Notes: generated by a model not told the origin, from the sequence alone. Counted from the first letter of the stretch, positions 1-64,000 are shown. The stretch is 64,000 nt of DNA from an uncultured Alphaproteobacteria bacterium (GCA_944390915.1 CALXRS010000002.1:18707-82706); one strand, 5' to 3'. Program-made: numbers and translations.

Positions 1-1161
1 AGCAATCTGTCCGCGGGGCTTTCCGACCGCATCGTCATTGATGACGGCAGCGGCAGTTTCGGCCTCGCGATACACGACTACAGCGCCGACGGCAATCTGC
101 CGGAAAAATTTACGATTATTGACGAAAGCGCCGCCGCCGGCGATTCCTTTCATCTTATCGGCGGCGCGGCCGACGCCGGCGCCCTCCTCTATAACCTGGA
201 ACGACAGGAAGACGGCAGCTGGATGCTGGTCAAAACCAAACAGGCAAACGACATGACCATTGTTGCCAAAAACACCTATGCCGCTCTGGCCTCTTTGTTT
301 TACACGCATTTAAGCCCGGTTTACGGTCATCTGCGGACAACCCGCAAAAACCCCGAAAACAGCCGCGGGCTGTGGATTAAAGGACTTGGAAAAAAAATAA
401 AATTCCGTTTCAAAGACGACAGCAAAAGCCGGCTCGAAACCTACGGCACGGAAATCGGCTACGGGCAAACCCTATGGCAAAACGGCGAAAAAATTTTTCA
501 TATCGGCATCTTCGGCGGCTATACCCACGCCCGTCAAAAATATGACCGCGCTGGTTCCGGCATCGGCAAAACCGGCAGCCTCGGCCTCTATGCCGCTTAC
601 AATGCCGGCGGCGGCTGGTTTGCGGATTTTGTCGGCAGCTGGTTTTGGCACCGTCAGAAAATCAGCGCGCACAAGCCGGACAGCACCGCTGTTCTCGGCA
701 AATATGACACCAACGGCCGTCAGGCGGCCGCGGAAGCCGGACGGCGTTTTGAACTGGCCGGCGGCTGGTACGCGGAAACCTCTCTTTTGCTTGATTACAT
801 GGCGGTTGACGGCATCCGCTACCGCACCAATTTCAACACCGAAGTCAAAACCTCGACTTCCGATTACCTAAGCGCCGGCGCCGGTCTTGCCGTCGGCCGG
901 ATTTTCACGTCCGACAACGGCGGCCAAATCGAACCCTACGCCCGATTCCGCCTGCTCTACGACTGGGACGGCAAAACCACCGTCAAAGTTGCGGACTACG
1001 CTTTCAACGAAAAAATCTCTTCCCTGCATTACGAATTCGGCTTGGGGATTAACGCCGCTTTCAAAGAAGACTGGTCGCTTTATGCCGAAGCCGCCACCCG
1101 CCTCGGCAGCAAAGAAAACATTCCCTGGGAATTCGGCTGCGGACTGCGGTTTGCGTTTTGA
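1..1161 (+). CDS. Autotransporter, end of passenger plus beta-barrel translocator domain (5' end outside window)
   Basis: Frame 1 is open from base 1 (SNLSAGLSDRIVIDDGSGSF...) and runs straight into track ORF 223..1161. The last ~270 aa show an alternating-hydrophobic beta-strand pattern rich in G/Y/A. The protein ends ...WEFGCGLRFAF* with a terminal Phe, typical of type Va barrels. Confidence 0.85.
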   Translation, partial: SNLSAGLSDRIVIDDGSGSFGLAIHDYSADGNLPEKFTIIDESAAAGDSFHLIGGAADAGALLYNLERQEDGSWMLVKTKQANDMTIVAKNTYAALASLFYTHLSPVYGHLRTTRKNPENSRGLWIKGLGKKIKFRFKDDSKSRLETYGTEIGYGQTLWQNGEKIFHIGIFGGYTHARQKYDRAGSGIGKTGSLGLYAAYNAGGGWFADFVGSWFWHRQKISAHKPDSTAVLGKYDTNGRQAAAEAGRRFELAGGWYAETSLLLDYMAVDGIRYRTNFNTEVKTSTSDYLSAGAGLAVGRIFTSDNGGQIEPYARFRLLYDWDGKTTVKVADYAFNEKISSLHYEFGLGINAAFKEDWSLYAEAATRLGSKENIPWEFGCGLRFAF

Positions 1162-1277
1162 AAAAAATCTTTTCCCCGCAATCATTATTTCGATTTTCCG
1201 GGCAAAAACATCTTGACTTGGAGTATGCTCTAAAGGATAGGATAAGATTATCTCGCAAACAAACGCATGGGGGAAAC

Positions 1278-2234
1278 ATGAAAAGAAGAGATTTCTGCAA
1301 ACTATCCGTCAGCGCGGCCGTGCTCGGTCTGTTCGGCGGCGTCAAAGGCATCGGCCGGGCATCGGCGGCAGCCGTAACCGACGGCAACAACCTGCCGACG
1401 GTTTATTTTACCCGCGACATCAGCCCGGAAGGACTGCTCAGGCTATATGACAAAGTAAACGCCGGCATCGGCGGAAAAACGGCCATCAAACTCCACACCG
1501 GCGAACCGAACGGCCCCAACCTTTTGCCCCGCGAACTGGCTAAAGCCCTGCAGGCGCATATCCCGAACAGCACCATTGTGGAATGCAACGTTTTATACGC
1601 CAGCCCGCGGCAGACCACCGAAGGACATCTGGAAACGCTTAAAACCAACGGCTGGACTTTTTGTCCGGTAGACATTATGGACGCCGACGGCGATGTCAAC
1701 CTGCCGATAAAAGGCGGTCACCGTCTGCAGGAAGTGGCGGTCGGCAAGCATATCAAAAATTACGATTCGATGGTTGTCTACACCCATTTCAAAGGTCATG
1801 CCATGGGCGGTTTCGGCGGCTCGCTGAAAAACATTGCCATCGGCTGCGCCTCGGGCAAAGTGGGCAAAGCCCAGCTGCACGGCGCCGGCTGGCCGACCGG
1901 CAAAGCCTTTCTGGAACGCATGGTGGAAGGCGGCAAGGCCGTTGCCGACCATTTCGGCAAACATATAACTTATCTCAATGTCTTAAAAAATATGTCGGTC
2001 GACTGCGATTGTGACGCCCACGGCGCCAAACCGACCGCGCCGAACATCGGCATTTTGGCCTCAACGGATATTCTGGCCGTCGATCAGGCTTCCGTCGACA
2101 TGGTTTATGCCCTGCCGGAAAAAGACAAGCACGATCTGGTAGAGCGCATCGAATCCCGCTCCGGTTTGCACCAGCTGGAATATATGGACAAGCTCAAAAT
2201 GGGCAGCCGCAAATATAATCTGGTGGAGATATAA
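1278..2234 (+). CDS. DUF362-like protein with twin-arginine (Tat) signal peptide
   Basis: Track ORF 1158..2234. I prefer the ATG at 1278, which is preceded by GGGGGA. The N-terminus MKRRDFCKLSVSAAVLGLFGG...ASAAA has an RRxFxK Tat motif. The body (..HFKGHAMGGFGG.., ..NMSVDCDCDAHG..) resembles the DUF362 family from memory. Confidence 0.7.
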   Translation: MKRRDFCKLSVSAAVLGLFGGVKGIGRASAAAVTDGNNLPTVYFTRDISPEGLLRLYDKVNAGIGGKTAIKLHTGEPNGPNLLPRELAKALQAHIPNSTIVECNVLYASPRQTTEGHLETLKTNGWTFCPVDIMDADGDVNLPIKGGHRLQEVAVGKHIKNYDSMVVYTHFKGHAMGGFGGSLKNIAIGCASGKVGKAQLHGAGWPTGKAFLERMVEGGKAVADHFGKHITYLNVLKNMSVDCDCDAHGAKPTAPNIGILASTDILAVDQASVDMVYALPEKDKHDLVERIESRSGLHQLEYMDKLKMGSRKYNLVEI

Positions 2235-2266
2235 ATAAGACCGGGCATTTGCCCGACCACACCCCG

Positions 2267-2294
2267 AAAACGCCGGTTTTTGCCGGCGTTTTTT
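2267..2294 (+). terminator. Rho-independent terminator after the DUF362 gene
   Basis: aaaacgccgg-ttttt-gccggcgtttttt: a GC-rich stem followed by a T-run, 33 nt after the stop. Confidence 0.6.
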
Positions 2295-2356
2295 CATGAA
2301 TCACGCTCCGCTTCGACTTTTAATTTTGCTTTTCCAACTTTTAATTTTCCGGCTGC

Positions 2357-2385
2357 TTGACGGCAGCGCGCCCGTATGCTACAAA
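2357..2385 (+). promoter_or_regulatory. Candidate sigma-70-like promoter
   Basis: TTGACG (2357-2362), 17-nt spacer, TACAAA (2380-2385), upstream of the 2470 ORF. Pattern match only. Confidence 0.3.
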
Positions 2386-2469
2386 GAAAACAGAAACGAA
2401 ATAAAACGTTTCCTGCGGATTTAACCTGAATTGTCCCGCACAAAAAGGACTAAACAAGGAGAATATCAC

Positions 2470-2946
2470 ATGTTGAAATATGTCATGAAAGCCACCGAAC
2501 CGGACAAAGAAGAACTCGGGCGGCTTTTTCTGAACCTGGATCTCATCTTAAACAACAAAGAACGGATTATGGCCGACGCCGATATGCGCAACATCCTCAT
2601 CAGAGGCGTTGCCATCGAAGGCCTCTATGTCGGCCGAACACCGATTACGCTCGGCGGTCTGCTCACTTTGTGGGAACAAAACGGCTGGCGGGAAGAAAAC
2701 AGCTTTTTCTACCACGCCGGCGGCTCGCCCCTGAGCGGCATGTGCATCGTCGATATCTGGCAGGCGGATAAAAAGAAATATATCGTCGACCGTCACCGGA
2801 GTTTTTCCAAAATCTGCTTCACGGCCATGGAAATTTTGCACAGGTTGCCCGAAGCGCAACCTACGCCGCTTAACATGCAAACCCTGATACAAAAACTGAA
2901 CGCAACCGCCAATGAGGGAGAACAATCATGTGGTACGTCAAATTAA
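2470..2946 (+). CDS. Hypothetical protein (158 aa)
   Basis: Track ORF 2431..2946. The ATG at 2470 is preceded by AGGAGA. Amino-acid composition is balanced (MLKYVMKATEPDKEELGRLF...). I do not recognise a family. Confidence 0.55.
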   Translation: MLKYVMKATEPDKEELGRLFLNLDLILNNKERIMADADMRNILIRGVAIEGLYVGRTPITLGGLLTLWEQNGWREENSFFYHAGGSPLSGMCIVDIWQADKKKYIVDRHRSFSKICFTAMEILHRLPEAQPTPLNMQTLIQKLNATANEGEQSCGTSN

Positions 2947-3059
2947 ACGATACGGTTTTGCCCACGCCCTACCAGAATTTCAGCGACTGCCTGGCCGCCT
3001 GCAAAAGGCTGCAACGAAAAATGGTGGCCGTTTTTGCCGAACCGGTGTTTATCGGCTGA
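2928..3059 (+). CDS. Small ORF (43 aa), overlaps the end of the upstream gene
   Basis: Below the track length cutoff. The ATG at 2928 is preceded by GAGGGAG (2914-2920) and overlaps the stop of the 2470..2946 ORF by 19 nt. Translation: MWYVKLNDTVLPTPYQNFSDCLAACKRLQRKMVAVFAEPVFIG*. A hairpin at 3085-3111 follows. Confidence 0.35.
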   Translation: MWYVKLNDTVLPTPYQNFSDCLAACKRLQRKMVAVFAEPVFIG

Positions 3060-3084
3060 CAAAAATCTCCGCTTCATGATGCAA

Positions 3085-3111
3085 ACGGCCTTCCTTTTTA
3101 GGGAAGGCCGT
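3085..3111. terminator. Hairpin between convergent genes (possible bidirectional terminator)
   Basis: acggccttcc-ttttta-gggaaggccgt, lying between the + strand ORFs ending at 3059 and the - strand ORF ending at 3130. Confidence 0.5.
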
Positions 3112-3129
3112 AAAATGCAGAAAATTTTA

Positions 3130-3345
3130 TTAATACACGCAGGGACTGTGATATACGTTTTTACCGTTCAGCTCTACATAAACTACCGTCGTACCGCGGT
3201 AATAGAGTGTCAGTTCGTCCCCTTTCTTCGGCTGCTCGCAACTTTTTTCAACGTAGCAGCGGGCGACTTTTCCTTCTTTGGTCTGGGCAACAACTTCCCA
3301 ATACCCGTCTTTGGTATCAAAGACTTCTTGTACAATCGCTTTCAT
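3130..3345 (-). CDS. Hypothetical small protein (71 aa)
   Basis: Track ORF with balanced composition (MKAIVQEVFDTKDGYWEVVAQTKEGKVARCYVEK...). No clear Shine-Dalgarno sequence. The overlapping + strand ORF 3034..3357 looks like non-coding translation. Confidence 0.45.
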   Translation of the reverse strand: MKAIVQEVFDTKDGYWEVVAQTKEGKVARCYVEKSCEQPKKGDELTLYYRGTTVVYVELNGKNVYHSPCVY

Positions 3346-3446
3346 AAGTGTTTTTAGTTAGAATAAATAATTAAATTACCTGCTTTCAATGTACAAATTT
3401 TTTTGTTTTTTGTCAAGAAAGGAAAACCGACGGGACAAAAGCTTCA

Positions 3447-3599
3447 TCAGACATAATCTTCCTCGTCGTTTTTCCCTTCGTTTTGCAATTTTTTCAACTC
3501 CCGGCGCGCCTTCAAACCGCAACATACGCCGATTGCGCCTAAAACTACGGCCGCGACGGCAAAAGCCAAAGAGATAATCTGTATAATCACAACTATCAT
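3447..3599 (-). CDS. Small single-pass membrane protein (50 aa)
   Basis: Below the track cutoff. Hand translation: MIVVIIQIISLAFAVAAVVLGAIGVCCGLKARRELKKLQNEGKNDEEDYV*. It has a hydrophobic helix and then a charged tail. The overlapping + ORF 3389..3577 is Arg-rich and looks like a shadow of this one. Confidence 0.35.
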   Translation of the reverse strand: MIVVIIQIISLAFAVAAVVLGAIGVCCGLKARRELKKLQNEGKNDEEDYV

Positions 3600-3753
3600 A
3601 AAAAATAATGCTGCCTACTTTACTTGGCAGACTTTATTAGTGAAACAATAATTTTTAACAACATGGTCAGTGTAATGATTATTCCCCGAAAAGTCAACGA
3701 TAAAACAAAAAAGATGGACATTTGCGACCAACCTGCGCTATGCTGCATGCATT

Positions 3754-4770
3754 ATGAAAGAAAACGATTTATCGGCGCGGCTCCTGGACTGGTATGAACT
3801 CAACGGGCGCAGCCTTCCCTGGCGGATAAAGGGCGGCGCGCATCCCGACCCGTATGCCGTTTTTGTTTCCGAATTCATGCTCCAGCAGACAACGGTCAAA
3901 ACCGTGCTCGGCTATTTTGAACGTTTTATGCGCCGTTTACCGACGGTAGAAAGTCTGGCCAGCGCCACGGAAGAGGAAGTTTTTTCCCTCTGGCAGGGGC
4001 TGGGCTACTACAGCCGCGCGCGCTCTTTGCACGAAACAGCCAAAACCGTCGTCCGCGACCATGGCGGCAAATTTCCCCGCACCCGCGCAGAAGTGCAAAA
4101 ACTGAAAGGTTTCGGCGCCTACACGGCGGCAAGTTTTCTCGCTCTGGCTTTTAATATGCCGGAAACGGTGGTGGACGGCAACGTCACCCGCATCATCTGT
4201 CGGCTGTATCATCTGACTGCGCCTGCGGCAAGCATGAAAAAGCTTATTGCCGACAAGGCCGTCGCCATAACCGACTGCCGCCGGCCGGCGGACTATGCCT
4301 CGGCCATCATGGATCTGGGCGCCACCGTCTGCACCCCGAAAAAACCGCAATGCCTGCTCTGTCCGTGGCAAAGCGCCTGTCTTTCACGCGGACGGCCGGA
4401 TGTGGAGCAAATTCCCGCCCAAAGCAAAATCGCCAAACAGGAAAAAAGCGGCGCCGTTTATCTGATAACCGATTCCGCCGGGCGCATTCTCATCCGCCGG
4501 CGCAGCGAAAAGGGGCTGCTTTCGGGACTCTGGGAATTTCCGTGGACGGCCGAGGGCTGCCTGCCTTTGCCGCTTGCTCACGCGTCGGACTTGCAGATAA
4601 CACACGTTTTTACCCACATCCGCCAGACCCTGACAATATACTGCCGGCAAACGGACGAGTCGCCGATAGCAGACGGCATTTTTGTCGCCCCCTTTGAGCT
4701 GGATCAATATCCCTTTTCCACCATGATGAAAAAAGTTTACCGCAAAGCCCTTGCTGCCGGCAAAATCTGA
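3754..4770 (+). CDS. mutY: A/G-specific adenine DNA glycosylase
   Basis: N-terminus LLDWYELNGRSLPWR, an HhH-GPD region, the Fe-S cluster loop CTPKKPQCLLCPWQSAC, and a C-terminal NUDIX-like domain (GLWEFPW). Confidence 0.9.
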   Translation: MKENDLSARLLDWYELNGRSLPWRIKGGAHPDPYAVFVSEFMLQQTTVKTVLGYFERFMRRLPTVESLASATEEEVFSLWQGLGYYSRARSLHETAKTVVRDHGGKFPRTRAEVQKLKGFGAYTAASFLALAFNMPETVVDGNVTRIICRLYHLTAPAASMKKLIADKAVAITDCRRPADYASAIMDLGATVCTPKKPQCLLCPWQSACLSRGRPDVEQIPAQSKIAKQEKSGAVYLITDSAGRILIRRRSEKGLLSGLWEFPWTAEGCLPLPLAHASDLQITHVFTHIRQTLTIYCRQTDESPIADGIFVAPFELDQYPFSTMMKKVYRKALAAGKI

Positions 4771-4845
4771 CAGGCACCGCCGACCGACGCTTTACAAACA
4801 ACCCGCAAAAAGGCTCCGCCGGCTGACCGGTGGTTTTTGGGATAC

Positions 4846-4892
4846 AAAAAAGCGCCCTCCTCCGTTGCCGGAGGAAAGCGCTTAATTTTTTT
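4846..4892. terminator. Bidirectional rho-independent terminator
   Basis: aaaaa-agcgccctcctccg-ttgc-cggaggaaagcgct-taattttttt: an A-run and a T-run flank a 14-bp stem between convergent mutY and the 4905..6047 gene. Confidence 0.65.
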
Positions 4893-4904
4893 CAAAAAAG
4901 AGTG

Positions 4905-6047
4905 TTACGCCTCTGCGACCGAGAGAAGCTGCCAGCTTTTGAGCTTCGGGTTGGCATCTATCAGAGCCTTCGCCTTGTCGGTAAACGATTCGGCCGGCTC
5001 ATATGCAAAGATGTATTTGCATATTGTTTCCTGTCCGAGAGACAGGAAATAATAGATGACCTCCCTGCTCAGATTGAATCCCATTTTATGGAATTCAATA
5101 TACTGAGCTATGCTCATCAGGCACTGTGCCGACGGGTTAAGCTCCTTTCCTGATTCTTTTATTTCTTTCAGGAAGAGTTCCCATTCGGCTACGTTTCCCG
5201 GCTGCTGAGAACGAGTAACCGTTTGTCTTTCGGAGAAACACTCCAAGGCTTCCTGCGTTGCCGCAATCCAACCCTGAACATCCTCTTTTTTTATGTCACG
5301 CCCGGAAAAGATACGGTTAATCACTCGCGGTGACAGACCGTTTTTTCTCACGTGACCGAAAAACAGGTTACCTAAGTTCCGGTCAATCAACAGGTTCAGA
5401 ATATCCTCCGAAAAGGTATTTCTTGCCTTGCCGTAAGCAACCAGAACGTGCTCCAGCACAACGGTATCCAGCGCCCGCAGTTGGCTTATGGTCGGACGGT
5501 AACCATTGCCGGCGAGCCTGATTCGCTCATCGGCGTTACCGAACTTCCACAGCTCGCTCTGAGCCGCGATGGTCATCTTACCGAGGATATTATCCTTTTC
5601 CTCGGCGGCGGCCAGACGATAGTACTTCACCTGCGTATGAGGCGAATACTCGCTGATGCCCCGCACTGCCATGAAATGCTTTTTCCACCTCATCGGCAAA
5701 ATGGCGACCCATGGCTGGTAAAACGCCCGCCAAAAGTCTGAAAAGATCTCAATATCGAGGTCATACAGACTGTCGGCCGCGGCTTTCGGAGCCAGCAGGC
5801 TGATCGGCAGGAAAAATATCGGGTTGAACCAGAAAAGGATCATCCCGATGAGGACAATCGTTATTAAAATCCCCTTGCCAATCCCCTTGCCGATGTTTTC
5901 AACTACCTTCCAGCATGCGCTGAAAATTTTTTTTACACTCCCTTTTGAATTTTTTTCTGTTGCCATATCTTTAAAGTTTTTAATGGCGCCCAAGTCTCCG
6001 ATTGGGATAATCTTAAAAAGCTTTCCGGGAGACGATGGAAAAACCAT
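4905..6047 (-). CDS. Hypothetical membrane-anchored protein (380 aa; start could instead be the ATG at 5966)
   Basis: Track ORF. Hydrophobic segment GILITIVLIGMILFWFNPIFFLPISLL, then a ~290-aa soluble region I cannot assign to a family. Bounded by a terminator on one side and an AT-rich spacer on the other. Confidence 0.6.
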   Translation of the reverse strand: MVFPSSPGKLFKIIPIGDLGAIKNFKDMATEKNSKGSVKKIFSACWKVVENIGKGIGKGILITIVLIGMILFWFNPIFFLPISLLAPKAAADSLYDLDIEIFSDFWRAFYQPWVAILPMRWKKHFMAVRGISEYSPHTQVKYYRLAAAEEKDNILGKMTIAAQSELWKFGNADERIRLAGNGYRPTISQLRALDTVVLEHVLVAYGKARNTFSEDILNLLIDRNLGNLFFGHVRKNGLSPRVINRIFSGRDIKKEDVQGWIAATQEALECFSERQTVTRSQQPGNVAEWELFLKEIKESGKELNPSAQCLMSIAQYIEFHKMGFNLSREVIYYFLSLGQETICKYIFAYEPAESFTDKAKALIDANPKLKSWQLLSVAEA

Positions 6048-6286
6048 CCGGAAAACTGCCTACTTAATGAGTTACTTCATATTCGGCCAAAATCTCCCAA
6101 TCATTACCTCAGAGCTAAAAAACTTTAACCCCGGCAACAACCAAAAAATTAACCTAATAATCAACATACCCTTAAATAAACAAGGGTATTATATCAGTTT
6201 GTCTGTTTTTTGTCAAATATTTGTTTGAAAAACTGTCTGCCTGTCGGCAAAATCACGCCGTATATATAGCGTTTGGGCTCTCCGGT

Positions 6287-6454
6287 TCAGAAGGTCAGCA
6301 GGCTGTCGTCAATCCCTATCATATCCGCCAGCATCTGCTGTGCAAAGTTCCACTCGGGCGCGGCCTTCCTTTGCTCAAAATCGGCGTCGCTTTCCCCTTT
6401 ATTTTGCTCCATGTAGTGCAAAAAATTGTGCCGCACGAAATAAACCTGCGTCAT
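6287..6454 (-). CDS. Small ORF (55 aa) translationally coupled to ftsY
   Basis: Below the track cutoff. Its ATG (6454-6452) overlaps the ftsY TGA (6453-6451) as ATGA. Translation: MTQVYFVRHNFLHYMEQNKGESDADFEQRKAAPEWNFAQQMLADMIGIDDSLLTF*. Confidence 0.4.
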   Translation of the reverse strand: MTQVYFVRHNFLHYMEQNKGESDADFEQRKAAPEWNFAQQMLADMIGIDDSLLTF

Positions 6455-7374
6455 GACAGCCCCACCAGCGCGCGGGCATAGGCGGCGGCATTGAATTCGT
6501 CCAAATCGTCAACCCCCTCGCCCACGCCGATAAAATAAACCGGCGTCGGGTTTTCTCCGGCAATGGCCGCCAGCACGCCTCCTTTGGCGGTGCCGTCCAG
6601 CTTGGTCATCACCAGCCCGGTCAGCGGCACGCATTGCTTGAAAATCTCCACCTGCGACAGCGCATTTTGTCCGGTGGTGGCATCAAGCACAAGCAAACAT
6701 TCGTGCGGCGTGTCGGCAATCACTTTTTGCATCACCCGTACCATTTTTTTCAACTCATCCATCAGGCCGCTTTTGTTTTGCAGGCGACCGGCGGTGTCGA
6801 CAAACACCACGTCGTCGCCCTCGGCCATGGCTTTTTGCAGCCCGTCAAAACAAAGTCCGGCACTGTCACAACCGTCGGCGCCGGCAAAAACCCGCACCCC
6901 GGCGCGCTCTCCCCAGGCCCGCAACTGTTCGACCGCCGCCGCACGAAAAGTATCGCCGGCAATCAAAGACACTTTTAAGCCCTGTTTCTTCAACTTTGTC
7001 GCCAGCTTGCCGATGGTTGTGGTTTTGCCCGCGCCGTTCACGCCGGCAAACAGAATCACAAAGGGCTTTCGGCCGCGGTCGACAACAAATTTCTTTTCCG
7101 TCGGCAGGAGAATTTTCCCGATTTCTTCCGCCAGTTTGGCGCGGATTTCCTGATCGGAAATTTCCCTGTCCTGACGCATTTTGCCAAACGCCGCCACAAT
7201 TTTGGCCGCCGTTTTTACCCCCATGTCCGCGGTAATCAACAGCTCTTCCAGCTCGTCCAGAGTTTCGGCGTCAAGCTTTTTGCGGGTAAATATCGCGCTT
7301 ATGCCGCCGCCGATTTTCTGCGACGACTTTCTTAAGCCCAAACCGATTTTTTCAATCCAGCTAACCATCGACAA
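6451..7374 (-). CDS. ftsY: Signal recognition particle receptor
   Basis: NG domain with GVNGAGKTTTIGKLA, DTAGRL and TKLDGTAKGG motifs. Short form at 307 aa, without a long acidic N-terminal domain. Confidence 0.95.
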   Translation of the reverse strand: MSMVSWIEKIGLGLRKSSQKIGGGISAIFTRKKLDAETLDELEELLITADMGVKTAAKIVAAFGKMRQDREISDQEIRAKLAEEIGKILLPTEKKFVVDRGRKPFVILFAGVNGAGKTTTIGKLATKLKKQGLKVSLIAGDTFRAAAVEQLRAWGERAGVRVFAGADGCDSAGLCFDGLQKAMAEGDDVVFVDTAGRLQNKSGLMDELKKMVRVMQKVIADTPHECLLVLDATTGQNALSQVEIFKQCVPLTGLVMTKLDGTAKGGVLAAIAGENPTPVYFIGVGEGVDDLDEFNAAAYARALVGLS

Positions 7375-8404
7375 CTTCTCCTTTTTCTCGCAAAATTTTT
7401 GCCCTTTCGCGGCGAACTTCCATCGGCAGCTGCGGCATCAATGCCGCCGGCGTGCCCGGCCGTTCGGAATAGGGAAACACATGCAGCCGACTGATGCCCG
7501 CCTCGTCAACCAACCGCAGCGTATTGGCAAATGCCTCCCCGCTTTCGGTCGGAAAACCGCAGATAAAATCCGCGCCGAAGGTGGCTTCCGGCCGCACAGC
7601 GCGGATTTTCGCACACAGCGCAATCACGTCTTCGCGGCAATGGCGCCGACGCATCCGTTTCAAAACAAGGTTATCGCCCGACTGCACCGACAGATGAAAA
7701 TGCGGATATATGTTTTTATGTTTTCCGACCAGCGCGATAAACTCGTCATCCACCGCGGCCGGATCCAACGAACCGAACTGCAGCGACGGCAAAGCGGGAA
7801 ATTTTTGCAAAATCGCCTTAACCAGCCCGGAAAAAGAAGGCCTGTACGAACAGGCGTCGACACCGGTCAGGCAGATTTCCTTAAACCCCTTTGCCAAAAG
7901 CACCCCGATTTGCCGCAATATTTCTTCTTCGGGCACCGAACGGTTGTTGCCGCGGGCAAAGGGCACAATGCAATAGGTGCAACGGTGGTCGCAACCCTGC
8001 TGAATCTGCACGAAAGCCCGTTCCCTGCCCTCAAAACCGGTAATGACATAATTGTCATATCGGTCATAGCTGAAAATATCGCCGACAATCGTCTTTTCGC
8101 CGATTTCGCCGGCAATATATTTTTCAAGCGCCGCCTTTTCGCGGTTGCCGAGCACCAGATCGACCTCCGGCATGCGCGCAAAAGACTGCGGATTAACCTG
8201 CGCGGCGCAGCCGGTAACCACGATTTTGGCCGCGGGGTTCTCCCGCCGCAGCTTGCGCACCGCCTGCCGGCACTGGCGCTCCGCTTCTCGCGTTACCGCA
8301 CAACTGTTGACAATCACCAGATTGTCAACCCCGGCCAGTTTTTCTTTCAATATTTCCGATTCATAGCTGTTTATCCGGCAGCCGAACGTAACCACTTCCG
8401 CCAT
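7361..8404 (-). CDS. mtaB: MiaB-family radical-SAM methylthiotransferase, MtaB-like, lacking the C-terminal TRAM domain
   Basis: N-terminus VVTFGCRINSYESE, radical-SAM motif CDHRCTYC. The ORF stops at 347 aa and overlaps the ftsY start by 14 nt. Confidence 0.8.
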   Translation of the reverse strand: MAEVVTFGCRINSYESEILKEKLAGVDNLVIVNSCAVTREAERQCRQAVRKLRRENPAAKIVVTGCAAQVNPQSFARMPEVDLVLGNREKAALEKYIAGEIGEKTIVGDIFSYDRYDNYVITGFEGRERAFVQIQQGCDHRCTYCIVPFARGNNRSVPEEEILRQIGVLLAKGFKEICLTGVDACSYRPSFSGLVKAILQKFPALPSLQFGSLDPAAVDDEFIALVGKHKNIYPHFHLSVQSGDNLVLKRMRRRHCREDVIALCAKIRAVRPEATFGADFICGFPTESGEAFANTLRLVDEAGISRLHVFPYSERPGTPAALMPQLPMEVRRERAKILREKGEVVDG

Positions 8405-8524
8405 TTTGCTTTGTTCCTTTCAATATGGCAGGAATATACGAAAAAAAACACCGTTTGGCAAGCCCGCAAAAGTACCCGGAAAAAAGCTCGTCCCGCTGCC
8501 CGAAAAACGGAAAAAAAATCTCTT

Positions 8525-9331
8525 CTATTCGCCGGCTTTGGGGACCTTGCGCCCTTCTATATCCTTAAAATAGCGCACGCTGTCGGCTTTCAACTCGCTG
8601 GCCGCCGCCTCATCGCAGACAACAATGCCGTAGCGGTGCATCTGCAACATGCTCACCGGCCACATATGGTTAACCCCGCATTCGATGGCATGATGCATGG
8701 CCCGCGCCTTTTTGGCACCGGTGGCAATAATCATCACTTCTTCGGCATCCATAATGGTGCCGACGCCGACCGTCAGCGCCATGGTCGGCACCCTGCTTTC
8801 GTCGCCGTCAAAAAAGCGTGAATTGGCTTTGATGGTGTCGCGCGTCAGCGTCTTGACCCTGGTGCGCGAGGAAAGCGACGACGCCGGTTCGTTAAAAGCG
8901 ATATGCCCGTCTTCGCCGACCCCGCCGATAAACAGGTTAATTTTGCCGTATTTGCGGATTTTGTCTTCATATTCGGCGCATTCTTTGCCGAAATCGCGGG
9001 TCATGCCGTTCAAAAGGTTGATGTTTTCCGGCCGAATGTCTATATGGCGGAAAAAATTTTCCTCCATAAAATAATGGTAGCTTTGCGGGTGCGCCGGCGG
9101 CAGGCCGATATATTCGTCCATATTAAAAGTAACGACATCGGCAAAAGAGAGCCTTCCTTCCTTCACCATCTCTATCAGCAGCTTATACATGCCGAGCGGC
9201 GTGGAACCGGTGGGCAGACCGAGCACGAACGGCCTTTGCCGCGTGGGACGAAACGCTTTTATTTTATATGCCACATAGTTTGCCGCCCACAGGGAACAGT
9301 CGTCGTAGTTGTCCTTGATAATCACTCTCAT
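8525..9331 (-). CDS. nagB: Glucosamine-6-phosphate deaminase
   Basis: [11 protein letters not shown]..., [23 protein letters not shown]: the canonical NagB signature. Confidence 0.95.
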
Positions 9332-10491
9332 GCTTGTTTCTCCCGTACAAATTTTCCGCCGACCATGGTGTCGACCAGGTTAAAGTTTTTATCCGTTATG
9401 TTCAAATCCGCCGCATAGCCGGGGATAAGCATTCCCCTCCCGCTTTGGCGCATAATCCGCGCTGGGTTGGCCGAGGCCATCCGCACCGCGTCTTCGGGGC
9501 TCACCCCGCAGGCAATCAGATTGCAAAAACCGTCGTGCATGGTAATACCCGAACCGATGATAACGTCGTCCGCCTTGCGCTTGAAGCATTTGTCAAAATA
9601 AAAATCGGCATCGGCCGGCGGCTCGGCATGGGCATATTTCAGCGCGTCCGTCACCAGCACCAGCTTGTCGGCCGTTTTGTTCTGCAGCAGCAGCTTAATC
9701 AGGTTCGGATTGGTGTGCACGCCGTCGCCGATAAACTCGCAGGAAATTTCCCGATGTATCAACCCCGCGCCGACCACCCCGGGCTCCCGATGATGCAGCG
9801 GCCGCATGGCGTTGAACATATGTGTCAGATGCATAATGTCGACCTGCATGCCTTCTATCATCTGCTCGTAAGTGGCATTGGTATGCCCGGCCTGCAAAAC
9901 AATCCCCTTTTCCAGACAGTAAAGAGCAAGCTCGCGCATGTTTTTCAGCTCGGGCGCTACCGTCATATTGATAATTTTGCCTTTGCCGGCTTTATAAATA
10001 CGCTCCATCAGCCGCATATCGACCGGCGACAGGCCTTCCGCCAGCTGGCCGCCGATACGCTCCGGCGACAAAAACGGCCCTTCCAGATGCAACCCCAGAA
10101 TTTTGGCGCCTTTTTCCTTGCTCATAGCCTTCAAAACCGCGTCAATTTTTTTCATCAACTCCTTTTCCGGCGTGGCGCTGATGGTGGGGATAAAGGCCGT
10201 AACTCCCTCGCCCGCCAGAAAATCCGACATGCCGAGAATGGCGCGATAATCGGCGTCGTCGGTGCTGAAACCGCCGCTGCCATGAATATGCGTGTCGATA
10301 AAACCGGGCAGAATATTTGCCCCGAGCATATCAATCACCCGCGTTTTGTCGGAAAAAATTTTTTGCCGAAACCGCCGTTCGTTGTAAACATCGGCGATTT
10401 TGCCATCTTTGATATAAACCGCGCAGTTTTTCATCACCGAAAAACCGGTATAAACGGTTGCATTGTGCAGACAGAAGGAACTTTCCGTCAT
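9328..10491 (-). CDS. nagA: N-acetylglucosamine-6-phosphate deacetylase
   Basis: Amidohydrolase fold with [16 protein letters not shown] and HMFNAM motifs. Overlaps nagB by 4 nt. Confidence 0.92.
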
Positions 10492-10563
10492 AAAAAACCT
10501 CCTTTGCCGATACGCCTTATTATGCCTGCCCGAAACATTTTTGTAAAGGGCAAAAGAAGGAAA

Positions 10564-10704
10564 TTAACGTTGTTTCTTTGATGCGCCGCAGAGCAAAAAT
10601 GACGGCAACGCCGACAAGCTTCTTTTGGGCGCGCCGTACTTCTTATCGCCCGTTGACAACAGCACTAGTGCAAGCGCCGACGTGATGAGATGTTTTAACT
10701 TCAT
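10564..10704 (-). pseudogene. 5' remnant of a paralog of the 10712..11620 gene (46-codon ORF keeping only the signal peptide)
   Basis: Translation: MKLKHLITSALALVLLSTGDKKYGAPKRS...*. The first ~19 aa and the 5' leader match the upstream gene (MRLKHIIMPALVLVLLSTGE). Similarity is lost after STG. Confidence 0.4.
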
Positions 10705-10728
10705 TTCTCAATTACTTTCGGTTGTTAT
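10646..10728. repeat. 83-bp direct repeat, copy 1 (paralog gene-junction cassette)
   Basis: My hand alignment against 11562..11644 gives 8 mismatches in 83 nt. The repeat covers the ...aacaaccgaaagTAA stop context, a 7-nt spacer, the ATG and the signal-peptide codons. Confidence 0.85.
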
Positions 10729-11620
10729 CGTTTTTTGCGGCCGGCGACAAACCAAAACGTTTTGAATTTTCACAGGAGTCGCCAAAAGAGATGCCGCTGT
10801 ACCACCGAAGACTGCTGAAGTTACTTCCGATCTTATCATAGATCTTTTGGGTCATGGATTCAATGTAGCCTACCCCTTCTACATACTTTAACTCATAAAG
10901 CCAATAATCTTTGCCGCCGTAATGCTCCAGATCATCATAATAACGATCATCACATTCATACATTATCCGCCCGGCTTCATTTTCAATCAGAAGACACTCC
11001 ACTTCGCCCACATCATATTGACTGTATTCAATAATCTTATCGGGATAAAGTCTTACCTCTTCACTTTTACCGGACCAGCAATATTCTCCGAATATGGGAT
11101 TCTTAAATTTATCCGTCTCGGCCGCCGGCGCATGCCGCCATTTCCTTTTTAACGGCGGCGGCATCATCGTTGCCCCGCAATCCGTCGTTTCCGCCGTCAG
11201 ATATCTGTCCAAAATGCCGTTGCTGCGGTGTAAAAAATCTTCATCCTTATATATTTTATATCTGTACCCGTCTCTCACCATTTCCGAACGAAGACGAACA
11301 CCGCATTTGCCGTCTTTGCCCAAACCTACGGAATATACATCAACCAAAAATTTTTGATCCCAACCCAATCGCTGACATTCGTAACGAACATGTGCCCCTT
11401 CGTCTTTACTCAAAACACATGTCCACTCACGGTTGTCATTGTGGGTTGGTTCATCACTGCATCGGATGCCGAATTCGTTCAGAGAACAGCACCCCATATA
11501 TCTGTTGGAACTGCACAGGCGGTTGTAAAAAAATTCATTCTTCAACCGCCGTGCCGAAACTTCGCCCGTTGACAACAGCACCAGCACAAGCGCCGGCATG
11601 ATGATATGTTTTAACCTCAT
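10712..11620 (-). CDS. Secreted Cys/Tyr/Asp-rich hypothetical protein with an internal two-fold repeat (302 aa)
   Basis: Signal peptide MRLKHIIMPALVLVLLSTGEVSA. The motif WTCVLSKDEGAHVRYEC (aa 66-82) recurs as VECLLIENEAGRIMYEC (aa 207-223). No family recognised. Confidence 0.65.
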   Translation of the reverse strand: MRLKHIIMPALVLVLLSTGEVSARRLKNEFFYNRLCSSNRYMGCCSLNEFGIRCSDEPTHNDNREWTCVLSKDEGAHVRYECQRLGWDQKFLVDVYSVGLGKDGKCGVRLRSEMVRDGYRYKIYKDEDFLHRSNGILDRYLTAETTDCGATMMPPPLKRKWRHAPAAETDKFKNPIFGEYCWSGKSEEVRLYPDKIIEYSQYDVGEVECLLIENEAGRIMYECDDRYYDDLEHYGGKDYWLYELKYVEGVGYIESMTQKIYDKIGSNFSSLRWYSGISFGDSCENSKRFGLSPAAKNDNNRK

Positions 11621-11644
11621 TTATCAATTACTTTCGGTTGTTAT
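11562..11644. repeat. 83-bp direct repeat, copy 2
   Basis: See copy 1. Beyond the start codon of the intact gene it also keeps ...aataacaaccgaaagTAAttgataaATG, which looks like the 3' end of a lost upstream paralog. Confidence 0.85.
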
Positions 11645-11686
11645 TTATTGAAATCATATACGACGTCGGCGCTTATGTCAACCGGA

Positions 11687-12328
11687 TTATCCTTTGCGCG
11701 GCCAATATTCCGTCTGCGGAAGATACGGCATATCAACCCCCTGCCTCATTTGCCGCAACAGATCATGCTTGTGCTTTTCCTGCAAATAAAGGTCATAAGC
11801 CAGCAGGCGATCTCTCGTCCAGCTGTTTCTTTCCGGCTGCACGCCGCCGCGGAAACTTTCCGCCGCCGCGTCGGCATATCGCCCGTCTTTGACAGCCCCG
11901 ATAAAATTGCGATATTTCTTAAATTTAGTGGCCCCCAGATTATAAGACATGTCAACCACGGTACCTTTCAACATCGGCGGCATCTCTTCCAGATCGGGAA
12001 AAATTTTCCGGGCGTCGTCAAGCGCTACATTGTAATCCAGGTTATATAAGCGCTCGGCTTCCGCATCGGAAATTCTGAGATCGGTGAGAGGCTCAAAATG
12101 TGATGCTTTATAATTTTCTCCGGCTTCCGTATCGATATTTTCCCGCATAATCCGATCGGCTTCTTCGTAGCTGACCCCGTTATTCCAACGAACGCGCCGG
12201 CGTTTTTCCGGATTTTGGATATTGGTGCCCCAACCGATTGTCCGATTGCCGACGGAGTCCAGATAGGGATAACTTGCAAAAAAAGCGGAAATTTTCTATT
12301 CCGCTTTTTGCAAATAATCACAACGCAT
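11687..12328 (-). pseudogene. GH24 (T4/P22-type) lysozyme-like ORF interrupted by an in-frame TAG at 12296-12298
   Basis: Track ORF 11687..12148 starts in mid-domain. The same frame stays open upstream and reads KISAFFASYPYLDSVGNRTIGWGTNIQNPEKRRRVRWNNGVSYEEADRIMREN... (YxD-x2-G-x2-TIGxG lysozyme motif). Later comes VDMSYNLGATKF...GRYADAAAE. Upstream of the TAG the frame reads MRCDYLQKAE, with its ATG at 12328. There is no ATG/GTG/TTG between the TAG and the motif. Confidence 0.55.
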
Positions 12329-12590
12329 TTTTTTCTTTTTTATCGATATTTTCTTCCGTTATGGGAACACAACCGGTTTCCCGGCTCCATGTCAGACAGT
12401 CCTGTCGGCATTCCTGCCGCTCTTCGTCCCACACGCCGCCGTCTTCGCTCAGGCAACGGCCTTTATCATCATTCAACAAAAAAACAACATAACATATTCC
12501 GGCAATCACCGCCAGCCCTGCCGTAAAACACAACAGCCTGAAAAGCAGAAATAAAAGCCGTCCTGTCTTTTGCAAATTAATATTTGTCAT
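12318..12590 (-). CDS. Small membrane-anchored protein with a Cys-containing ectodomain (90 aa)
   Basis: Track ORF. TM helix LLFLLFRLLCFTAGLAVIAGICYVVFLL, then DDKGRCLSEDGGVWDEERQECRQDCLTWSRETGCVP (4 Cys). Its 3' end overlaps the putative lysozyme ATG by 11 nt. Confidence 0.55.
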   Translation of the reverse strand: MTNINLQKTGRLLFLLFRLLCFTAGLAVIAGICYVVFLLNDDKGRCLSEDGGVWDEERQECRQDCLTWSRETGCVPITEENIDKKEKNAL

Positions 12591-12804
12591 TTATTCCCTT
12601 TACTCTGAAAGAATGACACGCCTCCCGTGAATCGGAATATAAACCGCTCTCGGCTCGCTGTCTACCTGTTTTGTTAACTTGCTTGTCGTGCCGGCGGCAC
12701 CCGCATCGCCCCTGCGCCGCTTCCGTCCCACACGCCGCCGCTCATACCGCCCGCCCCGACCACACACGCCCCGTTTTTTCTTCTCTGCAGGCAAAAAAGC
12801 GCAT

Positions 12805-12842
12805 AAAAAAGCAAAAGAGAGGGGCAAATGTTGCCCCTCTCT
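12805..12842 (-). terminator. Rho-independent terminator of the pyruvate:ferredoxin oxidoreductase gene
   Basis: On the - strand: agagaggggca-acatt-tgcccctctct followed by tttgctttttt, 26 nt after the stop. Confidence 0.7.
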
Positions 12843-12867
12843 TACTTGTCGGAATTACCTAAACAGC

Positions 12868-15800
12868 TTATTCCGCCGCCGAAGAATCAGCTTCTTCCTC
12901 GACTTTGTATTCCGCCATATGTTCAAGCAGACTGCGCTTTTCCTTAACGTTTTCCTGAGCCTTGTTAAGCAGGGTCTCATAACGTTCCGGATTCATCTTG
13001 TTGACGATTTGGAAACGCGTTTCGTTTGCCATATAGTCGGAAAGCGGACGGCTCGGAGCCTTCGAGTCAAGCATCAACGGCGCCTTACCTTCTCTGATAT
13101 TTTCCGGATTGTAGCGGAACAGCGGCCAGCTGCCGGTTTCCACCGCGTTCTTCTGGTGCTGCAAACCGTCCGCCAGGTTAAAGCCCTGGGCAATACAGTG
13201 CGAATAGGCAATGATCAGCGACGGACCGTCATAGGCTTCCGCCTCGTTCAAAGCCTTAATCGTCTGCATGTCATTGGCACCGACGGAAATCTGCGCCACA
13301 TAGACATTGCCGTAAGACATGGCAATCATGCCCAAATCTTTTTTCGGCAGAGCCTTGCCGGCGGTGGCAAATTTGGCCGAAGCGCCCATCGGGGTGGCTT
13401 TCGACTGTTGGCCGCCGGTGTTGGAATACACGCCCGTGTCCATCACCAGAATGTTGATGTTTTTACCCGACGCAATGGCATGATCCAAACCGCCGAAACC
13501 GATATCATAGGCCCAGCCGTCGCCGCCCAGAATCCACACCGATTTCTTAATCAGATAATCGGCCAGCTCATTCAGGTGTTTGGCTTCTTCGCCGTCAACC
13601 GATTTCAGTTTTTCGCGCAGAGCTTTAACATTGTCGCGCTGGGCGTCAATCTCCACATCGTTTGACTGCGGATTGTTCAAAATCTTTTCGACAAGTTCGC
13701 CGCCGATTTTGTCTTTCAGATTTTCAAGCAGCTGTTTGGCAAAGGCCGTTTGCTGATCAATCGAAAATCTCATGCCGAGACCAAACTCCGCATTGTCCTC
13801 AAACAACGAGTTTGCCCAGGCCGGTCCATGACCTTTTTCGTCTTTGGCATAAGGCGTGGTCGGCAGGTTGCCCGAATAAATCGAAGAGCAGCCGGTCGCA
13901 TTGGCCACCACCATCCGATCGCCGAACAACTGGGTTAAAAGTTTGACATAAGGCGTTTCGCCGCAGCCGGCACAGGCGCCCGAAAATTCAAACAGCGGAC
14001 GAATCATCTGCGTGGTCTTCGGCAGGTTTTTGGCCACTTCCGTACGTTTTACGTAAGGCAGAGTTTCAAAGAAATTCCAGCAGGCAACCTGTTCTTCCAG
14101 ATGTTTTTCGATATGGTCCATATTGATGGCCTTTTTGTCCGGTTCGGCTTTGTTTTTCGCCGGGCAGGCGGAAACGCAGATGCCGCAACCGGTGCAGTCT
14201 TCCGGCGACATTTGCCAGATGAACCGTTTGCCGGCAAATTCCTTGCCTTTGTAGGCGGCGGACTTAAAGCCGGCCGGCGCGTTTTTCAGCTCTTCTTCGG
14301 AAGCAATCTTCATCCGGATAACGCCGTGCGGGCAAACCAGCGAACATTTGCCGCACTGGATGCAGGTATCGGCGTCCCAAACCGGAATTTCGGTTGCAAT
14401 GCAGCGTTTTTCATACTGGGTTGTACCGGTCGGCCAGGTGCCGTCGGCCACTTCCGCAAAAGCGGAAACGGGCAGTTCGTTGCCGCGGTCGGCAATCAGC
14501 TCGGCCGTCAGTTTTTTAACAAATTCCGGAGCATCGGCCGGCACCGGCGCCTGACGACGGAAGGTCGAGGTCACCGACGACGGATATTCCACTTTGTGCA
14601 GATGTGCAAGCGAGGCGTCAACGGCGGCAAAGTTCTTTTGCACGATGGCATCGCCCTTCTTGCTGTAGGTTTTCTTAATGGCATTCTTAATCTGCGCAAT
14701 GGCTTCGTCTTTCGGCAAAATGTTGGAAATGGCGAAGAAACAGGTCTGCATAACCGTGTTGATGCGCTGTCCCATACCGGTTTCGCGGGCAACTTCCACC
14801 GCGTTGATGCTGTAGAAATTGAGCTTTTTGGAAATAATCTCTTCCTGCACTTCAACCGGCAGATGGTTCCACACTTCGGCGGCATCATACGGCGCGTTCA
14901 ACAGGAAAGTGGCGCCCGGTTTGGCAATTTTCAAGATATCCACCTTGTTCATGAAGGGGAACTGGTGGCAGGCCACAAAATCCGCTTTGTTAATCAGATA
15001 GGCCGATTTAATCGGATTGTCCGAAAAACGCAGGTGCGACGTGGTCATCGAACCGGACTTGCGGGAGTCGTAAACAAAATAGCCCTGTCCGTATTTGCCG
15101 GCGTCTTCGGCAATAATCTTAATCGAGTTTTTGTTGGCGCCGACCGTGCCGTCCGCACCCAAACCGAAAAACACGGCGCGGACAACGTCTTTGGGTTCGG
15201 TGTCGATCGAGTCGTCAAACGCCAGCGATTTGTGGGTGACGTCATCGGTAATGCCGACCGAAAAACCGTTGATCGGCTGTGCGGCAAAACCGTTGTCGTA
15301 AACGGCCTTGACCATGCCCGGCGTAAATTCTTTGGACGACAGCCCGTAGCGGCCGCCGACGATTTTCGGCATATTGGCAATTTCGCCGTTGGCAAAAGCC
15401 TGGGTCAACGTGGCAACCACGTCAAGATAGAGCGGTTCGCCGATCGAGCCGGATTCCTTGGTGCGGTCGAGCACGGAAACGACTTTGACCGTGGCCGGCA
15501 AAACTTTCAGGAAAGATTTTTCCGGGAACGGACGATAGAGATGAACTTTCAAAACGCCGAGCTTGGAACCTTTGGCATTGAGATAGTCGATCGTTTCTTC
15601 AACCGTTTCGCCGCCCGAGCCCATAATCACGATAACCTGGTCGGCATCGGCTGCGCCGTAGTAGTCGACCACATGATACTGGCGGCCGGAAATTTTTGCA
15701 AACTTGTCCATCTCTTCCTGAACAATGCCCTCAACTTTGTTGTAATAGGAATTGCAGGCCTCGCGTCCCTGGAAGAACACATCCGGGTTCTGCGCCGTAC

Positions 15801-16452
15801 CGCGGATAACTGGAGCTTCCGGCCTGAGGGCGTGTTTGGCGTTGAAAGCATAGTCCACGCCTTCAAGCATAGCCCGCAGATCGTCATCGGAAAGCACTTT
15901 GATTTTTTTGATTTCGTGCGAGGTGCGGAAACCGTCGAAGAAATGCAGGAACGGCACGCGCGAACGCAAAGTGGAGGTCTGCGCGATGGCCGCCATGTCG
16001 TGGGCTTCCTGCACCGAATTGGAGGCCAGCATGGCAAAACCCGTCTGGCGGCAACCCATAACGTCGGTGTGGTCACCGAAAATCGACAACGCATGGTAGG
16101 CCAGCGAACGCGCCGCCACATGCATCACGAAAGGCGACAGCTCGCCGGCGATTTTGTACATATTGGGGATCATCAGGAGCAGCCCCTGAGAAGCGGTAAA
16201 GGTGGTGGTCAGCGCACCGGCCTGAATGGAACCGTGGCAGGCACCGGCAGCGCCGGCTTCGGACTGCATTTCCTGAACTTCGGGCACAACGCCCCACAGG
16301 TTTTTCTGTTTGGCGGCAGACCAGGCGTCGGCCCATTCGCCCATCGGCGACGACGGGGTAATCGGGTAGATGACGCAGACTTCGTTCATACGATGGGCAA
16401 CGGAGGCTGCGGCCTCGTTGCCGTCCATCATTTTCATTTTCACTTCTGACAT
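12868..16452 (-). CDS. nifJ: Pyruvate:ferredoxin (flavodoxin) oxidoreductase, single-chain form
   Basis: 1194 aa. Two ferredoxin-type clusters (CIQCGKCSLVCPH, CTGCGICVSACP), a TPP-binding region (GGDGWAYDIGFGGLDH), and an N-terminus MDGNEAAASVAHRMNEVCVIYPITPSSPMGEW. Confidence 0.97.
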   Translation of the reverse strand: MSEVKMKMMDGNEAAASVAHRMNEVCVIYPITPSSPMGEWADAWSAAKQKNLWGVVPEVQEMQSEAGAAGACHGSIQAGALTTTFTASQGLLLMIPNMYKIAGELSPFVMHVAARSLAYHALSIFGDHTDVMGCRQTGFAMLASNSVQEAHDMAAIAQTSTLRSRVPFLHFFDGFRTSHEIKKIKVLSDDDLRAMLEGVDYAFNAKHALRPEAPVIRGTAQNPDVFFQGREACNSYYNKVEGIVQEEMDKFAKISGRQYHVVDYYGAADADQVIVIMGSGGETVEETIDYLNAKGSKLGVLKVHLYRPFPEKSFLKVLPATVKVVSVLDRTKESGSIGEPLYLDVVATLTQAFANGEIANMPKIVGGRYGLSSKEFTPGMVKAVYDNGFAAQPINGFSVGITDDVTHKSLAFDDSIDTEPKDVVRAVFFGLGADGTVGANKNSIKIIAEDAGKYGQGYFVYDSRKSGSMTTSHLRFSDNPIKSAYLINKADFVACHQFPFMNKVDILKIAKPGATFLLNAPYDAAEVWNHLPVEVQEEIISKKLNFYSINAVEVARETGMGQRINTVMQTCFFAISNILPKDEAIAQIKNAIKKTYSKKGDAIVQKNFAAVDASLAHLHKVEYPSSVTSTFRRQAPVPADAPEFVKKLTAELIADRGNELPVSAFAEVADGTWPTGTTQYEKRCIATEIPVWDADTCIQCGKCSLVCPHGVIRMKIASEEELKNAPAGFKSAAYKGKEFAGKRFIWQMSPEDCTGCGICVSACPAKNKAEPDKKAINMDHIEKHLEEQVACWNFFETLPYVKRTEVAKNLPKTTQMIRPLFEFSGACAGCGETPYVKLLTQLFGDRMVVANATGCSSIYSGNLPTTPYAKDEKGHGPAWANSLFEDNAEFGLGMRFSIDQQTAFAKQLLENLKDKIGGELVEKILNNPQSNDVEIDAQRDNVKALREKLKSVDGEEAKHLNELADYLIKKSVWILGGDGWAYDIGFGGLDHAIASGKNINILVMDTGVYSNTGGQQSKATPMGASAKFATAGKALPKKDLGMIAMSYGNVYVAQISVGANDMQTIKALNEAEAYDGPSLIIAYSHCIAQGFNLADGLQHQKNAVETGSWPLFRYNPENIREGKAPLMLDSKAPSRPLSDYMANETRFQIVNKMNPERYETLLNKAQENVKEKRSLLEHMAEYKVEEEADSSAAE

Positions 16453-16577
16453 ATCTTTTCCTTGTTAATGTTAAGCCGAGTAGAAAAAAAATTCTGCCGT
16501 TTCTATAGCACGGCAAAACGCAAAAATCCATCAAAAAATAACAGTTTTAAAGATATTTTTGCTTATTAACCTTATCT

Positions 16578-16606
16578 TTGCAAAATTCTGTTAAAGTTTG
16601 ATAAAT
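16578..16606 (+). promoter_or_regulatory. Candidate sigma-70-like promoter
   Basis: TTGCAA (16578-16583), 17-nt spacer, ATAAAT (16601-16606), upstream of the lipoprotein gene. Pattern match only. Confidence 0.3.
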
Positions 16607-16630
16607 AACAATTCAACCACCGAGGAAAAC

Positions 16631-16939
16631 ATGACATTGAAAATACTGGTCGCAACGGCCGTTTTATTGACCGCCGGCTGCACCGCGACAACCGCGGACA
16701 AAACCCCGCAGACTGAGAGCGGCAAACTCAACTCCTGCATGTTAAGCGAAATTTACGACCGCCGCGACAAAGGCAGCCTGCCCGCCGACGAATGGACCGC
16801 CGCGGCGGAAATTCTCAACACCTGCCTGAACCGCCTCGACATGCGGGAAAATCTGGCCGACCGTTCGCGCAGCATCAACATCGCCGCCAGTGTCATCCGC
16901 TCGCTGCAGGCGCCCTTCCCCGCCCGCGAAAAAGAATAG
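16631..16939 (+). CDS. Small lipoprotein (102 aa)
   Basis: The ATG at 16631 is preceded by GAGGA. Lipobox LLTAG|C in MTLKILVATAVLLTAGCTATTADK. Confidence 0.65.
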   Translation: MTLKILVATAVLLTAGCTATTADKTPQTESGKLNSCMLSEIYDRRDKGSLPADEWTAAAEILNTCLNRLDMRENLADRSRSINIAASVIRSLQAPFPAREKE

Positions 16940-16950
16940 GCGCAGCGAAA

Positions 16951-17682
16951 ATGGCCGGTTTCAGCGAAGATTATCTGCTCAACCGCAGGGTGCGCCTTTT
17001 TCAACCCGACGACGGCTACCGCGCGGCCGTTGACGCGGTGTTTCTGTCGGCGTTCGTCAACAGTGCGACGGCCGGCGAAAAAATACTTGACGTCGGTTCG
17101 GGCACCGGCGCCGTCTCTCTCTGTCTGGCTCATCGTTTTCCCGAATGCGACATTACCGGGCTTGAAATTCAGCCCCGACTGGTGGAGCTTTCCGCCCGAA
17201 GTGCCGCCGCCAACGGCTTTGCCAACCTGAGATACGTCAACTGCGACATCGGCAAACCCCTGCCGGGCATTGCCAACTGCAGCTTTCATCATGTCGTCAC
17301 CAATCCGCCTTACGGCAGCGGCGCCATGCCTTCGCCCAACCGCAGCAAAGCCGCCGCGCACGATTTCAGCGGTCTCGATCTGCCGGGCTGGATTGCCTTC
17401 TGCTTAAAAATGATGCGCCCAAAAGGCTGGCTTTACATGATAAACAAAACCGACGCTCTCGACACCATCCTCGCCTGCCTGCACGGCAAAACCGGCGCCA
17501 TTACCGTTTTTCCCCTGTATTCCAAGGCAAAACAGGCTACCGGCCGAGTTTTGGTACGCGCCCGCAAAGACAGCCGACAACCGACGGAAATTTTGCCGGG
17601 GCTGGTCGTTCACGATGACGACGGCAGCTACACCGACGCCGCGGAACGCATCCTTCGGCACGGCGAAAGCCTGATATTCTAA
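16951..17682 (+). CDS. SAM-dependent N6-adenine-type methyltransferase (TrmN6/YfiC-like)
   Basis: Internal ATG at 16951 (MAGFSEDYLLNRRVRLFQPDDGYR). SAM motif ILDVGSGTGAVSL and catalytic motif VVTNPPY. Confidence 0.8.
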   Translation: MAGFSEDYLLNRRVRLFQPDDGYRAAVDAVFLSAFVNSATAGEKILDVGSGTGAVSLCLAHRFPECDITGLEIQPRLVELSARSAAANGFANLRYVNCDIGKPLPGIANCSFHHVVTNPPYGSGAMPSPNRSKAAAHDFSGLDLPGWIAFCLKMMRPKGWLYMINKTDALDTILACLHGKTGAITVFPLYSKAKQATGRVLVRARKDSRQPTEILPGLVVHDDDGSYTDAAERILRHGESLIF

Positions 17683-18266
17683 GAATTGACAAGTTCGGAA
17701 AAATAAACCACGTCTTTGCCGTTTTCTTCCGCCCGTTGGAGAGCAAAAATAGCTTTGCCTACCAGAGTGTTCACGCTGTCGGCCGGGTTGTGCTCATACA
17801 AAACCGCGCCCATTTTGCACGACCGATGATAAACGCCGCCGGCGGCGGAAAGCGGTTTGGCAAGCGTTGATTTTATTTTTTCGATAATCACTTTGCCGTC
17901 TTCGCGACTTTCCAGATACGGCATCATCAGCCAAAACTGATAATTGATGCCGCGCGCCACCGTATAATTTTCGGGCAGCAGTTCAACCAGTTCTCTGGCC
18001 GTTTGCCGGATAACGTCGTCGCGGGCGGAACCTTCGGCAAAAGAGGCCAGATTTTCGATTTTTATGCCGACTACGGCAATTTTTAAGCGGCGCAACCGCA
18101 GGTTTTTTGCTTTTTCGTTGGTCAAAGCAACCTGCAACCGGTCTTCAAACAGATTAAAACTCGGCAGGCCGGTCAACCCGTCATACATGCATTCGGGATA
18201 ATCATCCGGTTTGGTGTAGCCGAAATTCATGCCGTCCGCCCCGCCGTTGTTTGTTTGCGCCATCAT
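17679..18266 (-). CDS. Stand-alone degenerate GGDEF-domain protein
   Basis: YDGLTGLPSFNLFEDRL marks the start of a GGDEF domain. The signature position reads ARGINYQF instead of RxGGDEF, and the DxD-type metal site region reads VGIKIENL. Confidence 0.7.
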   Translation of the reverse strand: MMAQTNNGGADGMNFGYTKPDDYPECMYDGLTGLPSFNLFEDRLQVALTNEKAKNLRLRRLKIAVVGIKIENLASFAEGSARDDVIRQTARELVELLPENYTVARGINYQFWLMMPYLESREDGKVIIEKIKSTLAKPLSAAGGVYHRSCKMGAVLYEHNPADSVNTLVGKAIFALQRAEENGKDVVYFSELVNS

Positions 18267-18312
18267 CTTCTCCTTATCGTATTTATGTCCGTTAAATTAA
18301 GTTATGACACTT

Positions 18313-19209
18313 TTACTGCAAAACTTCAACCGCTTTTCTGATTTTGCGGATGGAATTAAGCTCTATCTGACGGACGCGCTCCTTGGAAATGGCATAGGAC
18401 TTGCTCAAATCGTCAAGCGTTACCGATTTTTCGTACAGACGACGCTTAAACAAAATATCCTTCTCCCGCGGATTCAAACAGCCGAGCGCCTGCGTAAACA
18501 GCTTTTTGCGATAATTGAAAACCTCCGTCCGGCCGAATTTTTCTTCCTGATTGGGTTTGGAGTCGGCAATAAAATCCAAAAGCTCCGCTCCGTTTTCCGT
18601 CGCGGCGTCCACCCGAATGTTGAGCGATCCGTCGTGCGCCCGAAGCCGGGTGTTCATGTCGGTCACCTCCTGCGCGCTGACGTCAAGGGTGCGGGCAATG
18701 TTGCCGATAATCTCCGGCGACATTTCCCGATCATCGGTCAGGTTCAGACGGTTTTTCATTTTCCGCAGATTAAAAAACAGTTTTTTCTGCGCCGCCGTCG
18801 TCCCGATTTTGACCAAAGACCACGAATTCAGCACATATTTCTGCACCGCCGCCCGTATCCACCACAGGGCATAGGTGGAAAAGCGAAAACCCTTGTCGGG
18901 GTCAAACCTGTCCACGGCATAGAGCAGACCGATGTTGCCTTCGGATATCATTTCCGCCGTCGGCAGCCCGTAGCCGCGAAATTTTGACACCACTTTCACC
19001 ACCAGCCGCAAATGCGAGGTGACAAGCCTGTACGAAATTTTGGCATCGTGGGTGCGGACATATTCTTTGGCCAGTTCATACTCTTCTTCCGGCGACAAAA
19101 CGGGAAAACGTTTAATATTCTGCAAATAGCGTGATAAATTGACTTCCGGCGAAAAATCCGCCGCCTCGAAAACAACCTGATTGTCCATAAACTTCCTCCT
19201 CCCGGCCAA
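18313..19209 (-). CDS. rpoH: RNA polymerase sigma-32 (heat-shock) factor
   Basis: Sigma-70 regions 2-4 plus an RpoH-box-like AQKKLFFNLRKMK. Confidence 0.9.
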   Translation of the reverse strand: MAGRRKFMDNQVVFEAADFSPEVNLSRYLQNIKRFPVLSPEEEYELAKEYVRTHDAKISYRLVTSHLRLVVKVVSKFRGYGLPTAEMISEGNIGLLYAVDRFDPDKGFRFSTYALWWIRAAVQKYVLNSWSLVKIGTTAAQKKLFFNLRKMKNRLNLTDDREMSPEIIGNIARTLDVSAQEVTDMNTRLRAHDGSLNIRVDAATENGAELLDFIADSKPNQEEKFGRTEVFNYRKKLFTQALGCLNPREKDILFKRRLYEKSVTLDDLSKSYAISKERVRQIELNSIRKIRKAVEVLQ

Positions 19210-19252
19210 AGGGCTCCGCGCCGGCCGGCAAGATTGTTTTTATGCCCGGTTT

Positions 19253-20251
19253 TTATTTTGGAGAATAACCTAAATTTAGTGCACAGACATCTAAAAGCAG
19301 GCGCATATCTTCCGGGAAAGGCGAAAAAAACTGCATTTTTTCACCGCGTTGAGGATGGACAAAGCCGAGCGAAGCCGCATGCAGCGCCTGCCGCGGAAAA
19401 GCGCGGACAACCCCGCAGACGTTGTCCGGCAACCCGGCAAGCCTGTTTTTGCCGGCACCCGTATACAGCCTGTCACCGACCAGATGACAGCCCACGGACG
19501 ACATATGCACCCTTATCTGATGGGTGCGGCCGGTTTCCAGATTGCACTGCACCAGACTGACAACACCATTTAAGCTTTGCAGACAACGATAATGAGTTAC
19601 CGCAGGCTTGCCTCCGGTTTTGCTTATGGCCATTTTCTGGCGGTCAAACCGGCTGCGGGCAATATTGCCTTCTATCGTCCCCGTCGCCGGTTCCGGCCGG
19701 CCGTAGACCACGGCATAATAGGTACGTTCGATACTGTGTTCAAAAAACTGCGCAGCCAGCCCCTGATGGGCAAAATCATTTTTGGCCGCCACCAACAGCC
19801 CGCTGGTGTCTTTGTCGATGCGGTGGACGATGCCCGGCCGTTTCACCCCGCCGACGCCGGAAAGATTGTCGCGACAATGCCAGAGAAGCGCGTTGACCAA
19901 CGTGCCGTGACAGGCGCCGGGCGCCGGATGCACGACCATTCCCGCCGGTTTGTTGACAACGATCAGGTCGTCGTCTTCATACACCACGTCGAGCGGGATG
20001 TTTTCGGCGGCCGGTTCGGCTTCTTCGGCCGGCGGCACAAACACCGTGAAAGCGTCGCCCTCGCGCACGCGGAAATCTTTGTCCGTCACGATATTGTCAT
20101 CCACGCCGACAAAACCGCCGGCAATCAGCTTTTGCAGCCGGGCGCGCGACATCTGCGGCAGGTTTTCCTTCAGGAACAGATCAAGCCGCATGCCGGTGCG
20201 GCAGGCTTCCGCCGGCGGTGTAAAAAATATGTTGCTGTCGTCCATATTCAT
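19253..20251 (-). CDS. rluD: 23S rRNA pseudouridine synthase, RluA/RluD family
   Basis: N-terminal S4 domain (RLDLFL...SRARLQKLI) and catalytic HRIDKDTSGLLV motif. Confidence 0.9.
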   Translation of the reverse strand: MNMDDSNIFFTPPAEACRTGMRLDLFLKENLPQMSRARLQKLIAGGFVGVDDNIVTDKDFRVREGDAFTVFVPPAEEAEPAAENIPLDVVYEDDDLIVVNKPAGMVVHPAPGACHGTLVNALLWHCRDNLSGVGGVKRPGIVHRIDKDTSGLLVAAKNDFAHQGLAAQFFEHSIERTYYAVVYGRPEPATGTIEGNIARSRFDRQKMAISKTGGKPAVTHYRCLQSLNGVVSLVQCNLETGRTHQIRVHMSSVGCHLVGDRLYTGAGKNRLAGLPDNVCGVVRAFPRQALHAASLGFVHPQRGEKMQFFSPFPEDMRLLLDVCALNLGYSPK

Positions 20252-20331
20252 ATTTGCGAAAATAAAATTTGTGTTGTATAATCTTTTCTGATATATACAG
20301 TTTGTCTGCCAAATTGCAAGGATTTAAGTGG

Positions 20332-20625
20332 ATGCTGAAACTGAAAATACTCAAAGCGGCCGTGTTTGTCATGACTTTTCTGATCGTTTTCGGCCTGTTG
20401 TTTATTGTCGGCCGGCTGGCCGGAGCATTCGGCAAAACGGCGGCCGCCCGCAAACAGCCGCCGCAAACGGTTTCCCTGGGCGAAGAGGCCGGCAGCCGCA
20501 TAAAGCAGATAACGGCGGACGGCAAATATCTTTATCTGCTGACAACAGACGACAAGACCGCCGACAAAATCATTATTTTCGACACGGAAAAATTCCGGCG
20601 TGTTTCCGCCATCAACATTAATTGA
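20332..20625 (+). CDS. Cluster protein 1: small N-terminally anchored protein (97 aa)
   Basis: Internal ATG at 20332 of track ORF 20269..20625. TM AAVFVMTFLIVFGLLFIVG followed by a beta-rich tail (GKYLYLLTTDDKTADKIIIFD). Confidence 0.55.
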   Translation: MLKLKILKAAVFVMTFLIVFGLLFIVGRLAGAFGKTAAARKQPPQTVSLGEEAGSRIKQITADGKYLYLLTTDDKTADKIIIFDTEKFRRVSAININ

Positions 20626-20632
20626 GGTAAAA

Positions 20633-21547
20633 ATGAGCGAAGATTCCGAAGACATCATCAAAAAACTGACTGAAGACGTTCCCGATAACGCAACCGTTGC
20701 CCCTGTCGACGAAGACGAAGAATTCAACCTGCTGCTCGACAGTTTTATTCAGTCGGAACTGCAAAACATCGAAGAAGAAAAGCAAAATACGCGGATTATG
20801 CTGGAGGAACCGGAACCAAAACCGATTGAACAAAACGCAAGCGACGACGAAGTGGCGGACTCTCTCGAACTGGCCGAACAAAAACTTTATACGGCCTACC
20901 GCAACTATGTGGACTCCATTGCCGCCATTGCCGACACTCACAAACTGGCAATGCCGGTTTTTCACATTAAGGCGCAGGTTTTGTATCCGCGCTACACACC
21001 AAGCCTCGGCAACCTCATCAGCATCGACGTATTGCAGGGCTGGGACACGATGTTTGAGGCCTTTCCCGACGACATTCTCAAAATCAAGCCCAACGCCTCC
21101 GACGAAGAACTGCTCGACTTTGCCGAACAACATACGGACGAAAACCTGCAGATGGCCGTCGTTTCCTATGTGGAAATTCTGTTTGAAATCGAAGGCTGCG
21201 AAATCGCTTACGAAAAACGCCTGCTGGAATACGAACATCGCAAGATAGAAGAAGAAATCATCGCCGAACACAAAAAACGCGGCGAACGCGCCCGCAAATA
21301 TATCGACGCCGTCGAAAAGAAAAATTTTCCGATAAACGCCGAACGGTTGATTAACGGCTATTTCAAAACGGCTCTGAAAGATCCCGAAGGTTCGTTTGCG
21401 GCGCTAACCACCAATCCGGCGATTTTTGCCCCGATAGAAATCGACAAAATCAAACCGCGCTTTTTCGGGCTCATCAAACCCACTCCGCGCGACGGACTGA
21501 TATATAACCGCAAGATAGGCGACTTTCTGAAAAAACTGAAAATTTGA
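20633..21547 (+). CDS. Cluster protein 2: acidic hydrophilic protein (304 aa)
   Basis: The ATG at 20633 is preceded by GAGGT and lies 7 nt after the stop of protein 1. Asp/Glu-rich N-terminus (MSEDSEDIIKKLTEDVPDN...DEDEEF). No TM segment and no recognised family. Confidence 0.6.
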   Translation: MSEDSEDIIKKLTEDVPDNATVAPVDEDEEFNLLLDSFIQSELQNIEEEKQNTRIMLEEPEPKPIEQNASDDEVADSLELAEQKLYTAYRNYVDSIAAIADTHKLAMPVFHIKAQVLYPRYTPSLGNLISIDVLQGWDTMFEAFPDDILKIKPNASDEELLDFAEQHTDENLQMAVVSYVEILFEIEGCEIAYEKRLLEYEHRKIEEEIIAEHKKRGERARKYIDAVEKKNFPINAERLINGYFKTALKDPEGSFAALTTNPAIFAPIEIDKIKPRFFGLIKPTPRDGLIYNRKIGDFLKKLKI

Positions 21548-21652
21548 CGACGGCGGCAAATTTGCAGAAAAATATAGACAAAATAAAAAAACAATGATAC
21601 TATTCCGATAAGAGTTGTTACTGTTTTTTTGAAAAAGACAAGGACGAGAAAA

Positions 21653-23398
21653 ATGGCACCAGAAGAAAAAACATCCGTGGAAATTTCGGAAGAACCGAAA
21701 AGCGCCCCCCGGGAATCGGAAAATACGGCACAGGCGGCTCCCGCGCAAGAAACTTCCGCTCCGGACAAAAGCTCCGACCAACCGGCGCTGACCGTCAGCC
21801 AGGGATCGAAAGACCCGATTTTAAGATTAGAGGAACTGAAAGGGAAACAATATCAGGGCGCGCTGACCATTGATGAAGCAAACGAACTGGCAAACCTGCA
21901 AAAACAGCAGGATGCTCAGGGACTGACCAAGCAGAAGCGAGACAATCGCAAACGCAAAAAAGTCAAACCCCAGGATTTCAAACCGGATGACGTCATCAAC
22001 TATATGTACGAACAATGGTTGCTGAAGCTCTTTACGAGAGCCGGCGCCAAGATTGAGGAAGTGGTAACCAACGGCGCCTATAAGCTGGAAGACCTCTACT
22101 ATAACAAGTTGCGAGAAAAGGCAAGCTCAGATACGCGTTATGCCGGCACCAATGCCTGCAAAAACTCCATAAGCGTTTCCGACATGCTGCGGCAAACCAG
22201 AAAAAACCTGGATCAACGCAGTTCCGGACAATTGGATGAAATCAACCGGCTGAGTAAACTCATCGGTGAAGGCAAAATGTCATCCGCTTCCGCCACCGAC
22301 CTGCTGGCGTTGTGCAAATGCATGAACATTCCCGCTTCCGAGGCGCAAAACAATCCGCAAATAAAAGCCATCGTTCAGGATTCGCTGGTCTACAAAGAAA
22401 AGCGGGAAGCCGTCTACAAAAACCTCGGCCTCACTCCCGAAGAAGTGGAAAAAAATCCTTATGCCTACAAAGATAAAATGAACCGGCTGAAAAACGCTCC
22501 GGACAAAAGCGACCTTTACCAGCAAACAAAAACGCTGGAAAAGGAAATGGCGGCGGCCAAAACCAACCTTGCCAAGCACGGCATGAGGTTTTCGCTTCAG
22601 CAAACACGAAACTTAACTTACGATACCTTTCTTGATCATACGGCTCTGATGATGAGCGCGGCGCAGATAACCGACAAAAACGCCCGCGACGGCAACGCCT
22701 TTGCCGGCAAAGACATCAAAGAAGTTTTTTCCGCCACGTTGGAAAGCAACCGCGCCACGCTCCGCGAGGCGACGGCCGAAGAAAAAAAGGCTTATGTCAG
22801 CGGCCAAAAAACGACAAACAAGGGACTTGCCATCAACGGCTATTACCAAATGGCTCAGATGGCGCACATCAACGCCTCTCACGCCGTTAACCAAAGAAAG
22901 ATAGCGGAAATGGACGCCAAAACGCCGGCAAACAAGTCTCTCGACCGACTGATCAAAATGGTGAACGAACAACGCAAAACACAACAAATGCCGGATATGG
23001 AACAGGTGGAAAAAAGCGTGCAGGCGGCCAAAGAAGAAAAACGGCAGTTTATGCAGGAATCTTCGGCAAACGCCGCGCCAAACACAGCCGCCGGCGCGCC
23101 GCGTGATCTTCGCGAAGAAGCCGCCGACGAACAAAGCGCCGCCAGCAGTTTGCAAGCCCGAAGCGACAAATTGCAACAAAAAAGAACCGCTCTGAAACAA
23201 AGGGAAGACGCGCACAACAATTCGCCGATTGCCGCCAGACTGAGCAGATTTAAGGACAATATTAAATCGAAAGCGAAAGAAGCGTACCAGAACAACCAAA
23301 TTAAAAACGAACTCGGCCAGTTGAACGATTTGGTCAAAAACAATTTCAACGGTTTTGACGGCGCGTTCATTCCCAAAGGCAGATACGGATACGATTGA
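21653..23398 (+). CDS. Cluster protein 3: large hydrophilic Lys/Gln/Ala-rich protein (581 aa)
   Basis: The ATG at 21653 is preceded by AAGGACGAG. No TM segments. Composition looks long-helical or coiled-coil. No recognised family. Confidence 0.6.
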   Translation: MAPEEKTSVEISEEPKSAPRESENTAQAAPAQETSAPDKSSDQPALTVSQGSKDPILRLEELKGKQYQGALTIDEANELANLQKQQDAQGLTKQKRDNRKRKKVKPQDFKPDDVINYMYEQWLLKLFTRAGAKIEEVVTNGAYKLEDLYYNKLREKASSDTRYAGTNACKNSISVSDMLRQTRKNLDQRSSGQLDEINRLSKLIGEGKMSSASATDLLALCKCMNIPASEAQNNPQIKAIVQDSLVYKEKREAVYKNLGLTPEEVEKNPYAYKDKMNRLKNAPDKSDLYQQTKTLEKEMAAAKTNLAKHGMRFSLQQTRNLTYDTFLDHTALMMSAAQITDKNARDGNAFAGKDIKEVFSATLESNRATLREATAEEKKAYVSGQKTTNKGLAINGYYQMAQMAHINASHAVNQRKIAEMDAKTPANKSLDRLIKMVNEQRKTQQMPDMEQVEKSVQAAKEEKRQFMQESSANAAPNTAAGAPRDLREEAADEQSAASSLQARSDKLQQKRTALKQREDAHNNSPIAARLSRFKDNIKSKAKEAYQNNQIKNELGQLNDLVKNNFNGFDGAFIPKGRYGYD

Positions 23399-23922
23399 TG
23401 AAAAAATTTACAAAATATCTGCGACTGCTGCTGATATTTGCCGGCTGGACGGCTCTTTATCTGTGGATTATCAGTCTGATAATGAGTTATTTTTGGCGCT
23501 TTAATATTTTTGAAAAACGCTACTGGCAGGTTATCGGCGAATTTTGGAGCGCCGGCGGGGTGATTGACCAACCGTCGGAATATATGTTTCTGCTGATGCT
23601 GATCTTAATTGTTCCGGTCTGGTTTTTCGGCTGGAAAAAAGCGCAAAAGCTGTCTTATGTCAAAATTATTTTCTTTCCCGTTTTTTGGTACAACGATTAT
23701 ATCGGCCGCAAATATGCCGGACAGCCGGGGCATGTCGTGCTGAAAAACATGGGCGGCGGCAAAATTAAAAAACAGACCCCGCAGCAGATGATGGAAGAAA
23801 TGATATCGAGCCGCATGCCGGCGGCAACCGAAAAAAAAGATCTTAATTCCAGCAAGATACGCGATAATTTTGCGCAAAAGAACCGCACGTTTCACGAAAA
23901 GGCACAGGCGGAAAACAAATAA
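23398..23922 (+). CDS. Cluster protein 4: polytopic membrane protein (174 aa), N-terminal domain paralogous to protein 5
   Basis: The ATG at 23398 shares 1 nt with the protein 3 stop (TGATG). Hydrophobic segments LLLIFAGWTALYLWIISLIM and YMFLLMLILIVPVWFFGW, then a basic tail. Confidence 0.6.
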   Translation: MKKFTKYLRLLLIFAGWTALYLWIISLIMSYFWRFNIFEKRYWQVIGEFWSAGGVIDQPSEYMFLLMLILIVPVWFFGWKKAQKLSYVKIIFFPVFWYNDYIGRKYAGQPGHVVLKNMGGGKIKKQTPQQMMEEMISSRMPAATEKKDLNSSKIRDNFAQKNRTFHEKAQAENK

Positions 23923-24004
23923 CCCGCAAAGGAAAACAAAAAAAAATAAAACACTTGTTAACATCTTATGCTTTAGAATAGGTAAAAATGATATGGAGAT
24001 ATAA

Positions 24005-25510
24005 TTGAAACCCTTACTGATACTGACCAGAATCATCATTGTCGGCCTGTTGTGGAGTGTTTTCTTTATGGAAAGCATTCGGGTTATCATGCTCCGCAAC
24101 TGGCATTTTGACATTTTAAACATGGAGCACTGGCAGATAGCCTGGGATTTGTGGCTCAATTCATGGGTTATTTCCGAACCCAAAGAATGGGCTTTTGTAT
24201 TAATTATCATCTCTTTCATTCCCTTGTGGTTTACGGGCTGGATTGCGCTCAGCCTGATTTCGTGGGGCAAGCTTTTCTGTTTTATCCTCACCCTGCCGTG
24301 GAAGCTGTTTAAGAATTTCTTCTACAAACCGGTCAAAATCATTACCACCAACACCGGGGTTACGCCGATTAAGCGAAAAAGATCCTACAAGGAAATCCGC
24401 CCGCGCGCGGTACGCCAACCGATCGGCGCCAACAGCGAGCTTGCACCGTCGCCCATCAGCATTCCGACGGTTTCGCCGATATTGTCCGTGCCCTCCGTCC
24501 CTTCCGCAGGTGTCTCTGCTCCGACGGCAGCCCCCGCCGCGGCGCCCAAAAACTTTGAGCATGCCCTGTTCAAATTTGATGACAATTTTGACGACATAGA
24601 TTTTGACATCGATTCGTTTGACGTGGAACCGCAAAAAGAAGAAAAACCGGCCGAACCCCGCAGCCGCAGAAATCAAAGTCGGAGCGAAGACGACTATGAA
24701 CCGCAGCGCCGCGAACGCAAAGACAATAACCGCAACCGCGAAACGCGCCGCGAACGCGAGGACGACCGCCGCCGCGAAGACAAAAGAGAAGAGCGGCGCG
24801 AAGACCGGAGAGAAGAGCGACGCGAGGACAAAAGAGAAGAACGCGCACGCGACCGTGATGACAACCGCAGAGAAAGCCGATATGACAAAGACCGCCGCGA
24901 AGACACTCGGGACAACCGCGGCAGAGGCGAACGCGGCGAAAGAAGCGAGCGCGGAGAAAGAAGCGAACGTGGCGAACGCGCCGCGCCGACGCAGATTTCC
25001 ACCCGCCAGCCGACCGGCTCCTGCATAGACATAATCAAACAAAAAGGTTACGAAGTTCTCAGCCGCGTCAGCATCAAAAACACGGTTGTCGACTATGTCG
25101 GCATCTCCGGCGACCGTATCTGTCTGTGTCTGCTCGACCGCGAACCTGGCGACTGGCTGGCCGACGAAGAGCGCTTTAACGACGAAGAACCTTTGTGGTT
25201 TTCGGAAAGTTCGCACAGAATTTCGCCGGTACGCAAAATAGACTTGGCAAAACAGGCTCTGCTTGATAAACTGGACAATGCGGAAATGAGCTTTACCGTT
25301 GACGCGTTCGTTGTTGTGCAGATAGGCAATATCATCAACGCCGAAGATATGTTCGATATCTGGAACGAATTAAACGTCAACGTTACCCGTATAGACAGAG
25401 GCACGCCCAAAGAGATAAAACTGTTTGCCCGCACCTTGCCCGAAGCGGAAAAAAGCATTTCAGCAGGAAAACTGGATAAAATCATGAAGCTTATTCGCAG
25501 CATGAATTAA
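24005..25510 (+). CDS. Cluster protein 5: membrane domain + Pro/Ser/Ala linker + hyper-charged R/E/D repeat tract + C-terminal globular domain (501 aa)
   Basis: TTG start at 24005 with GGAGA 8 nt upstream. This start is supported by alignment of TM1 with protein 4. aa ~210-326 are almost entirely R/E/D/K/N/S (REDKREERREDRREERREDKREER..GERGERSERGERSERGER). aa ~338-501 form an ordinary-composition domain. Confidence 0.65.
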   Translation: MKPLLILTRIIIVGLLWSVFFMESIRVIMLRNWHFDILNMEHWQIAWDLWLNSWVISEPKEWAFVLIIISFIPLWFTGWIALSLISWGKLFCFILTLPWKLFKNFFYKPVKIITTNTGVTPIKRKRSYKEIRPRAVRQPIGANSELAPSPISIPTVSPILSVPSVPSAGVSAPTAAPAAAPKNFEHALFKFDDNFDDIDFDIDSFDVEPQKEEKPAEPRSRRNQSRSEDDYEPQRRERKDNNRNRETRREREDDRRREDKREERREDRREERREDKREERARDRDDNRRESRYDKDRREDTRDNRGRGERGERSERGERSERGERAAPTQISTRQPTGSCIDIIKQKGYEVLSRVSIKNTVVDYVGISGDRICLCLLDREPGDWLADEERFNDEEPLWFSESSHRISPVRKIDLAKQALLDKLDNAEMSFTVDAFVVVQIGNIINAEDMFDIWNELNVNVTRIDRGTPKEIKLFARTLPEAEKSISAGKLDKIMKLIRSMN

Positions 25511-25523
25511 CGAGGAAAGACAA

Positions 25524-27710
25524 ATGGGGATACAAAAACGAGGAGAAGAATGGGAAGAATATGACCACGCCGTGCAATGGATGTCGCTTACCGTCATCAT
25601 TACGCTGCTGGTTACGATTTTTCTGGCCGTCATCGCCATGCCGCTCGGCTATATCATCGGCAACGGCATTTCCAAAGAATCGATGGATAACGTCGGCAAA
25701 TTCATGGGGATGATTTTTAACGACCCGTCTTATCTGTTTTCGCGTTACTGGAACTGGATGCGCCAAATCGGCAACTATCACGGACAGTTCAGCTTTTCGC
25801 TGTGGCTGCCGGTGTTGCCTCTTATTTCTCTGCCGCTCGGTCTGATTATCGGAGCGGTTACCAACCCGTACCGTTTTCAATCCAACATTCACGGTTCCGG
25901 CCGCATCGCCACCTTAAAAGACATCAAAGCCATGAAGCTTCTGGATGGTTTTTGCATGGTTATCGGCAAATTCAAAGGCTACTACCTCAAGCTGCCGGAA
26001 ACGCTGTCCACCCTGTGCTGCGCTCCTCCGGGTACCGGTAAAACCGCCGGCGTGGTTATTCCGACGATTTTCAACTCCAAAGGCTTAAGCCTCGTGATTA
26101 ACGACCCTAAGCCGGAGCTTTGTTTTAACACCTCCGGCGCACGCGCCAAGGAAGGCCCCGTATTCATCATCAATTGGGGCGCCGAAGACAACCCGGCGGA
26201 AGGTATTTATTACCCGAGCTGGAACCCGCTGTCGCCGACGGCTCTTCCGGCACAGGGGCCGGCTCGCGACATGTATATCGACTCCATGTGCAATATTCTG
26301 GTGGAAGATCCGAAGGGCGGCGCCGATCCGCACTGGTCGCAAACAGGCCGCGCCGCGCTTACGGGCTTTATCCATTTTATTTCTTCAAAATGCGAAAAAG
26401 CCCGCGCCAACGATTATTTTATCGGTCGGGTATACGAAGGCAAACTGGATGACGAAGACAAGCAGGTGCTTGAGGGTTATTATGACGACATCAAACTGCA
26501 CAATCCGGCGGCGGCTCGCGCCATCAACGATTTGCGCAACAATACCCTTACCGTCGAAAATTACGTGCCGATCGGCACCTGGGATCTGCTGCCCGAAAAA
26601 TGGGTCGGCCGCGAAGCCTGCATCGCCATGGTGATGGAATGGCTGACCGAAGCACAAATTAAACAAGGACAGGAAATTAAACGCCGCTTGGCCGAAGGCG
26701 ACCAAATGGCCGCCATGGCCGACCCCATGCGCGATTTGTTGGACGCGGCCGTGGAAGAAGCCCGCAAATACGGCTATTCGCAGCGCGCCTATACGGAGCT
26801 TTCGTCGTTGAGCAACATGCCCGACAAAGAACGCGGTTCGGTGATGTCAACGGCCTTTGCCGGTATCGGCGTGTTCAAAAACTCGGCCGTAGTTTCGCGC
26901 ACCAGTTTTTCGGACTTGCAGTTCAAGGATTTGCGCGGCATCAAAGATCCGATTACCGGAGAATGGAAGCCGATTTCGGTATATCTGTCGATTAACCAGG
27001 TGGATGCGCGAGCCTTGGGCGTTATCAGCGGTATTTTCATCGAACTGATGTCGTCTTATCTCATCTCCAACCCGCCGAATTATGTGAACGCCACCGACGG
27101 CAAAATGGGACCTTTTCCCGCTCTGTTTGTTCTGGACGAATTTCCGCAGATGCCCAAACTGAAAGCGGTTATCGACGGTCCGGCCGTCGGCCGCGGACAA
27201 AAAGTTTCGTATCTGCTGATCGGACAAGACCTGGGACAAATTTCCGGCAAATACGGCAAAGACGACCTGGAAACGGTGATATCGACCACCGCCTGCAAAA
27301 TTATCTTGTCGCAAAACAACGAAGTAACGGCGCAGCGTTTTTCCAAAATGATAGGCAACAAGACGGTGCAGACGTCTTCTTACTCCAGACAGGAAGGCTT
27401 TACCAAACAGGCCAACCCGTTTGCCAAAAACGTGAACTACCAACTGCAGGGCGTATCGGTGATTACCTCTTCCCAACTGCTGAGCTTGCCCATGCTCAAA
27501 CAGGTTGTTCTCTTCCAAAGCTATATCGACCGACCGATTTTGGCCGATTCGCCGCGGTGGTATCTGGATCCGAAGATGCGGGCTTTGGCCAAACTGCCGA
27601 CCGCACCCAATGTTCCGGAATGGATTGTGGCTCAACGCGAGGACATCAACGACAATATGTTGGAAAAGTTGGGTTTAACCGACGAAGAAGGCGCCGAAGG
27701 AACGGCCTGA
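25524..27710 (+). CDS. Type IV secretion coupling protein (VirD4/TraG-family ATPase)
   Basis: Two N-terminal TM helices, then IHGSGRIATLKDI. Walker A in LCCAPPGTGKTAGVVIPT, followed by LVINDPKPEL, DPHWSQTGRAALTGFI, Walker B in ALFVLDEFPQMPKL, and GRGQKVSYLLIGQDLGQISGKYG. This motif order matches my memory of TraG/VirD4 proteins. RBS GAGGAAAG precedes the start. Confidence 0.85.
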   Translation: MGIQKRGEEWEEYDHAVQWMSLTVIITLLVTIFLAVIAMPLGYIIGNGISKESMDNVGKFMGMIFNDPSYLFSRYWNWMRQIGNYHGQFSFSLWLPVLPLISLPLGLIIGAVTNPYRFQSNIHGSGRIATLKDIKAMKLLDGFCMVIGKFKGYYLKLPETLSTLCCAPPGTGKTAGVVIPTIFNSKGLSLVINDPKPELCFNTSGARAKEGPVFIINWGAEDNPAEGIYYPSWNPLSPTALPAQGPARDMYIDSMCNILVEDPKGGADPHWSQTGRAALTGFIHFISSKCEKARANDYFIGRVYEGKLDDEDKQVLEGYYDDIKLHNPAAARAINDLRNNTLTVENYVPIGTWDLLPEKWVGREACIAMVMEWLTEAQIKQGQEIKRRLAEGDQMAAMADPMRDLLDAAVEEARKYGYSQRAYTELSSLSNMPDKERGSVMSTAFAGIGVFKNSAVVSRTSFSDLQFKDLRGIKDPITGEWKPISVYLSINQVDARALGVISGIFIELMSSYLISNPPNYVNATDGKMGPFPALFVLDEFPQMPKLKAVIDGPAVGRGQKVSYLLIGQDLGQISGKYGKDDLETVISTTACKIILSQNNEVTAQRFSKMIGNKTVQTSSYSRQEGFTKQANPFAKNVNYQLQGVSVITSSQLLSLPMLKQVVLFQSYIDRPILADSPRWYLDPKMRALAKLPTAPNVPEWIVAQREDINDNMLEKLGLTDEEGAEGTA

Positions 27711-27717
27711 AAATCCC

Positions 27718-27746
27718 AAAGCCCCGAAAAATCGGGGCTTTGTTTT
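27718..27746. terminator. Rho-independent terminator (between the convergent coupling-protein and arsR-like genes)
   Basis: aaagccccga-aaaa-tcggggcttt-gtttt. Confidence 0.65.
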
Positions 27747-27754
27747 GCCGAAAA

Positions 27755-28033
27755 TTATTTGTAAGCCCCCGCCAACATTTGCAACAGCCAAATTGCTTCC
27801 CTGCTTTTGATTGAATACAAGACCGTCTGCGCCTGTCGTCTGGTTTTAACCAAACCGGCGGCACGCAAAACGGCAAGATGCTGAGACAGCGCAGACTGGC
27901 TAAGACCGACAATTTTTTCCAGTTCCCCGACCTTTTTTTCGCCGTTTAACAAAACGTACATTATCTTCAGGCGCTTGAGATTTCCCATTGCCTTGAGAAG
28001 CTTATATCCCTGAACGACGATTCGGTTTTCCAT
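27755..28033 (-). CDS. ArsR/SmtB-family transcriptional regulator
   Basis: Winged helix-turn-helix: LKAMGNLKRLKIMYVLLNGEKKVGELEKIVGLSQSALSQHLAVLRAAGLV. Confidence 0.85.
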   Translation of the reverse strand: MENRIVVQGYKLLKAMGNLKRLKIMYVLLNGEKKVGELEKIVGLSQSALSQHLAVLRAAGLVKTRRQAQTVLYSIKSREAIWLLQMLAGAYK

Positions 28034-28147
28034 TTATTTTATTCTCCCGACATCAACCAAATTGCAAAAACATGGAATGTATTTAGTATTGAAATTTGCG
28101 AATTAAACTAATAATATTGTTTATCATTAATATGACGGAGAAATAAT

Positions 28148-28393
28148 ATGGCCGCAGAAGAAAAGGACGAGCCCTGTTTTGAAGAGGCGCTTGCCCGTTT
28201 GGAAAACATCGTCCGTGAGTTGGAAGCGGGAAAGATAAAACTTGACGATGCCGTTTGTGCATACGAAGAAGCCGTACGCCTGAGAAACATTTGCGAGAAA
28301 AAACTGGCCGCGGCAAAACTGAAAATCGAAAAAACGGAAATTGCCGCCGACGGCAGTATAACTTTGGTTCCGCTGGACAACAATCATGAATGA
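28148..28393 (+). CDS. xseB: Exodeoxyribonuclease VII small subunit
   Basis: FEEALARLENIVRELEAGKIKLDDAVCAYEEAVRL is the typical XseB helix pattern, at 81 aa. Confidence 0.9.
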   Translation: MAAEEKDEPCFEEALARLENIVRELEAGKIKLDDAVCAYEEAVRLRNICEKKLAAAKLKIEKTEIAADGSITLVPLDNNHE

Positions 28394-29291
28394 AACCATT
28401 AAAGACATCTTAAAAAACTACGCCACCCGTTTCAATCAGGAAATAGAGCGTTTTTTTCCCTTTCCGGAGGGTAACGAAAAACGCGTAACCCAGGCCATGC
28501 ACTATTCGCTTACCCGCGGCGGCAAACGCTTGCGCCCTTTTCTGGTAAACGAAACGGCCGGACTTTTCGGATTGGACTTTGAGGCCACCATCAACACCGC
28601 CATGGCTTTGGAGATGCTGCACACCTATTCGCTCATTCACGACGACCTGCCGGCCATGGACAACGACGACCTGCGCCGCGGCTTTCCCACCTGCCATAAA
28701 CAATTTGACGAAGCGACGGCCATCATTGCCGGCGACGGCCTTTTGACTTATGCGTTTGAAATCATGAGTCGCCCGTCAACCGCAGCCGACGCCGCCGTCC
28801 GCTGCTACTTAATCGAAATGTTGGCCAACGCCGCCGGCGCCTTTTCGGGAATGGTGGCCGGACAAATGCTCGACTTAATCGGCGCTACCTACAGCATGAG
28901 CCGCGATGATAAGGAAGACACCATAAAACATATCGAAGAAATGAAAACCGGCCGCTTGCTGCGATATGCGGTTGAAGCCGGCGCCGTACTCGGCAAGGCA
29001 AACGAAAACGAACTGAAAGCCCTGCTAAGTTATTCGCGGCGGATAGGCATTGCTTTTCAAATTGCCGATGACATCCTTGACGTTACCGGCGACGAACGAA
29101 CAATGGGTAAAACGCTGCACAAAGACGAAGAACAAAACAAAATAACTTTCGTCGGCCTCTACGGGCTGGATACGGCAAAACAAATTGCCCGCGAACTGAC
29201 GGATGCCGCCCGCGAAGACATATCCTTTTTCGGCAATCGCGCCAAAAACCTGCAAGATCTTGCAACCTACATTATTGACAGGAACCACTGA
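28386..29291 (+). CDS. ispA: Farnesyl/geranyl diphosphate synthase (polyprenyl synthetase)
   Basis: First and second Asp-rich motifs, LIHDDLPAMDNDDLRRG and FQIADDILD. Overlaps xseB by 8 nt. Confidence 0.9.
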   Translation: MNETIKDILKNYATRFNQEIERFFPFPEGNEKRVTQAMHYSLTRGGKRLRPFLVNETAGLFGLDFEATINTAMALEMLHTYSLIHDDLPAMDNDDLRRGFPTCHKQFDEATAIIAGDGLLTYAFEIMSRPSTAADAAVRCYLIEMLANAAGAFSGMVAGQMLDLIGATYSMSRDDKEDTIKHIEEMKTGRLLRYAVEAGAVLGKANENELKALLSYSRRIGIAFQIADDILDVTGDERTMGKTLHKDEEQNKITFVGLYGLDTAKQIARELTDAAREDISFFGNRAKNLQDLATYIIDRNH

Positions 29292-29305
29292 AAGGAAGGA
29301 AAAAA

Positions 29306-30205
29306 ATGAAAAAAATCATAACTTTTGCCGCTGTCTTTGCTTTTCTTTTTTCCTCCTGGCCGGAGATTGCTTCCGCACAAGTGGAATTTGAAAAAGTCAA
29401 AAGCCGCACGGAAGAAAAACTGAAAGTAACCGGTTTTTTTGATTACTATCCGTTTGGGCGTTTTGAAAAAAGCACCTATTACGGCGTTTTCAAACCATTT
29501 ATTTCGGAATTTGCCGATGAAGGCAGATATAACCTTGACTGGCTTCCCATCAGCATGAGCTACGAAGACACCATCCGCGAAACGGCCAAAAAAGCCGAAG
29601 CCGACGTCGTTCTCGGAATGTATGCGGAAACAAGCCTTTACGCCGATCTTAAATTTATTTATCCGGCGGCCATCGACAACCCGGTGCATCTGGTTATGCT
29701 GCCTGCCAAAATCGGCAAAGTGCGCACAACGGGCGACTTGCAACAACTGAAAGGCGCCGTCCATGCCAAAGAGCGCTTCAGCGATTTTGTGAATGACAGA
29801 CTGGACGAGCTGAAGGTTGAGCGCGTTGACAATTCCTACGACCTCTACGGCAAACTCATTCGCGGAGAAATTGACTATGTTTTGACAGGCATCTATTTCG
29901 GCACCATCGAAACAGCCAAACTCGGGCTGCGCGAACAGTTGAGCTTTTCCAAACAAAGCCTGTGGAACATGCCCGTTTTTATCGGTATTTCAAAATCTTC
30001 GTATCATCGGGAATATCTGTCGCACACCCTGAGCAAATCACTCGGCAGACCCGAAACCCGCGAACAAATAAAAGCAGAGATGACAAAACTGGTCAACGAT
30101 GTTCTGCGGCAATATGCCGGCACCGTGCCGCCGACCTATCTGTTGACATCGGAAAACACCCCGCAGGCAGCGCCGAACACCCTCAAAGAAAAGTTGCCAC
30201 GGTAA
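29306..30205 (+). CDS. Periplasmic solute-binding-protein-like protein (family 3-like), orphan
   Basis: Signal peptide MKKIITFAAVFAFLFSSWPEIASA. Size and pattern fit a transporter substrate-binding domain. No permease or ATPase gene is adjacent. The family call is weak. Confidence 0.5.
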   Translation: MKKIITFAAVFAFLFSSWPEIASAQVEFEKVKSRTEEKLKVTGFFDYYPFGRFEKSTYYGVFKPFISEFADEGRYNLDWLPISMSYEDTIRETAKKAEADVVLGMYAETSLYADLKFIYPAAIDNPVHLVMLPAKIGKVRTTGDLQQLKGAVHAKERFSDFVNDRLDELKVERVDNSYDLYGKLIRGEIDYVLTGIYFGTIETAKLGLREQLSFSKQSLWNMPVFIGISKSSYHREYLSHTLSKSLGRPETREQIKAEMTKLVNDVLRQYAGTVPPTYLLTSENTPQAAPNTLKEKLPR

Positions 30206-30208
30206 GAC

Positions 30209-30237
30209 TTGACCGAACGAAAACAAGTTGGTAAATT
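30209..30237 (+). promoter_or_regulatory. Candidate sigma-70-like promoter
   Basis: TTGACC (30209-30214), 17-nt spacer, TAAATT (30232-30237), about 30 nt upstream of the GST-like gene. Confidence 0.35.
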
Positions 30238-30268
30238 ATAAAAAAAATTTCGGGCGAGGTGAAAGCAC

Positions 30269-30934
30269 ATGGTTCTTCTGATACATCATCCGGTCTCCGC
30301 GGCATCGCGAAAAATCCGCCTGCTGATGGCGGAAAAACATATGTTGTTTGTTCTCAAAGAAGAAGAACCGTGGAATTTGTCGCCGCAGCTATACAAACTG
30401 AACGCCGCGGGCGAATTGCCTGTTTTTGTTTTTGACGGCAACGTCATTGCCGGCAGCTACGCCATCAGCGAATTTTTGGAAGAAGTCAGCCCCGACAATC
30501 GGCTGATTTCCGGCGACGCCAAACAAAAAGCGGAGATTCGCCGGCTCACCGAATGGTTTGACCTGAAATTCACCAAAGACGTCAGCCGCATTTTGATAAA
30601 CGAAAAAGTATATAAAAGATTCGCCAAAAAAGAAGAGCCCGATTCTCACAAGCTCAAAACGGCCTTTAATAATCTGAATTTTCATATGGAATATATCGAC
30701 TGGCTCAGCGAATCTCGCAACTATCTGGCGGGAGATGTCTTTTCGCTGGCCGACATCAGCGCGGCCGCCGCGCTCTCCGTTATCGATTATTTGGGCGACG
30801 TTCCCTGGGAAGGCTATAAAAATGCAAAATTGTGGTATTCCAAAATCAAATCGCGCCCGAGCTTTAAGGATATCCTTAAAGATAACATTAAGGGCATTCT
30901 CCCCTCCAAACATTATGCAAATCTGGATTTTTGA
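30269..30934 (+). CDS. Glutathione S-transferase family protein
   Basis: Thioredoxin-like N-domain (..NAAGELPVFVFDGNVIAGSYAISEFLEE) and a helical C-domain (FSLADISAAAALS). Confidence 0.75.
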   Translation: MVLLIHHPVSAASRKIRLLMAEKHMLFVLKEEEPWNLSPQLYKLNAAGELPVFVFDGNVIAGSYAISEFLEEVSPDNRLISGDAKQKAEIRRLTEWFDLKFTKDVSRILINEKVYKRFAKKEEPDSHKLKTAFNNLNFHMEYIDWLSESRNYLAGDVFSLADISAAAALSVIDYLGDVPWEGYKNAKLWYSKIKSRPSFKDILKDNIKGILPSKHYANLDF

Positions 30935-30936
30935 AC

Positions 30937-31371
30937 ATGAAAAAAACAATATTTTCCTTAACCGTACTTTTTCTTCTTTCCGCTTGCTTTTCCGGCAAAG
31001 GTCAGCTGGTTTATCACTGGGAGCGCCACAACACCGGCATTGAAAAATTTGTCCGCGATCATAACAATTGCATGCGCGAGGCGGAAGCCTTCAGCCTGAT
31101 GCCGCGTATGCGCACAATGTGGCACTCGATGTTTTATACCGAAGAGCAAAAAGTGGCCACCCGCGCCGACTGGAACGCCGATGAGGGTATTTGGGCAACC
31201 TATGTTCCCTACCCCGGCGCACAACCGCTGATTATCAACTATTTGCGCGACGACGCCAACGTTGATCCGAGCGACTACAGCAAATGTATGTATAAAAAAG
31301 GCTACACCATTCGCTCTTACGAAATTCCCGCCATTACCAACATCCGTCTTTACGGACAGCCGGAATTGTAA
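30937..31371 (+). CDS. Lipoprotein (144 aa)
   Basis: ATG at 30937. Lipobox LLSA|C in MKKTIFSLTVLFLLSACFSGK. Confidence 0.6.
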   Translation: MKKTIFSLTVLFLLSACFSGKGQLVYHWERHNTGIEKFVRDHNNCMREAEAFSLMPRMRTMWHSMFYTEEQKVATRADWNADEGIWATYVPYPGAQPLIINYLRDDANVDPSDYSKCMYKKGYTIRSYEIPAITNIRLYGQPEL

Positions 31372-31373
31372 TA

Positions 31374-32768
31374 TCACCGCCCGCCGCCGACGGCTTTGTA
31401 AAAACTGACAATATTGCCGTAAACGCTACCGACGGAAGCAGCAAGAGCATTTTGCGCATTCAGCAGATTCTGCTCGGCCGAAAGCAAATCGCCGAACTCC
31501 GTCAATCCGTTCCGATATTTGTCGCGCATGACGGAAAGAACTTTTTGCATATTGTCCGCCGAGCGGGCAAGCCGGCGGCTGCGTTCGTATTCCTTACGCA
31601 CGGCGATAACGGCATTTTTGATTTCTTCCGCCGCCGTCAGCAGAGTGTTTTGATAAACAACGATATATTCTTCCTTAACTTCGCGGCTTAAGGCAACCTG
31701 ATTGCGCAATCTGTCAAAGTTAAACAGCGGCACCGATATTGTCGGTGCAAAACCGTATGCCGCGGCGGAGGATGCGCCGAAAGAAGAAAGATTTCCGGCC
31801 TGCCAACCGAGCAAAGCGCTTAGACTGACCGAAGGGAACAACTTGGCCACGGCCTGCCCGACGGCGGCATTTTTGGCAATCAGGTTATTTTCGGCCATCC
31901 GCACATCGGGTCGACAACGCACGACGGACAGCGGAAAATCATATAAATTTTCAACTCTGAATGCCAACGGGCGACGAATGAGATTTGGGGCGTTTTTTTC
32001 CAGCCCGTCTATGTTTCCCGGCAATTTTCCGAGCAAAACGGCCAAAGCGTTTTTATAATTTTCTTCCCGTTGCTCCAATTCGGGAATTTGCGCGGCGGTG
32101 GTTTCCACGGCATAGGCAGCCTGCGCCAGCGCGGCGCTGTCTGCCAGACCGCTGTCGTACTTATCTTGCACCGTCTGGCGGATATCTTTTTGCAGACGCA
32201 GATTTTCCGCGGTAATCCGCAATTGTTCCTGCACCGTACGCAGAGCCAGATAGTCGGCGGCTGCTTCCGCCGCCATCGCCAACCTGACATCGGCCAGATT
32301 GTCCGCCGCGGCTTTTGCCAGAGCGGAAGCCTCCTCCCGCAGACGTCGGCCGCCGCCCCAAATGTCGATTTCCCAAGAAGCGTCGAGCCCTGCTTTATAA
32401 AAATCTTCCTTAGCCTGCGAAAAACGTCCTTCTTCCGCCAGATAATTATATTGATATCCGCCGGCGGCCGTAAATTCGGGCAAAAATTTCGTTTCGTCGA
32501 TTTGCAGAACATAACGCGCCTGCCGCAACCGATGAAGGGCAATCCGAACGTTCGGGCTGCCGCTTACGGCCTGTTGCACCAAATTATTTAACGTTTCGTC
32601 GTTAAACTGCTCATACCAACGAACCGAGACGGGACGACCGTCCCCTTTTGCCGTCGGCAAAGCGGCGGACAGCTGAGCATCGTCAAAAAACTGAGGCCGC
32701 TCATAATCCGGCCCGACCGTGCAGGAAACGGCCAACAAACAAACCGGCAGCATCAACCGTTTATCCAT
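31374..32768 (-). CDS. RND efflux outer-membrane factor lipoprotein (NodT/OprM family)
   Basis: The ATG at 32768 is preceded by AAGGAGGAAA. Lipobox LAVS|C, then TVGPDYERP. Two-repeat OEP architecture. Overlaps the stop of the RND permease gene by 8 nt. Confidence 0.88.
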
Positions 32769-35700
32769 TTTTTCCTCCTTCGTCAGCGTTTGCGGATCTG
32801 CGGCGCCGACCGGCATATTCCTTGATTGTTTCAAACATGGCAAAATAAGCAGGAATAAAAATTATGCCGACAAAAGTGGCGGCAAGCATACCGAAAAACA
32901 CCGGCGTACCGATGGCGATCTGGCTTGCGGCTCCCGCGCCTTTGGCGACAATCATCGGAAACACGCCGAGAATAAAGGTCAGCGCCGTCATCAGCACCGC
33001 GCGAAAGCGTTCGCCCGCCCCTTTTAACGAAGCCTCAAGAACGGTATCGCCTTTTTCTCTATAATCTTTCGTAAATTCAACAATCAAAATGGCGTTTTTG
33101 GCAGCAAGCCCTATCAACATAACCAACCCGAGCTGGGCGTAGATGCTGAGCGGATGATTCATAATCTGCAGCCCGCCGAGGGCACCGAGAATGGCAAAAA
33201 GAGTCGAAAACATAACCGCAAAAGCAAGCATCCAGCTCTCATATAAAGCCACCAAAAACAAATAACAAAACACCATGGCCAGCAAAATCAGAAAACCGAC
33301 CAGCCCGGCGGCCTCCACTTCCTGCAGGCTCAAACCCGTCCAGGCAATCCGATAGTCGGCCGGCGCCAGCAGTTCGGCGGCATTTTTTTCCACGGCGGCA
33401 ATGGCCGTGCCGGTGCTGACGTTTTCGGCGGCCGAAGCCGTAACCGAGGCATCGGTATATTGATTGTAACGATTGATTATTTTCGGTTGCATCACAATCT
33501 GCACATCGGCAAAACTGTCTATCTTTATCATTTGCCCGTTGTCTGAGCGCACATACATATTTTTGACGTCTTCTATTTTATCCCGATAGGCGGAATCCGC
33601 CTGAACAATGACTTTATTTACCTGTCCGTCCAAAGTAATGTTGTTGACATAGCGCGAACCGAGATTGTTTTGCAATGTTTCGAACAAAGCGGCCGGACTG
33701 ATACGGTAGCTTTCCAGCTTGGTGCGGTCAATGTTAAGAAAAATATGCGGCGCATCCGCCGAATCCACGCTAAAAGCGTAAGCCAGCGCCGGATCGCCAT
33801 TGAGCTTTTGCAAAAATCGTTGCAACTGCGCAAACATTTCTGCGGAAGAAAGATTTTTGTCAATTGCCAAAAACTCAAACGACAACCCGCTGCTGTTGCC
33901 GATTCCGGGAATGGCCGGCGGCGCAAAATAATTAATATCCGCCGCCTCCATATCGGCGGTGGCCTCCCGCAAACGAGCCGTCAACGCCCCGATTGATAAC
34001 GACGGAGCCGTTCTTTTGTCCCACGGCTCAAGCCCTATCACTCCCATGGCCACGTTTTCGCCGGCGCCGCCCAGCAAACTGTATCCGGCCACACTGATAA
34101 AATAGCTGACGCCGTCAATTTTCATGGCACGAGCGGCAACTTCTTTCAAAACTTTGTCGGTTTGATCGATACCCGATGTATCCGCAAGCTGCAGATCGGC
34201 AAAAATAATTCCCTGATCTTCTTCGGGCAAAAAAGACGTGGGCGTCAGCCTGAAACCGACAACCATCAAACCGATAACCGCGGCCGTAACCGCAGCGGTC
34301 AAAAGCGGACGGGAGACAAAGGGACGGACGACATCAAGATACGTATTTTTCAAACCTTCGATAAATTTGTTGAACCGGTCGAAAAAACCGCGGGCGGAAT
34401 TATTTTCGTCACCGATAAGAAAAATAGAACACAATGACGGACTAAGCGTTAAGGCATTAAAGGCCGAAAAAACAATCGCCGTGGCTATGGTAACGGCAAA
34501 CTGCTGATAAATTTTGCCGGTAATTCCCGCCATCAGGCCGACCGGCACAAAAATGGAAAGCAAAACAAAGGTTGTGGCAATAATGGCGCTTCCTATCTGG
34601 CGCATGGCTTTTATCGACGCCGAACGGGAATCCATATTTTCGTAAGTCATCAAATACTGCACGCGCTCCACGACGATAATGGCGTCATCCACCACCAGCC
34701 CGATAGCCAAAATCATGGCAAACAAAGTCAGAATATTAATGTCAAAACCCAACAGATAGATAACGGCAAAAGTGGCAACCAGCGATACCGGAATGGTAAT
34801 CAGCGGAATAAGCGTGGTTTTGGCTTTTTGCAAAAAGACATAGGTGACGAACACGACAAGCGAAAAGGTAATTACCAATGTATCGACAATGCCGGCAATG
34901 GACGAACGAACATAAAGGGTAGAATCATACGCGATTTTCAGCTCCATATCATCGGCAAAAGTCTTTTGCAGCTCGGTCACGGTCTTGGCCACATCGTCCA
35001 TAATATTCAACGAATTTGACCCCGGCGTCTGGCTCAAAGACATAATAACCGCCGGCGCGTTGTCATATTCGGCATTCATGGTATACGTATCGGCGCCGAG
35101 CTCCACTCTGGCCACGTCCCGCAAACGGACAATACCGCCGTTCGGCGAAACGGCAACCACGATATCCTCAAAATCATCCACCGTATTTAACAGGCCTTTG
35201 GCCGTGAGCGACAGCAGCATATTGCTGCCGGCCGCGGCGGGAGCGGTGCCGATGCCGCCGACGGAAGCCTGTGTGTTTTGGCTTTCGATACGCTGAACAA
35301 CGTCTGCGGCGGTTAGGTTGAGAGAAGCAAGTTTTTCCGGATTAAGCCAAACGCGCATACTGTACTGAGGGCCGAAAATCTGCACCGCGCCGATACCGTT
35401 AACGCGCGACAGGGGATTTTTCAAATTAGCATAGGCATAGTTGCTCAAATACAGATCGTCATAAGTATTTTCGGGCGAGCGCAACACCAACAGCGCCAAC
35501 ATATCCGACATTTGCGTCGTTACCTCCAACCCTTGCTGCTGCACGATTTGCGGCAACTGCGACATAACCTGATTCAAGCGATTTTGCACTTTCACCTGGG
35601 CAATGTCGGGATCGGTGCCGACATTAAAGGTGATTGTCAGCTTATAACTGCCGTCGTCGTTGGCGGTTGAAGTCATATAAAGCATGTTTTCCACACCGTT

Positions 35701-35910
35701 GATCTGGTTTTCGATCGGCACGGCCACGGTATCCGTCACAACCTGCGCTCCGGCGCCGGGATAAGAGGTGCTGACCACAATCTGCGGCGGGGTGATCTCC
35801 GGATATTGGGAAACGGGCAAAACGACAATGGCCAACGCGCCGAGCAGAACCATCACGATGGAAACAACGCCGGCAAAACGCGGACGATCGATAAAATATT
35901 CCGAAAACAT
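32761..35910 (-). CDS. RND multidrug efflux permease (AcrB/MexB family)
   Basis: 1049 aa with 12-TM architecture. N-terminus [28 protein letters not shown]. Typical ...DDAIIVVE... motif. Confidence 0.95.
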
Positions 35911-37046
35911 CAGTTTTTCTCCTCGGCTGCGGAACTTTTGCTCACGACAATCTTAAACGGCCCTTTGGTCACACCGGCGCCGATTTTGCCGATAACGATA
36001 CTTTCGCCCGGTCGAAAATTGTTCTTCAGGATATAATTGTTATTGCCGTATTCGCTTAGGATATCCACTTTGGTTTTAATCACGCCGCCGCTGCCGGCCA
36101 CATAAATATAATTTCCGTCCGCTTCGGGATAAACCAGATTTTTGGCCACCACCATGCCGCGATATTTTTTTTCAACCACGACATTGACATAGGCGTTGGC
36201 CAGCAATTTTTTATCGGGATTGGCAAAATCGGCATACACGGCAACCGAGTCGGTAGCTTTGTCCATCTGGTTGTCGGCATAACGAAACTCGCCTTTTTGC
36301 TCATAAATGCTTCCGTTTGCAAGTCTCAAGCGGATATTTTCTCCGGCAAACATCTCTTCGTCCAAATAGTCTTTGCCGGTAATTGAAAAAACGACCCGCA
36401 TCGGATTGTACTGAATAACGGTCAACAGCGTATCCTCCGGCGACACATAATCGCCCACCGACAAAGAAACATTGCCCACCACCCCGTTTATCGTTGCCTT
36501 GACCAGCGTATAACCCAAATTAACTTCGGCTTCGGTCAGCTCTGCCCGCGCTTGCTGCAACGCGGCTTTGGCCGATAAGTAAGAAGCTTTGGCATTGTCC
36601 TTATCCGTCGGCGAAACGGCCTTTGTTCCCGCTTTTTGCAAACGTTCGTAATAAAGACTGCTGTTGTTAAGGGTTGCTTCCGCTCCGGCCACGGCAGCCT
36701 GCGCCGCCGCCAACCGCGCCTTGTAGGGCGCCTGATCGATGGTCAGCAAAACCTCGCCGCTTTTTACCTCGGCGCCGCCCGTTGCCTCAACCGAAGCAAC
36801 AAAGCCGCTGATATACGGGCGAACGGCAACATCGTTGACCGGCACCACATAGCCGATATAATTTTTTTCGACGCTCACCTCCCGCTCGACAAGCGGCGCC
36901 GCAGCCAGCGTTTTTTCCGCGACGTTATTTTCCTCCGGCATTTTTTTGCCGCCGAAATGCAGCCAGGCCAAATATCCGGCAACCGCCGAAACAATAAAAA
37001 ACAAGACCGGCCACAAAATATTGCTACGTTCCCTGCTGTCACTCAT
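35910..37046 (-). CDS. RND efflux periplasmic adaptor (membrane fusion protein)
   Basis: Track ORF reaches 37112 (TTG). I prefer the ATG at 37046, which has an upstream AAGGA. TM anchor [20 protein letters not shown], then lipoyl/beta-barrel adaptor domains. Its stop shares 1 nt with the permease start. Confidence 0.85.
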
Positions 37047-37206
37047 CGGCGGTTTTTCCTTTCCGTTGTTGCTTTCCGTCAATTTAAATAATCGGGCGGC
37101 AAAGGGTTTCAAGACGACGGAACGGAAATTGGCAGTCTATCTTAATCAAATTTTTATATATTTCTCCTATGGTATAAAAAAATTGCTTACATCAGGGAAC
37201 AAACAA

Positions 37207-38247
37207 ATGCTTGCCGCTATATTTTCCGTCGAATTTGTGTTGCCGATTCGCCTCTGCGCGGCGTTTCTAACCGCCCTTGCCGTTGTGCTGGTCTGCGGCA
37301 GCCGCTTTATTGCTTTTCTGCATGCCCGCCAGAAACTGGGGCAGCCTATCCGCGCCGACGGACCGCAAAGCCACCTGTTGACCAAAAAAGGAACGCCGAC
37401 CATGGGCGGCATTCTCATTCTTGCGGCCATCATCGTTTCCGCCTTTTTGTGGTGTAATTTGGACAATGTTTTTGTCTGGCTGGCCATAGTCGTTATCGTT
37501 GTTTTCGGAGCAACGGGGTTTGCCGACGACTATGTCAAAGTAAAAAAGCAAACGCCGGACGCCATGACCGCCAAAATGAAACTGGCTTTGCAACTGGTCA
37601 CTTCTCTGGTCGTCATCGGCTTTGTTTCGGCTCATACGCCGGAAGCGTACCGATTTTCCCTAACCCTTCCCTATGTCGGAATATTTGTTGATTTATGGTG
37701 GTTTTATATTCCCTTTGCGGTTATCGTCATTGCCGGCGCCTCCAACGCCGTCAACTTAAGCGACGGCCTCGACGGTTTGGCCGGCGGCCTGTGTCTGACG
37801 GCTTTCAGCGCTTTCGTCATCATTGCTTTGACGGCGGGACACAGTGATTTTGCCGGCGCATATATTCCCGGCGGCGAAGAAGTCGCCGTGATTTGCTCGG
37901 CGGCCGCCGGCGCCTGTCTCGGCTTTTTGTGGTTTAACAGCAAACCCGCCAAAGTATTTATGGGCGACACGGGCTCGCTTGCGCTTGGCGCTCTGCTCGG
38001 CACCGTGGCCGTTATCGTCAAACAGGAAATTTTGCTTGCCATCGTCGGCTTTGTGTTTGTGGCAGAAACATTGTCGGTGATGATACAGGTTTTCTGGTAT
38101 AAACGTACGGGAAAAAGAGTTTTTTTAATGGCGCCGATTCATCATCATTTTGAACAACTCGGCTGGGAAGAAACAACCGTCGTCGCCCGTTTTCGGATCG
38201 TTGCGATTATTGCCGCCGTAACGGGACTGCTGTCTTTTCTTTTGTAA
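37207..38247 (+). CDS. mraY: Phospho-N-acetylmuramoyl-pentapeptide transferase
   Basis: Internal ATG at 37207 of track ORF 36946..38247. Motifs KKGTPTMGG, NAVNLSDGLDGLA, FMGDTGSLALG, APIHHHFE. Confidence 0.93.
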   Translation: MLAAIFSVEFVLPIRLCAAFLTALAVVLVCGSRFIAFLHARQKLGQPIRADGPQSHLLTKKGTPTMGGILILAAIIVSAFLWCNLDNVFVWLAIVVIVVFGATGFADDYVKVKKQTPDAMTAKMKLALQLVTSLVVIGFVSAHTPEAYRFSLTLPYVGIFVDLWWFYIPFAVIVIAGASNAVNLSDGLDGLAGGLCLTAFSAFVIIALTAGHSDFAGAYIPGGEEVAVICSAAAGACLGFLWFNSKPAKVFMGDTGSLALGALLGTVAVIVKQEILLAIVGFVFVAETLSVMIQVFWYKRTGKRVFLMAPIHHHFEQLGWEETTVVARFRIVAIIAAVTGLLSFLL

Positions 38248-38259
38248 AGGGGACGGCGG

Positions 38260-39390
38260 ATGCTTATTTTTTCGCACAACAATCGCAACATTCTGGCCAA
38301 CTGGTGGTGGACGGTCGACAAAACTTTGCTGCTTTGCTGCAGCATTCTCATCGTGCTCGGCGTATTGCTCACTTTTTCGGCCAGTCCGGCCGTTGCCGAA
38401 CGGATAGGGTTTGATGCCTACCATTTTGTCAAACGTCATTTGTTGTTTGCGCCGGCCGCTTATGTCGTCATGATAGCTTTGTCGGTGCAAAAACTGAAAT
38501 TCATTCGCCGCTTGTCGCTTGTCGGCTATCTGACGGCCATCGTTCTTGTCGGCTGCACTTTTTTCTTCGGCGCCGAAAACAAGGGTGCCTCGCGCTGGTT
38601 GACGATATTTGGTTTTTCGCTTCAACCGTCGGAATTTGTCAAGCCTTTTTTCATTGTCACCGCCGCCTGGCTGTTTGACGGACAGCGCCGTCATCCGGAA
38701 TTTCCCGGCAACATGCTGTCGGTTGCCCTGTTTTTGTTTACGGCATTGCTGATTGTGCGGCAACCGGATGTGGGCATGACAATCGTCATCAGCGCCGTTT
38801 GGCTGTTTCAGTTTTTTTTAAGCGGCATGCCCTGGCAGGGGTTGGTTTTGGCCGGTTTTTTGGGAATAGGAGCGTTGACGGCCGCCTATTTTGCTTTTCC
38901 GCATTTCCAAATCCGCCTCCATCAGTTTTTAGCCTCGGGCAACGAACTGAGCTATCAGGTAAAAAAATCGCTGGAAGCTTTCCAAAGCGGCAGCCTGTTC
39001 GGACGCGGCCCCGGCGAAGGCGTTGTCCGCTCAAGCATTCCCGACGCCCATACCGATTTCATCTATGCCGTGGCCGGCGAAGAATACGGTGTTTTTCTGT
39101 GTCTGGTCATTGTGGTGCTGTATCTGATAATCGTGGTGCGTTCGATGATTATTTCCTGCAAAGACAACAATCTGTTCATTATTTTATCGGCATCCGGTCT
39201 GGCTGCTTCTTTCGGACTGCAATCGGTTATCAACATGGCTTCAACCCTGCACCTAATGCCCACCAAAGGGATGACGCTTCCCTTTATTTCCTACGGCGGC
39301 TCGTCCATGATTGCGACGGCCGTCGGCACCGGTATGCTTTTGGCCATTACACGCAAAAACGTTCACGCGGAGGACAAAGACGATGTCTGA
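38260..39390 (+). CDS. ftsW: SEDS-family peptidoglycan glycosyltransferase / division protein
   Basis: Polytopic protein with QPSEFVKP, DFIYAVAGEEYG and LPFISYGGSS motifs. Confidence 0.9.
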   Translation: MLIFSHNNRNILANWWWTVDKTLLLCCSILIVLGVLLTFSASPAVAERIGFDAYHFVKRHLLFAPAAYVVMIALSVQKLKFIRRLSLVGYLTAIVLVGCTFFFGAENKGASRWLTIFGFSLQPSEFVKPFFIVTAAWLFDGQRRHPEFPGNMLSVALFLFTALLIVRQPDVGMTIVISAVWLFQFFLSGMPWQGLVLAGFLGIGALTAAYFAFPHFQIRLHQFLASGNELSYQVKKSLEAFQSGSLFGRGPGEGVVRSSIPDAHTDFIYAVAGEEYGVFLCLVIVVLYLIIVVRSMIISCKDNNLFIILSASGLAASFGLQSVINMASTLHLMPTKGMTLPFISYGGSSMIATAVGTGMLLAITRKNVHAEDKDDV

Positions 39391-40522
39391 AAACAAAAAA
39401 GATTTTTCACCCCTGATTATTCTTACGGCAGGCGGCACCGGCGGCCACGTATACCCGGCCGAAGCGCTTGCCGGCGAACTTTCCCGCCGGGGTTACCGTC
39501 TGCTTTTGGTTACCGATCGCCGCGGATTAAACAATTATCGGGGCACTCTGGGAGAAATTCGCAACATTGCCGTTTTTGCCGGCGCCATGACGGGAAAGTC
39601 CCGATGGTTTAAACTGAAAAGCCTGATAAAAACGGCGGCGGGCATTTTGCAGTCGATGTGGGTTATTCTCAAAGAAAAACCCGCCTGTGTCGTCGGTTTC
39701 GGCGGTTACGCGTCTTTTCCCTGTTCTTTGGCAGCCGTTTTGCTCGGCGTTGATTTGATTATCCACGAACAAAATTCCGTTATGAGCCGTACCAACCGTT
39801 TTTTGGCCAAATATGCCGCCGCAGTAGCCACCAGTTTTAAGAAAACGAAATACGCCCCCGCCGGCCGCAAAACAATATTGACCGGCATGCCCGTTCGCGA
39901 ATCCATTGCCGCCCTCAGCAGCCGCCCGCGACCGAAAACAGGAAAAAATGCTCCTTTCCACATCTTGGTTATCGGCGGCTCGCAAGGCGCCGCAATATTT
40001 TCGGAGACCGTTCCCGAAGCTGTCGGCCGACTTTCTCCCGTGCAGCAAAAACATATCTGCATCATGCAGCAATGTCGCGCGGAAGACGTGGAAAAAGTGC
40101 GGAAAATATACGACGGTTACCATTGCAAAGCGGTGGTGGCGCCTTTTTTTAACAACATGCCGGAACTTTATGCCTGCAGTCATCTGGTGATTTCGCGCGC
40201 GGGAGCTTCTTCCGTTGCCGAAATCGAGGCCGCCGGTCGCGCCTCGATTCTGGTGCCGTTGCCGACGGCCGCCGACGACCACCAAACCGCCAATGCCGCC
40301 GAGTTGAAAAACAACAAAGGCAGCATGGTTTTTTCTCAAAAAAACTTTACGCCCTCAATACTCGCGGCCGCCTTGAACGATCTTCTGCAAAATCCGCAAA
40401 TCATCAAAACCATGTCTGAAAACGCCGCCCGGCTTGCCGTTACCGATGCCGCCGGCAGACTGGCTGACTTGCTGGCGGCGCGGTTATCATATTTTGCCGA
40501 CCAACAAACAAGGAAAAAATAG
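39383..40522 (+). CDS. murG: UDP-GlcNAc:lipid I N-acetylglucosaminyltransferase
   Basis: The ATG at 39383 overlaps ftsW by 8 nt. Motifs GGTGGHVYPA and ...HQTANA.... Confidence 0.92.
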   Translation: MSENKKDFSPLIILTAGGTGGHVYPAEALAGELSRRGYRLLLVTDRRGLNNYRGTLGEIRNIAVFAGAMTGKSRWFKLKSLIKTAAGILQSMWVILKEKPACVVGFGGYASFPCSLAAVLLGVDLIIHEQNSVMSRTNRFLAKYAAAVATSFKKTKYAPAGRKTILTGMPVRESIAALSSRPRPKTGKNAPFHILVIGGSQGAAIFSETVPEAVGRLSPVQQKHICIMQQCRAEDVEKVRKIYDGYHCKAVVAPFFNNMPELYACSHLVISRAGASSVAEIEAAGRASILVPLPTAADDHQTANAAELKNNKGSMVFSQKNFTPSILAAALNDLLQNPQIIKTMSENAARLAVTDAAGRLADLLAARLSYFADQQTRKK

Positions 40523-40523
40523 C

Positions 40524-41462
40524 ATGTTTCGACTAAAATTCAAATTGTCGCACACGGATCCGCTGATAAAAATCTTACCGGAAGTACGCGGCCGCTATCT
40601 GCAAAATATCAGTCTGGCGCGTCATACCTGGTTTGGTGTCGGCGGTCGGGCGGAAATTATGTATCTACCCGTCGATGCCGAAGATCTGGCTCATTTTTTG
40701 CGCAATACGCCACGCAACCTGCCCCTTTGCCTGATCGGCGGCGGTTCCAACCTGTTGGTCAGAGACGGCGGCGTCCCCGGAGTTGTCATCAAATTGGAAA
40801 GCCCGTTTTTTCGTCAAATAAGCATCGGCGAAAACACGATCACCTGCGGCGCGGGTTTCCATAATCCGGACTTAAAAAAACATTTGCTCGCAAACAACCG
40901 CGGCGGGCTGGAATTTTTGTGTTCCATACCGGGCACCGTCGGCGGTTCGATTAAAACCAATGCCGGCTGCTTCGGACGCGAAATCAGCGACGTTATTGTA
41001 AGTGCGGAAATTATCAACCGCGAAGGCAAAATCCAGAGCATCGATGCAAAAGACCTCGGCCTCTCCTACCGCGGCAGCCTGTTTCCCGACGACTGGATTA
41101 TCCTTGCCGTTACTTTCAAAACCGAACCTTCTTCCGCCGAAAAAATCTCTTGTCTGTTGGAAGAACACAAAGCATATCGCCGCGCGCATCAACCCGTTAA
41201 CCAAAAAACGGCTGGTTCGACTTTTAAGAATCCCGAGGGGCTCAAGGCCTGGGAACTGATAAAAAAATGCGGTTGCGACCAATTCACCGTCGGCGGCGCC
41301 AAAGTTTCCGAAAAACACTGCAATTTCTTAATCAATACCGGTACCGCCAGTGCCGAAGACATTGAAACTCTGGGAGAAATGATTATACGGGAAGTGCAGA
41401 GGCAAACATCCGTTACTCTGGAATGGGAAATTAAAAGATTGGGAATAAAACGGGAACAATGA
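40524..41462 (+). CDS. murB: UDP-N-acetylenolpyruvoylglucosamine reductase
   Basis: The ATG at 40524 lies 1 nt after the murG stop. FAD-binding motifs WFGVGGRAE and GGGSNLLV, plus SAGSTFKNP-like GSTFKNP. Confidence 0.92.
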   Translation: MFRLKFKLSHTDPLIKILPEVRGRYLQNISLARHTWFGVGGRAEIMYLPVDAEDLAHFLRNTPRNLPLCLIGGGSNLLVRDGGVPGVVIKLESPFFRQISIGENTITCGAGFHNPDLKKHLLANNRGGLEFLCSIPGTVGGSIKTNAGCFGREISDVIVSAEIINREGKIQSIDAKDLGLSYRGSLFPDDWIILAVTFKTEPSSAEKISCLLEEHKAYRRAHQPVNQKTAGSTFKNPEGLKAWELIKKCGCDQFTVGGAKVSEKHCNFLINTGTASAEDIETLGEMIIREVQRQTSVTLEWEIKRLGIKREQ

Positions 41463-42322
41463 ACAACATGCCGCCGAAAAACGAACTGTCACCGGAGGCC
41501 GCCCCGAGCTCCGACAAAATTAAAATAAAACTTCCGTTGCTGTGGCCCTATCGACTGCTCGGCAACATCCTGATCCTCGTGCTGCTGGTCTTTTTTGCGG
41601 CCGGTATTCTGGTTATAAAAAGCGACATGGTCAGCCGGCAGCTGAATTCCCTGTCCGACTATTTTTACGGCCTTACCTCGTATCTCGGCTTTACCATTGA
41701 CGACATCATCGTCTACGGGCGCAACAAAACCGCTGTTGAAGAAATTTACAACATAGTCAACGCCCGCCGGGGAGACAACATTTTAAGCCTGAACATCCGG
41801 CAGATAAAAGACGACCTCGAACAGCTGCCATGGGTTAAATCGGCTACGGTGGAACGCTCCTATTTGCCCAACATTTTGAAAATTACCCTTCGCGAAAGAC
41901 AGATCAGCTCGCTCTGGCAAATCCACAATCGCCTCTACCCCGTTGATACGGAAGGCACCGTCATCCGCGCCGATTTTGTCCCTTCTCATCCGCTGTTGCT
42001 GATCATCGGCCGCGGCGCCCCCGAAAACTTAAACCAACTTTTGTCCGTTATTGCCGGCGACAACGAAGTTTATCCCCGCATCCGCGCCGCCACTTTCATT
42101 TCCGGCCGGCGTTGGAATCTGCTTTTGGATGATATCGAAAACGGCATCACCGTCAAATTGCCGGCCGAAGAAACGGCGGCTGCCTGGCAAAAATTGCTAA
42201 AATTGAACAAAACGCAGGGCATTCTTAAACGTAAATTAACCATCATTGATTTAAGATTTCCCAATAAGGTTTTGATTAAACCGCGCAAAGCCGCCGATGA
42301 TACCGAACATTTAGAGCTTTAG
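41459..42322 (+). CDS. ftsQ: Cell division protein FtsQ
   Basis: Single TM (LGNILILVLLVFFAAGILVI) plus a POTRA-like region, in the position expected between murB and ftsA. Overlaps murB by 4 nt. Confidence 0.8.
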   Translation: MNNMPPKNELSPEAAPSSDKIKIKLPLLWPYRLLGNILILVLLVFFAAGILVIKSDMVSRQLNSLSDYFYGLTSYLGFTIDDIIVYGRNKTAVEEIYNIVNARRGDNILSLNIRQIKDDLEQLPWVKSATVERSYLPNILKITLRERQISSLWQIHNRLYPVDTEGTVIRADFVPSHPLLLIIGRGAPENLNQLLSVIAGDNEVYPRIRAATFISGRRWNLLLDDIENGITVKLPAEETAAAWQKLLKLNKTQGILKRKLTIIDLRFPNKVLIKPRKAADDTEHLEL

Positions 42323-42366
42323 CCGGTTTAAGCCCAACATCAGCAGACGGCGAAAGGCATATAACA

Positions 42367-43632
42367 GTGACAAATTCTTTTAACCGATTGACGACAATAG
42401 CCGCCTTGGACATAGGCTCGTCCAAGGTGTGTTGCGTCATTGCCCGCATCAGCCGCGACCAAAAAATAAGCATTGCGGGCTACGGCTACAATGCGGCCAA
42501 AGGCATAAAAAACGGTCTGATTACCGATATCAAACAGGCCACTTTTTCGGTTTGTGACGCCGTCGAGACTGCCGAACAAAAGGCAAGCGAACGCATCAAC
42601 CGGATTATTGTCAATGTTTCCGGCAGCAAAATCGGGAGCAGCATCCGCCGTTCGGTCATCAACCTCAACAAATCCAAACCCGTTTCCGAAAACGACATCA
42701 AAAAAGTCATTGAAAAAGGCATTAATAAAATAAACGTCGAAAACAATGAGCTCATCCATTGTCTGCCGACCGGCTACCGTCTCGATTTCGGCGAAGAAAC
42801 AAACGATCCGCGCAATCTTTTCGGCGAAAATCTGTCGGTTGACATGTTGCTCGGAATGGTGCCGGAAATCAACTATCGAAACTTAAAAACCGTCCTTGAC
42901 AACGCGCATTTGGAAATTGCCGAAAAAGCATTGTCGGCCTATGCCTCGGGGCTTGCCTGTCTGGTTGACGACGAAAAAGAACTGGGCGCCACCGTGGTCG
43001 ACATCGGCGGCGGCATTACCGGCATCACCACTTTCCGCCACGGCCATCCGGTCTATTTCAGCGCCATCCGCGTCGGCAGCGACAACATCACGCGCGACAT
43101 TGCCTGGGGACTGACCACCTCGACCAGTCATGCCGAACGCTTAAAAACATTGCACGGTTGCGCCTTTATAACCTCGCAGGACGAAGAAGAAACCATCAAC
43201 GTTTATCCCGTCGGCGAAGAAGACGACAGCCTCATCCGCCAGGTTCCCAAATCCAAACTGATTGCAATTATTGCCTCGCGGGTGGAAGAAATTTTTGAAA
43301 AGGTCAACCAAAAACTGGAAGAACAGGGCTTAAAAGACGTAAAAAACCACCGCGTTGTGTTAACCGGCGGCGGCGCGCATTTAATCGGCATTCGCGACGT
43401 GGCCGCCATGATACTCGACAAACAGGTTCGCCTCGGCCGTCCGCACAGCATAGCCAATATCTTGGACATGTCTTCCTGCCCGCGGCTGCAGTCACCGGAA
43501 TTTTCCACCGTCATCGGCCTGCTTCTGTTCGTGCTTAACTACACCGAAAAAAAACCCGCTAAAATTATCAGCAAACCCGCCGGCGGCGGCATTGCCGGTC
43601 GCATTATCGGATGGCTCAAACAAAATTTTTAA
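42367..43632 (+). CDS. ftsA: Cell division protein FtsA
   Basis: GTG start. Actin-like ATPase motifs ALDIGSSKV, VVDIGGGITG and LTGGGAHL. C-terminal amphipathic helix GRIIGWLKQNF. Confidence 0.92.
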   Translation: MTNSFNRLTTIAALDIGSSKVCCVIARISRDQKISIAGYGYNAAKGIKNGLITDIKQATFSVCDAVETAEQKASERINRIIVNVSGSKIGSSIRRSVINLNKSKPVSENDIKKVIEKGINKINVENNELIHCLPTGYRLDFGEETNDPRNLFGENLSVDMLLGMVPEINYRNLKTVLDNAHLEIAEKALSAYASGLACLVDDEKELGATVVDIGGGITGITTFRHGHPVYFSAIRVGSDNITRDIAWGLTTSTSHAERLKTLHGCAFITSQDEEETINVYPVGEEDDSLIRQVPKSKLIAIIASRVEEIFEKVNQKLEEQGLKDVKNHRVVLTGGGAHLIGIRDVAAMILDKQVRLGRPHSIANILDMSSCPRLQSPEFSTVIGLLLFVLNYTEKKPAKIISKPAGGGIAGRIIGWLKQNF

Positions 43633-43716
43633 CAAATTTAACGTCTTTGGTAACCAAAACTTAATTACTTTTCAAATATTTTATACAAAACAGCACAATA
43701 CTTTTGGGAGCACGCA

Positions 43717-45387
43717 ATGTCTATAAACTTAGCAGTACCGGAAACCAACATGATTACCTTAAAACCGCGCATTTCGGTAATCGGAGTCGGCGGCGGCGGC
43801 GGCAATGCCGTGAATAATATGATTGTCAAAAATCTGGAAGGCGTGGACTTTATCGTCGCCAATACCGATGCCCAGGCTTTGGCCAACTCCAAATCCGGCC
43901 GCAAAATCCAGCTCGGAGTGGAAACCACCCACGGACTCGGCGCCGGCGCCTGTCCCGAAGTGGGACGCAAAGCGGCGGAAGAAGCCGCCGAAGAAATAGA
44001 AAAAGAACTGGAAGGCGCCAATATGGTTTTCATCACCGCCGGCATGGGCGGCGGTACCGGTTCCGGCGCGGCGCCGGTTGTGGCTCGCATTGCCAAACAA
44101 AAAGGCATTTTAACCATCGGCGTGGTAACCAAACCGTTCCAGTTTGAAGGCAAACGCCGCTACCAGATTGCCGAAGAAGCCTTGAAAGATTTTACCGAAG
44201 CGGTAGACAGCATTATCATCATTCCCAACCAGAACCTGTTTCGCATTGCCGACAAAAACACCACGCTTGCCGATGCTTTCGTGATGGCCGACAATGTCCT
44301 TTACGACGGCGTGCGCTCCATTACCGATCTGATGATTATGCCCGGCCTCATCAATCTCGACTTTGCCGACATCAAAAGCATTATGCAGGATAAAGGCAAG
44401 GCCATCATGGGCACCGGCGAAGCGGAAGGCGAAGATCGTGCCATCAAGGCTGCCGAACAGGCGCTTTCCAACCCGCTTTTGGACGACAGCAACATGAAAG
44501 GCGCCAAAGGCGTACTCATCAACATCACCGGCGGCATGGACATCACTTTGTTTGAAATTGACGAAGCCGCCAATCGTATCAAAGAAGAAGTTGACGAAGA
44601 GGCAAATATCATTTTCGGTTCCAGTTTTGACGAAAATCTGGCCGGAAAAATTCGCGTTTCGATCGTTGCCACCGGCATCGAAAGCGCCGCGGCGGAAATG
44701 CCAAAACAAAAAGCCAAAGCGACACCCGTAAATTATATCGAGGAAAGCTACGACGAAGAAAGCATTTTGCCGGCAACGCCCAGCGAAGAAATGGATTCCA
44801 AACTGGCAAAATTTGCCGCCACGCTGCCTCCCGTTGAAATGCCCGAAGAGGAAGAAGCCCTCCCGCCGGAAACGGAAAATCAAATCTCCGTCGACACAAC
44901 CGACACGCCGGAGATGCCGGTTGAAGCCCCCCGCCCGACCGATACGGAAATTTTTCAGAACGATTCCCCCGCCGCCGTTGACATGCCGCAGGCCTCGTCC
45001 CTGTTCAACGCCATTTTGAACAAAAACGAATTTGCCGACGCCGACAGCCAGCTGGACAGTCTGATTGCCGGTCAGGACAAACGTTTCAACGCCAAAACGA
45101 CGCCGCGGCCGGTAGAAGAAGAACCCGAACTCTTCAGCCATAATCCGCAATTGTTCACCTCTCCGAAGGAAGAACCCGAAGAAAAACTCATCATCGGCGA
45201 CGATGACGAAGAAGAATATGCGCCGACCCTGATTGAGCGCGTGACCGGATTTTCGATAGCCAAACGCAACCGCCGCAAAAAAATGGAAGAACAGCATCAT
45301 CAGGAACCGGTTACGCCGACTTTTTCCGACAACACCGATGATGACGACGAAGATCTTGACATTCCGGCATTTTTACGTCGTCGTTAA
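43717..45387 (+). CDS. ftsZ: Cell division GTPase FtsZ with a long acidic C-terminal linker
   Basis: [13 protein letters not shown] and [15 protein letters not shown] tubulin signature. A ~230-aa E/P-rich linker, then the conserved tail [11 protein letters not shown]. Confidence 0.97.
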
Positions 45388-45404
45388 AACGACTGCCAAC
45401 CAAC

Positions 45405-45445
45405 AAAAAATCTCCGGTTTTTTAACCGGAGATTTTTTGTTTTTC
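45405..45445. terminator. Bidirectional rho-independent terminator
   Basis: aaaaaatctccggtt-tttta-aaccggagatttttt-gttttt, between convergent ftsZ and pepF. Confidence 0.7.
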
Positions 45446-45476
45446 TGTGAATGCCCGCTTTCGTTCGGCCGATTTT

Positions 45477-47261
45477 TCAACCAAACAGCTTTCTGTCCAG
45501 CCGTTCCAATTCGTCAATATAACCGGAAATAAGGCTGAGCCCCCTGTTCCAGAAATCCGGCGCCTGCGGGTCAAGACCGAACGGACGGAGCAGCTCGCCG
45601 TAATCGCCGATGGCCGTCTGCGAAAGCATCTGCAGATATTTAGCCGGAAAATCAGCAACTTTTCCTTCTCTGCTTACCTGATACAGCGAATTGACCAGAC
45701 AGTCAGCAAACGAATAGGCATAAACGTAAAAAGGCAAAAAGAAGAAATGTCCCACCTGCGACCAGATAAACCGGCAGTCGTCGCCGACTTCAACCGCCTC
45801 GCCCAAACTTGCCCGCATTTCCTCCTGCCAGATGTCGCACAGTCTTTCTTTGCTCAGTTCCCCTTCCCGCCGCTCGGCATGCGCGCGGGTTTCAAAAAAG
45901 TGGAAAGCTATCTGGCGGATGGCGGTATTTATCATATCGCTCACTTTTGATGCAATCAACGCCAGCTTTTCCGGTCCGTCGGGCAGCTTTGCCACCATCG
46001 ACTGAAAGACGATCATCTCGCCGAACACGGAAGCCACTTCTTCGGTCGTCATGCGCGAATATTCGTTGAGTTCGCCGTTTTGGGCGCGTGTCTGATGATG
46101 ACAGCCATGCCCCAGTTCATGCGCCAAAGTCAGCACGTCGTTTCTCTTGCCGGTAAAGTTAAGCAGCAGATAAGGATGAAAATCGGCGCTGACCGGCGCG
46201 CAGAAAGCGCCGCTGCGTTTGCCGTCGCGCGGCGGCACGTCTATCCAGGCATTATCGAAGAAATCTCTGGCGATTTCATAAAGCTCGGGCGAAAATTCCT
46301 TATAGGCGTCAAGCACCGTCGTCACCGCCTCGCTCCAGCCGTATTCGGCATCATCGGCAAAAGGCAGGGGCGCGTTGCGATCCCAATAGGAAATTTTTTC
46401 CACCCCCAGCCATTTGGCTTTGAGCTTATAAAAACGATGGGCAATGTTGCCATAGTTTGCGCGCACGGTTTCGGCCAGCGTATCGACCATTTTGTCACTG
46501 ACGTTTTCCGCCAGGTTGCGCGACGACATCGGTTGCCGAAAACCGCGTTTTTCATCCTCGATGGCTTTGTCTTTTATCACCATGTTGTAGATAAACGCAA
46601 ACAAATCGGCGTTCTGTTCCGCCACCCGGTTCATTTCCGCTCCGGCTTTGCGGCGCAGAACGGGATCTTTGTTCAACAACAGTTTGGAGATTTCCGCATC
46701 ATTATAGGTTTTTCCGTCCACCTCAAACTGCAGGCGCGAAGAAGTTTCTTCATACAGGCGCACCCAAGCGGAAGAAGAAGTCATCGATTTTTCGAGCAAC
46801 ACCTCTTCCACCGGCTCGGAAAGCTCATAAGGTTTGTAGCGGCGCACCCTCTCCAGCCACGGGCGATAAAAAGCCGCGTCGGGATTTTGCAGCCATTCGC
46901 CGATTTTTTCTTCGGGCAGAGCGTTTATTTCCAAACTGAGAAAAATCAGCGGCTTGCTGTAATCGGTCAGCTTTTCGCTGATATTTTGATAAAAGGCGGC
47001 CGCCGTTTGGTTTTTCATTTGCGTAACCATGTTCAGATAGGCAAAACCGCCGATTTTGCTGCCGATAAGCGAATTTTGTTCATAACTTTTCAACGCCGCG
47101 GCAAAAGCCCCGCCGTCAAGGGCGGACAAATTGCCTCTATAGCGGTCGGCAAAAGCCGCGCAAAAATTTTTATAGCTTTCAAGATCGGCGGCAATTTGCG
47201 GATCGTCAATTCCCCTGTACAAATCGCTCAAATCCCAGGCAGGCAAATTTTCATTTTTCAT
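45477..47261 (-). CDS. pepF: Oligoendopeptidase F (M3B metallopeptidase)
   Basis: 594 aa. Zinc motif HELGHGCHH with a downstream Glu region (EVASVFGE). Confidence 0.88.
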   Translation of the reverse strand: MKNENLPAWDLSDLYRGIDDPQIAADLESYKNFCAAFADRYRGNLSALDGGAFAAALKSYEQNSLIGSKIGGFAYLNMVTQMKNQTAAAFYQNISEKLTDYSKPLIFLSLEINALPEEKIGEWLQNPDAAFYRPWLERVRRYKPYELSEPVEEVLLEKSMTSSSAWVRLYEETSSRLQFEVDGKTYNDAEISKLLLNKDPVLRRKAGAEMNRVAEQNADLFAFIYNMVIKDKAIEDEKRGFRQPMSSRNLAENVSDKMVDTLAETVRANYGNIAHRFYKLKAKWLGVEKISYWDRNAPLPFADDAEYGWSEAVTTVLDAYKEFSPELYEIARDFFDNAWIDVPPRDGKRSGAFCAPVSADFHPYLLLNFTGKRNDVLTLAHELGHGCHHQTRAQNGELNEYSRMTTEEVASVFGEMIVFQSMVAKLPDGPEKLALIASKVSDMINTAIRQIAFHFFETRAHAERREGELSKERLCDIWQEEMRASLGEAVEVGDDCRFIWSQVGHFFFLPFYVYAYSFADCLVNSLYQVSREGKVADFPAKYLQMLSQTAIGDYGELLRPFGLDPQAPDFWNRGLSLISGYIDELERLDRKLFG

Positions 47262-47694
47262 CTTGCGTCTTCTCCAGTTGTTGGTTCAGTTCATAAAGCT
47301 CGTCCATCTCGGCGCCGATATCGGGCGAACTTTCGTAATATTCGGCCAGACTTTCCTCGGCTTCAACGCCATCTGTTGCCGAAGGGCGTTTGATGTCCGG
47401 CGCGAACAGATAATTCGACCACGGGGCGGACTGTTTGCCCGTCGCCCACAATTTTATCCCCTCGCCGATAACGCCGATGTTGCAAAAAGTGTTGTCGACA
47501 ATGCGCTCAAGAACGCACATCTTGCGGCCGTTGCAGTTATGGAGCTCCTCGGCCATTTTTTCGGTACAGGGAACAAAGCCCCGTTTCTGCTCGTCCTGAT
47601 GCGGCGCCGCCAAAACCAGCGCAAACACGCACAAAAAGAAAAAGACGACCAGCGAAACCGATAAGCCGAACCAATGGCACCTGATAAAATTCAT
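47251..47694 (-). CDS. Hypothetical membrane-anchored protein (147 aa)
   Basis: Internal ATG at 47694. TM FGLSVSLVVFFFLCVFALVLA, a Cys-containing ectodomain and an acidic tail. Overlaps the pepF start by 11 nt. Confidence 0.5.
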   Translation of the reverse strand: MNFIRCHWFGLSVSLVVFFFLCVFALVLAAPHQDEQKRGFVPCTEKMAEELHNCNGRKMCVLERIVDNTFCNIGVIGEGIKLWATGKQSAPWSNYLFAPDIKRPSATDGVEAEESLAEYYESSPDIGAEMDELYELNQQLEKTQDEK

Positions 47695-47698
47695 AAAA

Positions 47699-48433
47699 CT
47701 ATTTTCCTTCTCTTTTTTGCAGATAGCTTTCCAGCAGCGCCAGTTCTTCGCGGGTGTTGGCGCCGGCCACTTCTTCCGCCGAGCATTCAATCACCCCGCA
47801 TTTCAGACCGCGGGCGCGGGCAATGGCCACCGCATCGGTAAGATAATACTCGTGCGCCGCGTTTTCATTGCCTATCTCGCTCAAAATATCAAACATTATC
47901 CGACCGTCAAAACACATCACGCCGGAATTGCACAGGGTAATGGCCTTTTCCGCGTCGGTGGCGTCCTTAAACTCGACGATTTTCTGCAGTTCGCCGTCTT
48001 TTACCACCAACCTGCCGTAGCGCGCGGCATCTTCGGGACAAAAGCCGATAACCACCACCGCATAGCCTTCTCTTCTCTTGGCCACGGCGCGCAAAAATGT
48101 TTCTCTGGTAATAATCGGATGGTCGCCGAAAACCGTCAGCACGTCGCCGTCAAAACCGCGCAGCGCGCTTTCCGCCGCCATCACGGCGTTGCCGGTGCCG
48201 AGCTGCTCCTCCTGAACGACGCTTTCGTGTGGCGCCACCGCTTCGCGCACGGCCTCGCCGTCGGGCGCCGTAACCACCACGATTTTATCGGTTTTCATGC
48301 TGTCAAGCGTTTTAAGAATATGACTTATCATCGGTTTGCCGCAAACGGGCATCAGCACTTTGGGCAGCTCCGATTTCATGCGCGTTCCCTTGCCTGCGCC
48401 AAGCACAACGGCGGCGATTTTTGAATTTGTCAT
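47699..48433 (-). CDS. GlmU-like sugar-1-phosphate nucleotidyltransferase, uridyltransferase domain only
   Basis: AAVVLGAGKGTRMKSELPKVL, EQLGTGNAV, YGRLV, NSGVMCF and EYYLTD line up with the N-terminal domain of GlmU. The ORF stops at 244 aa, before any left-handed beta-helix hexapeptide repeats. Confidence 0.75.
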   Translation of the reverse strand: MTNSKIAAVVLGAGKGTRMKSELPKVLMPVCGKPMISHILKTLDSMKTDKIVVVTAPDGEAVREAVAPHESVVQEEQLGTGNAVMAAESALRGFDGDVLTVFGDHPIITRETFLRAVAKRREGYAVVVIGFCPEDAARYGRLVVKDGELQKIVEFKDATDAEKAITLCNSGVMCFDGRIMFDILSEIGNENAAHEYYLTDAVAIARARGLKCGVIECSAEEVAGANTREELALLESYLQKREGK

Positions 48434-48515
48434 TATTTTTCCTTTCTAATCATTTTTTAATAACTGGATATTATATTAGCAAATATATTTATTTTGTTAA
48501 CAAAGGTATTTTTTT

Positions 48516-50627
48516 ATGAAAAAACTTTTTCTTTCGGTTTGTTTCATTTCCCTTTTTGCCGCTGCCCTGCCCGGGCATGCCGCCGTTACCGCCATGCGCG
48601 ACGAAATCGCCCTGCAGCAGCACAATATCGACAAAAGCATGAACCTGCGTCCGATGGCCGAACCGGCGGGCGTGCCGGCAAATTTTGAAGACTTTGTCGA
48701 TTTTATCCGCGAACGTTCAAAAACAGTGGAAAAAACATCCATGGATGTCCTGCAAAAATCTTCTTCCATGAACGTCATTGACGACATTTCTTATATTGCC
48801 AGCCAGCGGCAGGAAAAATCAACTTTTGAAAAAATTTACGAAAGCGCCATGGAGCGCTTAAAACTGCTGGAAAAAAAACCTTCTGCGGAACGGATTAACA
48901 CCCCGGCTCTGGTTGCTCAGGAAATCAAACAGGAACAACAAAATCTGCAAAACGCCGCCCAAAACCCAAAAACGCAAAAAAGCCTTGACGTCGTAAACGT
49001 TACCTTACCCGGCGGACAAACCGTTTTGGCTCCGGCCAAAGAGCATATTCCCTATCTTTCCGCCAAAATAGACATTATGCCCAACGGCATGGTGCATATT
49101 ATCGAAACAGTCAGCCTGGTGGCCAACGGGCAGAAGCTGAAATATGGTCTGAACAAAGCATTGCCCAAATATTCGGTTTCCCGCGAAGGGGTGCGCAACA
49201 ATACCATTCCCTACCTGAACGGCGTACGCGTCAACGGTCAAAGCGTTCCCTATCGTCTGCAAGACGCCGGCGACCGCTACCTGATTACTCCGGAAAAACA
49301 GTTTGAACTGCCGCCGGGCATTTATACCTACGAATTTGACTATATGCTCGACCGCAAACTCTGGTACTATGATGACCGCAACGAATTCTACTGGGACGTT
49401 ACCGGCAGTTTTTGGAATCTGGCCATATCGCAGGCCATTGCCACCATCCGCCTGCCGGTTGACATACGGCCGCTCGGTCAAAACATGCTTATCGGCTACC
49501 TGCCGAATCTGCTGACCGACCGTTATACGACAATCACGCAGCACCGCCATACCAATGCGCTCGGTTTTACCGCCACCCGCCCGCTTTTTGCCGGCGAGGG
49601 TCTGCATATCCTGGTATCCATTCCCAAAGCCGGTTTCATGGAACCCGACTTTAACAAAAAATTCGAATGGTTTATCGAAGACTACGGCGACATCATTTTT
49701 TCGCTGGCCGGTTTCCTTGCCATCATCATTGCTTATATCGTTTCCTGGCGCTATATCAGCCAAAACGCGAGCGGTGTGCAGGCCGACATGCAAAAAACCC
49801 CGCCCCTGCTGCGCCTGCTTGCGCAAGGCAAGTTTGACAAAGTGTCTTTTGCCTCCTTTCTGCTCGATTTGTTCCGCCGGGGCATCATCGACCTGAAAAG
49901 CGACCACGAGTCGTTTGTCATCATAAAAAAAACGGACAACCTGAGCCGCCTGAACAAATACGAGAAAAAAGCCTACCGGCAGCTTATCGGCGCAAAGGAA
50001 TTTTCCGTAACTTTCAGCCGCGGCAACGCCTTAAAACTGAAACGCGCCGCCAAATTGATAGAAAAAGACACGTTCAAAAGGCTGAAACTGCTGTCGCTCA
50101 AACTAAACGCCGGCTATATTTTGTTCAGCTGCGCCATGCTGCTGCTTTCGGAAGGCGCCGTCGCCCTGCTGTCGGTTAATCCGGCGGGCACCTTCGGCAT
50201 GTTGCTTTCGGCCACCGTCACCGCCGCTTTTTATATCTGGCTCTTGCGCAAACATTTTGAACGGCGGCGACTGCAATACGTCATCAAATTTTTTGCCGCG
50301 GTGATGATCGTTTTGTCGGCCATGGTGATGAGCTTATACATCCATACCGTCTCCATTCTGTTTATTTTGGGTATGATATGGAGCATATTTATCTATACCT
50401 CGCTCTTTGCCAAACGCAACGGCCTCATCAAAAACAACATCCGCGACGCCGTTCAGTTTGCCCGCTATTTGCGGGACAATGCCAAAGCCATCATTCTCGG
50501 CGGAGAATTCCGGCTGCAACAGGCCAATATTTATGCTCTGGATGCCGCCGACAACTATCCCAAAAGCAAAGAAACGGCTCGCGATTACCGTCTGGATCTG
50601 ATGCCTGCCGTCATCCGGTTGTTATAA
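48516..50627 (+). CDS. Large membrane protein, DUF2207-like (703 aa)
   Basis: Signal peptide MKKLFLSVCFISLFAAALPGHA. Extracytoplasmic domain with GIYTYEFDYML...EFYWDVTGSFWNLAI. Several C-terminal TM helices. Family assignment is from memory. Confidence 0.6.
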   Translation: MKKLFLSVCFISLFAAALPGHAAVTAMRDEIALQQHNIDKSMNLRPMAEPAGVPANFEDFVDFIRERSKTVEKTSMDVLQKSSSMNVIDDISYIASQRQEKSTFEKIYESAMERLKLLEKKPSAERINTPALVAQEIKQEQQNLQNAAQNPKTQKSLDVVNVTLPGGQTVLAPAKEHIPYLSAKIDIMPNGMVHIIETVSLVANGQKLKYGLNKALPKYSVSREGVRNNTIPYLNGVRVNGQSVPYRLQDAGDRYLITPEKQFELPPGIYTYEFDYMLDRKLWYYDDRNEFYWDVTGSFWNLAISQAIATIRLPVDIRPLGQNMLIGYLPNLLTDRYTTITQHRHTNALGFTATRPLFAGEGLHILVSIPKAGFMEPDFNKKFEWFIEDYGDIIFSLAGFLAIIIAYIVSWRYISQNASGVQADMQKTPPLLRLLAQGKFDKVSFASFLLDLFRRGIIDLKSDHESFVIIKKTDNLSRLNKYEKKAYRQLIGAKEFSVTFSRGNALKLKRAAKLIEKDTFKRLKLLSLKLNAGYILFSCAMLLLSEGAVALLSVNPAGTFGMLLSATVTAAFYIWLLRKHFERRRLQYVIKFFAAVMIVLSAMVMSLYIHTVSILFILGMIWSIFIYTSLFAKRNGLIKNNIRDAVQFARYLRDNAKAIILGGEFRLQQANIYALDAADNYPKSKETARDYRLDLMPAVIRLL

Positions 50628-50729
50628 CCGGCGGCGGCCGGCGTAAAACTCAATATCTATTGAAAAGAAACGCCTGAAAAAACATATTTTTGTATGTAAC
50701 ATACAACAACAAAGCATAAGGAAAAAACA

Positions 50730-50984
50730 ATGACAAAAATATTTCTGGCAATTTTATTTGCCGCGTTTACGGCACTCGGCGGCAATGCCTTCGCCCAAAC
50801 GCCGGCGGACGCTTCCCCGGAGACGGCAATGGTAGAAGAAACTTACGAAGCGGACGTTTCTCCCGCGGCAACCCCGACGGCCGCCGCCTCTTCCGCCTCG
50901 TCGACGAATACCGCGCCGGCGGACGACGATGACGTTTTGACGGTTGAAGAAACCGTTGCCGCGGAAGTCGACGCCGAAGACTAA
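50730..50984 (+). CDS. Small secreted acidic low-complexity protein (84 aa)
   Basis: Signal peptide MTKIFLAILFAAFTALGGNAFA, then an A/T/S/D/E-rich sequence. Confidence 0.45.
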   Translation: MTKIFLAILFAAFTALGGNAFAQTPADASPETAMVEETYEADVSPAATPTAAASSASSTNTAPADDDDVLTVEETVAAEVDAED

Positions 50985-51113
50985 GAAAAAATCGGCCGCT
51001 TATCCAACGACCGAAAAATTCTGCAAAAGCTTTCACCCTTATCCTTTACGGACTTTTACGACTTACGATCCGTTTGCGGCAAAGCGATCAGACGTTTTGC
51101 CGCAAATTCTTTT

Positions 51114-51671
51114 TCAGTCGAAAGTATAACGAAGCCCGAACGAATATTCGTTGATATGATCCGTTCCGTTAACCTTGTCCAGTTTAATATACCGATACAA
51201 CCCGCGCAACGCCCAATTTTCGTCCAGATGGTATGTCAGACCGGCGCCGAAACGATAGCCCCAACCGCGCTCCCGCCGATCTTTGGCAAAGCGGTGTTCG
51301 TTTTTGAAAACATATTCGCCTATCCCGAGCGTTGCCGTCGGTGCCAGCCGACCGTCGCAGCCAAGCGGCAGATAAGCGGCCATATCCAGCCCGTATGCCT
51401 GAAAAGACGAATTTTTCAAATCTTCGCCACCGCCGAACTTATGTTTGTCGGCATATTGATAGAACAGCTCGGTGCCGAAATATTTGTTATAAACCGAACC
51501 GATGTTGACAATGCCGGCATTGTGGTAGGAATGATGCCCTTTTGCGCGCACTTCGTCATAGGCATAGCCCGCCCCGAGATAGGGACGATAGTCGTTTTCG
51601 ACGGCGCAAACCGCGCCCGCGCGCCCGCCGAGCAAAACCGCGGCCAAGACAATTGTGGTTATCTTTCTCAT
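51114..51671 (-). CDS. Small outer-membrane beta-barrel protein (OmpA-like/OmpW-like 8-strand class)
   Basis: ATG at 51671. Signal peptide MRKITTIVLAAVLLGGRAGAVCA. Alternating aromatic/Gly strands (YLGAGYAY.., GAGLTYHL.., FGLRYTFD*). Confidence 0.7.
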   Translation of the reverse strand: MRKITTIVLAAVLLGGRAGAVCAVENDYRPYLGAGYAYDEVRAKGHHSYHNAGIVNIGSVYNKYFGTELFYQYADKHKFGGGEDLKNSSFQAYGLDMAAYLPLGCDGRLAPTATLGIGEYVFKNEHRFAKDRRERGWGYRFGAGLTYHLDENWALRGLYRYIKLDKVNGTDHINEYSFGLRYTFD

Positions 51672-51772
51672 TTTTATTCCTTTCTTTAACACTTTTTAAT
51701 ATAATCTAAGCTAGGATTTGAGAAAGTCAAAGCAAAAAAAAGAAAATATCCGCTTTATAAGGAATTTTGCGC

Positions 51773-52321
51773 ATGAAAAAAACAGAAAACGAAAACGGTT
51801 ATACTTTGATTGAGTCACTGATGTTTATCGGTGTAGTCTGCGCGCTCGGCATTTCCATCATCAACCTTATCAACAACATGCTCGACAAATACCGGATGAG
51901 CCGGGTTACCCAGCAGATCAAGGACATTCAAAAAAACATCGACTACCGTTTTTCGGCCGCGGAAAATTTCAGCGAAATTGACGACGGACTGTTAACGAAA
52001 GAAAAAATCGTTCCCGGCGATATGGTGCAAGGCGAGGAAATTTATCATGCCTATAAAGGGCAGGTTCTTATCAGCACGGCCATCGAAGGAAGCGTGTACG
52101 ACGTTACGTTCGAAGACCTCCCCTACAATGCCTGCATTGAGTTGGCCATGGTCGACTGGATGACGGGCTACAACTCGCACCTGCTGCACATTAAGGTAAA
52201 CAATCAATATTTTACCTGGCAAAGCAAAGACATGGCCACCAAACTGCCGATGGAATACACCGGCGCCATGAACAATTGCAAAGACAGCCGAGACAACGTT
52301 ATCACCTGGCGGTTTCAATAA
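51773..52321 (+). CDS. Prepilin-type (type IV pilin / pseudopilin-like) protein, orphan
   Basis: MKKTENENG|YTLIESLMFIGVVCALGISIINL: a class III signal with Gly at -1, Glu at +5 and a hydrophobic helix. Confidence 0.7.
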   Translation: MKKTENENGYTLIESLMFIGVVCALGISIINLINNMLDKYRMSRVTQQIKDIQKNIDYRFSAAENFSEIDDGLLTKEKIVPGDMVQGEEIYHAYKGQVLISTAIEGSVYDVTFEDLPYNACIELAMVDWMTGYNSHLLHIKVNNQYFTWQSKDMATKLPMEYTGAMNNCKDSRDNVITWRFQ

Positions 52322-52361
52322 TTCCGGGTAAGACAAACGGGGTGTAACATGATTTTTTTGC

Positions 52362-52390
52362 TTGCAGAGACGTGTTGAAATTTATATATA
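52362..52390 (+). promoter_or_regulatory. Candidate sigma-70-like promoter upstream of dksA
   Basis: TTGCAG (52362-52367), 17-nt spacer, TATATA (52385-52390). Pattern match only. Confidence 0.3.
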
Positions 52391-52442
52391 TTGGGCTATA
52401 TGAACCCGACTAAAAAATGACAACTGAATTTGGAGAAACAAC

Positions 52443-52868
52443 ATGGTTGAAACATCAGTAATTCTTCCGCCAGACTACCGGCCCTCGCCCGACGAAGAAT
52501 ATATGAACGAAATGCAGATCGAATATTTTCGCCAAAAACTTCTGGAATGGAAAAAAGCGCTGCTCGCCCAGTCGCAGGACACTTTGGAAGATTTGCGCCA
52601 GGGCGGCTTAAACCAACCCGACGACCTCGACCGCGCCTCGCTTGAAACGGACAAGGCTCTCGACCTGCGCACCAAAGACCGCGCCCGCAAACTTATCAGC
52701 AAAATCAACGACGCCTTAAAACGCATCGAAGACGGCACTTACGGCTATTGCGAAGAAACCGGCGAGCCCATCGGCCTTGAACGACTGGAAGCGCGCCCCG
52801 TCGCCACGCTTTCGATCGAAGCTCAGGAACGCCACGAAAGAATGGAAAAAACCTACAACGAAGACTAA
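52443..52868 (+). CDS. dksA: RNA polymerase-binding factor DksA, keeping one of the four zinc-finger cysteines
   Basis: Coiled-coil tip DDLDRASLE (DxxDxA). The C-terminal region YGYCEETGEPIGLERLEARPVATLSIEAQ aligns with E. coli [28 protein letters not shown], but only the first Cys is kept. Confidence 0.88.
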   Translation: MVETSVILPPDYRPSPDEEYMNEMQIEYFRQKLLEWKKALLAQSQDTLEDLRQGGLNQPDDLDRASLETDKALDLRTKDRARKLISKINDALKRIEDGTYGYCEETGEPIGLERLEARPVATLSIEAQERHERMEKTYNED

Positions 52869-52877
52869 ACGGGTGTG

Positions 52878-53450
52878 ATGGATAAAAAGGATTTCATACT
52901 GGCATCCTCCTCGCCGCAACGGTTGATGCTGCTCGAGCAAATAGGCTTGCCGCCCAAAGAGATATGTCCGGCCGATATTGACGAAAGCTGCCGCGCCGAG
53001 GAAACGCCGTCCGCTTACGTCAAACGGATGGCCGAAGAAAAAGCGGCGCATGTCGCCGCGCGGCGCCCCGGGGAAAACATCTTGGCTTGCGACACGGTGG
53101 TAACGGTCGGCCGGCGGATTCTCCGCAAAGCGCAAAACGATGAGGAACAAAAACAGGTTATGCATCTTTTGTCCGGACGTTCCAATCGAGTTTTAAGCGC
53201 CGTTTGCCTAATCGACAAAAACGGCAGGCGGTCATTAAAACTTTCAAATTCGCGGGTGGTCACCAAAAAACTGTCGGCAAAAGAAATCGAAGATTATGTG
53301 GCAAGCGGCGAATGGCACGGTTGCAGCGGCTATAAAATCGAAGGCCGCTTTGCCGGCTGCGTCCGTAAAATGATCGGATCATATTCCGGCATTGTCGGCT
53401 TGCCTTTGTTTGAAACGCAAAATTTATTAAACGGAGCGGGAATAAGATGA
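52878..53450 (+). CDS. maf: Maf-family nucleoside triphosphate pyrophosphatase
   Basis: ILASSSPQRLMLLEQIG.. and ...GAYGIQG-like SGYKIEG, at 190 aa. Confidence 0.88.
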   Translation: MDKKDFILASSSPQRLMLLEQIGLPPKEICPADIDESCRAEETPSAYVKRMAEEKAAHVAARRPGENILACDTVVTVGRRILRKAQNDEEQKQVMHLLSGRSNRVLSAVCLIDKNGRRSLKLSNSRVVTKKLSAKEIEDYVASGEWHGCSGYKIEGRFAGCVRKMIGSYSGIVGLPLFETQNLLNGAGIR

Positions 53451-54622
53451 GTGCAGACATAATTATATACGACAAAAATTCTTCGGCTTCGGGTATTGCC
53501 GTGCTTGAAAACGGAACCCCGGCCGAATTGGAAATCATTACCGCCGGACAGGCCATCAGCGGGAACATTTATCTCGGCAAAATCATCCGCAAGATAGAAT
53601 TGGCCGGCGGCAAAGAAGGCTTTTTCATCGATTTGGGCGACGGACTGGAAGGCTTTCTCAATGCCGAAGAATACGGATTGGCCGAACTGAAATTATCCGA
53701 AGGACAAAGCATTGTCGTACAGGTATCTCAGGAAAAACGCGCCGAAAAACAGCCTCGCCTGGTGCGTGCCGTCCAGTTGGTCGGCACCTATCTGGTATAT
53801 TGCCCCTACCGGCTGCGCGTGGAAGCCTCGGCCAAAATAAACGATCATCAGAAAATGGTTGAATATATGGAAAAGGTAAAAAACCTGACGACCGGTCAGG
53901 AAGGGTGGATTTTGCGCACCGCTTCCGTAGAAACGGACTTTGCCGAAGTTGCCCGCGAAATGGAAAAACTTCACGACACTTACGAGCAAATCCGGATTAA
54001 GGCTCGCAGCGCGCAGGCACCCTGCCTGCTCTATGCCAGCCCGGATCCGATATTCGAACATCTGACGCGCCATGCCGACAGCCTCGCCAAGCTGGTTACC
54101 AACAACCGAAACATAGAGGCGGAAGTCAAGCAACAATATGCCGATGCTTTCGAAGTGGAAATCTGTGCCGCCCCGTTTGAAAAATACGGCATCGACGAGG
54201 TTATCGCCGGCGCTCTGGAAAAAGAAATCACGCTCAAAGGCGGCGGACGCATTACCATTGAAGAAACGCGCGCCTGCGTAGCCATTGACGTCGACAGCGG
54301 CAAAGACATCGGCGGCGGTTCGCTAAACCGTATCAACGAAGAGGCTGCCTATGAGATTGCCCGCCAAATCCGCCTGCGTAATCTGGCCGGAAAAATCGTC
54401 ATCGACTTTGCCGGGCATTCGGAATATCGCTATATCAAACCGCTGCTCGATATTTTGGAAGAAGAACTGTCCAAAGACAGCATTAAAAGTCATGTTGCCG
54501 GTTTAAGCCGCGCCGGACTGGCGGAAGTCATCCGCGTTCGCCGCCGCCCCTCTCTGCAGGAACTGATGACCGACGAATGTCCGACCTGCAAAGGCTGCGG
54601 CCGAGTGGAAAAAGAGGCCTAA
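53447..54622 (+). CDS. rng: RNase E/G-family ribonuclease (short, RNase G-like)
   Basis: S1-like N-terminus (GNIYLGKIIRKIE...GFFIDLG), catalytic ITIEETRACVAIDVDSG, ARQIRLRNLAGKIVIDF, and a C-terminal CPTCKGCG zinc link. It is 391 aa, shorter than the ~490 aa I recall for E. coli RNase G. Confidence 0.8.
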   Translation: MSADIIIYDKNSSASGIAVLENGTPAELEIITAGQAISGNIYLGKIIRKIELAGGKEGFFIDLGDGLEGFLNAEEYGLAELKLSEGQSIVVQVSQEKRAEKQPRLVRAVQLVGTYLVYCPYRLRVEASAKINDHQKMVEYMEKVKNLTTGQEGWILRTASVETDFAEVAREMEKLHDTYEQIRIKARSAQAPCLLYASPDPIFEHLTRHADSLAKLVTNNRNIEAEVKQQYADAFEVEICAAPFEKYGIDEVIAGALEKEITLKGGGRITIEETRACVAIDVDSGKDIGGGSLNRINEEAAYEIARQIRLRNLAGKIVIDFAGHSEYRYIKPLLDILEEELSKDSIKSHVAGLSRAGLAEVIRVRRRPSLQELMTDECPTCKGCGRVEKEA

Positions 54623-54625
54623 ACC

Positions 54626-54847
54626 ATGGGAGAAGCGCTTAAAACCTGCCGCTGCCCTATTTGCGGCAAAGTGGTTCCGATCGGAAAATATCGGCCGTTT
54701 TGCTCCAAACGCTGCGCCGACATAGATCTCGGAAACTGGTTTAACGAAGCTTATCACGTAGAGGCCGAAGAAATCAGCGACGAAGATATCGAAGCTCTTG
54801 AGGAACTGGTCAACACAACCGATTCCGATCCCGAAAAACATCGTTAA
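54626..54847 (+). CDS. yacG: DNA gyrase inhibitor YacG (zinc finger)
   Basis: CPICGKVV...[15 protein letters not shown]. Confidence 0.85.
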
Positions 54848-54860
54848 CCGATTGTTACGT

Positions 54861-54904
54861 CACAAAGAAAACGTCCGTTTGCGCAAACGGACGTTTTCTT
54901 TGTG
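54861..54904. terminator. Bidirectional terminator, perfect 21-bp stem
   Basis: cacaaagaaaacgtccgtttg-cg-caaacggacgttttctttgtg, between convergent yacG and the OmpA-family gene. Confidence 0.75.
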
Positions 54905-54916
54905 GTTGCAACCAAA

Positions 54917-55558
54917 CTACATCTGCTGCAGCGTAATGGTCACCCGACGGTTTTGCGCCCGCCCCGCTTCCGTATTATTGGAAGCAATCGGATATTGTGA
55001 GCCGTAACCGTAAACGCTGATGCGCGCCGGCGATATGCCCCGCAAAATCAGATAGTCGGAAACGGCCTGCGCCCGCTTCAACGACAATTGATTGTTATAG
55101 GCCGCCGCGCCTATATTGTCGGTATAGCCGGCAATAACCACCCTAGTTTGGTCATATTCCTGCAAAACTTTGGAAACAGAATCGAGGGTGGCGTTAAAAC
55201 CGGTTTTAAACACGGCGGAATCAAAATCAAAAGTAATATTGCTCGGCATCAACAGTTGTATTTGCCCGTTTTCGAGCTCGGCAACCTGCACGCCGGTGCC
55301 GACCAATTCCTGCCGCAACTTGCGCGCCTGCAAATCCATATACCCGCCGGTGGCCGCGCCGCCTACGGCTCCCACGCCGGCGCCGATCAAAGCTCCTTTT
55401 TCACCGCCGATAAGAGCCCCTACACCCGCTCCCAGAGCCGTTCCGATTCCCGTTCCCCAGGCAGTTTTGGAAACTTTGCTTTCGCCCGTATACGGATCAA
55501 TTGCGCAACCGGCCAGCATGCTTGCGGCACAAAATGCGCATAATATGGATTTTTGCAT
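54917..55558 (-). CDS. OmpA-family lipoprotein with a glycine-zipper region (YiaD-like)
   Basis: The ATG at 55558 is preceded by AAGGAGAAA. Lipobox MLAG|C. Gly-zipper GTGIGTALGAGVGALIGG...GAGVGAVGGAATGG. OmpA C-terminal domain (IAGYTDNIGAAAYNNQLSLKRAQAV...NRRV). Confidence 0.85.
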   Translation of the reverse strand: MQKSILCAFCAASMLAGCAIDPYTGESKVSKTAWGTGIGTALGAGVGALIGGEKGALIGAGVGAVGGAATGGYMDLQARKLRQELVGTGVQVAELENGQIQLLMPSNITFDFDSAVFKTGFNATLDSVSKVLQEYDQTRVVIAGYTDNIGAAAYNNQLSLKRAQAVSDYLILRGISPARISVYGYGSQYPIASNNTEAGRAQNRRVTITLQQM

Positions 55559-55691
55559 ATCGTTTCTCCTTTTATTGTTTTCTCGATAATTGCTGTTTTC
55601 AATACCTACGATAAAGACCTTTGTTTCAAAAAGCAAGAGCGAGCCGATAAAAATCACCGAAAAAAGAAACATCCCGTTCGGCGATCATAAT

Positions 55692-57854
55692 TTATTTTGC
55701 CAACTCTTCCAAAACGACCTTTTTTAAGGTTACGTTGTCGGCCTTGCCGGTGGCAAAAACCGGCAGCTTGTCCATATAGAGGATAACCCGCGGCAAACAA
55801 AGTTCGGACATGGCGTTGGCTTTGATATAAGCATGCAGGCGTTCCTGAGTAACGCTGCGGTTATTTGTGGCCAGCACAATCTGTTCGCCTTTGCTTTCGT
55901 GCGGCGTGGCCACTACGCCGTATTGAAAATCGCCGTCCGCCGCGCAGGCGTTGCACACCATCTCCAAAACCGCGTTGAGCGAAACCATCTCGCCGCCGAT
56001 TTTGGCAAAACGCTTAATCCGATCGCGGATATAAACAAAGCCGATTTCGTCGATTTCCACCACGTCGCCGGTATGGTACCAGCCGTCTTCAAGCGGTACC
56101 AGCACGCCCGGATTTTCGGGCATGATGTAGCCCAGCATAACGTTTGGTCCGCGCACCACCAGTTCGCCTCCTTTTTCTATCCCCGGCACCGGTTCAATCT
56201 TATATTCGATGGCCGGCAGCAGTTTGCCGATGGAACCGAAGCGATTGAAAATACGGTTATTGGCGCTGACCACCGGCGAACATTCCGTCGTGCCGTAGGC
56301 CTCGAGCACGCGAATGCCCAAGCGTTCCATCCACATGTTGCGGGTATCGGGTTTGACGGCTTCCGCGCCGGCAAACATAAAGCGGATATTGTGGAAGTCA
56401 AACGGATGGGCAATACGTCCGTAGCCGCGGAAAAACGTGTCGGTACCGAACATGATCGACGCTCCGATTTCATACACAATCTCCGCCACCACACGATAAT
56501 GCAACGGCGAAGGATAAAGAAACAATTTGGCGCCCTCAAGCAGCGGAAACAGCGTTCCCACCACCAGCCCGAAGCTGTGGAACATGGGCAAAGCGTTAAA
56601 CACCGTATCGGTCACGTTTATTGTTTCGATGGCCGACATCTGCTTGATGTTGGAAATAATATTGGCATGACTCAGCACCACGGCTTTCGGCGCGCCTTCC
56701 GACCCGGATGTAAACAAAATTGCCGCCTTGCGGCTGCCGCCTTTCTTTATCGGCACGCGTTTGATTTTGTAGCGCAGGAAGGCGTTGATTTTTTCCCACA
56801 AGCCGATTTCTTTGGCTGCTTTTTCCAGACAGATGACCTGCACGCCGGCTTCTTCCATCATCTTCACCGCCTCTTCCATCTTGGCGGTTTTAACAAACGT
56901 CAGCGAGGTAATCACAAATTTGACCTGCGCCGTTTTGCACATGGAAACCATGTTTTTGGCGCCGACGGAAAAATTGAGCATGACCGGCACCCGCCCATAG
57001 GCCGTCAGGCCGAAAAAACTGCACAGGGCGGCCACCGAATTGGGCAAAAACAGACCGACATGTTCATCGGGCACCGTTCGCCGCTTCATATATTTGCCGA
57101 TAACAAACGACTTGACGATAATGTCGCGGTAAGATTGCGGTTTGCGCTGAATGTCCTCAACGAATTTCGGCCGCCGGAACAGTCCTTTTTTGGCGTGCAC
57201 CTTGGCGGTTTTCATCAACTGGGCAAAAAGAGAAATATCCGGATTATAGCGGACGTCAAAACTCATCTCGCGCAAAATCATATACACTTCGTTGCTGATG
57301 TGGTCACGTTGGCGGCGCAGTTCGTCTTTCAATTTGAAAGGACGCGGCCGGCCGACAATCACCTTAACTTTGGGCAGCGGCCGATGCGGCAGTTTGCCTC
57401 TGGTTTTGGAAAAATAGCCGTACTGAGGCCCCTCTATCCACACCGGAATAATCGGCGCGCCGGACTTGTCGGCCACCAGCCCCGGCGCTTCGTATATTTT
57501 CATCAATCCGCCGCTTTCGGTCACCCGCCCTTCGGCAAAAATAACGCACAGGCGCCCGCTGTCCACCTTGGCGATAAGCTCTTTGATGTCGCCCGGCTCA
57601 ATCGGGTTGAACGGCACCACATCGGCCGTCTGCATCAAAAAACGGATAAGCCGGTTGCGGTAAAGATGTCCGTTTAGGGCAAAAACGGGGTTTCCCGGCA
57701 AAAAAGCAAACAACAGCACCGGATCGAGATAAGACACATGGTTGGCAACATAAACTCCTTTTTGCGGCATGTTCTTTTCGTCAAACTCAACCGAACATCT
57801 GACCTTAAAAAGGGTAAAAACAGCTTTCAGCCAAAACCTTACAAAATTTCGCAA
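55692..57854 (-). CDS. aas: Bifunctional acyltransferase / acyl-ACP (AMP-forming) synthetase, Aas-like
   Basis: HX4D acyltransferase motif (ANHVSYLDP) followed by AMP-binding motifs (ILFTSGSEGAPKAVVLSH, YGTTE, GWYHTGD). Track ORF extends to 58034 (TTG). I prefer the TTG at 57854, which has GGAGA 8 nt upstream and gives 720 aa, close to E. coli Aas as I recall it. Confidence 0.82.
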   Translation of the reverse strand: MRNFVRFWLKAVFTLFKVRCSVEFDEKNMPQKGVYVANHVSYLDPVLLFAFLPGNPVFALNGHLYRNRLIRFLMQTADVVPFNPIEPGDIKELIAKVDSGRLCVIFAEGRVTESGGLMKIYEAPGLVADKSGAPIIPVWIEGPQYGYFSKTRGKLPHRPLPKVKVIVGRPRPFKLKDELRRQRDHISNEVYMILREMSFDVRYNPDISLFAQLMKTAKVHAKKGLFRRPKFVEDIQRKPQSYRDIIVKSFVIGKYMKRRTVPDEHVGLFLPNSVAALCSFFGLTAYGRVPVMLNFSVGAKNMVSMCKTAQVKFVITSLTFVKTAKMEEAVKMMEEAGVQVICLEKAAKEIGLWEKINAFLRYKIKRVPIKKGGSRKAAILFTSGSEGAPKAVVLSHANIISNIKQMSAIETINVTDTVFNALPMFHSFGLVVGTLFPLLEGAKLFLYPSPLHYRVVAEIVYEIGASIMFGTDTFFRGYGRIAHPFDFHNIRFMFAGAEAVKPDTRNMWMERLGIRVLEAYGTTECSPVVSANNRIFNRFGSIGKLLPAIEYKIEPVPGIEKGGELVVRGPNVMLGYIMPENPGVLVPLEDGWYHTGDVVEIDEIGFVYIRDRIKRFAKIGGEMVSLNAVLEMVCNACAADGDFQYGVVATPHESKGEQIVLATNNRSVTQERLHAYIKANAMSELCLPRVILYMDKLPVFATGKADNVTLKKVVLEELAK

Positions 57855-58197
57855 AACAAAAGTCTCCGCAGTTCTATAGATATATGGGAATAATTTACCC
57901 CGCGCGGACAAAGTTTGTAAAGAATAAAATAACTTTGCCGGCGAACAGCTCGATTTTTTTGTATAACATATTGAAAAACGTATTTTTTTACAAAGATATT
58001 CAGGGGATAAAATTAACTTCTTGATTTTTAACAATAACCTGTTTAGAGTTTTTTCCGTAACATTTTGCGGGTTGTTTTGCCAAACAGGAGCCGTCGGCGG
58101 CAGGCGCGGGGAAAATCGGCGCCGAAGCCTGCCGACAGTTTGGCCCCGGCAGGGATGTTATTCGCTTTTTTAACTGCTTATCTATAAGAAGACTGAA

Positions 58198-59487
58198 ATG
58201 AAAAGACTACTCACCCTTACCGCCCTTGCCGCGGTTTTAGCCTGCCCGGACGCCAACGCGTCGGGCTTTTACCTGAAAGAACAGTCCGCCAGCGCTCAGG
58301 GCAACGCCTTTGCCGGCGCCACCGCGGGCGCGGAAGACATTTCCTATTCGTTTTACAATCCGGCGGCTCTTGCCAAACACGCGGGAACGCATGTCTATTT
58401 TGGCGGCACCTGGATTTCGCCGCGTTCCACCGCCAAAAACGCCACCAACGAATTCGGCGACAGAAGCGGCTATGTTGACAACATCGTCCACGCCGCCATG
58501 TCGCCGCATTTTTATCTGTCCCACCAGCTGAACGACAGGTTCACGGCGGGCATTTCGCTGAACGTGCCCTACGGCATGATTACCAAATACGACAGCGACT
58601 GGGCAGGCCGCCTGCACGGCACCGTTTCCAAAGTGACCGCCGTAACCGTTACGCCGATGGCCGCCTACAAGGCAACCGACAAGCTTTCGCTCGGCGCAGG
58701 CATGCAGCTCCAGTACATCAAAGCCATTTTGCGCAACGGCGTTCGTCAGGCAACCCCGCTTGGCGCGGTGGAAGACAACGCCAGCCTGAAAGGCGACACC
58801 TTTGACATCGGTTATCAGTTGGGCGCTCTCTACGAATTTACGCCGCAAACGCGCGTCGGCCTCGGTTATCGCAGCCAGATACGCCACAAGCTGAAAGGCG
58901 ACGTTTCCTTTGACGGCGCCATGGGACCGGGCGGCATGCTTTCGCAGCTCGGCGCGCTCGGACCAAACGGGCTGAATCAGGACATTTCCGCCCGCCTGAC
59001 AACCCCGGCCAGCTTTACCGCCGGCATTTATCACGAAATCAACGACCGTTGGGCGGTCATGGCCGAATACAGCCGGGTTTACTGGTCGAGCTTCAAGAAT
59101 CTGAATATTGTCGGCGAAAACACGCCCAACCTCAGCTTTACCGAAGAAAACTGGAAAGATACGGACTTTTACGCCCTGGGCGCAAACTATCAGATTGATG
59201 ACCAGTGGAAACTGCGCCTCGGTCTGGCGCTTGACAAAAGCGCCGTCGGCGACGAATATCGCACCCCGCGGATTCCCGATGCCAACCGTATCTGGTATTC
59301 CGTCGGTTTGGAATATCAATATAACGAACAGCTGACCTTTAATCTCGGCTATACCTACATCCACGCCGACAAGAGCAAGGTCAACCTGCGCGGCGACCAC
59401 CTGGGCGACGCCAACCGCGGCGCCATGAAAGCCGATTATTCCAACCGCGTCAACATTTTTGCCTTTTCGCTTAACTACAATTTCTAA
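58198..59487 (+). CDS. fadL: Outer-membrane long-chain fatty acid / hydrophobic compound channel (FadL/TodX family)
   Basis: Signal peptide, then SGFYLKEQSASAQGNAFAGATAGAEDISYSFYNPAAL. Ends ...FAFSLNYNF*. Confidence 0.88.
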   Translation: MKRLLTLTALAAVLACPDANASGFYLKEQSASAQGNAFAGATAGAEDISYSFYNPAALAKHAGTHVYFGGTWISPRSTAKNATNEFGDRSGYVDNIVHAAMSPHFYLSHQLNDRFTAGISLNVPYGMITKYDSDWAGRLHGTVSKVTAVTVTPMAAYKATDKLSLGAGMQLQYIKAILRNGVRQATPLGAVEDNASLKGDTFDIGYQLGALYEFTPQTRVGLGYRSQIRHKLKGDVSFDGAMGPGGMLSQLGALGPNGLNQDISARLTTPASFTAGIYHEINDRWAVMAEYSRVYWSSFKNLNIVGENTPNLSFTEENWKDTDFYALGANYQIDDQWKLRLGLALDKSAVGDEYRTPRIPDANRIWYSVGLEYQYNEQLTFNLGYTYIHADKSKVNLRGDHLGDANRGAMKADYSNRVNIFAFSLNYNF

Positions 59488-59508
59488 AGGCAAAAACAAA
59501 CAAATATA

Positions 59509-59540
59509 AAAGAAAGGGGCTTATCGCCCCTTTCTTTTAT
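59509..59540. terminator. Bidirectional rho-independent terminator
   Basis: aaagaaaggggc-ttatc-gcccctttcttt-tat, between convergent fadL and the autotransporter gene. Confidence 0.65.
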
Positions 59541-59557
59541 GCTTTTTGTTCTTTTTA

Positions 59558-62500
59558 TCAGAACGCGTAGTTGAGGCCGAGGCCGAAGGTGGTGGCGTCG
59601 TAGTCCGAACCAAAGGTATAGTTTGCCCAACCATAAGCCGAAAGATTCGTTGTGAAGCCGTAGCGCCCGCCGATTTCAATTCGTCCCAAAGTCGCGTCGT
59701 CCAGAGCTTCCACATCGCCCAAACCGGTGATGTTCACATCTTCGCCATCGACAATCGTCTGCACCACACTCGGCTTGACATAGACATTGGCAAAGCCTTC
59801 GTCCAGCATAAACGTCTTAGCGAGTTTTACGCCCGCTTCGAGCTCAATCTGCCGCGCGTCGTCATAACTTGCGCTCTTGCCAACATTGTCACTTGCATCG
59901 TCATAGTTCACCTGCGTATAGAACACGCCCAATTCCGGCGTCAAAGTCACGCTGTCGGTCAAGGCGTAGTCATAACCAACCTCTGCACTGGCGCCGAACT
60001 CCACGCCGTCGGTATCCGTCTTCATCCCGTCGTCGGTCTTGATATCCGCTTCCTGAATGCCACCGTACAAAGTCGCGAAAGCGTACCAGTTGTTATGGTC
60101 ATAGCGGTAATACAAACCGGCAATGTAGCTGTCGATGTCGATTTCCGAGCCGACAGTGGAATAATACCGGTCGCCGTTGCCGCTCATGTCATATTCGCCC
60201 TGACGATAGGAAACAAAGATACCCAAACGGTTGTTGATATCCCGCTGGATGTCGCCGCCGGCTTCAATTCCCCAGATGTCGGCATCAATCGCAAAAGGCG
60301 AATCGATGTTCGAGGTGTAGTAAGTCGGGTTGACCCAGAGATTGTAATTGGCCGCGGCGTCCTGCGTGCGGGTGGCGGCCACCTGTCCGCCGATATTGTC
60401 GACCATATTGCGGGTCTGCTCCAAAGCTGCTGCCGGCAACGCGCCGTAGGCCACAACTTCCGCATAAACCTTCGACGGTGCCGTCGGAAGGTCGATATCG
60501 GGAATTTCCGGATCTTCTATGTCCGGAACTTCCGGATCTTCTACGTCGGGAACTTCCGGATCCGGCTGTTCGCCCGGCTCCACGCCGGCATAATCGTTTG
60601 TCGTATCTTTCATCTCCAGTTCCCATTTGTGGGCGTTCTCACCGGTCTCGGTATATTTGGTTTCAAACATATAGGGGCTTCGGTAAACGCGCCAGACCTT
60701 AAAGGAATCGGCATTGCCGGTGGTGTCGTTCGTCGACTGGGCAAACAAGATGCTTTCGCCGCGGATATCTTTGTCCGAGGTCGGATACAATACCAGTTTG
60801 GTCGTGCCCTCAACATTGCCGTTGATGTTGAGCATGTCCGCCGTCAGGTTGTCCACGTCAACGTCAATATGCAGATAACCGTTGTTCGCGCTCCAACCTT
60901 TTAAGGTTACCTTTTCCTGATATTTGTTGTAAAGGTCAAAGGCTGCGTTCTGCAGGCTGATTTTTGTTATCGGATCGCCGTCGGCAGTTATTTCACCGCG
61001 GCCGTAAGGCCCTTCGCCGAAAGACAAAGTCGTATTGGCAATGTTGATGCTGCCAGCATTGGCAATGCTGTTATTGAGCTTGATGTATTGCGTCGTTCTC
61101 AGGTTTTCTTCCTCAATCCCTTTGTCGCCGTTAAAGGCGATACCGTAACCGCTTTCGCCGTCGATGCCGTCGTTCAGCAAAATCACTCCGTTGTTGAGGG
61201 TGTTAAGGGTCAGGTCACCGATCACCGGCATATTTATTGTCAGATCAAGGTTTATATCCCCACCGGGAAACATATCTTGCAAATCATCTTGCAGGTTTCC
61301 ATCCACGGAAGTTGTGCCGATTTTGTTCAACACATAGAAAGCATTGCTCTCATCATTGGCTTTGTTGCCGTCAATGATTGAGGTATAATTGTCGGCGGTT
61401 ATGGTTACCCCGCTGCCGTAAATCGCCCCGCCTTTTGCTTCGCCGTTCTCGGACTTGACATAATTGTTGCGGAAGGAAGAATTGTAAAAATTCATCCCAC
61501 CTTCAGTATCAACCGTTGCCGTTATCTCCGTGACCAACGTCGCGTTGTTTACCATATTTTGCATTGATTCGACCATTAGTCGGATTGCGGCCAACGCCTT
61601 TTCCTGCTCTTCCGGAGATAGCGCTTCAAACTCTGCTAAAAATTCTTCTCTTTGCTCTTCTTGCACAGCTCCTAATTGTATCATCAGATCAACATAATCT
61701 TCCGCACCAAAATTTGCCGGATCAACCTCTAACAAATGATTATATATAGAAAGCTGTTTATAACTTAAAAACTCTTCTTCGCTATTAACCGTTATCGTAC
61801 CGGTGACCATCTGCATATTGCCATCTGACGGATTACCCTTTGGCAGATATATTTCCAACTTTTGGTCTTCGTATTTAACATCTAGATGAAATATCAGATT
61901 ATCAGTATCCGGTAGGCTTGGTTGCGCAGCAGTTATCTGAGCTTTGTTATAAATCGCCCCACCGTTGGCGCTACCACTTTTGCTTCGGGCATAGTTGCTG
62001 ATAAAATCACCGGTGATATTACCGATAGTAGCAGTGTCATTATTATAAATTGCTCCACCTATAGCATCGCCCTCTGTTCTTATGGTATAATTTCCGATAA
62101 AATTGCCGGTGATGTTGCCGAAGATGTCATCGTTATAAATTGCCCCGCCTATAACATTGCCACTTTCGCTTACAGCATAATTTCCGACAAAATCACCTGT
62201 GATATCGCCGATGGTAGCAGTACCATGAGATCTATAGTTATAAATCGCTCCGCCTATAACATTGCCACTTTCGCTTACAGCATAATTTCCGACAAAATCA
62301 CCTGTAATATCGCCGATGGTGCCATATTCGTTATAAATCGCCCCGCCTTGGGCTTGACCGCTTTCGCTTTGAGCATAATTTCCGATAAAATCGCCGGTAA
62401 TGTCGCCGATGGTGCCCTGATCGTTATAAATCGCCCCGCCTCGGGCATAATTGCTTCCAGAAACATAATTTCTGACAAAATCACCTGTGATATCGCCGAT

Positions 62501-64000
62501 GGTACTATCAATATTATAAATCGCCCCACCATATGCGTTACCACTTTCGCTTCGGGCATAGTTGCTGATAAAATCACCGGTGATATTACCGATAGTAGCA
62601 GTGTCATCGTTATAAATCGCCCCGCCAAAGGCAATGGCTTTATAAAGATTTACAGAGGAATAATTACCTATAAAATCAACAACAATATCACCGATGGTGC
62701 CACTGTTAAAAATCGCCCCGCCATAGGCATAATTGCTTCCAGAAACATAATTACCGATAAAATCACCGGTGATATCCCCGATGGTGCTTTCGTTATAAAT
62801 CGCCCCGCCATCCTCAGCATAATTCCTGATAAAGTCACCGATGATATCGCCGATGGTGCCAGAGTTATAAATCGCCCCGCCATATGCGTTACTCCACCTC
62901 CTAGCCTGATTCCCAATAAAATCACCGGTAATTTTACCGATAGAACCATCGTTGTAAATCGCCCCGCCATAGGCATAACTGGCAACATTATGACCTTCAG
63001 CATAAATGTAGTTTTCTATAAAATTACCCATAATATTGCTGATACTTCCTTTATTATAAATTGCTCCTCCTAAAGAATATCCAGCTAAACAATCATTCAT
63101 ATCAAATAATATTACTCTCGTTTTGGCAAAATTATTAATAAAATCGGCATTGATATTTCCCATCTCTCCGGCATTATAGATTGCCCCGCCGTATAGATAA
63201 AGCTCATTCTTCTTGCTCGATGTCCTGCCGCTGATGCTTCCCGTTACCTTGTTGTCGGCATAAACTTTGCTTTTTATGTCTTCGTAAGTTTCACCTTCCG
63301 GATTGTTTATCACTGCTCCGCCGGGTTGATGAATGGTCGTGCCGGGATCTTCGTTAAATTTAAAATCCAGCGGTTTCCCGGTTACAATCTCATAATCTGC
63401 CGGCTTGGTATAGGTATATTCATAATATTCGCTTTTGTTGTTCGGCAGATCAACTTTTACCACGCCTTTGACTTGATTGTCGTCCGACAGATCGCTGTCC
63501 GTCATCCCCGGCGTTTCAACTGCTGCCATTGTGCTCCATTTGATACTTTCCAAAGTGGCAAATGTTTCCGGTTTCAGGACAACTTTATAATATTTAGTCG
63601 TCAAATTGCCTTCGGCGTCCGCTTCCTCAATGGTGAAGTTATAATCTTCCGCCTTTCCCTCCACGTATTCAAAAACGCTCGAAGGAATCGCTTCCGTATT
63701 AAAGCTATACTTTTTGCCATTCAGCTCAAAAATGCCGCCGGCATCTTCCACCAGATTCCCGGCCACGGTGCCTGCAAGAGTCTTTAACAATGCCGCATCT
63801 TCTCCTTCCGGCGTAAAGTAATATTTAACGCCGGCAATCTCTACTTCCGCCGCACCGGCCGGCAGTTCGCCGCTTAATTCCGTCAATGCATAGCTGCCGC
63901 TTAAATCCGTCGCTTCCGCTTTCAGTGTGTCCAGTGTCGGAGTTAAGGTCGCCGCCGCGGCATAATTTGCCGGGGTGGAAAGAATCGTCCCCGCAAGCAG
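59558..64000 (-). CDS. Very large autotransporter with Pmp-type (GGAI / FxxN) passenger repeats (N-terminus outside window)
   Basis: The track lists 59558..63886, but that start is a TTG, and I translated the frame as open to base 64000. 14 GGAI[YF]N units alternate with [DN]F[IV]xN. C-terminal beta-barrel ends ...TFGLGLNYAF*. A Pro/Glu-rich linker (PGEQPDPEVPDVEDPEVPDIEDPEIPDIDLP) precedes the barrel. Confidence 0.9.
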   Translation of the reverse strand: MLAGTILSTPANYAAAATLTPTLDTLKAEATDLSGSYALTELSGELPAGAAEVEIAGVKYYFTPEGEDAALLKTLAGTVAGNLVEDAGGIFELNGKKYSFNTEAIPSSVFEYVEGKAEDYNFTIEEADAEGNLTTKYYKVVLKPETFATLESIKWSTMAAVETPGMTDSDLSDDNQVKGVVKVDLPNNKSEYYEYTYTKPADYEIVTGKPLDFKFNEDPGTTIHQPGGAVINNPEGETYEDIKSKVYADNKVTGSISGRTSSKKNELYLYGGAIYNAGEMGNINADFINNFAKTRVILFDMNDCLAGYSLGGAIYNKGSISNIMGNFIENYIYAEGHNVASYAYGGAIYNDGSIGKITGDFIGNQARRWSNAYGGAIYNSGTIGDIIGDFIRNYAEDGGAIYNESTIGDITGDFIGNYVSGSNYAYGGAIFNSGTIGDIVVDFIGNYSSVNLYKAIAFGGAIYNDDTATIGNITGDFISNYARSESGNAYGGAIYNIDSTIGDITGDFVRNYVSGSNYARGGAIYNDQGTIGDITGDFIGNYAQSESGQAQGGAIYNEYGTIGDITGDFVGNYAVSESGNVIGGAIYNYRSHGTATIGDITGDFVGNYAVSESGNVIGGAIYNDDIFGNITGNFIGNYTIRTEGDAIGGAIYNNDTATIGNITGDFISNYARSKSGSANGGAIYNKAQITAAQPSLPDTDNLIFHLDVKYEDQKLEIYLPKGNPSDGNMQMVTGTITVNSEEEFLSYKQLSIYNHLLEVDPANFGAEDYVDLMIQLGAVQEEQREEFLAEFEALSPEEQEKALAAIRLMVESMQNMVNNATLVTEITATVDTEGGMNFYNSSFRNNYVKSENGEAKGGAIYGSGVTITADNYTSIIDGNKANDESNAFYVLNKIGTTSVDGNLQDDLQDMFPGGDINLDLTINMPVIGDLTLNTLNNGVILLNDGIDGESGYGIAFNGDKGIEEENLRTTQYIKLNNSIANAGSINIANTTLSFGEGPYGRGEITADGDPITKISLQNAAFDLYNKYQEKVTLKGWSANNGYLHIDVDVDNLTADMLNINGNVEGTTKLVLYPTSDKDIRGESILFAQSTNDTTGNADSFKVWRVYRSPYMFETKYTETGENAHKWELEMKDTTNDYAGVEPGEQPDPEVPDVEDPEVPDIEDPEIPDIDLPTAPSKVYAEVVAYGALPAAALEQTRNMVDNIGGQVAATRTQDAAANYNLWVNPTYYTSNIDSPFAIDADIWGIEAGGDIQRDINNRLGIFVSYRQGEYDMSGNGDRYYSTVGSEIDIDSYIAGLYYRYDHNNWYAFATLYGGIQEADIKTDDGMKTDTDGVEFGASAEVGYDYALTDSVTLTPELGVFYTQVNYDDASDNVGKSASYDDARQIELEAGVKLAKTFMLDEGFANVYVKPSVVQTIVDGEDVNITGLGDVEALDDATLGRIEIGGRYGFTTNLSAYGWANYTFGSDYDATTFGLGLNYAF
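61972..62607. repeat. Pair of 69-bp near-identical direct repeats at 61972-62040 and 62539-62607
   Basis: taccactt[t/c]tgcttcgggcatagttgctgataaaatcaccggtgatattaccgatagtagcagtgtcat. One mismatch by my hand alignment. Confidence 0.85.
62145..62320. repeat. Tandem 71-bp near-identical repeats at 62145-62215 and 62250-62320 (105-bp period)
   Basis: ccgcctataacattgccactttcgcttacagcataatttccgacaaaatcacctgt[g/a]atatcgccgatggt. One mismatch by my hand alignment. Confidence 0.85.

What the first reader, a model, noticed from the sequence alone, without database searches (positions are those of the whole stretch)
20332..27710. Orphan VirD4/TraG-type coupling ATPase closing a six-gene cluster of unrecognisable proteins, set between core genes
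Six same-strand ORFs form what looks like one operon. The junctions are a 7-nt gap, a 105-nt gap, a 1-nt overlap, an 82-nt gap and a 13-nt gap, with a terminator after the last gene. The last gene is a clear type IV coupling protein with two TM helices, Walker A PGTGKT, Walker B VLDEF and the usual TraG/VirD4 motif order.

Nothing else expected of a conjugative or effector-translocating type IV system is present in the 64 kb. There is no VirB/Trb/Dot channel gene, relaxase, integrase or partition gene. The flanks are core genes (rluD-rpoH on one side, arsR-like and xseB-ispA on the other).

The five partner proteins are a 97-aa anchored protein, a 304-aa acidic protein, a 581-aa hydrophilic helical protein, and two membrane proteins with paralogous N-terminal domains. 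I cannot assign any of them to a known Tra/Vir/Dot/Icm family.

A membrane protein directly upstream of the coupling protein recalls icmP(dotM)-icmO(dotL) in type IVB systems, and acidic proteins recall coupling-protein adaptors. That parallel is analogy only. The cluster could be a new coupling-protein-centred membrane machine, or the coupling-complex half of a dispersed secretion system.
Basis: partly seen in the sequence, partly recalled or inferred. Interest (0 to 1): 0.8.

Follow-up and report, generated by a model that had tools for sequence, protein, structure and literature searches.

The report
Conserved chromosomal VirD4 coupling-protein module
A type IV secretion coupling ATPase and four uncharacterised partner genes form a vertically inherited chromosomal module in uncultured gut Alphaproteobacteria, and it is most likely the substrate-recruiting part of a secretion system whose channel genes lie elsewhere in the genome.

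Summary
Six same-strand ORFs at 20332-27710 end in a genuine VirD4/TraG coupling protein (T4CP). No channel gene, relaxase, integrase or tRNA lies in the 64 kb.

It is not a mobile-element remnant. In 80 species-level genomes of gut Alphaproteobacteria, the order rpoH-rluD-p1-p2-p3-p4-p5-T4CP is colinear in 74 of 75 testable loci. The T4CP (75-95% identity) is more conserved than RpoH in 72 of 72 loci.

- p1 is a separate DUF6476 gene.
- p4 and p5 share a two-helix membrane domain.
- p5 ends in a NERD/restriction-endonuclease-like domain with a 30-residue acidic loop that is almost fully invariant.
- p3 is hypervariable and hydrophilic, with a positively charged C-terminal tail.

The nearest plasmid T4CPs close complete VirB operons. 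In one relative (L133), p5-like and T4CP genes lie beside VirB7-8-9-10. Other Alphaproteobacteria MAGs carry Rickettsia-like VirB islets without a T4CP.

Best reading (confidence 0.6): this is the coupling and substrate-recruitment part of a dispersed chromosomal type IV secretion system, with new accessory proteins. I could not show a VirB channel in the window's own family, so a stand-alone machine remains possible (about 0.2).

The parts
20254..20282 (+). Promoter-like site (TTGCGA-17-TATAAT, 10 of 12 matches) upstream of p1, in the divergent rluD/p1 intergenic region
   Evidence: This is a consensus match only, and function is inferred.
20332..20625 (+). p1: 97-aa single-pass membrane protein of Pfam DUF6476. 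Probably a housekeeping neighbour of rluD, co-transcribed by position and not part of the T4CP module.
   Evidence: PF20082, E = 3.5e-7, 30.5 bits against a cut-off of 24. One hydrophobic helix at residues 9-27. Present next to rluD in 69 of 80 species. Absent from the module in group A relatives L094 and L098.
20633..21547 (+). p2: 304-aa acidic (net charge -25), all-helical cytoplasmic protein with no known family. Candidate adaptor or chaperone of the coupling protein.
   Evidence: No significant family or PDB hit. Detected in 75 of 80 species at median 48% identity, with the C-terminal half best conserved. Also upstream of the T4CP in distant relatives L094 and L098 (HMM E about 5e-39). 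The single-sequence AF2 model is unusable (pLDDT 46).
21653..23398 (+). p3: 581-aa hydrophilic, cysteine-poor, hypervariable protein with no transmembrane segment. One short conserved motif (FKxxDxIxYMYxxWL, about residues 109-127, nt 21977-22033) and a positively charged C-terminal tail. Candidate secreted substrate.
   Evidence: An ORF of 437-727 aa always fills this slot. Identity is only 33% in the sister species, where the T4CP is 95% identical. Mean column identity is 14%. The last 30 aa are net positive in 92% of 74 orthologues (+2.7 against -0.3 expected). No Pfam family recurs.
23398..23922 (+). p4: 174-aa inner-membrane protein with two hydrophobic helices and a basic tail. Paralogue of the N-terminal domain of p5. 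Its start overlaps the p3 stop (ATGA).
   Evidence: BLASTP p4 against p5, E = 8e-16, 26% identity over 126 aa. Hydropathy. Present in 80 of 80 species. Invariant Trp residues W17, W33 and W50.
24005..25510 (+). p5: 501-aa inner-membrane protein in three parts. Residues 1-115 form a conserved Trp-rich two-TM domain. Residues about 120-335 form a disordered Pro-rich then Arg/Glu/Asp-rich linker. Residues 340-500 (nt 25022-25504) form a cytoplasmic NERD / restriction-endonuclease-like domain.
   Evidence: AF2 model with 114 sequences gives pLDDT above 90 for the C-terminal domain, with helix-strand-strand-strand-helix-strand order. The Foldseek top hits are PD-(D/E)xK folds: R2 RLE, AF1548, Nt.BspD6I, EndoMS and BstEII, with E from 7e-3 to 0.16. 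NERD PF08378 matches weakly in 15 of 39 orthologues and at 20.8 bits against a 22.1 cut-off in the L092 orthologue. D363 and D378 are invariant and E380 nearly invariant. Present in 80 of 80 species and in group A and L133 relatives.
25148..25237 (+). Conserved acidic loop of p5 (residues 382-411, GDWLADEERFNDEEPLWFSESSHRISPVRK), inserted after the third strand of the nuclease-like fold. Candidate docking element.
   Evidence: 27 of the 30 positions are invariant and the other three (P396, S402, I406) are conserved in at least 90% of 114 sequences that are only 47-80% identical overall. Lower pLDDT (57-71) than the rest of the domain, consistent with a flexible loop.
25524..27710 (+). VirD4/TraG-type type IV coupling protein (T4CP), 728 aa. 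Two N-terminal TM helices, P-loop PGTGKT (nt 26025-26045), Walker B LFVLDEF (nt 27123-27143), and a family-specific KCEKARANDY segment in the all-alpha region.
   Evidence: Pfam and NCBIfam matches. Invariant K173 and D538. 75-95% identical in 80 species and more conserved than RpoH in 72 of 72 loci. The nearest plasmid relatives (33-37% identity) are the last gene of VirB2-B11 operons.
27717..27745 (.). Bidirectional intrinsic terminator hairpin between the convergent T4CP and arsR-like genes
   Evidence: Sequence. Fold of -24.7 kcal/mol, z = -4.87, with 0 of 200 shuffles as stable.

Best explanation
The run 20332-27710 consists of a housekeeping DUF6476 gene (p1) followed by a five-gene, vertically inherited coupling-protein module.

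Shown:
- p6 is a VirD4/TraG-type T4CP with intact ATPase motifs.
- The module sits at a fixed chromosomal site beside rluD-rpoH in at least 80 species of uncultured gut Alphaproteobacteria (named in records as 'Azospirillum sp. 51_20', CAG:495 and Ca. Scatocola).
- The T4CP evolves more slowly than RpoH.
- p4 and p5 share a two-TM domain.
- p5 carries a cytoplasmic NERD/restriction-endonuclease-like domain with an almost invariant acidic loop.
- p3 is hypervariable with a basic C-terminal tail.

Inferred:
- The T4CP hexamer sits in the inner membrane with p4 and p5.
- The p5 cytoplasmic domain and the acidic p2 form a substrate-recruitment platform. This would be analogous to, but not homologous with, DotM/DotN/IcmSW around DotL.
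- p3 is a cargo recognised through its positively charged C-terminus.
- Cargo is handed to a VirB-type channel encoded elsewhere on the chromosome, as in the scattered Rickettsiales rvh system.
For: - T4CP identity.
- Not mobile: no tRNA, integrase or relaxase; GC is unremarkable; colinear in 74 of 75 species; T4CP identity exceeds RpoH identity in 72 of 72 loci; no p5 relative in viral contigs.
- The closest annotated T4CPs (Microvirga and Erythrobacter plasmids, 33-37% identity) are the terminal gene of VirB2-VirB11 operons.
- In L133 (T4CP 50% identical) the gene order is p5-like, a 129-aa gene, T4CP, q1, q2, VirB7-like, VirB8, VirB9, giant VirB10.
- Chromosomal islets of the form VirB4...VirB8a-VirB7-VirB8b-VirB9-VirB10-VirB11 occur in Alphaproteobacteria MAGs, mostly of gut origin. 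None is followed by a T4CP. They are set among core genes, and their GC of 32-52% overlaps that of this family at 31-53%. These islets and the module are complementary halves.
- The order virB8a-virB7-virB8b and the scattering into islets match the Rickettsia rvh system (PMC2653234).
- p3 properties.
- p5 fold.
Against: - No VirB gene lies in the 64-kb window or within +/-10 kb of the T4CP in 157 of 158 related loci.
- I could not show that any genome of the window's own family (T4CP at least 75% identical) holds a VirB islet. Contig names, WGS prefixes and protein accessions of VirB9-bearing and module-bearing MAGs never coincided. The one pair of contigs from the same sample differs in GC (47% against 35%).
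- The very abundant human sister species did not appear among the 120 best VirB9 hits.
- In Rickettsiales virD4 follows virB11, and here it does not.
- The roles of p2-p5 are inferred from position, conservation and fold only.
- The p5 nuclease-like domain would fit DNA handling as well as protein docking.
Confidence: 0.6

Rival explanations
1. Stand-alone machine. In this family the VirB channel has been lost or was never coupled. The T4CP, with p4, p5 and p2, works on its own in the inner membrane as an ATP-driven translocase. For example, it could pump or process DNA with the membrane-tethered NERD-like domain of p5, or move p3 across or into the inner membrane.
For: No VirB gene lies near the module in the window or in 157 of 158 loci. 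The strongest conservation is in the T4CP and the p5 domain that always precedes it. p5 has a nuclease-related fold with three conserved acidic residues. T4CPs belong to the same ATPase superfamily as the DNA pumps FtsK and SpoIIIE (own knowledge). No VirB-bearing genome could be tied to this family.
Against: All characterised T4CPs work with a VirB4-containing channel (own knowledge). L133 joins the same p5-like and T4CP pair physically to VirB7-10. VirB islets without a T4CP exist in related MAGs and need a T4CP encoded elsewhere. The cluster contains no periplasmic or outer-membrane component.
Confidence: 0.2
2. Decayed remnant or edge of an integrative conjugative or mobilisable element.
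For: T4CPs are typical of conjugative elements. Most plasmid hits to this T4CP are in conjugative plasmids (3525 of 4296).
Against: The module sits at the same chromosomal site and in the same order in 74 of 75 species. The T4CP is more conserved than RpoH in 72 of 72 loci. No tRNA, integrase, relaxase or compositional shift is present. ATPase motifs are intact. No relative occurs in viral contigs.
Confidence: 0.02
3. A defence or toxin system in which a T4CP-like ATPase and a nuclease-like membrane protein act against invading DNA, with p3 as a fast-evolving sensor or decoy.
For: p5 has a nuclease-like fold. p3 is hypervariable. The T4CP gives a weak PADLOC hit to mads_8 (E = 0.004). In many relatives a weak SUKH/SMI1-like gene (q2) follows the T4CP (E = 4e-4, below the cut-off).
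Against: No significant PADLOC hit for any of the six proteins. Defence islands are patchy and mobile, whereas this module is fixed and universal in the family. The T4CP has the full VirD4 architecture including the TraG-D_C domain.
Confidence: 0.05

Closest known systems
Rickettsiales vir homolog (rvh) P-type T4SS 'archipelago' (Gillespie et al. 2009, PMC2653234)
   Same: It is a chromosomal, vertically inherited VirB/VirD4-type system split into islets among core genes, with a highly conserved VirD4. The VirB islets found in related MAGs share the virB8a-virB7-virB8b order and lack an adjacent pilus or relaxase module.
   Different: In Rickettsiales virD4 follows virB11, whereas here the T4CP has its own islet with four unrelated partner genes. 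VirB10 in the related MAGs is giant (1785-2831 aa). The hosts are probably free-living gut anaerobes (the window encodes PFOR, and relatives encode flagella), not obligate intracellular bacteria. A VirB islet has not been demonstrated in this family.
Legionella Dot/Icm coupling complex (DotL-DotM-DotN-IcmS-IcmW-LvgA)
   Same: Functional analogy only. A T4CP is encoded next to a small membrane protein with a cytoplasmic domain, together with acidic cytoplasmic proteins that could serve as adaptors.
   Different: p2-p5 show no sequence or profile similarity to DotM, DotN, IcmS, IcmW or LvgA families. The T4CP is of the VirD4/TraG type (PF02534), and its nearest relatives belong to type IVA VirB operons.
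VirB/VirD4 operons of alphaproteobacterial megaplasmids (Microvirga pMVF16-3, Erythrobacter aureus plasmid)
   Same: These carry the closest annotated T4CP sequences (33-37% identity over 84-95% of the protein).
   Different: There the T4CP is the last gene after VirB11 in a complete operon on a plasmid. No p2-p5 homologues are present.
Chromosomal bacteria-killing X-T4SS of Xanthomonas and Stenotrophomonas
   Same: A chromosomal VirD4 recruits protein effectors through a C-terminal signal. Effector and immunity genes lie near vir genes. Many relatives have a weak SUKH-like gene (q2) after the T4CP.
   Different: No XVIPCD or toxin domain was found in p3. q1 and q2 are absent from this window. 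The vir genes are not adjacent.
NERD / PD-(D/E)xK nuclease-related domains
   Same: The p5 C-terminal domain has the same core fold order and conserved acidic residues at the expected strands.
   Different: The domain is membrane-tethered and lacks the motif lysine (D...D-x-E instead of D...E-x-K). It carries a 30-residue, almost invariant acidic insertion. No match reaches a curated threshold.

Membership tests
Type IV coupling protein (VirD4/TraG, PF02534) | Match to the family profile above the curated threshold | tested here: met
   PF02534 at 197.5 bits against 20.1. PF12696 at 80.2 against 22. PF10412 at 62.1 against 20.5.
Type IV coupling protein (VirD4/TraG, PF02534) | N-terminal transmembrane domain and intact Walker A and Walker B motifs | tested here: met
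   Hydrophobic helices at residues 20-38 and 91-109. PGTGKT with invariant K173, and LFVLDEF with invariant D538, across 14 diverse relatives.
Type IV coupling protein (VirD4/TraG, PF02534) | Equivalence to a named subfamily (VirD4, IncP TraG, Ti TraG, F TraD, SXT TraD) | tested here: not met
   All NCBIfam equivalog and subfamily scores are far below their cut-offs (best 147.8 against 250, and 117.9 against 728). It is a distinct subfamily.
Type IV coupling protein (VirD4/TraG, PF02534) | A VirB4-containing T4SS in the same genome | not testable with these tools
   Absent from the 64-kb window and from +/-10 kb in 157 of 158 related loci. Whole genomes could not be scanned.
Integrative conjugative or mobilisable element | Integrase, relaxase, att/tRNA target, compositional anomaly and patchy distribution | tested here: not met
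   No tRNA. Neighbours are all housekeeping by Pfam. GC is about 50%, like the flanks. The site is fixed in 74 of 75 species.
Rickettsiales-type scattered (rvh-like) P-T4SS | VirB genes in separate chromosomal islets with virB8a-virB7-virB8b duplication | tested here: inconclusive
   Met in related Alphaproteobacteria MAGs (L167, L172, L175, L176, L189). Compared with PMC2653234. Not shown for a genome of the window's family.
Rickettsiales-type scattered (rvh-like) P-T4SS | virD4 located directly after virB11 | tested here: not met
   In the MAG islets VirB11 is followed by a lipase, a transposase or an autotransporter. In the window the T4CP follows p5.
Dot/Icm coupling complex partners (DotM, DotN, IcmS, IcmW, LvgA) | Sequence or profile similarity of p2-p5 to these families | tested here: not met
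   No Pfam, NCBIfam or PDB sequence or profile hit.
NERD / PD-(D/E)xK nuclease superfamily (p5 C-terminal domain) | Profile match above threshold | tested here: inconclusive
   NERD PF08378 matches weakly in 15 of 39 orthologues (best E = 0.009). The L092 orthologue scores 20.8 bits against a 22.1 cut-off. The window protein itself gives no hit.
NERD / PD-(D/E)xK nuclease superfamily (p5 C-terminal domain) | Core alpha-beta-beta-beta-alpha-beta fold | tested here: met
   AF2 gives pLDDT above 90 with the element order H340-346, E350-357, E360-367, E371-378, H408-425, E431-438. The best Foldseek PDB hits are restriction-endonuclease-like domains, but E ranges from 7e-3 to 0.16 and none reaches 1e-3.
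NERD / PD-(D/E)xK nuclease superfamily (p5 C-terminal domain) | Catalytic D...(D/E)-x-K motif | tested here: inconclusive
   D363 and D378 are invariant and E380 is nearly invariant, but the lysine position is E (D-x-E). BamHI also uses an all-acidic variant of this motif (own knowledge). Activity is untested.
DUF6476 (p1) | Pfam match above the gathering score | tested here: met
   30.5 bits against 24, covering 5-90 of 91 profile positions.

The most novel reading that the evidence does not exclude
In this family of gut Alphaproteobacteria no VirB channel exists. The VirD4-type ATPase, together with the p4/p5 membrane pair (p5 carrying a tethered NERD-like nuclease domain), acidic p2 and hypervariable p3, would then be an autonomous, essential-like inner-membrane machine. 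This would be the first coupling protein co-opted for a job outside type IV secretion, for example DNA processing or translocation at the membrane.
Probability: 0.2. Interest if true: 0.85.

Novelty: new variant of a known kind. Interest (0 to 1): 0.55.

Why it matters
Coupling proteins decide what a type IV secretion system exports, and how they recognise cargo outside a few model systems is poorly known.

This coupling protein is held under stronger constraint than the heat-shock sigma factor across at least 80 species of abundant but uncultured gut Alphaproteobacteria. It is always paired with four proteins that no database recognises:
- a membrane-tethered nuclease-like domain with a 30-residue, almost invariant acidic loop
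- its shorter membrane paralogue
- an acidic helical protein
- a hypervariable protein with a secretion-signal-like tail

If the module feeds a Rickettsia-like scattered VirB system, two things follow:
- That architecture extends from obligate intracellular parasites to gut commensals.
- It offers a ready-made receptor, adaptor and cargo set to test.

If no channel exists, a coupling protein has been recruited to a new cellular function.

No paper linking these organisms (search terms RF32, CAG-239, CAG-495) to type IV secretion was found in the searched library.

Tried and rejected
**Searches on p2-p5 that found nothing significant**
- Pfam, NCBIfam, PADLOC and PHROGs.
- PDB sequence and PDB profile searches.
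- The T4CP itself has no PDB relative by phmmer at E of 1e-3 or better.

**Fusion ('Rosetta stone') search.** HMMs of p2-p5 against 150 representative T4CPs, including members of 1000-1200 aa, gave no hit.

**Homology of p2-p5 to genes flanking the plasmid T4CPs.** None was found.

**Structure of p2.** The single-sequence AF2 model has pLDDT 46, so no fold search was run on it.

**Attempts to place a VirB islet and the module in one genome**
- I compared contig lengths, then WGS prefixes and sample names, then NCBI protein accession proximity. None matched.
- The two BRZ_DM contigs come from different organisms (GC 47% against 35%).
- I tested a chain VirB11-FlaF-flg-p5-T4CP suggested by L133 and L172. 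L072 and L074 do have flgE-flgD-fliK beside the T4CP, but their contigs end before any VirB gene.

**Readings rejected or downgraded**
- ICE remnant: rejected.
- Phage origin: rejected.
- Defence system: no support.

**Literature.** Four searches found no description of this module.

Full report
**1. What is in the sequence**

They are preceded by a strong sigma-70-like site at 20254-20282. They are closed by a bidirectional hairpin terminator at 27717-27745.

The last gene is a VirD4/TraG-type coupling protein (T4CP):
- PF02534 scores 197.5 bits, and TraG-D_C and TrwB_AAD_bind also match.
- It has two N-terminal hydrophobic helices.
- It has the P-loop PGTGKT and Walker B LFVLDEF, with K173 and D538 invariant among diverse relatives.
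- It reaches no NCBIfam equivalog cut-off and has no PDB relative by phmmer. It is therefore a distinct subfamily.

The 64-kb window holds no tRNA and no Rfam match. It gives no tblastn hit to three sets of VirB proteins and no hit to VirB HMMs. The flanks are housekeeping genes: PFOR, rpoH, rluD, arsR-like, xseB, ispA, an RND efflux system and the mraY-ftsZ cluster. GC shows no discontinuity.

**2. Whose genome, and is the cluster mobile?**

T4CPs about 95% identical to the window's are extremely common in human-gut assemblies. They are named in records as 'Azospirillum sp. 51_20' or 'Alphaproteobacteria bacterium', and two contigs exceed 2 Mb. In that sister species the cluster and its neighbours are the same.

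A scan of one genome per GTDB species found 484 species with the T4CP signature KxExAxANDY. The best 80 are 75-95% identical and are all uncultured gut Alphaproteobacteria, including CAG:495 and Ca. Scatocola.

Comparing the window's proteins with these 80 loci gave the following:
- The order rluD(-), p1, p2, p3-slot, p4, p5, T4CP is colinear in 74 of 75 testable loci.
- Median identities are T4CP 78%, RpoH 71%, RluD 60%, p5 58% (best local segment), p2 48%, p1 38% and p4 34%.
- T4CP identity exceeds RpoH identity in 72 of 72 loci.
- The downstream arsR-xseB-ispA flank is kept in only 18 of 80.

No p5 relative occurs in viral contigs.

The module is therefore a vertically inherited chromosomal feature under strong purifying selection. 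It is not an ICE edge or remnant.

**3. The partner proteins**

*p1* is Pfam DUF6476. It always sits next to rluD, and it is absent where the module occurs away from rluD. I treat it as a neighbour, not a component.

*p2* is acidic (net charge -25), has no transmembrane segment, and is predicted helical, though only from a low-confidence single-sequence model. Its C-terminal half is well conserved. It also accompanies the T4CP in distant relatives L094 and L098. No family or PDB profile matches it. Only a single-sequence AF2 model was possible, and it is unusable (pLDDT 46).

*p3* is unusual:
- Every species has an ORF of 437-727 aa in that slot.
- Identity is only 33% in the sister species, where the T4CP is 95% identical. 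Mean column identity across 39 orthologues is 14%.
- Only a short motif (FKxxDxIxYMYxxWL, about residues 109-127) is conserved.
- It has no transmembrane segment, almost no cysteine, and is rich in K, E, A, N and Q.
- Its last 30 residues are net positive in 92% of 74 orthologues (+2.7 against -0.3 expected), and often end in G-R or G-G-R.
- From my own knowledge, VirB/VirD4 substrates of Agrobacterium carry positively charged, Arg-rich C-terminal signals. Calling p3 a cargo is an inference from this resemblance and from its rate of change.

*p4 and p5* share an N-terminal Trp-rich two-TM domain (BLASTP E = 8e-16).

*p5* continues with a disordered Pro-rich then Arg/Glu/Asp-rich linker and a C-terminal domain (residues 340-500). 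With a 114-sequence alignment, this domain is modelled at pLDDT above 90.
- The best Foldseek hits to the PDB are restriction-endonuclease-like domains: the R2 RLE domain, AF1548, Nt.BspD6I, EndoMS and BstEII. E values are only 7e-3 to 0.16.
- Independently, 15 of 39 orthologues give weak NERD (PF08378) hits. A group A orthologue scores 20.8 bits against the 22.1 cut-off.
- D363 and D378 are invariant and E380 is nearly invariant. They lie where the PD-(D/E)xK acidic residues would, but the lysine is missing.
- Between the third strand and the next helix lies the 30-residue acidic loop GDWLADEERFNDEEPLWFSESSHRISPVRK. Of its 30 positions, 27 are invariant and three are at least 90% conserved in 114 sequences. 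It is the most conserved element of the whole cluster.
- The two-TM hairpin and the highly charged linker imply that this domain is cytoplasmic, like the T4CP ATPase domain. This is an inference.

**4. Links to a secretion channel**

The closest annotated T4CPs (33-37% identity) are on alphaproteobacterial megaplasmids. There they are the last gene of complete VirB2-VirB11 operons. No p2-p5 homologues are present there.

A metagenome scan recovered intermediate relatives:
- Group A (T4CP 56-67% identical) keeps a p5-like gene, and sometimes p4-like and p2-like genes, directly upstream of the T4CP.
- Group B (44-51% identical) has the T4CP alone in another chromosomal context.
- L133 (50% identical) has fliK-flgD-flgE, a p5-like gene, a 129-aa gene, the T4CP, q1, q2, a VirB7-like gene, VirB8 (PF04335, 5e-19), VirB9 (CagX, 7e-16) and a giant VirB10.

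Two further genes follow the T4CP in many loci: q1 (about 200-350 aa) in 48 loci and q2 (about 145 aa) in 43. One q2 gives a weak SUKH/SMI1 match (E = 4e-4, below the cut-off). Neither follows the T4CP in the window's genus.

Searching with the L133 VirB9 and inspecting eight contexts showed chromosomal islets in Alphaproteobacteria MAGs:
- The order is VirB4, five unassigned genes, VirB8a, VirB7 (about 65 aa), VirB8b, VirB9, VirB10 of 1785-2831 aa, and VirB11.
- They are embedded among core genes such as a DEAD helicase, a tRNA synthetase and AsmA.
- None is followed by a T4CP.

The virB8a-virB7-virB8b order and the splitting into islets are the hallmarks of the Rickettsia rvh system (PMC2653234). 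The module here (T4CP without a channel) and these islets (channel without a T4CP) are complementary.

**5. What I could not show**

I could not scan a whole genome of the window's family. The VirB9-bearing contigs I looked up belong to other assemblies than the 80 module-bearing species. The one pair from the same sample differs in GC.

VirB9 loci span 32-60% GC and the family spans 31-53%, so overlap is possible but unproven.

Hence 'dispersed T4SS' is the best-supported reading (0.6) but not demonstrated. 'Stand-alone T4CP machine' keeps about 0.2.

**6. Comparison with known systems**

- The T4CP is a member of the VirD4/TraG family, with its defining features met.
- The module works most like the substrate-receptor subassembly of a type IVA system. 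Its organisation is closest to the rvh archipelago, except that virD4 is not next to virB11.
- The resemblance to DotL-DotM-IcmSW is analogy only. Membership was tested and not met.
- The p5 domain resembles NERD/PD-(D/E)xK nucleases in fold. Membership by profile and by motif is inconclusive.

**7. Verdict**

This is a new variant of a known kind: a conserved chromosomal coupling-protein module with four undescribed accessory proteins. Interest is moderate to high (0.55). It would rise sharply if complete genomes prove to lack a VirB channel.

Noticed in passing
L167 1-21126, L172 8281-20051, L187 9062-18281 and L189 8251-16806: Alphaproteobacteria MAGs, mostly of gut origin, carry chromosomal rvh-like islets (VirB8a-VirB7-VirB8b-VirB9-VirB10-VirB11, in L167 preceded by VirB4 and five unassigned genes). 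VirB10 is giant and repetitive, at 1785-2831 aa. Only its last 220 or so residues resemble ordinary VirB10 (34-39% identity).
   Followed up: partly
L024-L066 and many others at about 12300-13300, for example L094 12367-13875. Absent from the window.: In many relatives two more genes follow the T4CP: q1 (about 200-350 aa, variable) in 48 loci and q2 (about 145 aa) in 43. One q2 gives a weak SUKH/SMI1 immunity-like hit (E = 4e-4). The window's genus has arsR-xseB there instead.
   Followed up: partly
L071 2400-10000: One species (SIG57) shows a tandem duplication of the p2-p3 pair (ORFs of 282, 533, 134, 282 and 533 aa) upstream of p4-p5-T4CP. It could be real or an assembly artefact.
   Followed up: no
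L072 and L074 at about 12360-17400, and L133 2218-8079: Flagellar hook genes (flgE, flgD, fliK) lie directly beside the T4CP module in two species of the family and in L133. FlaF lies next to VirB11 in L172. This may be a trace of an ancestral joint locus.
   Followed up: partly
L085 (Microvirga pMVF16-3) and L086 (Erythrobacter aureus plasmid): Megaplasmids typed 'non-mobilizable' carry complete VirB/VirD4 operons. The operons lie next to Rad52-family, topoisomerase III, primase-like (CHC2), SSB and DnaB-like genes, with no annotated relaxase in the stretch.
   Followed up: no
window 51773-52321 (+): A 182-aa ORF starts with a prepilin-type N-terminus (MKKTENENGYTLIESLMFIGVV...), suggesting a type IV pilin or pseudopilin gene.
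   Followed up: no
window 59558-63886 (-): A very long ORF (1323-1442 aa depending on the start) lies at the window's 3' end in a lower-GC stretch (43-45%). It was not characterised.
   Followed up: no
window 17679-18266 (-): A 195-aa ORF between the methyltransferase and rpoH has no precomputed Pfam hit in the sister species. It contains a 'DGLTGLP' motif reminiscent of the start of GGDEF domains.
   Followed up: no
L065 (JAISVX010000003.1, 829 kb): A contig labelled 'MAG: Lactobacillaceae bacterium' carries the complete alphaproteobacterial rpoH-rluD-module arrangement (T4CP 77% identical). The MAG is probably mislabelled or mis-binned.
   Followed up: no
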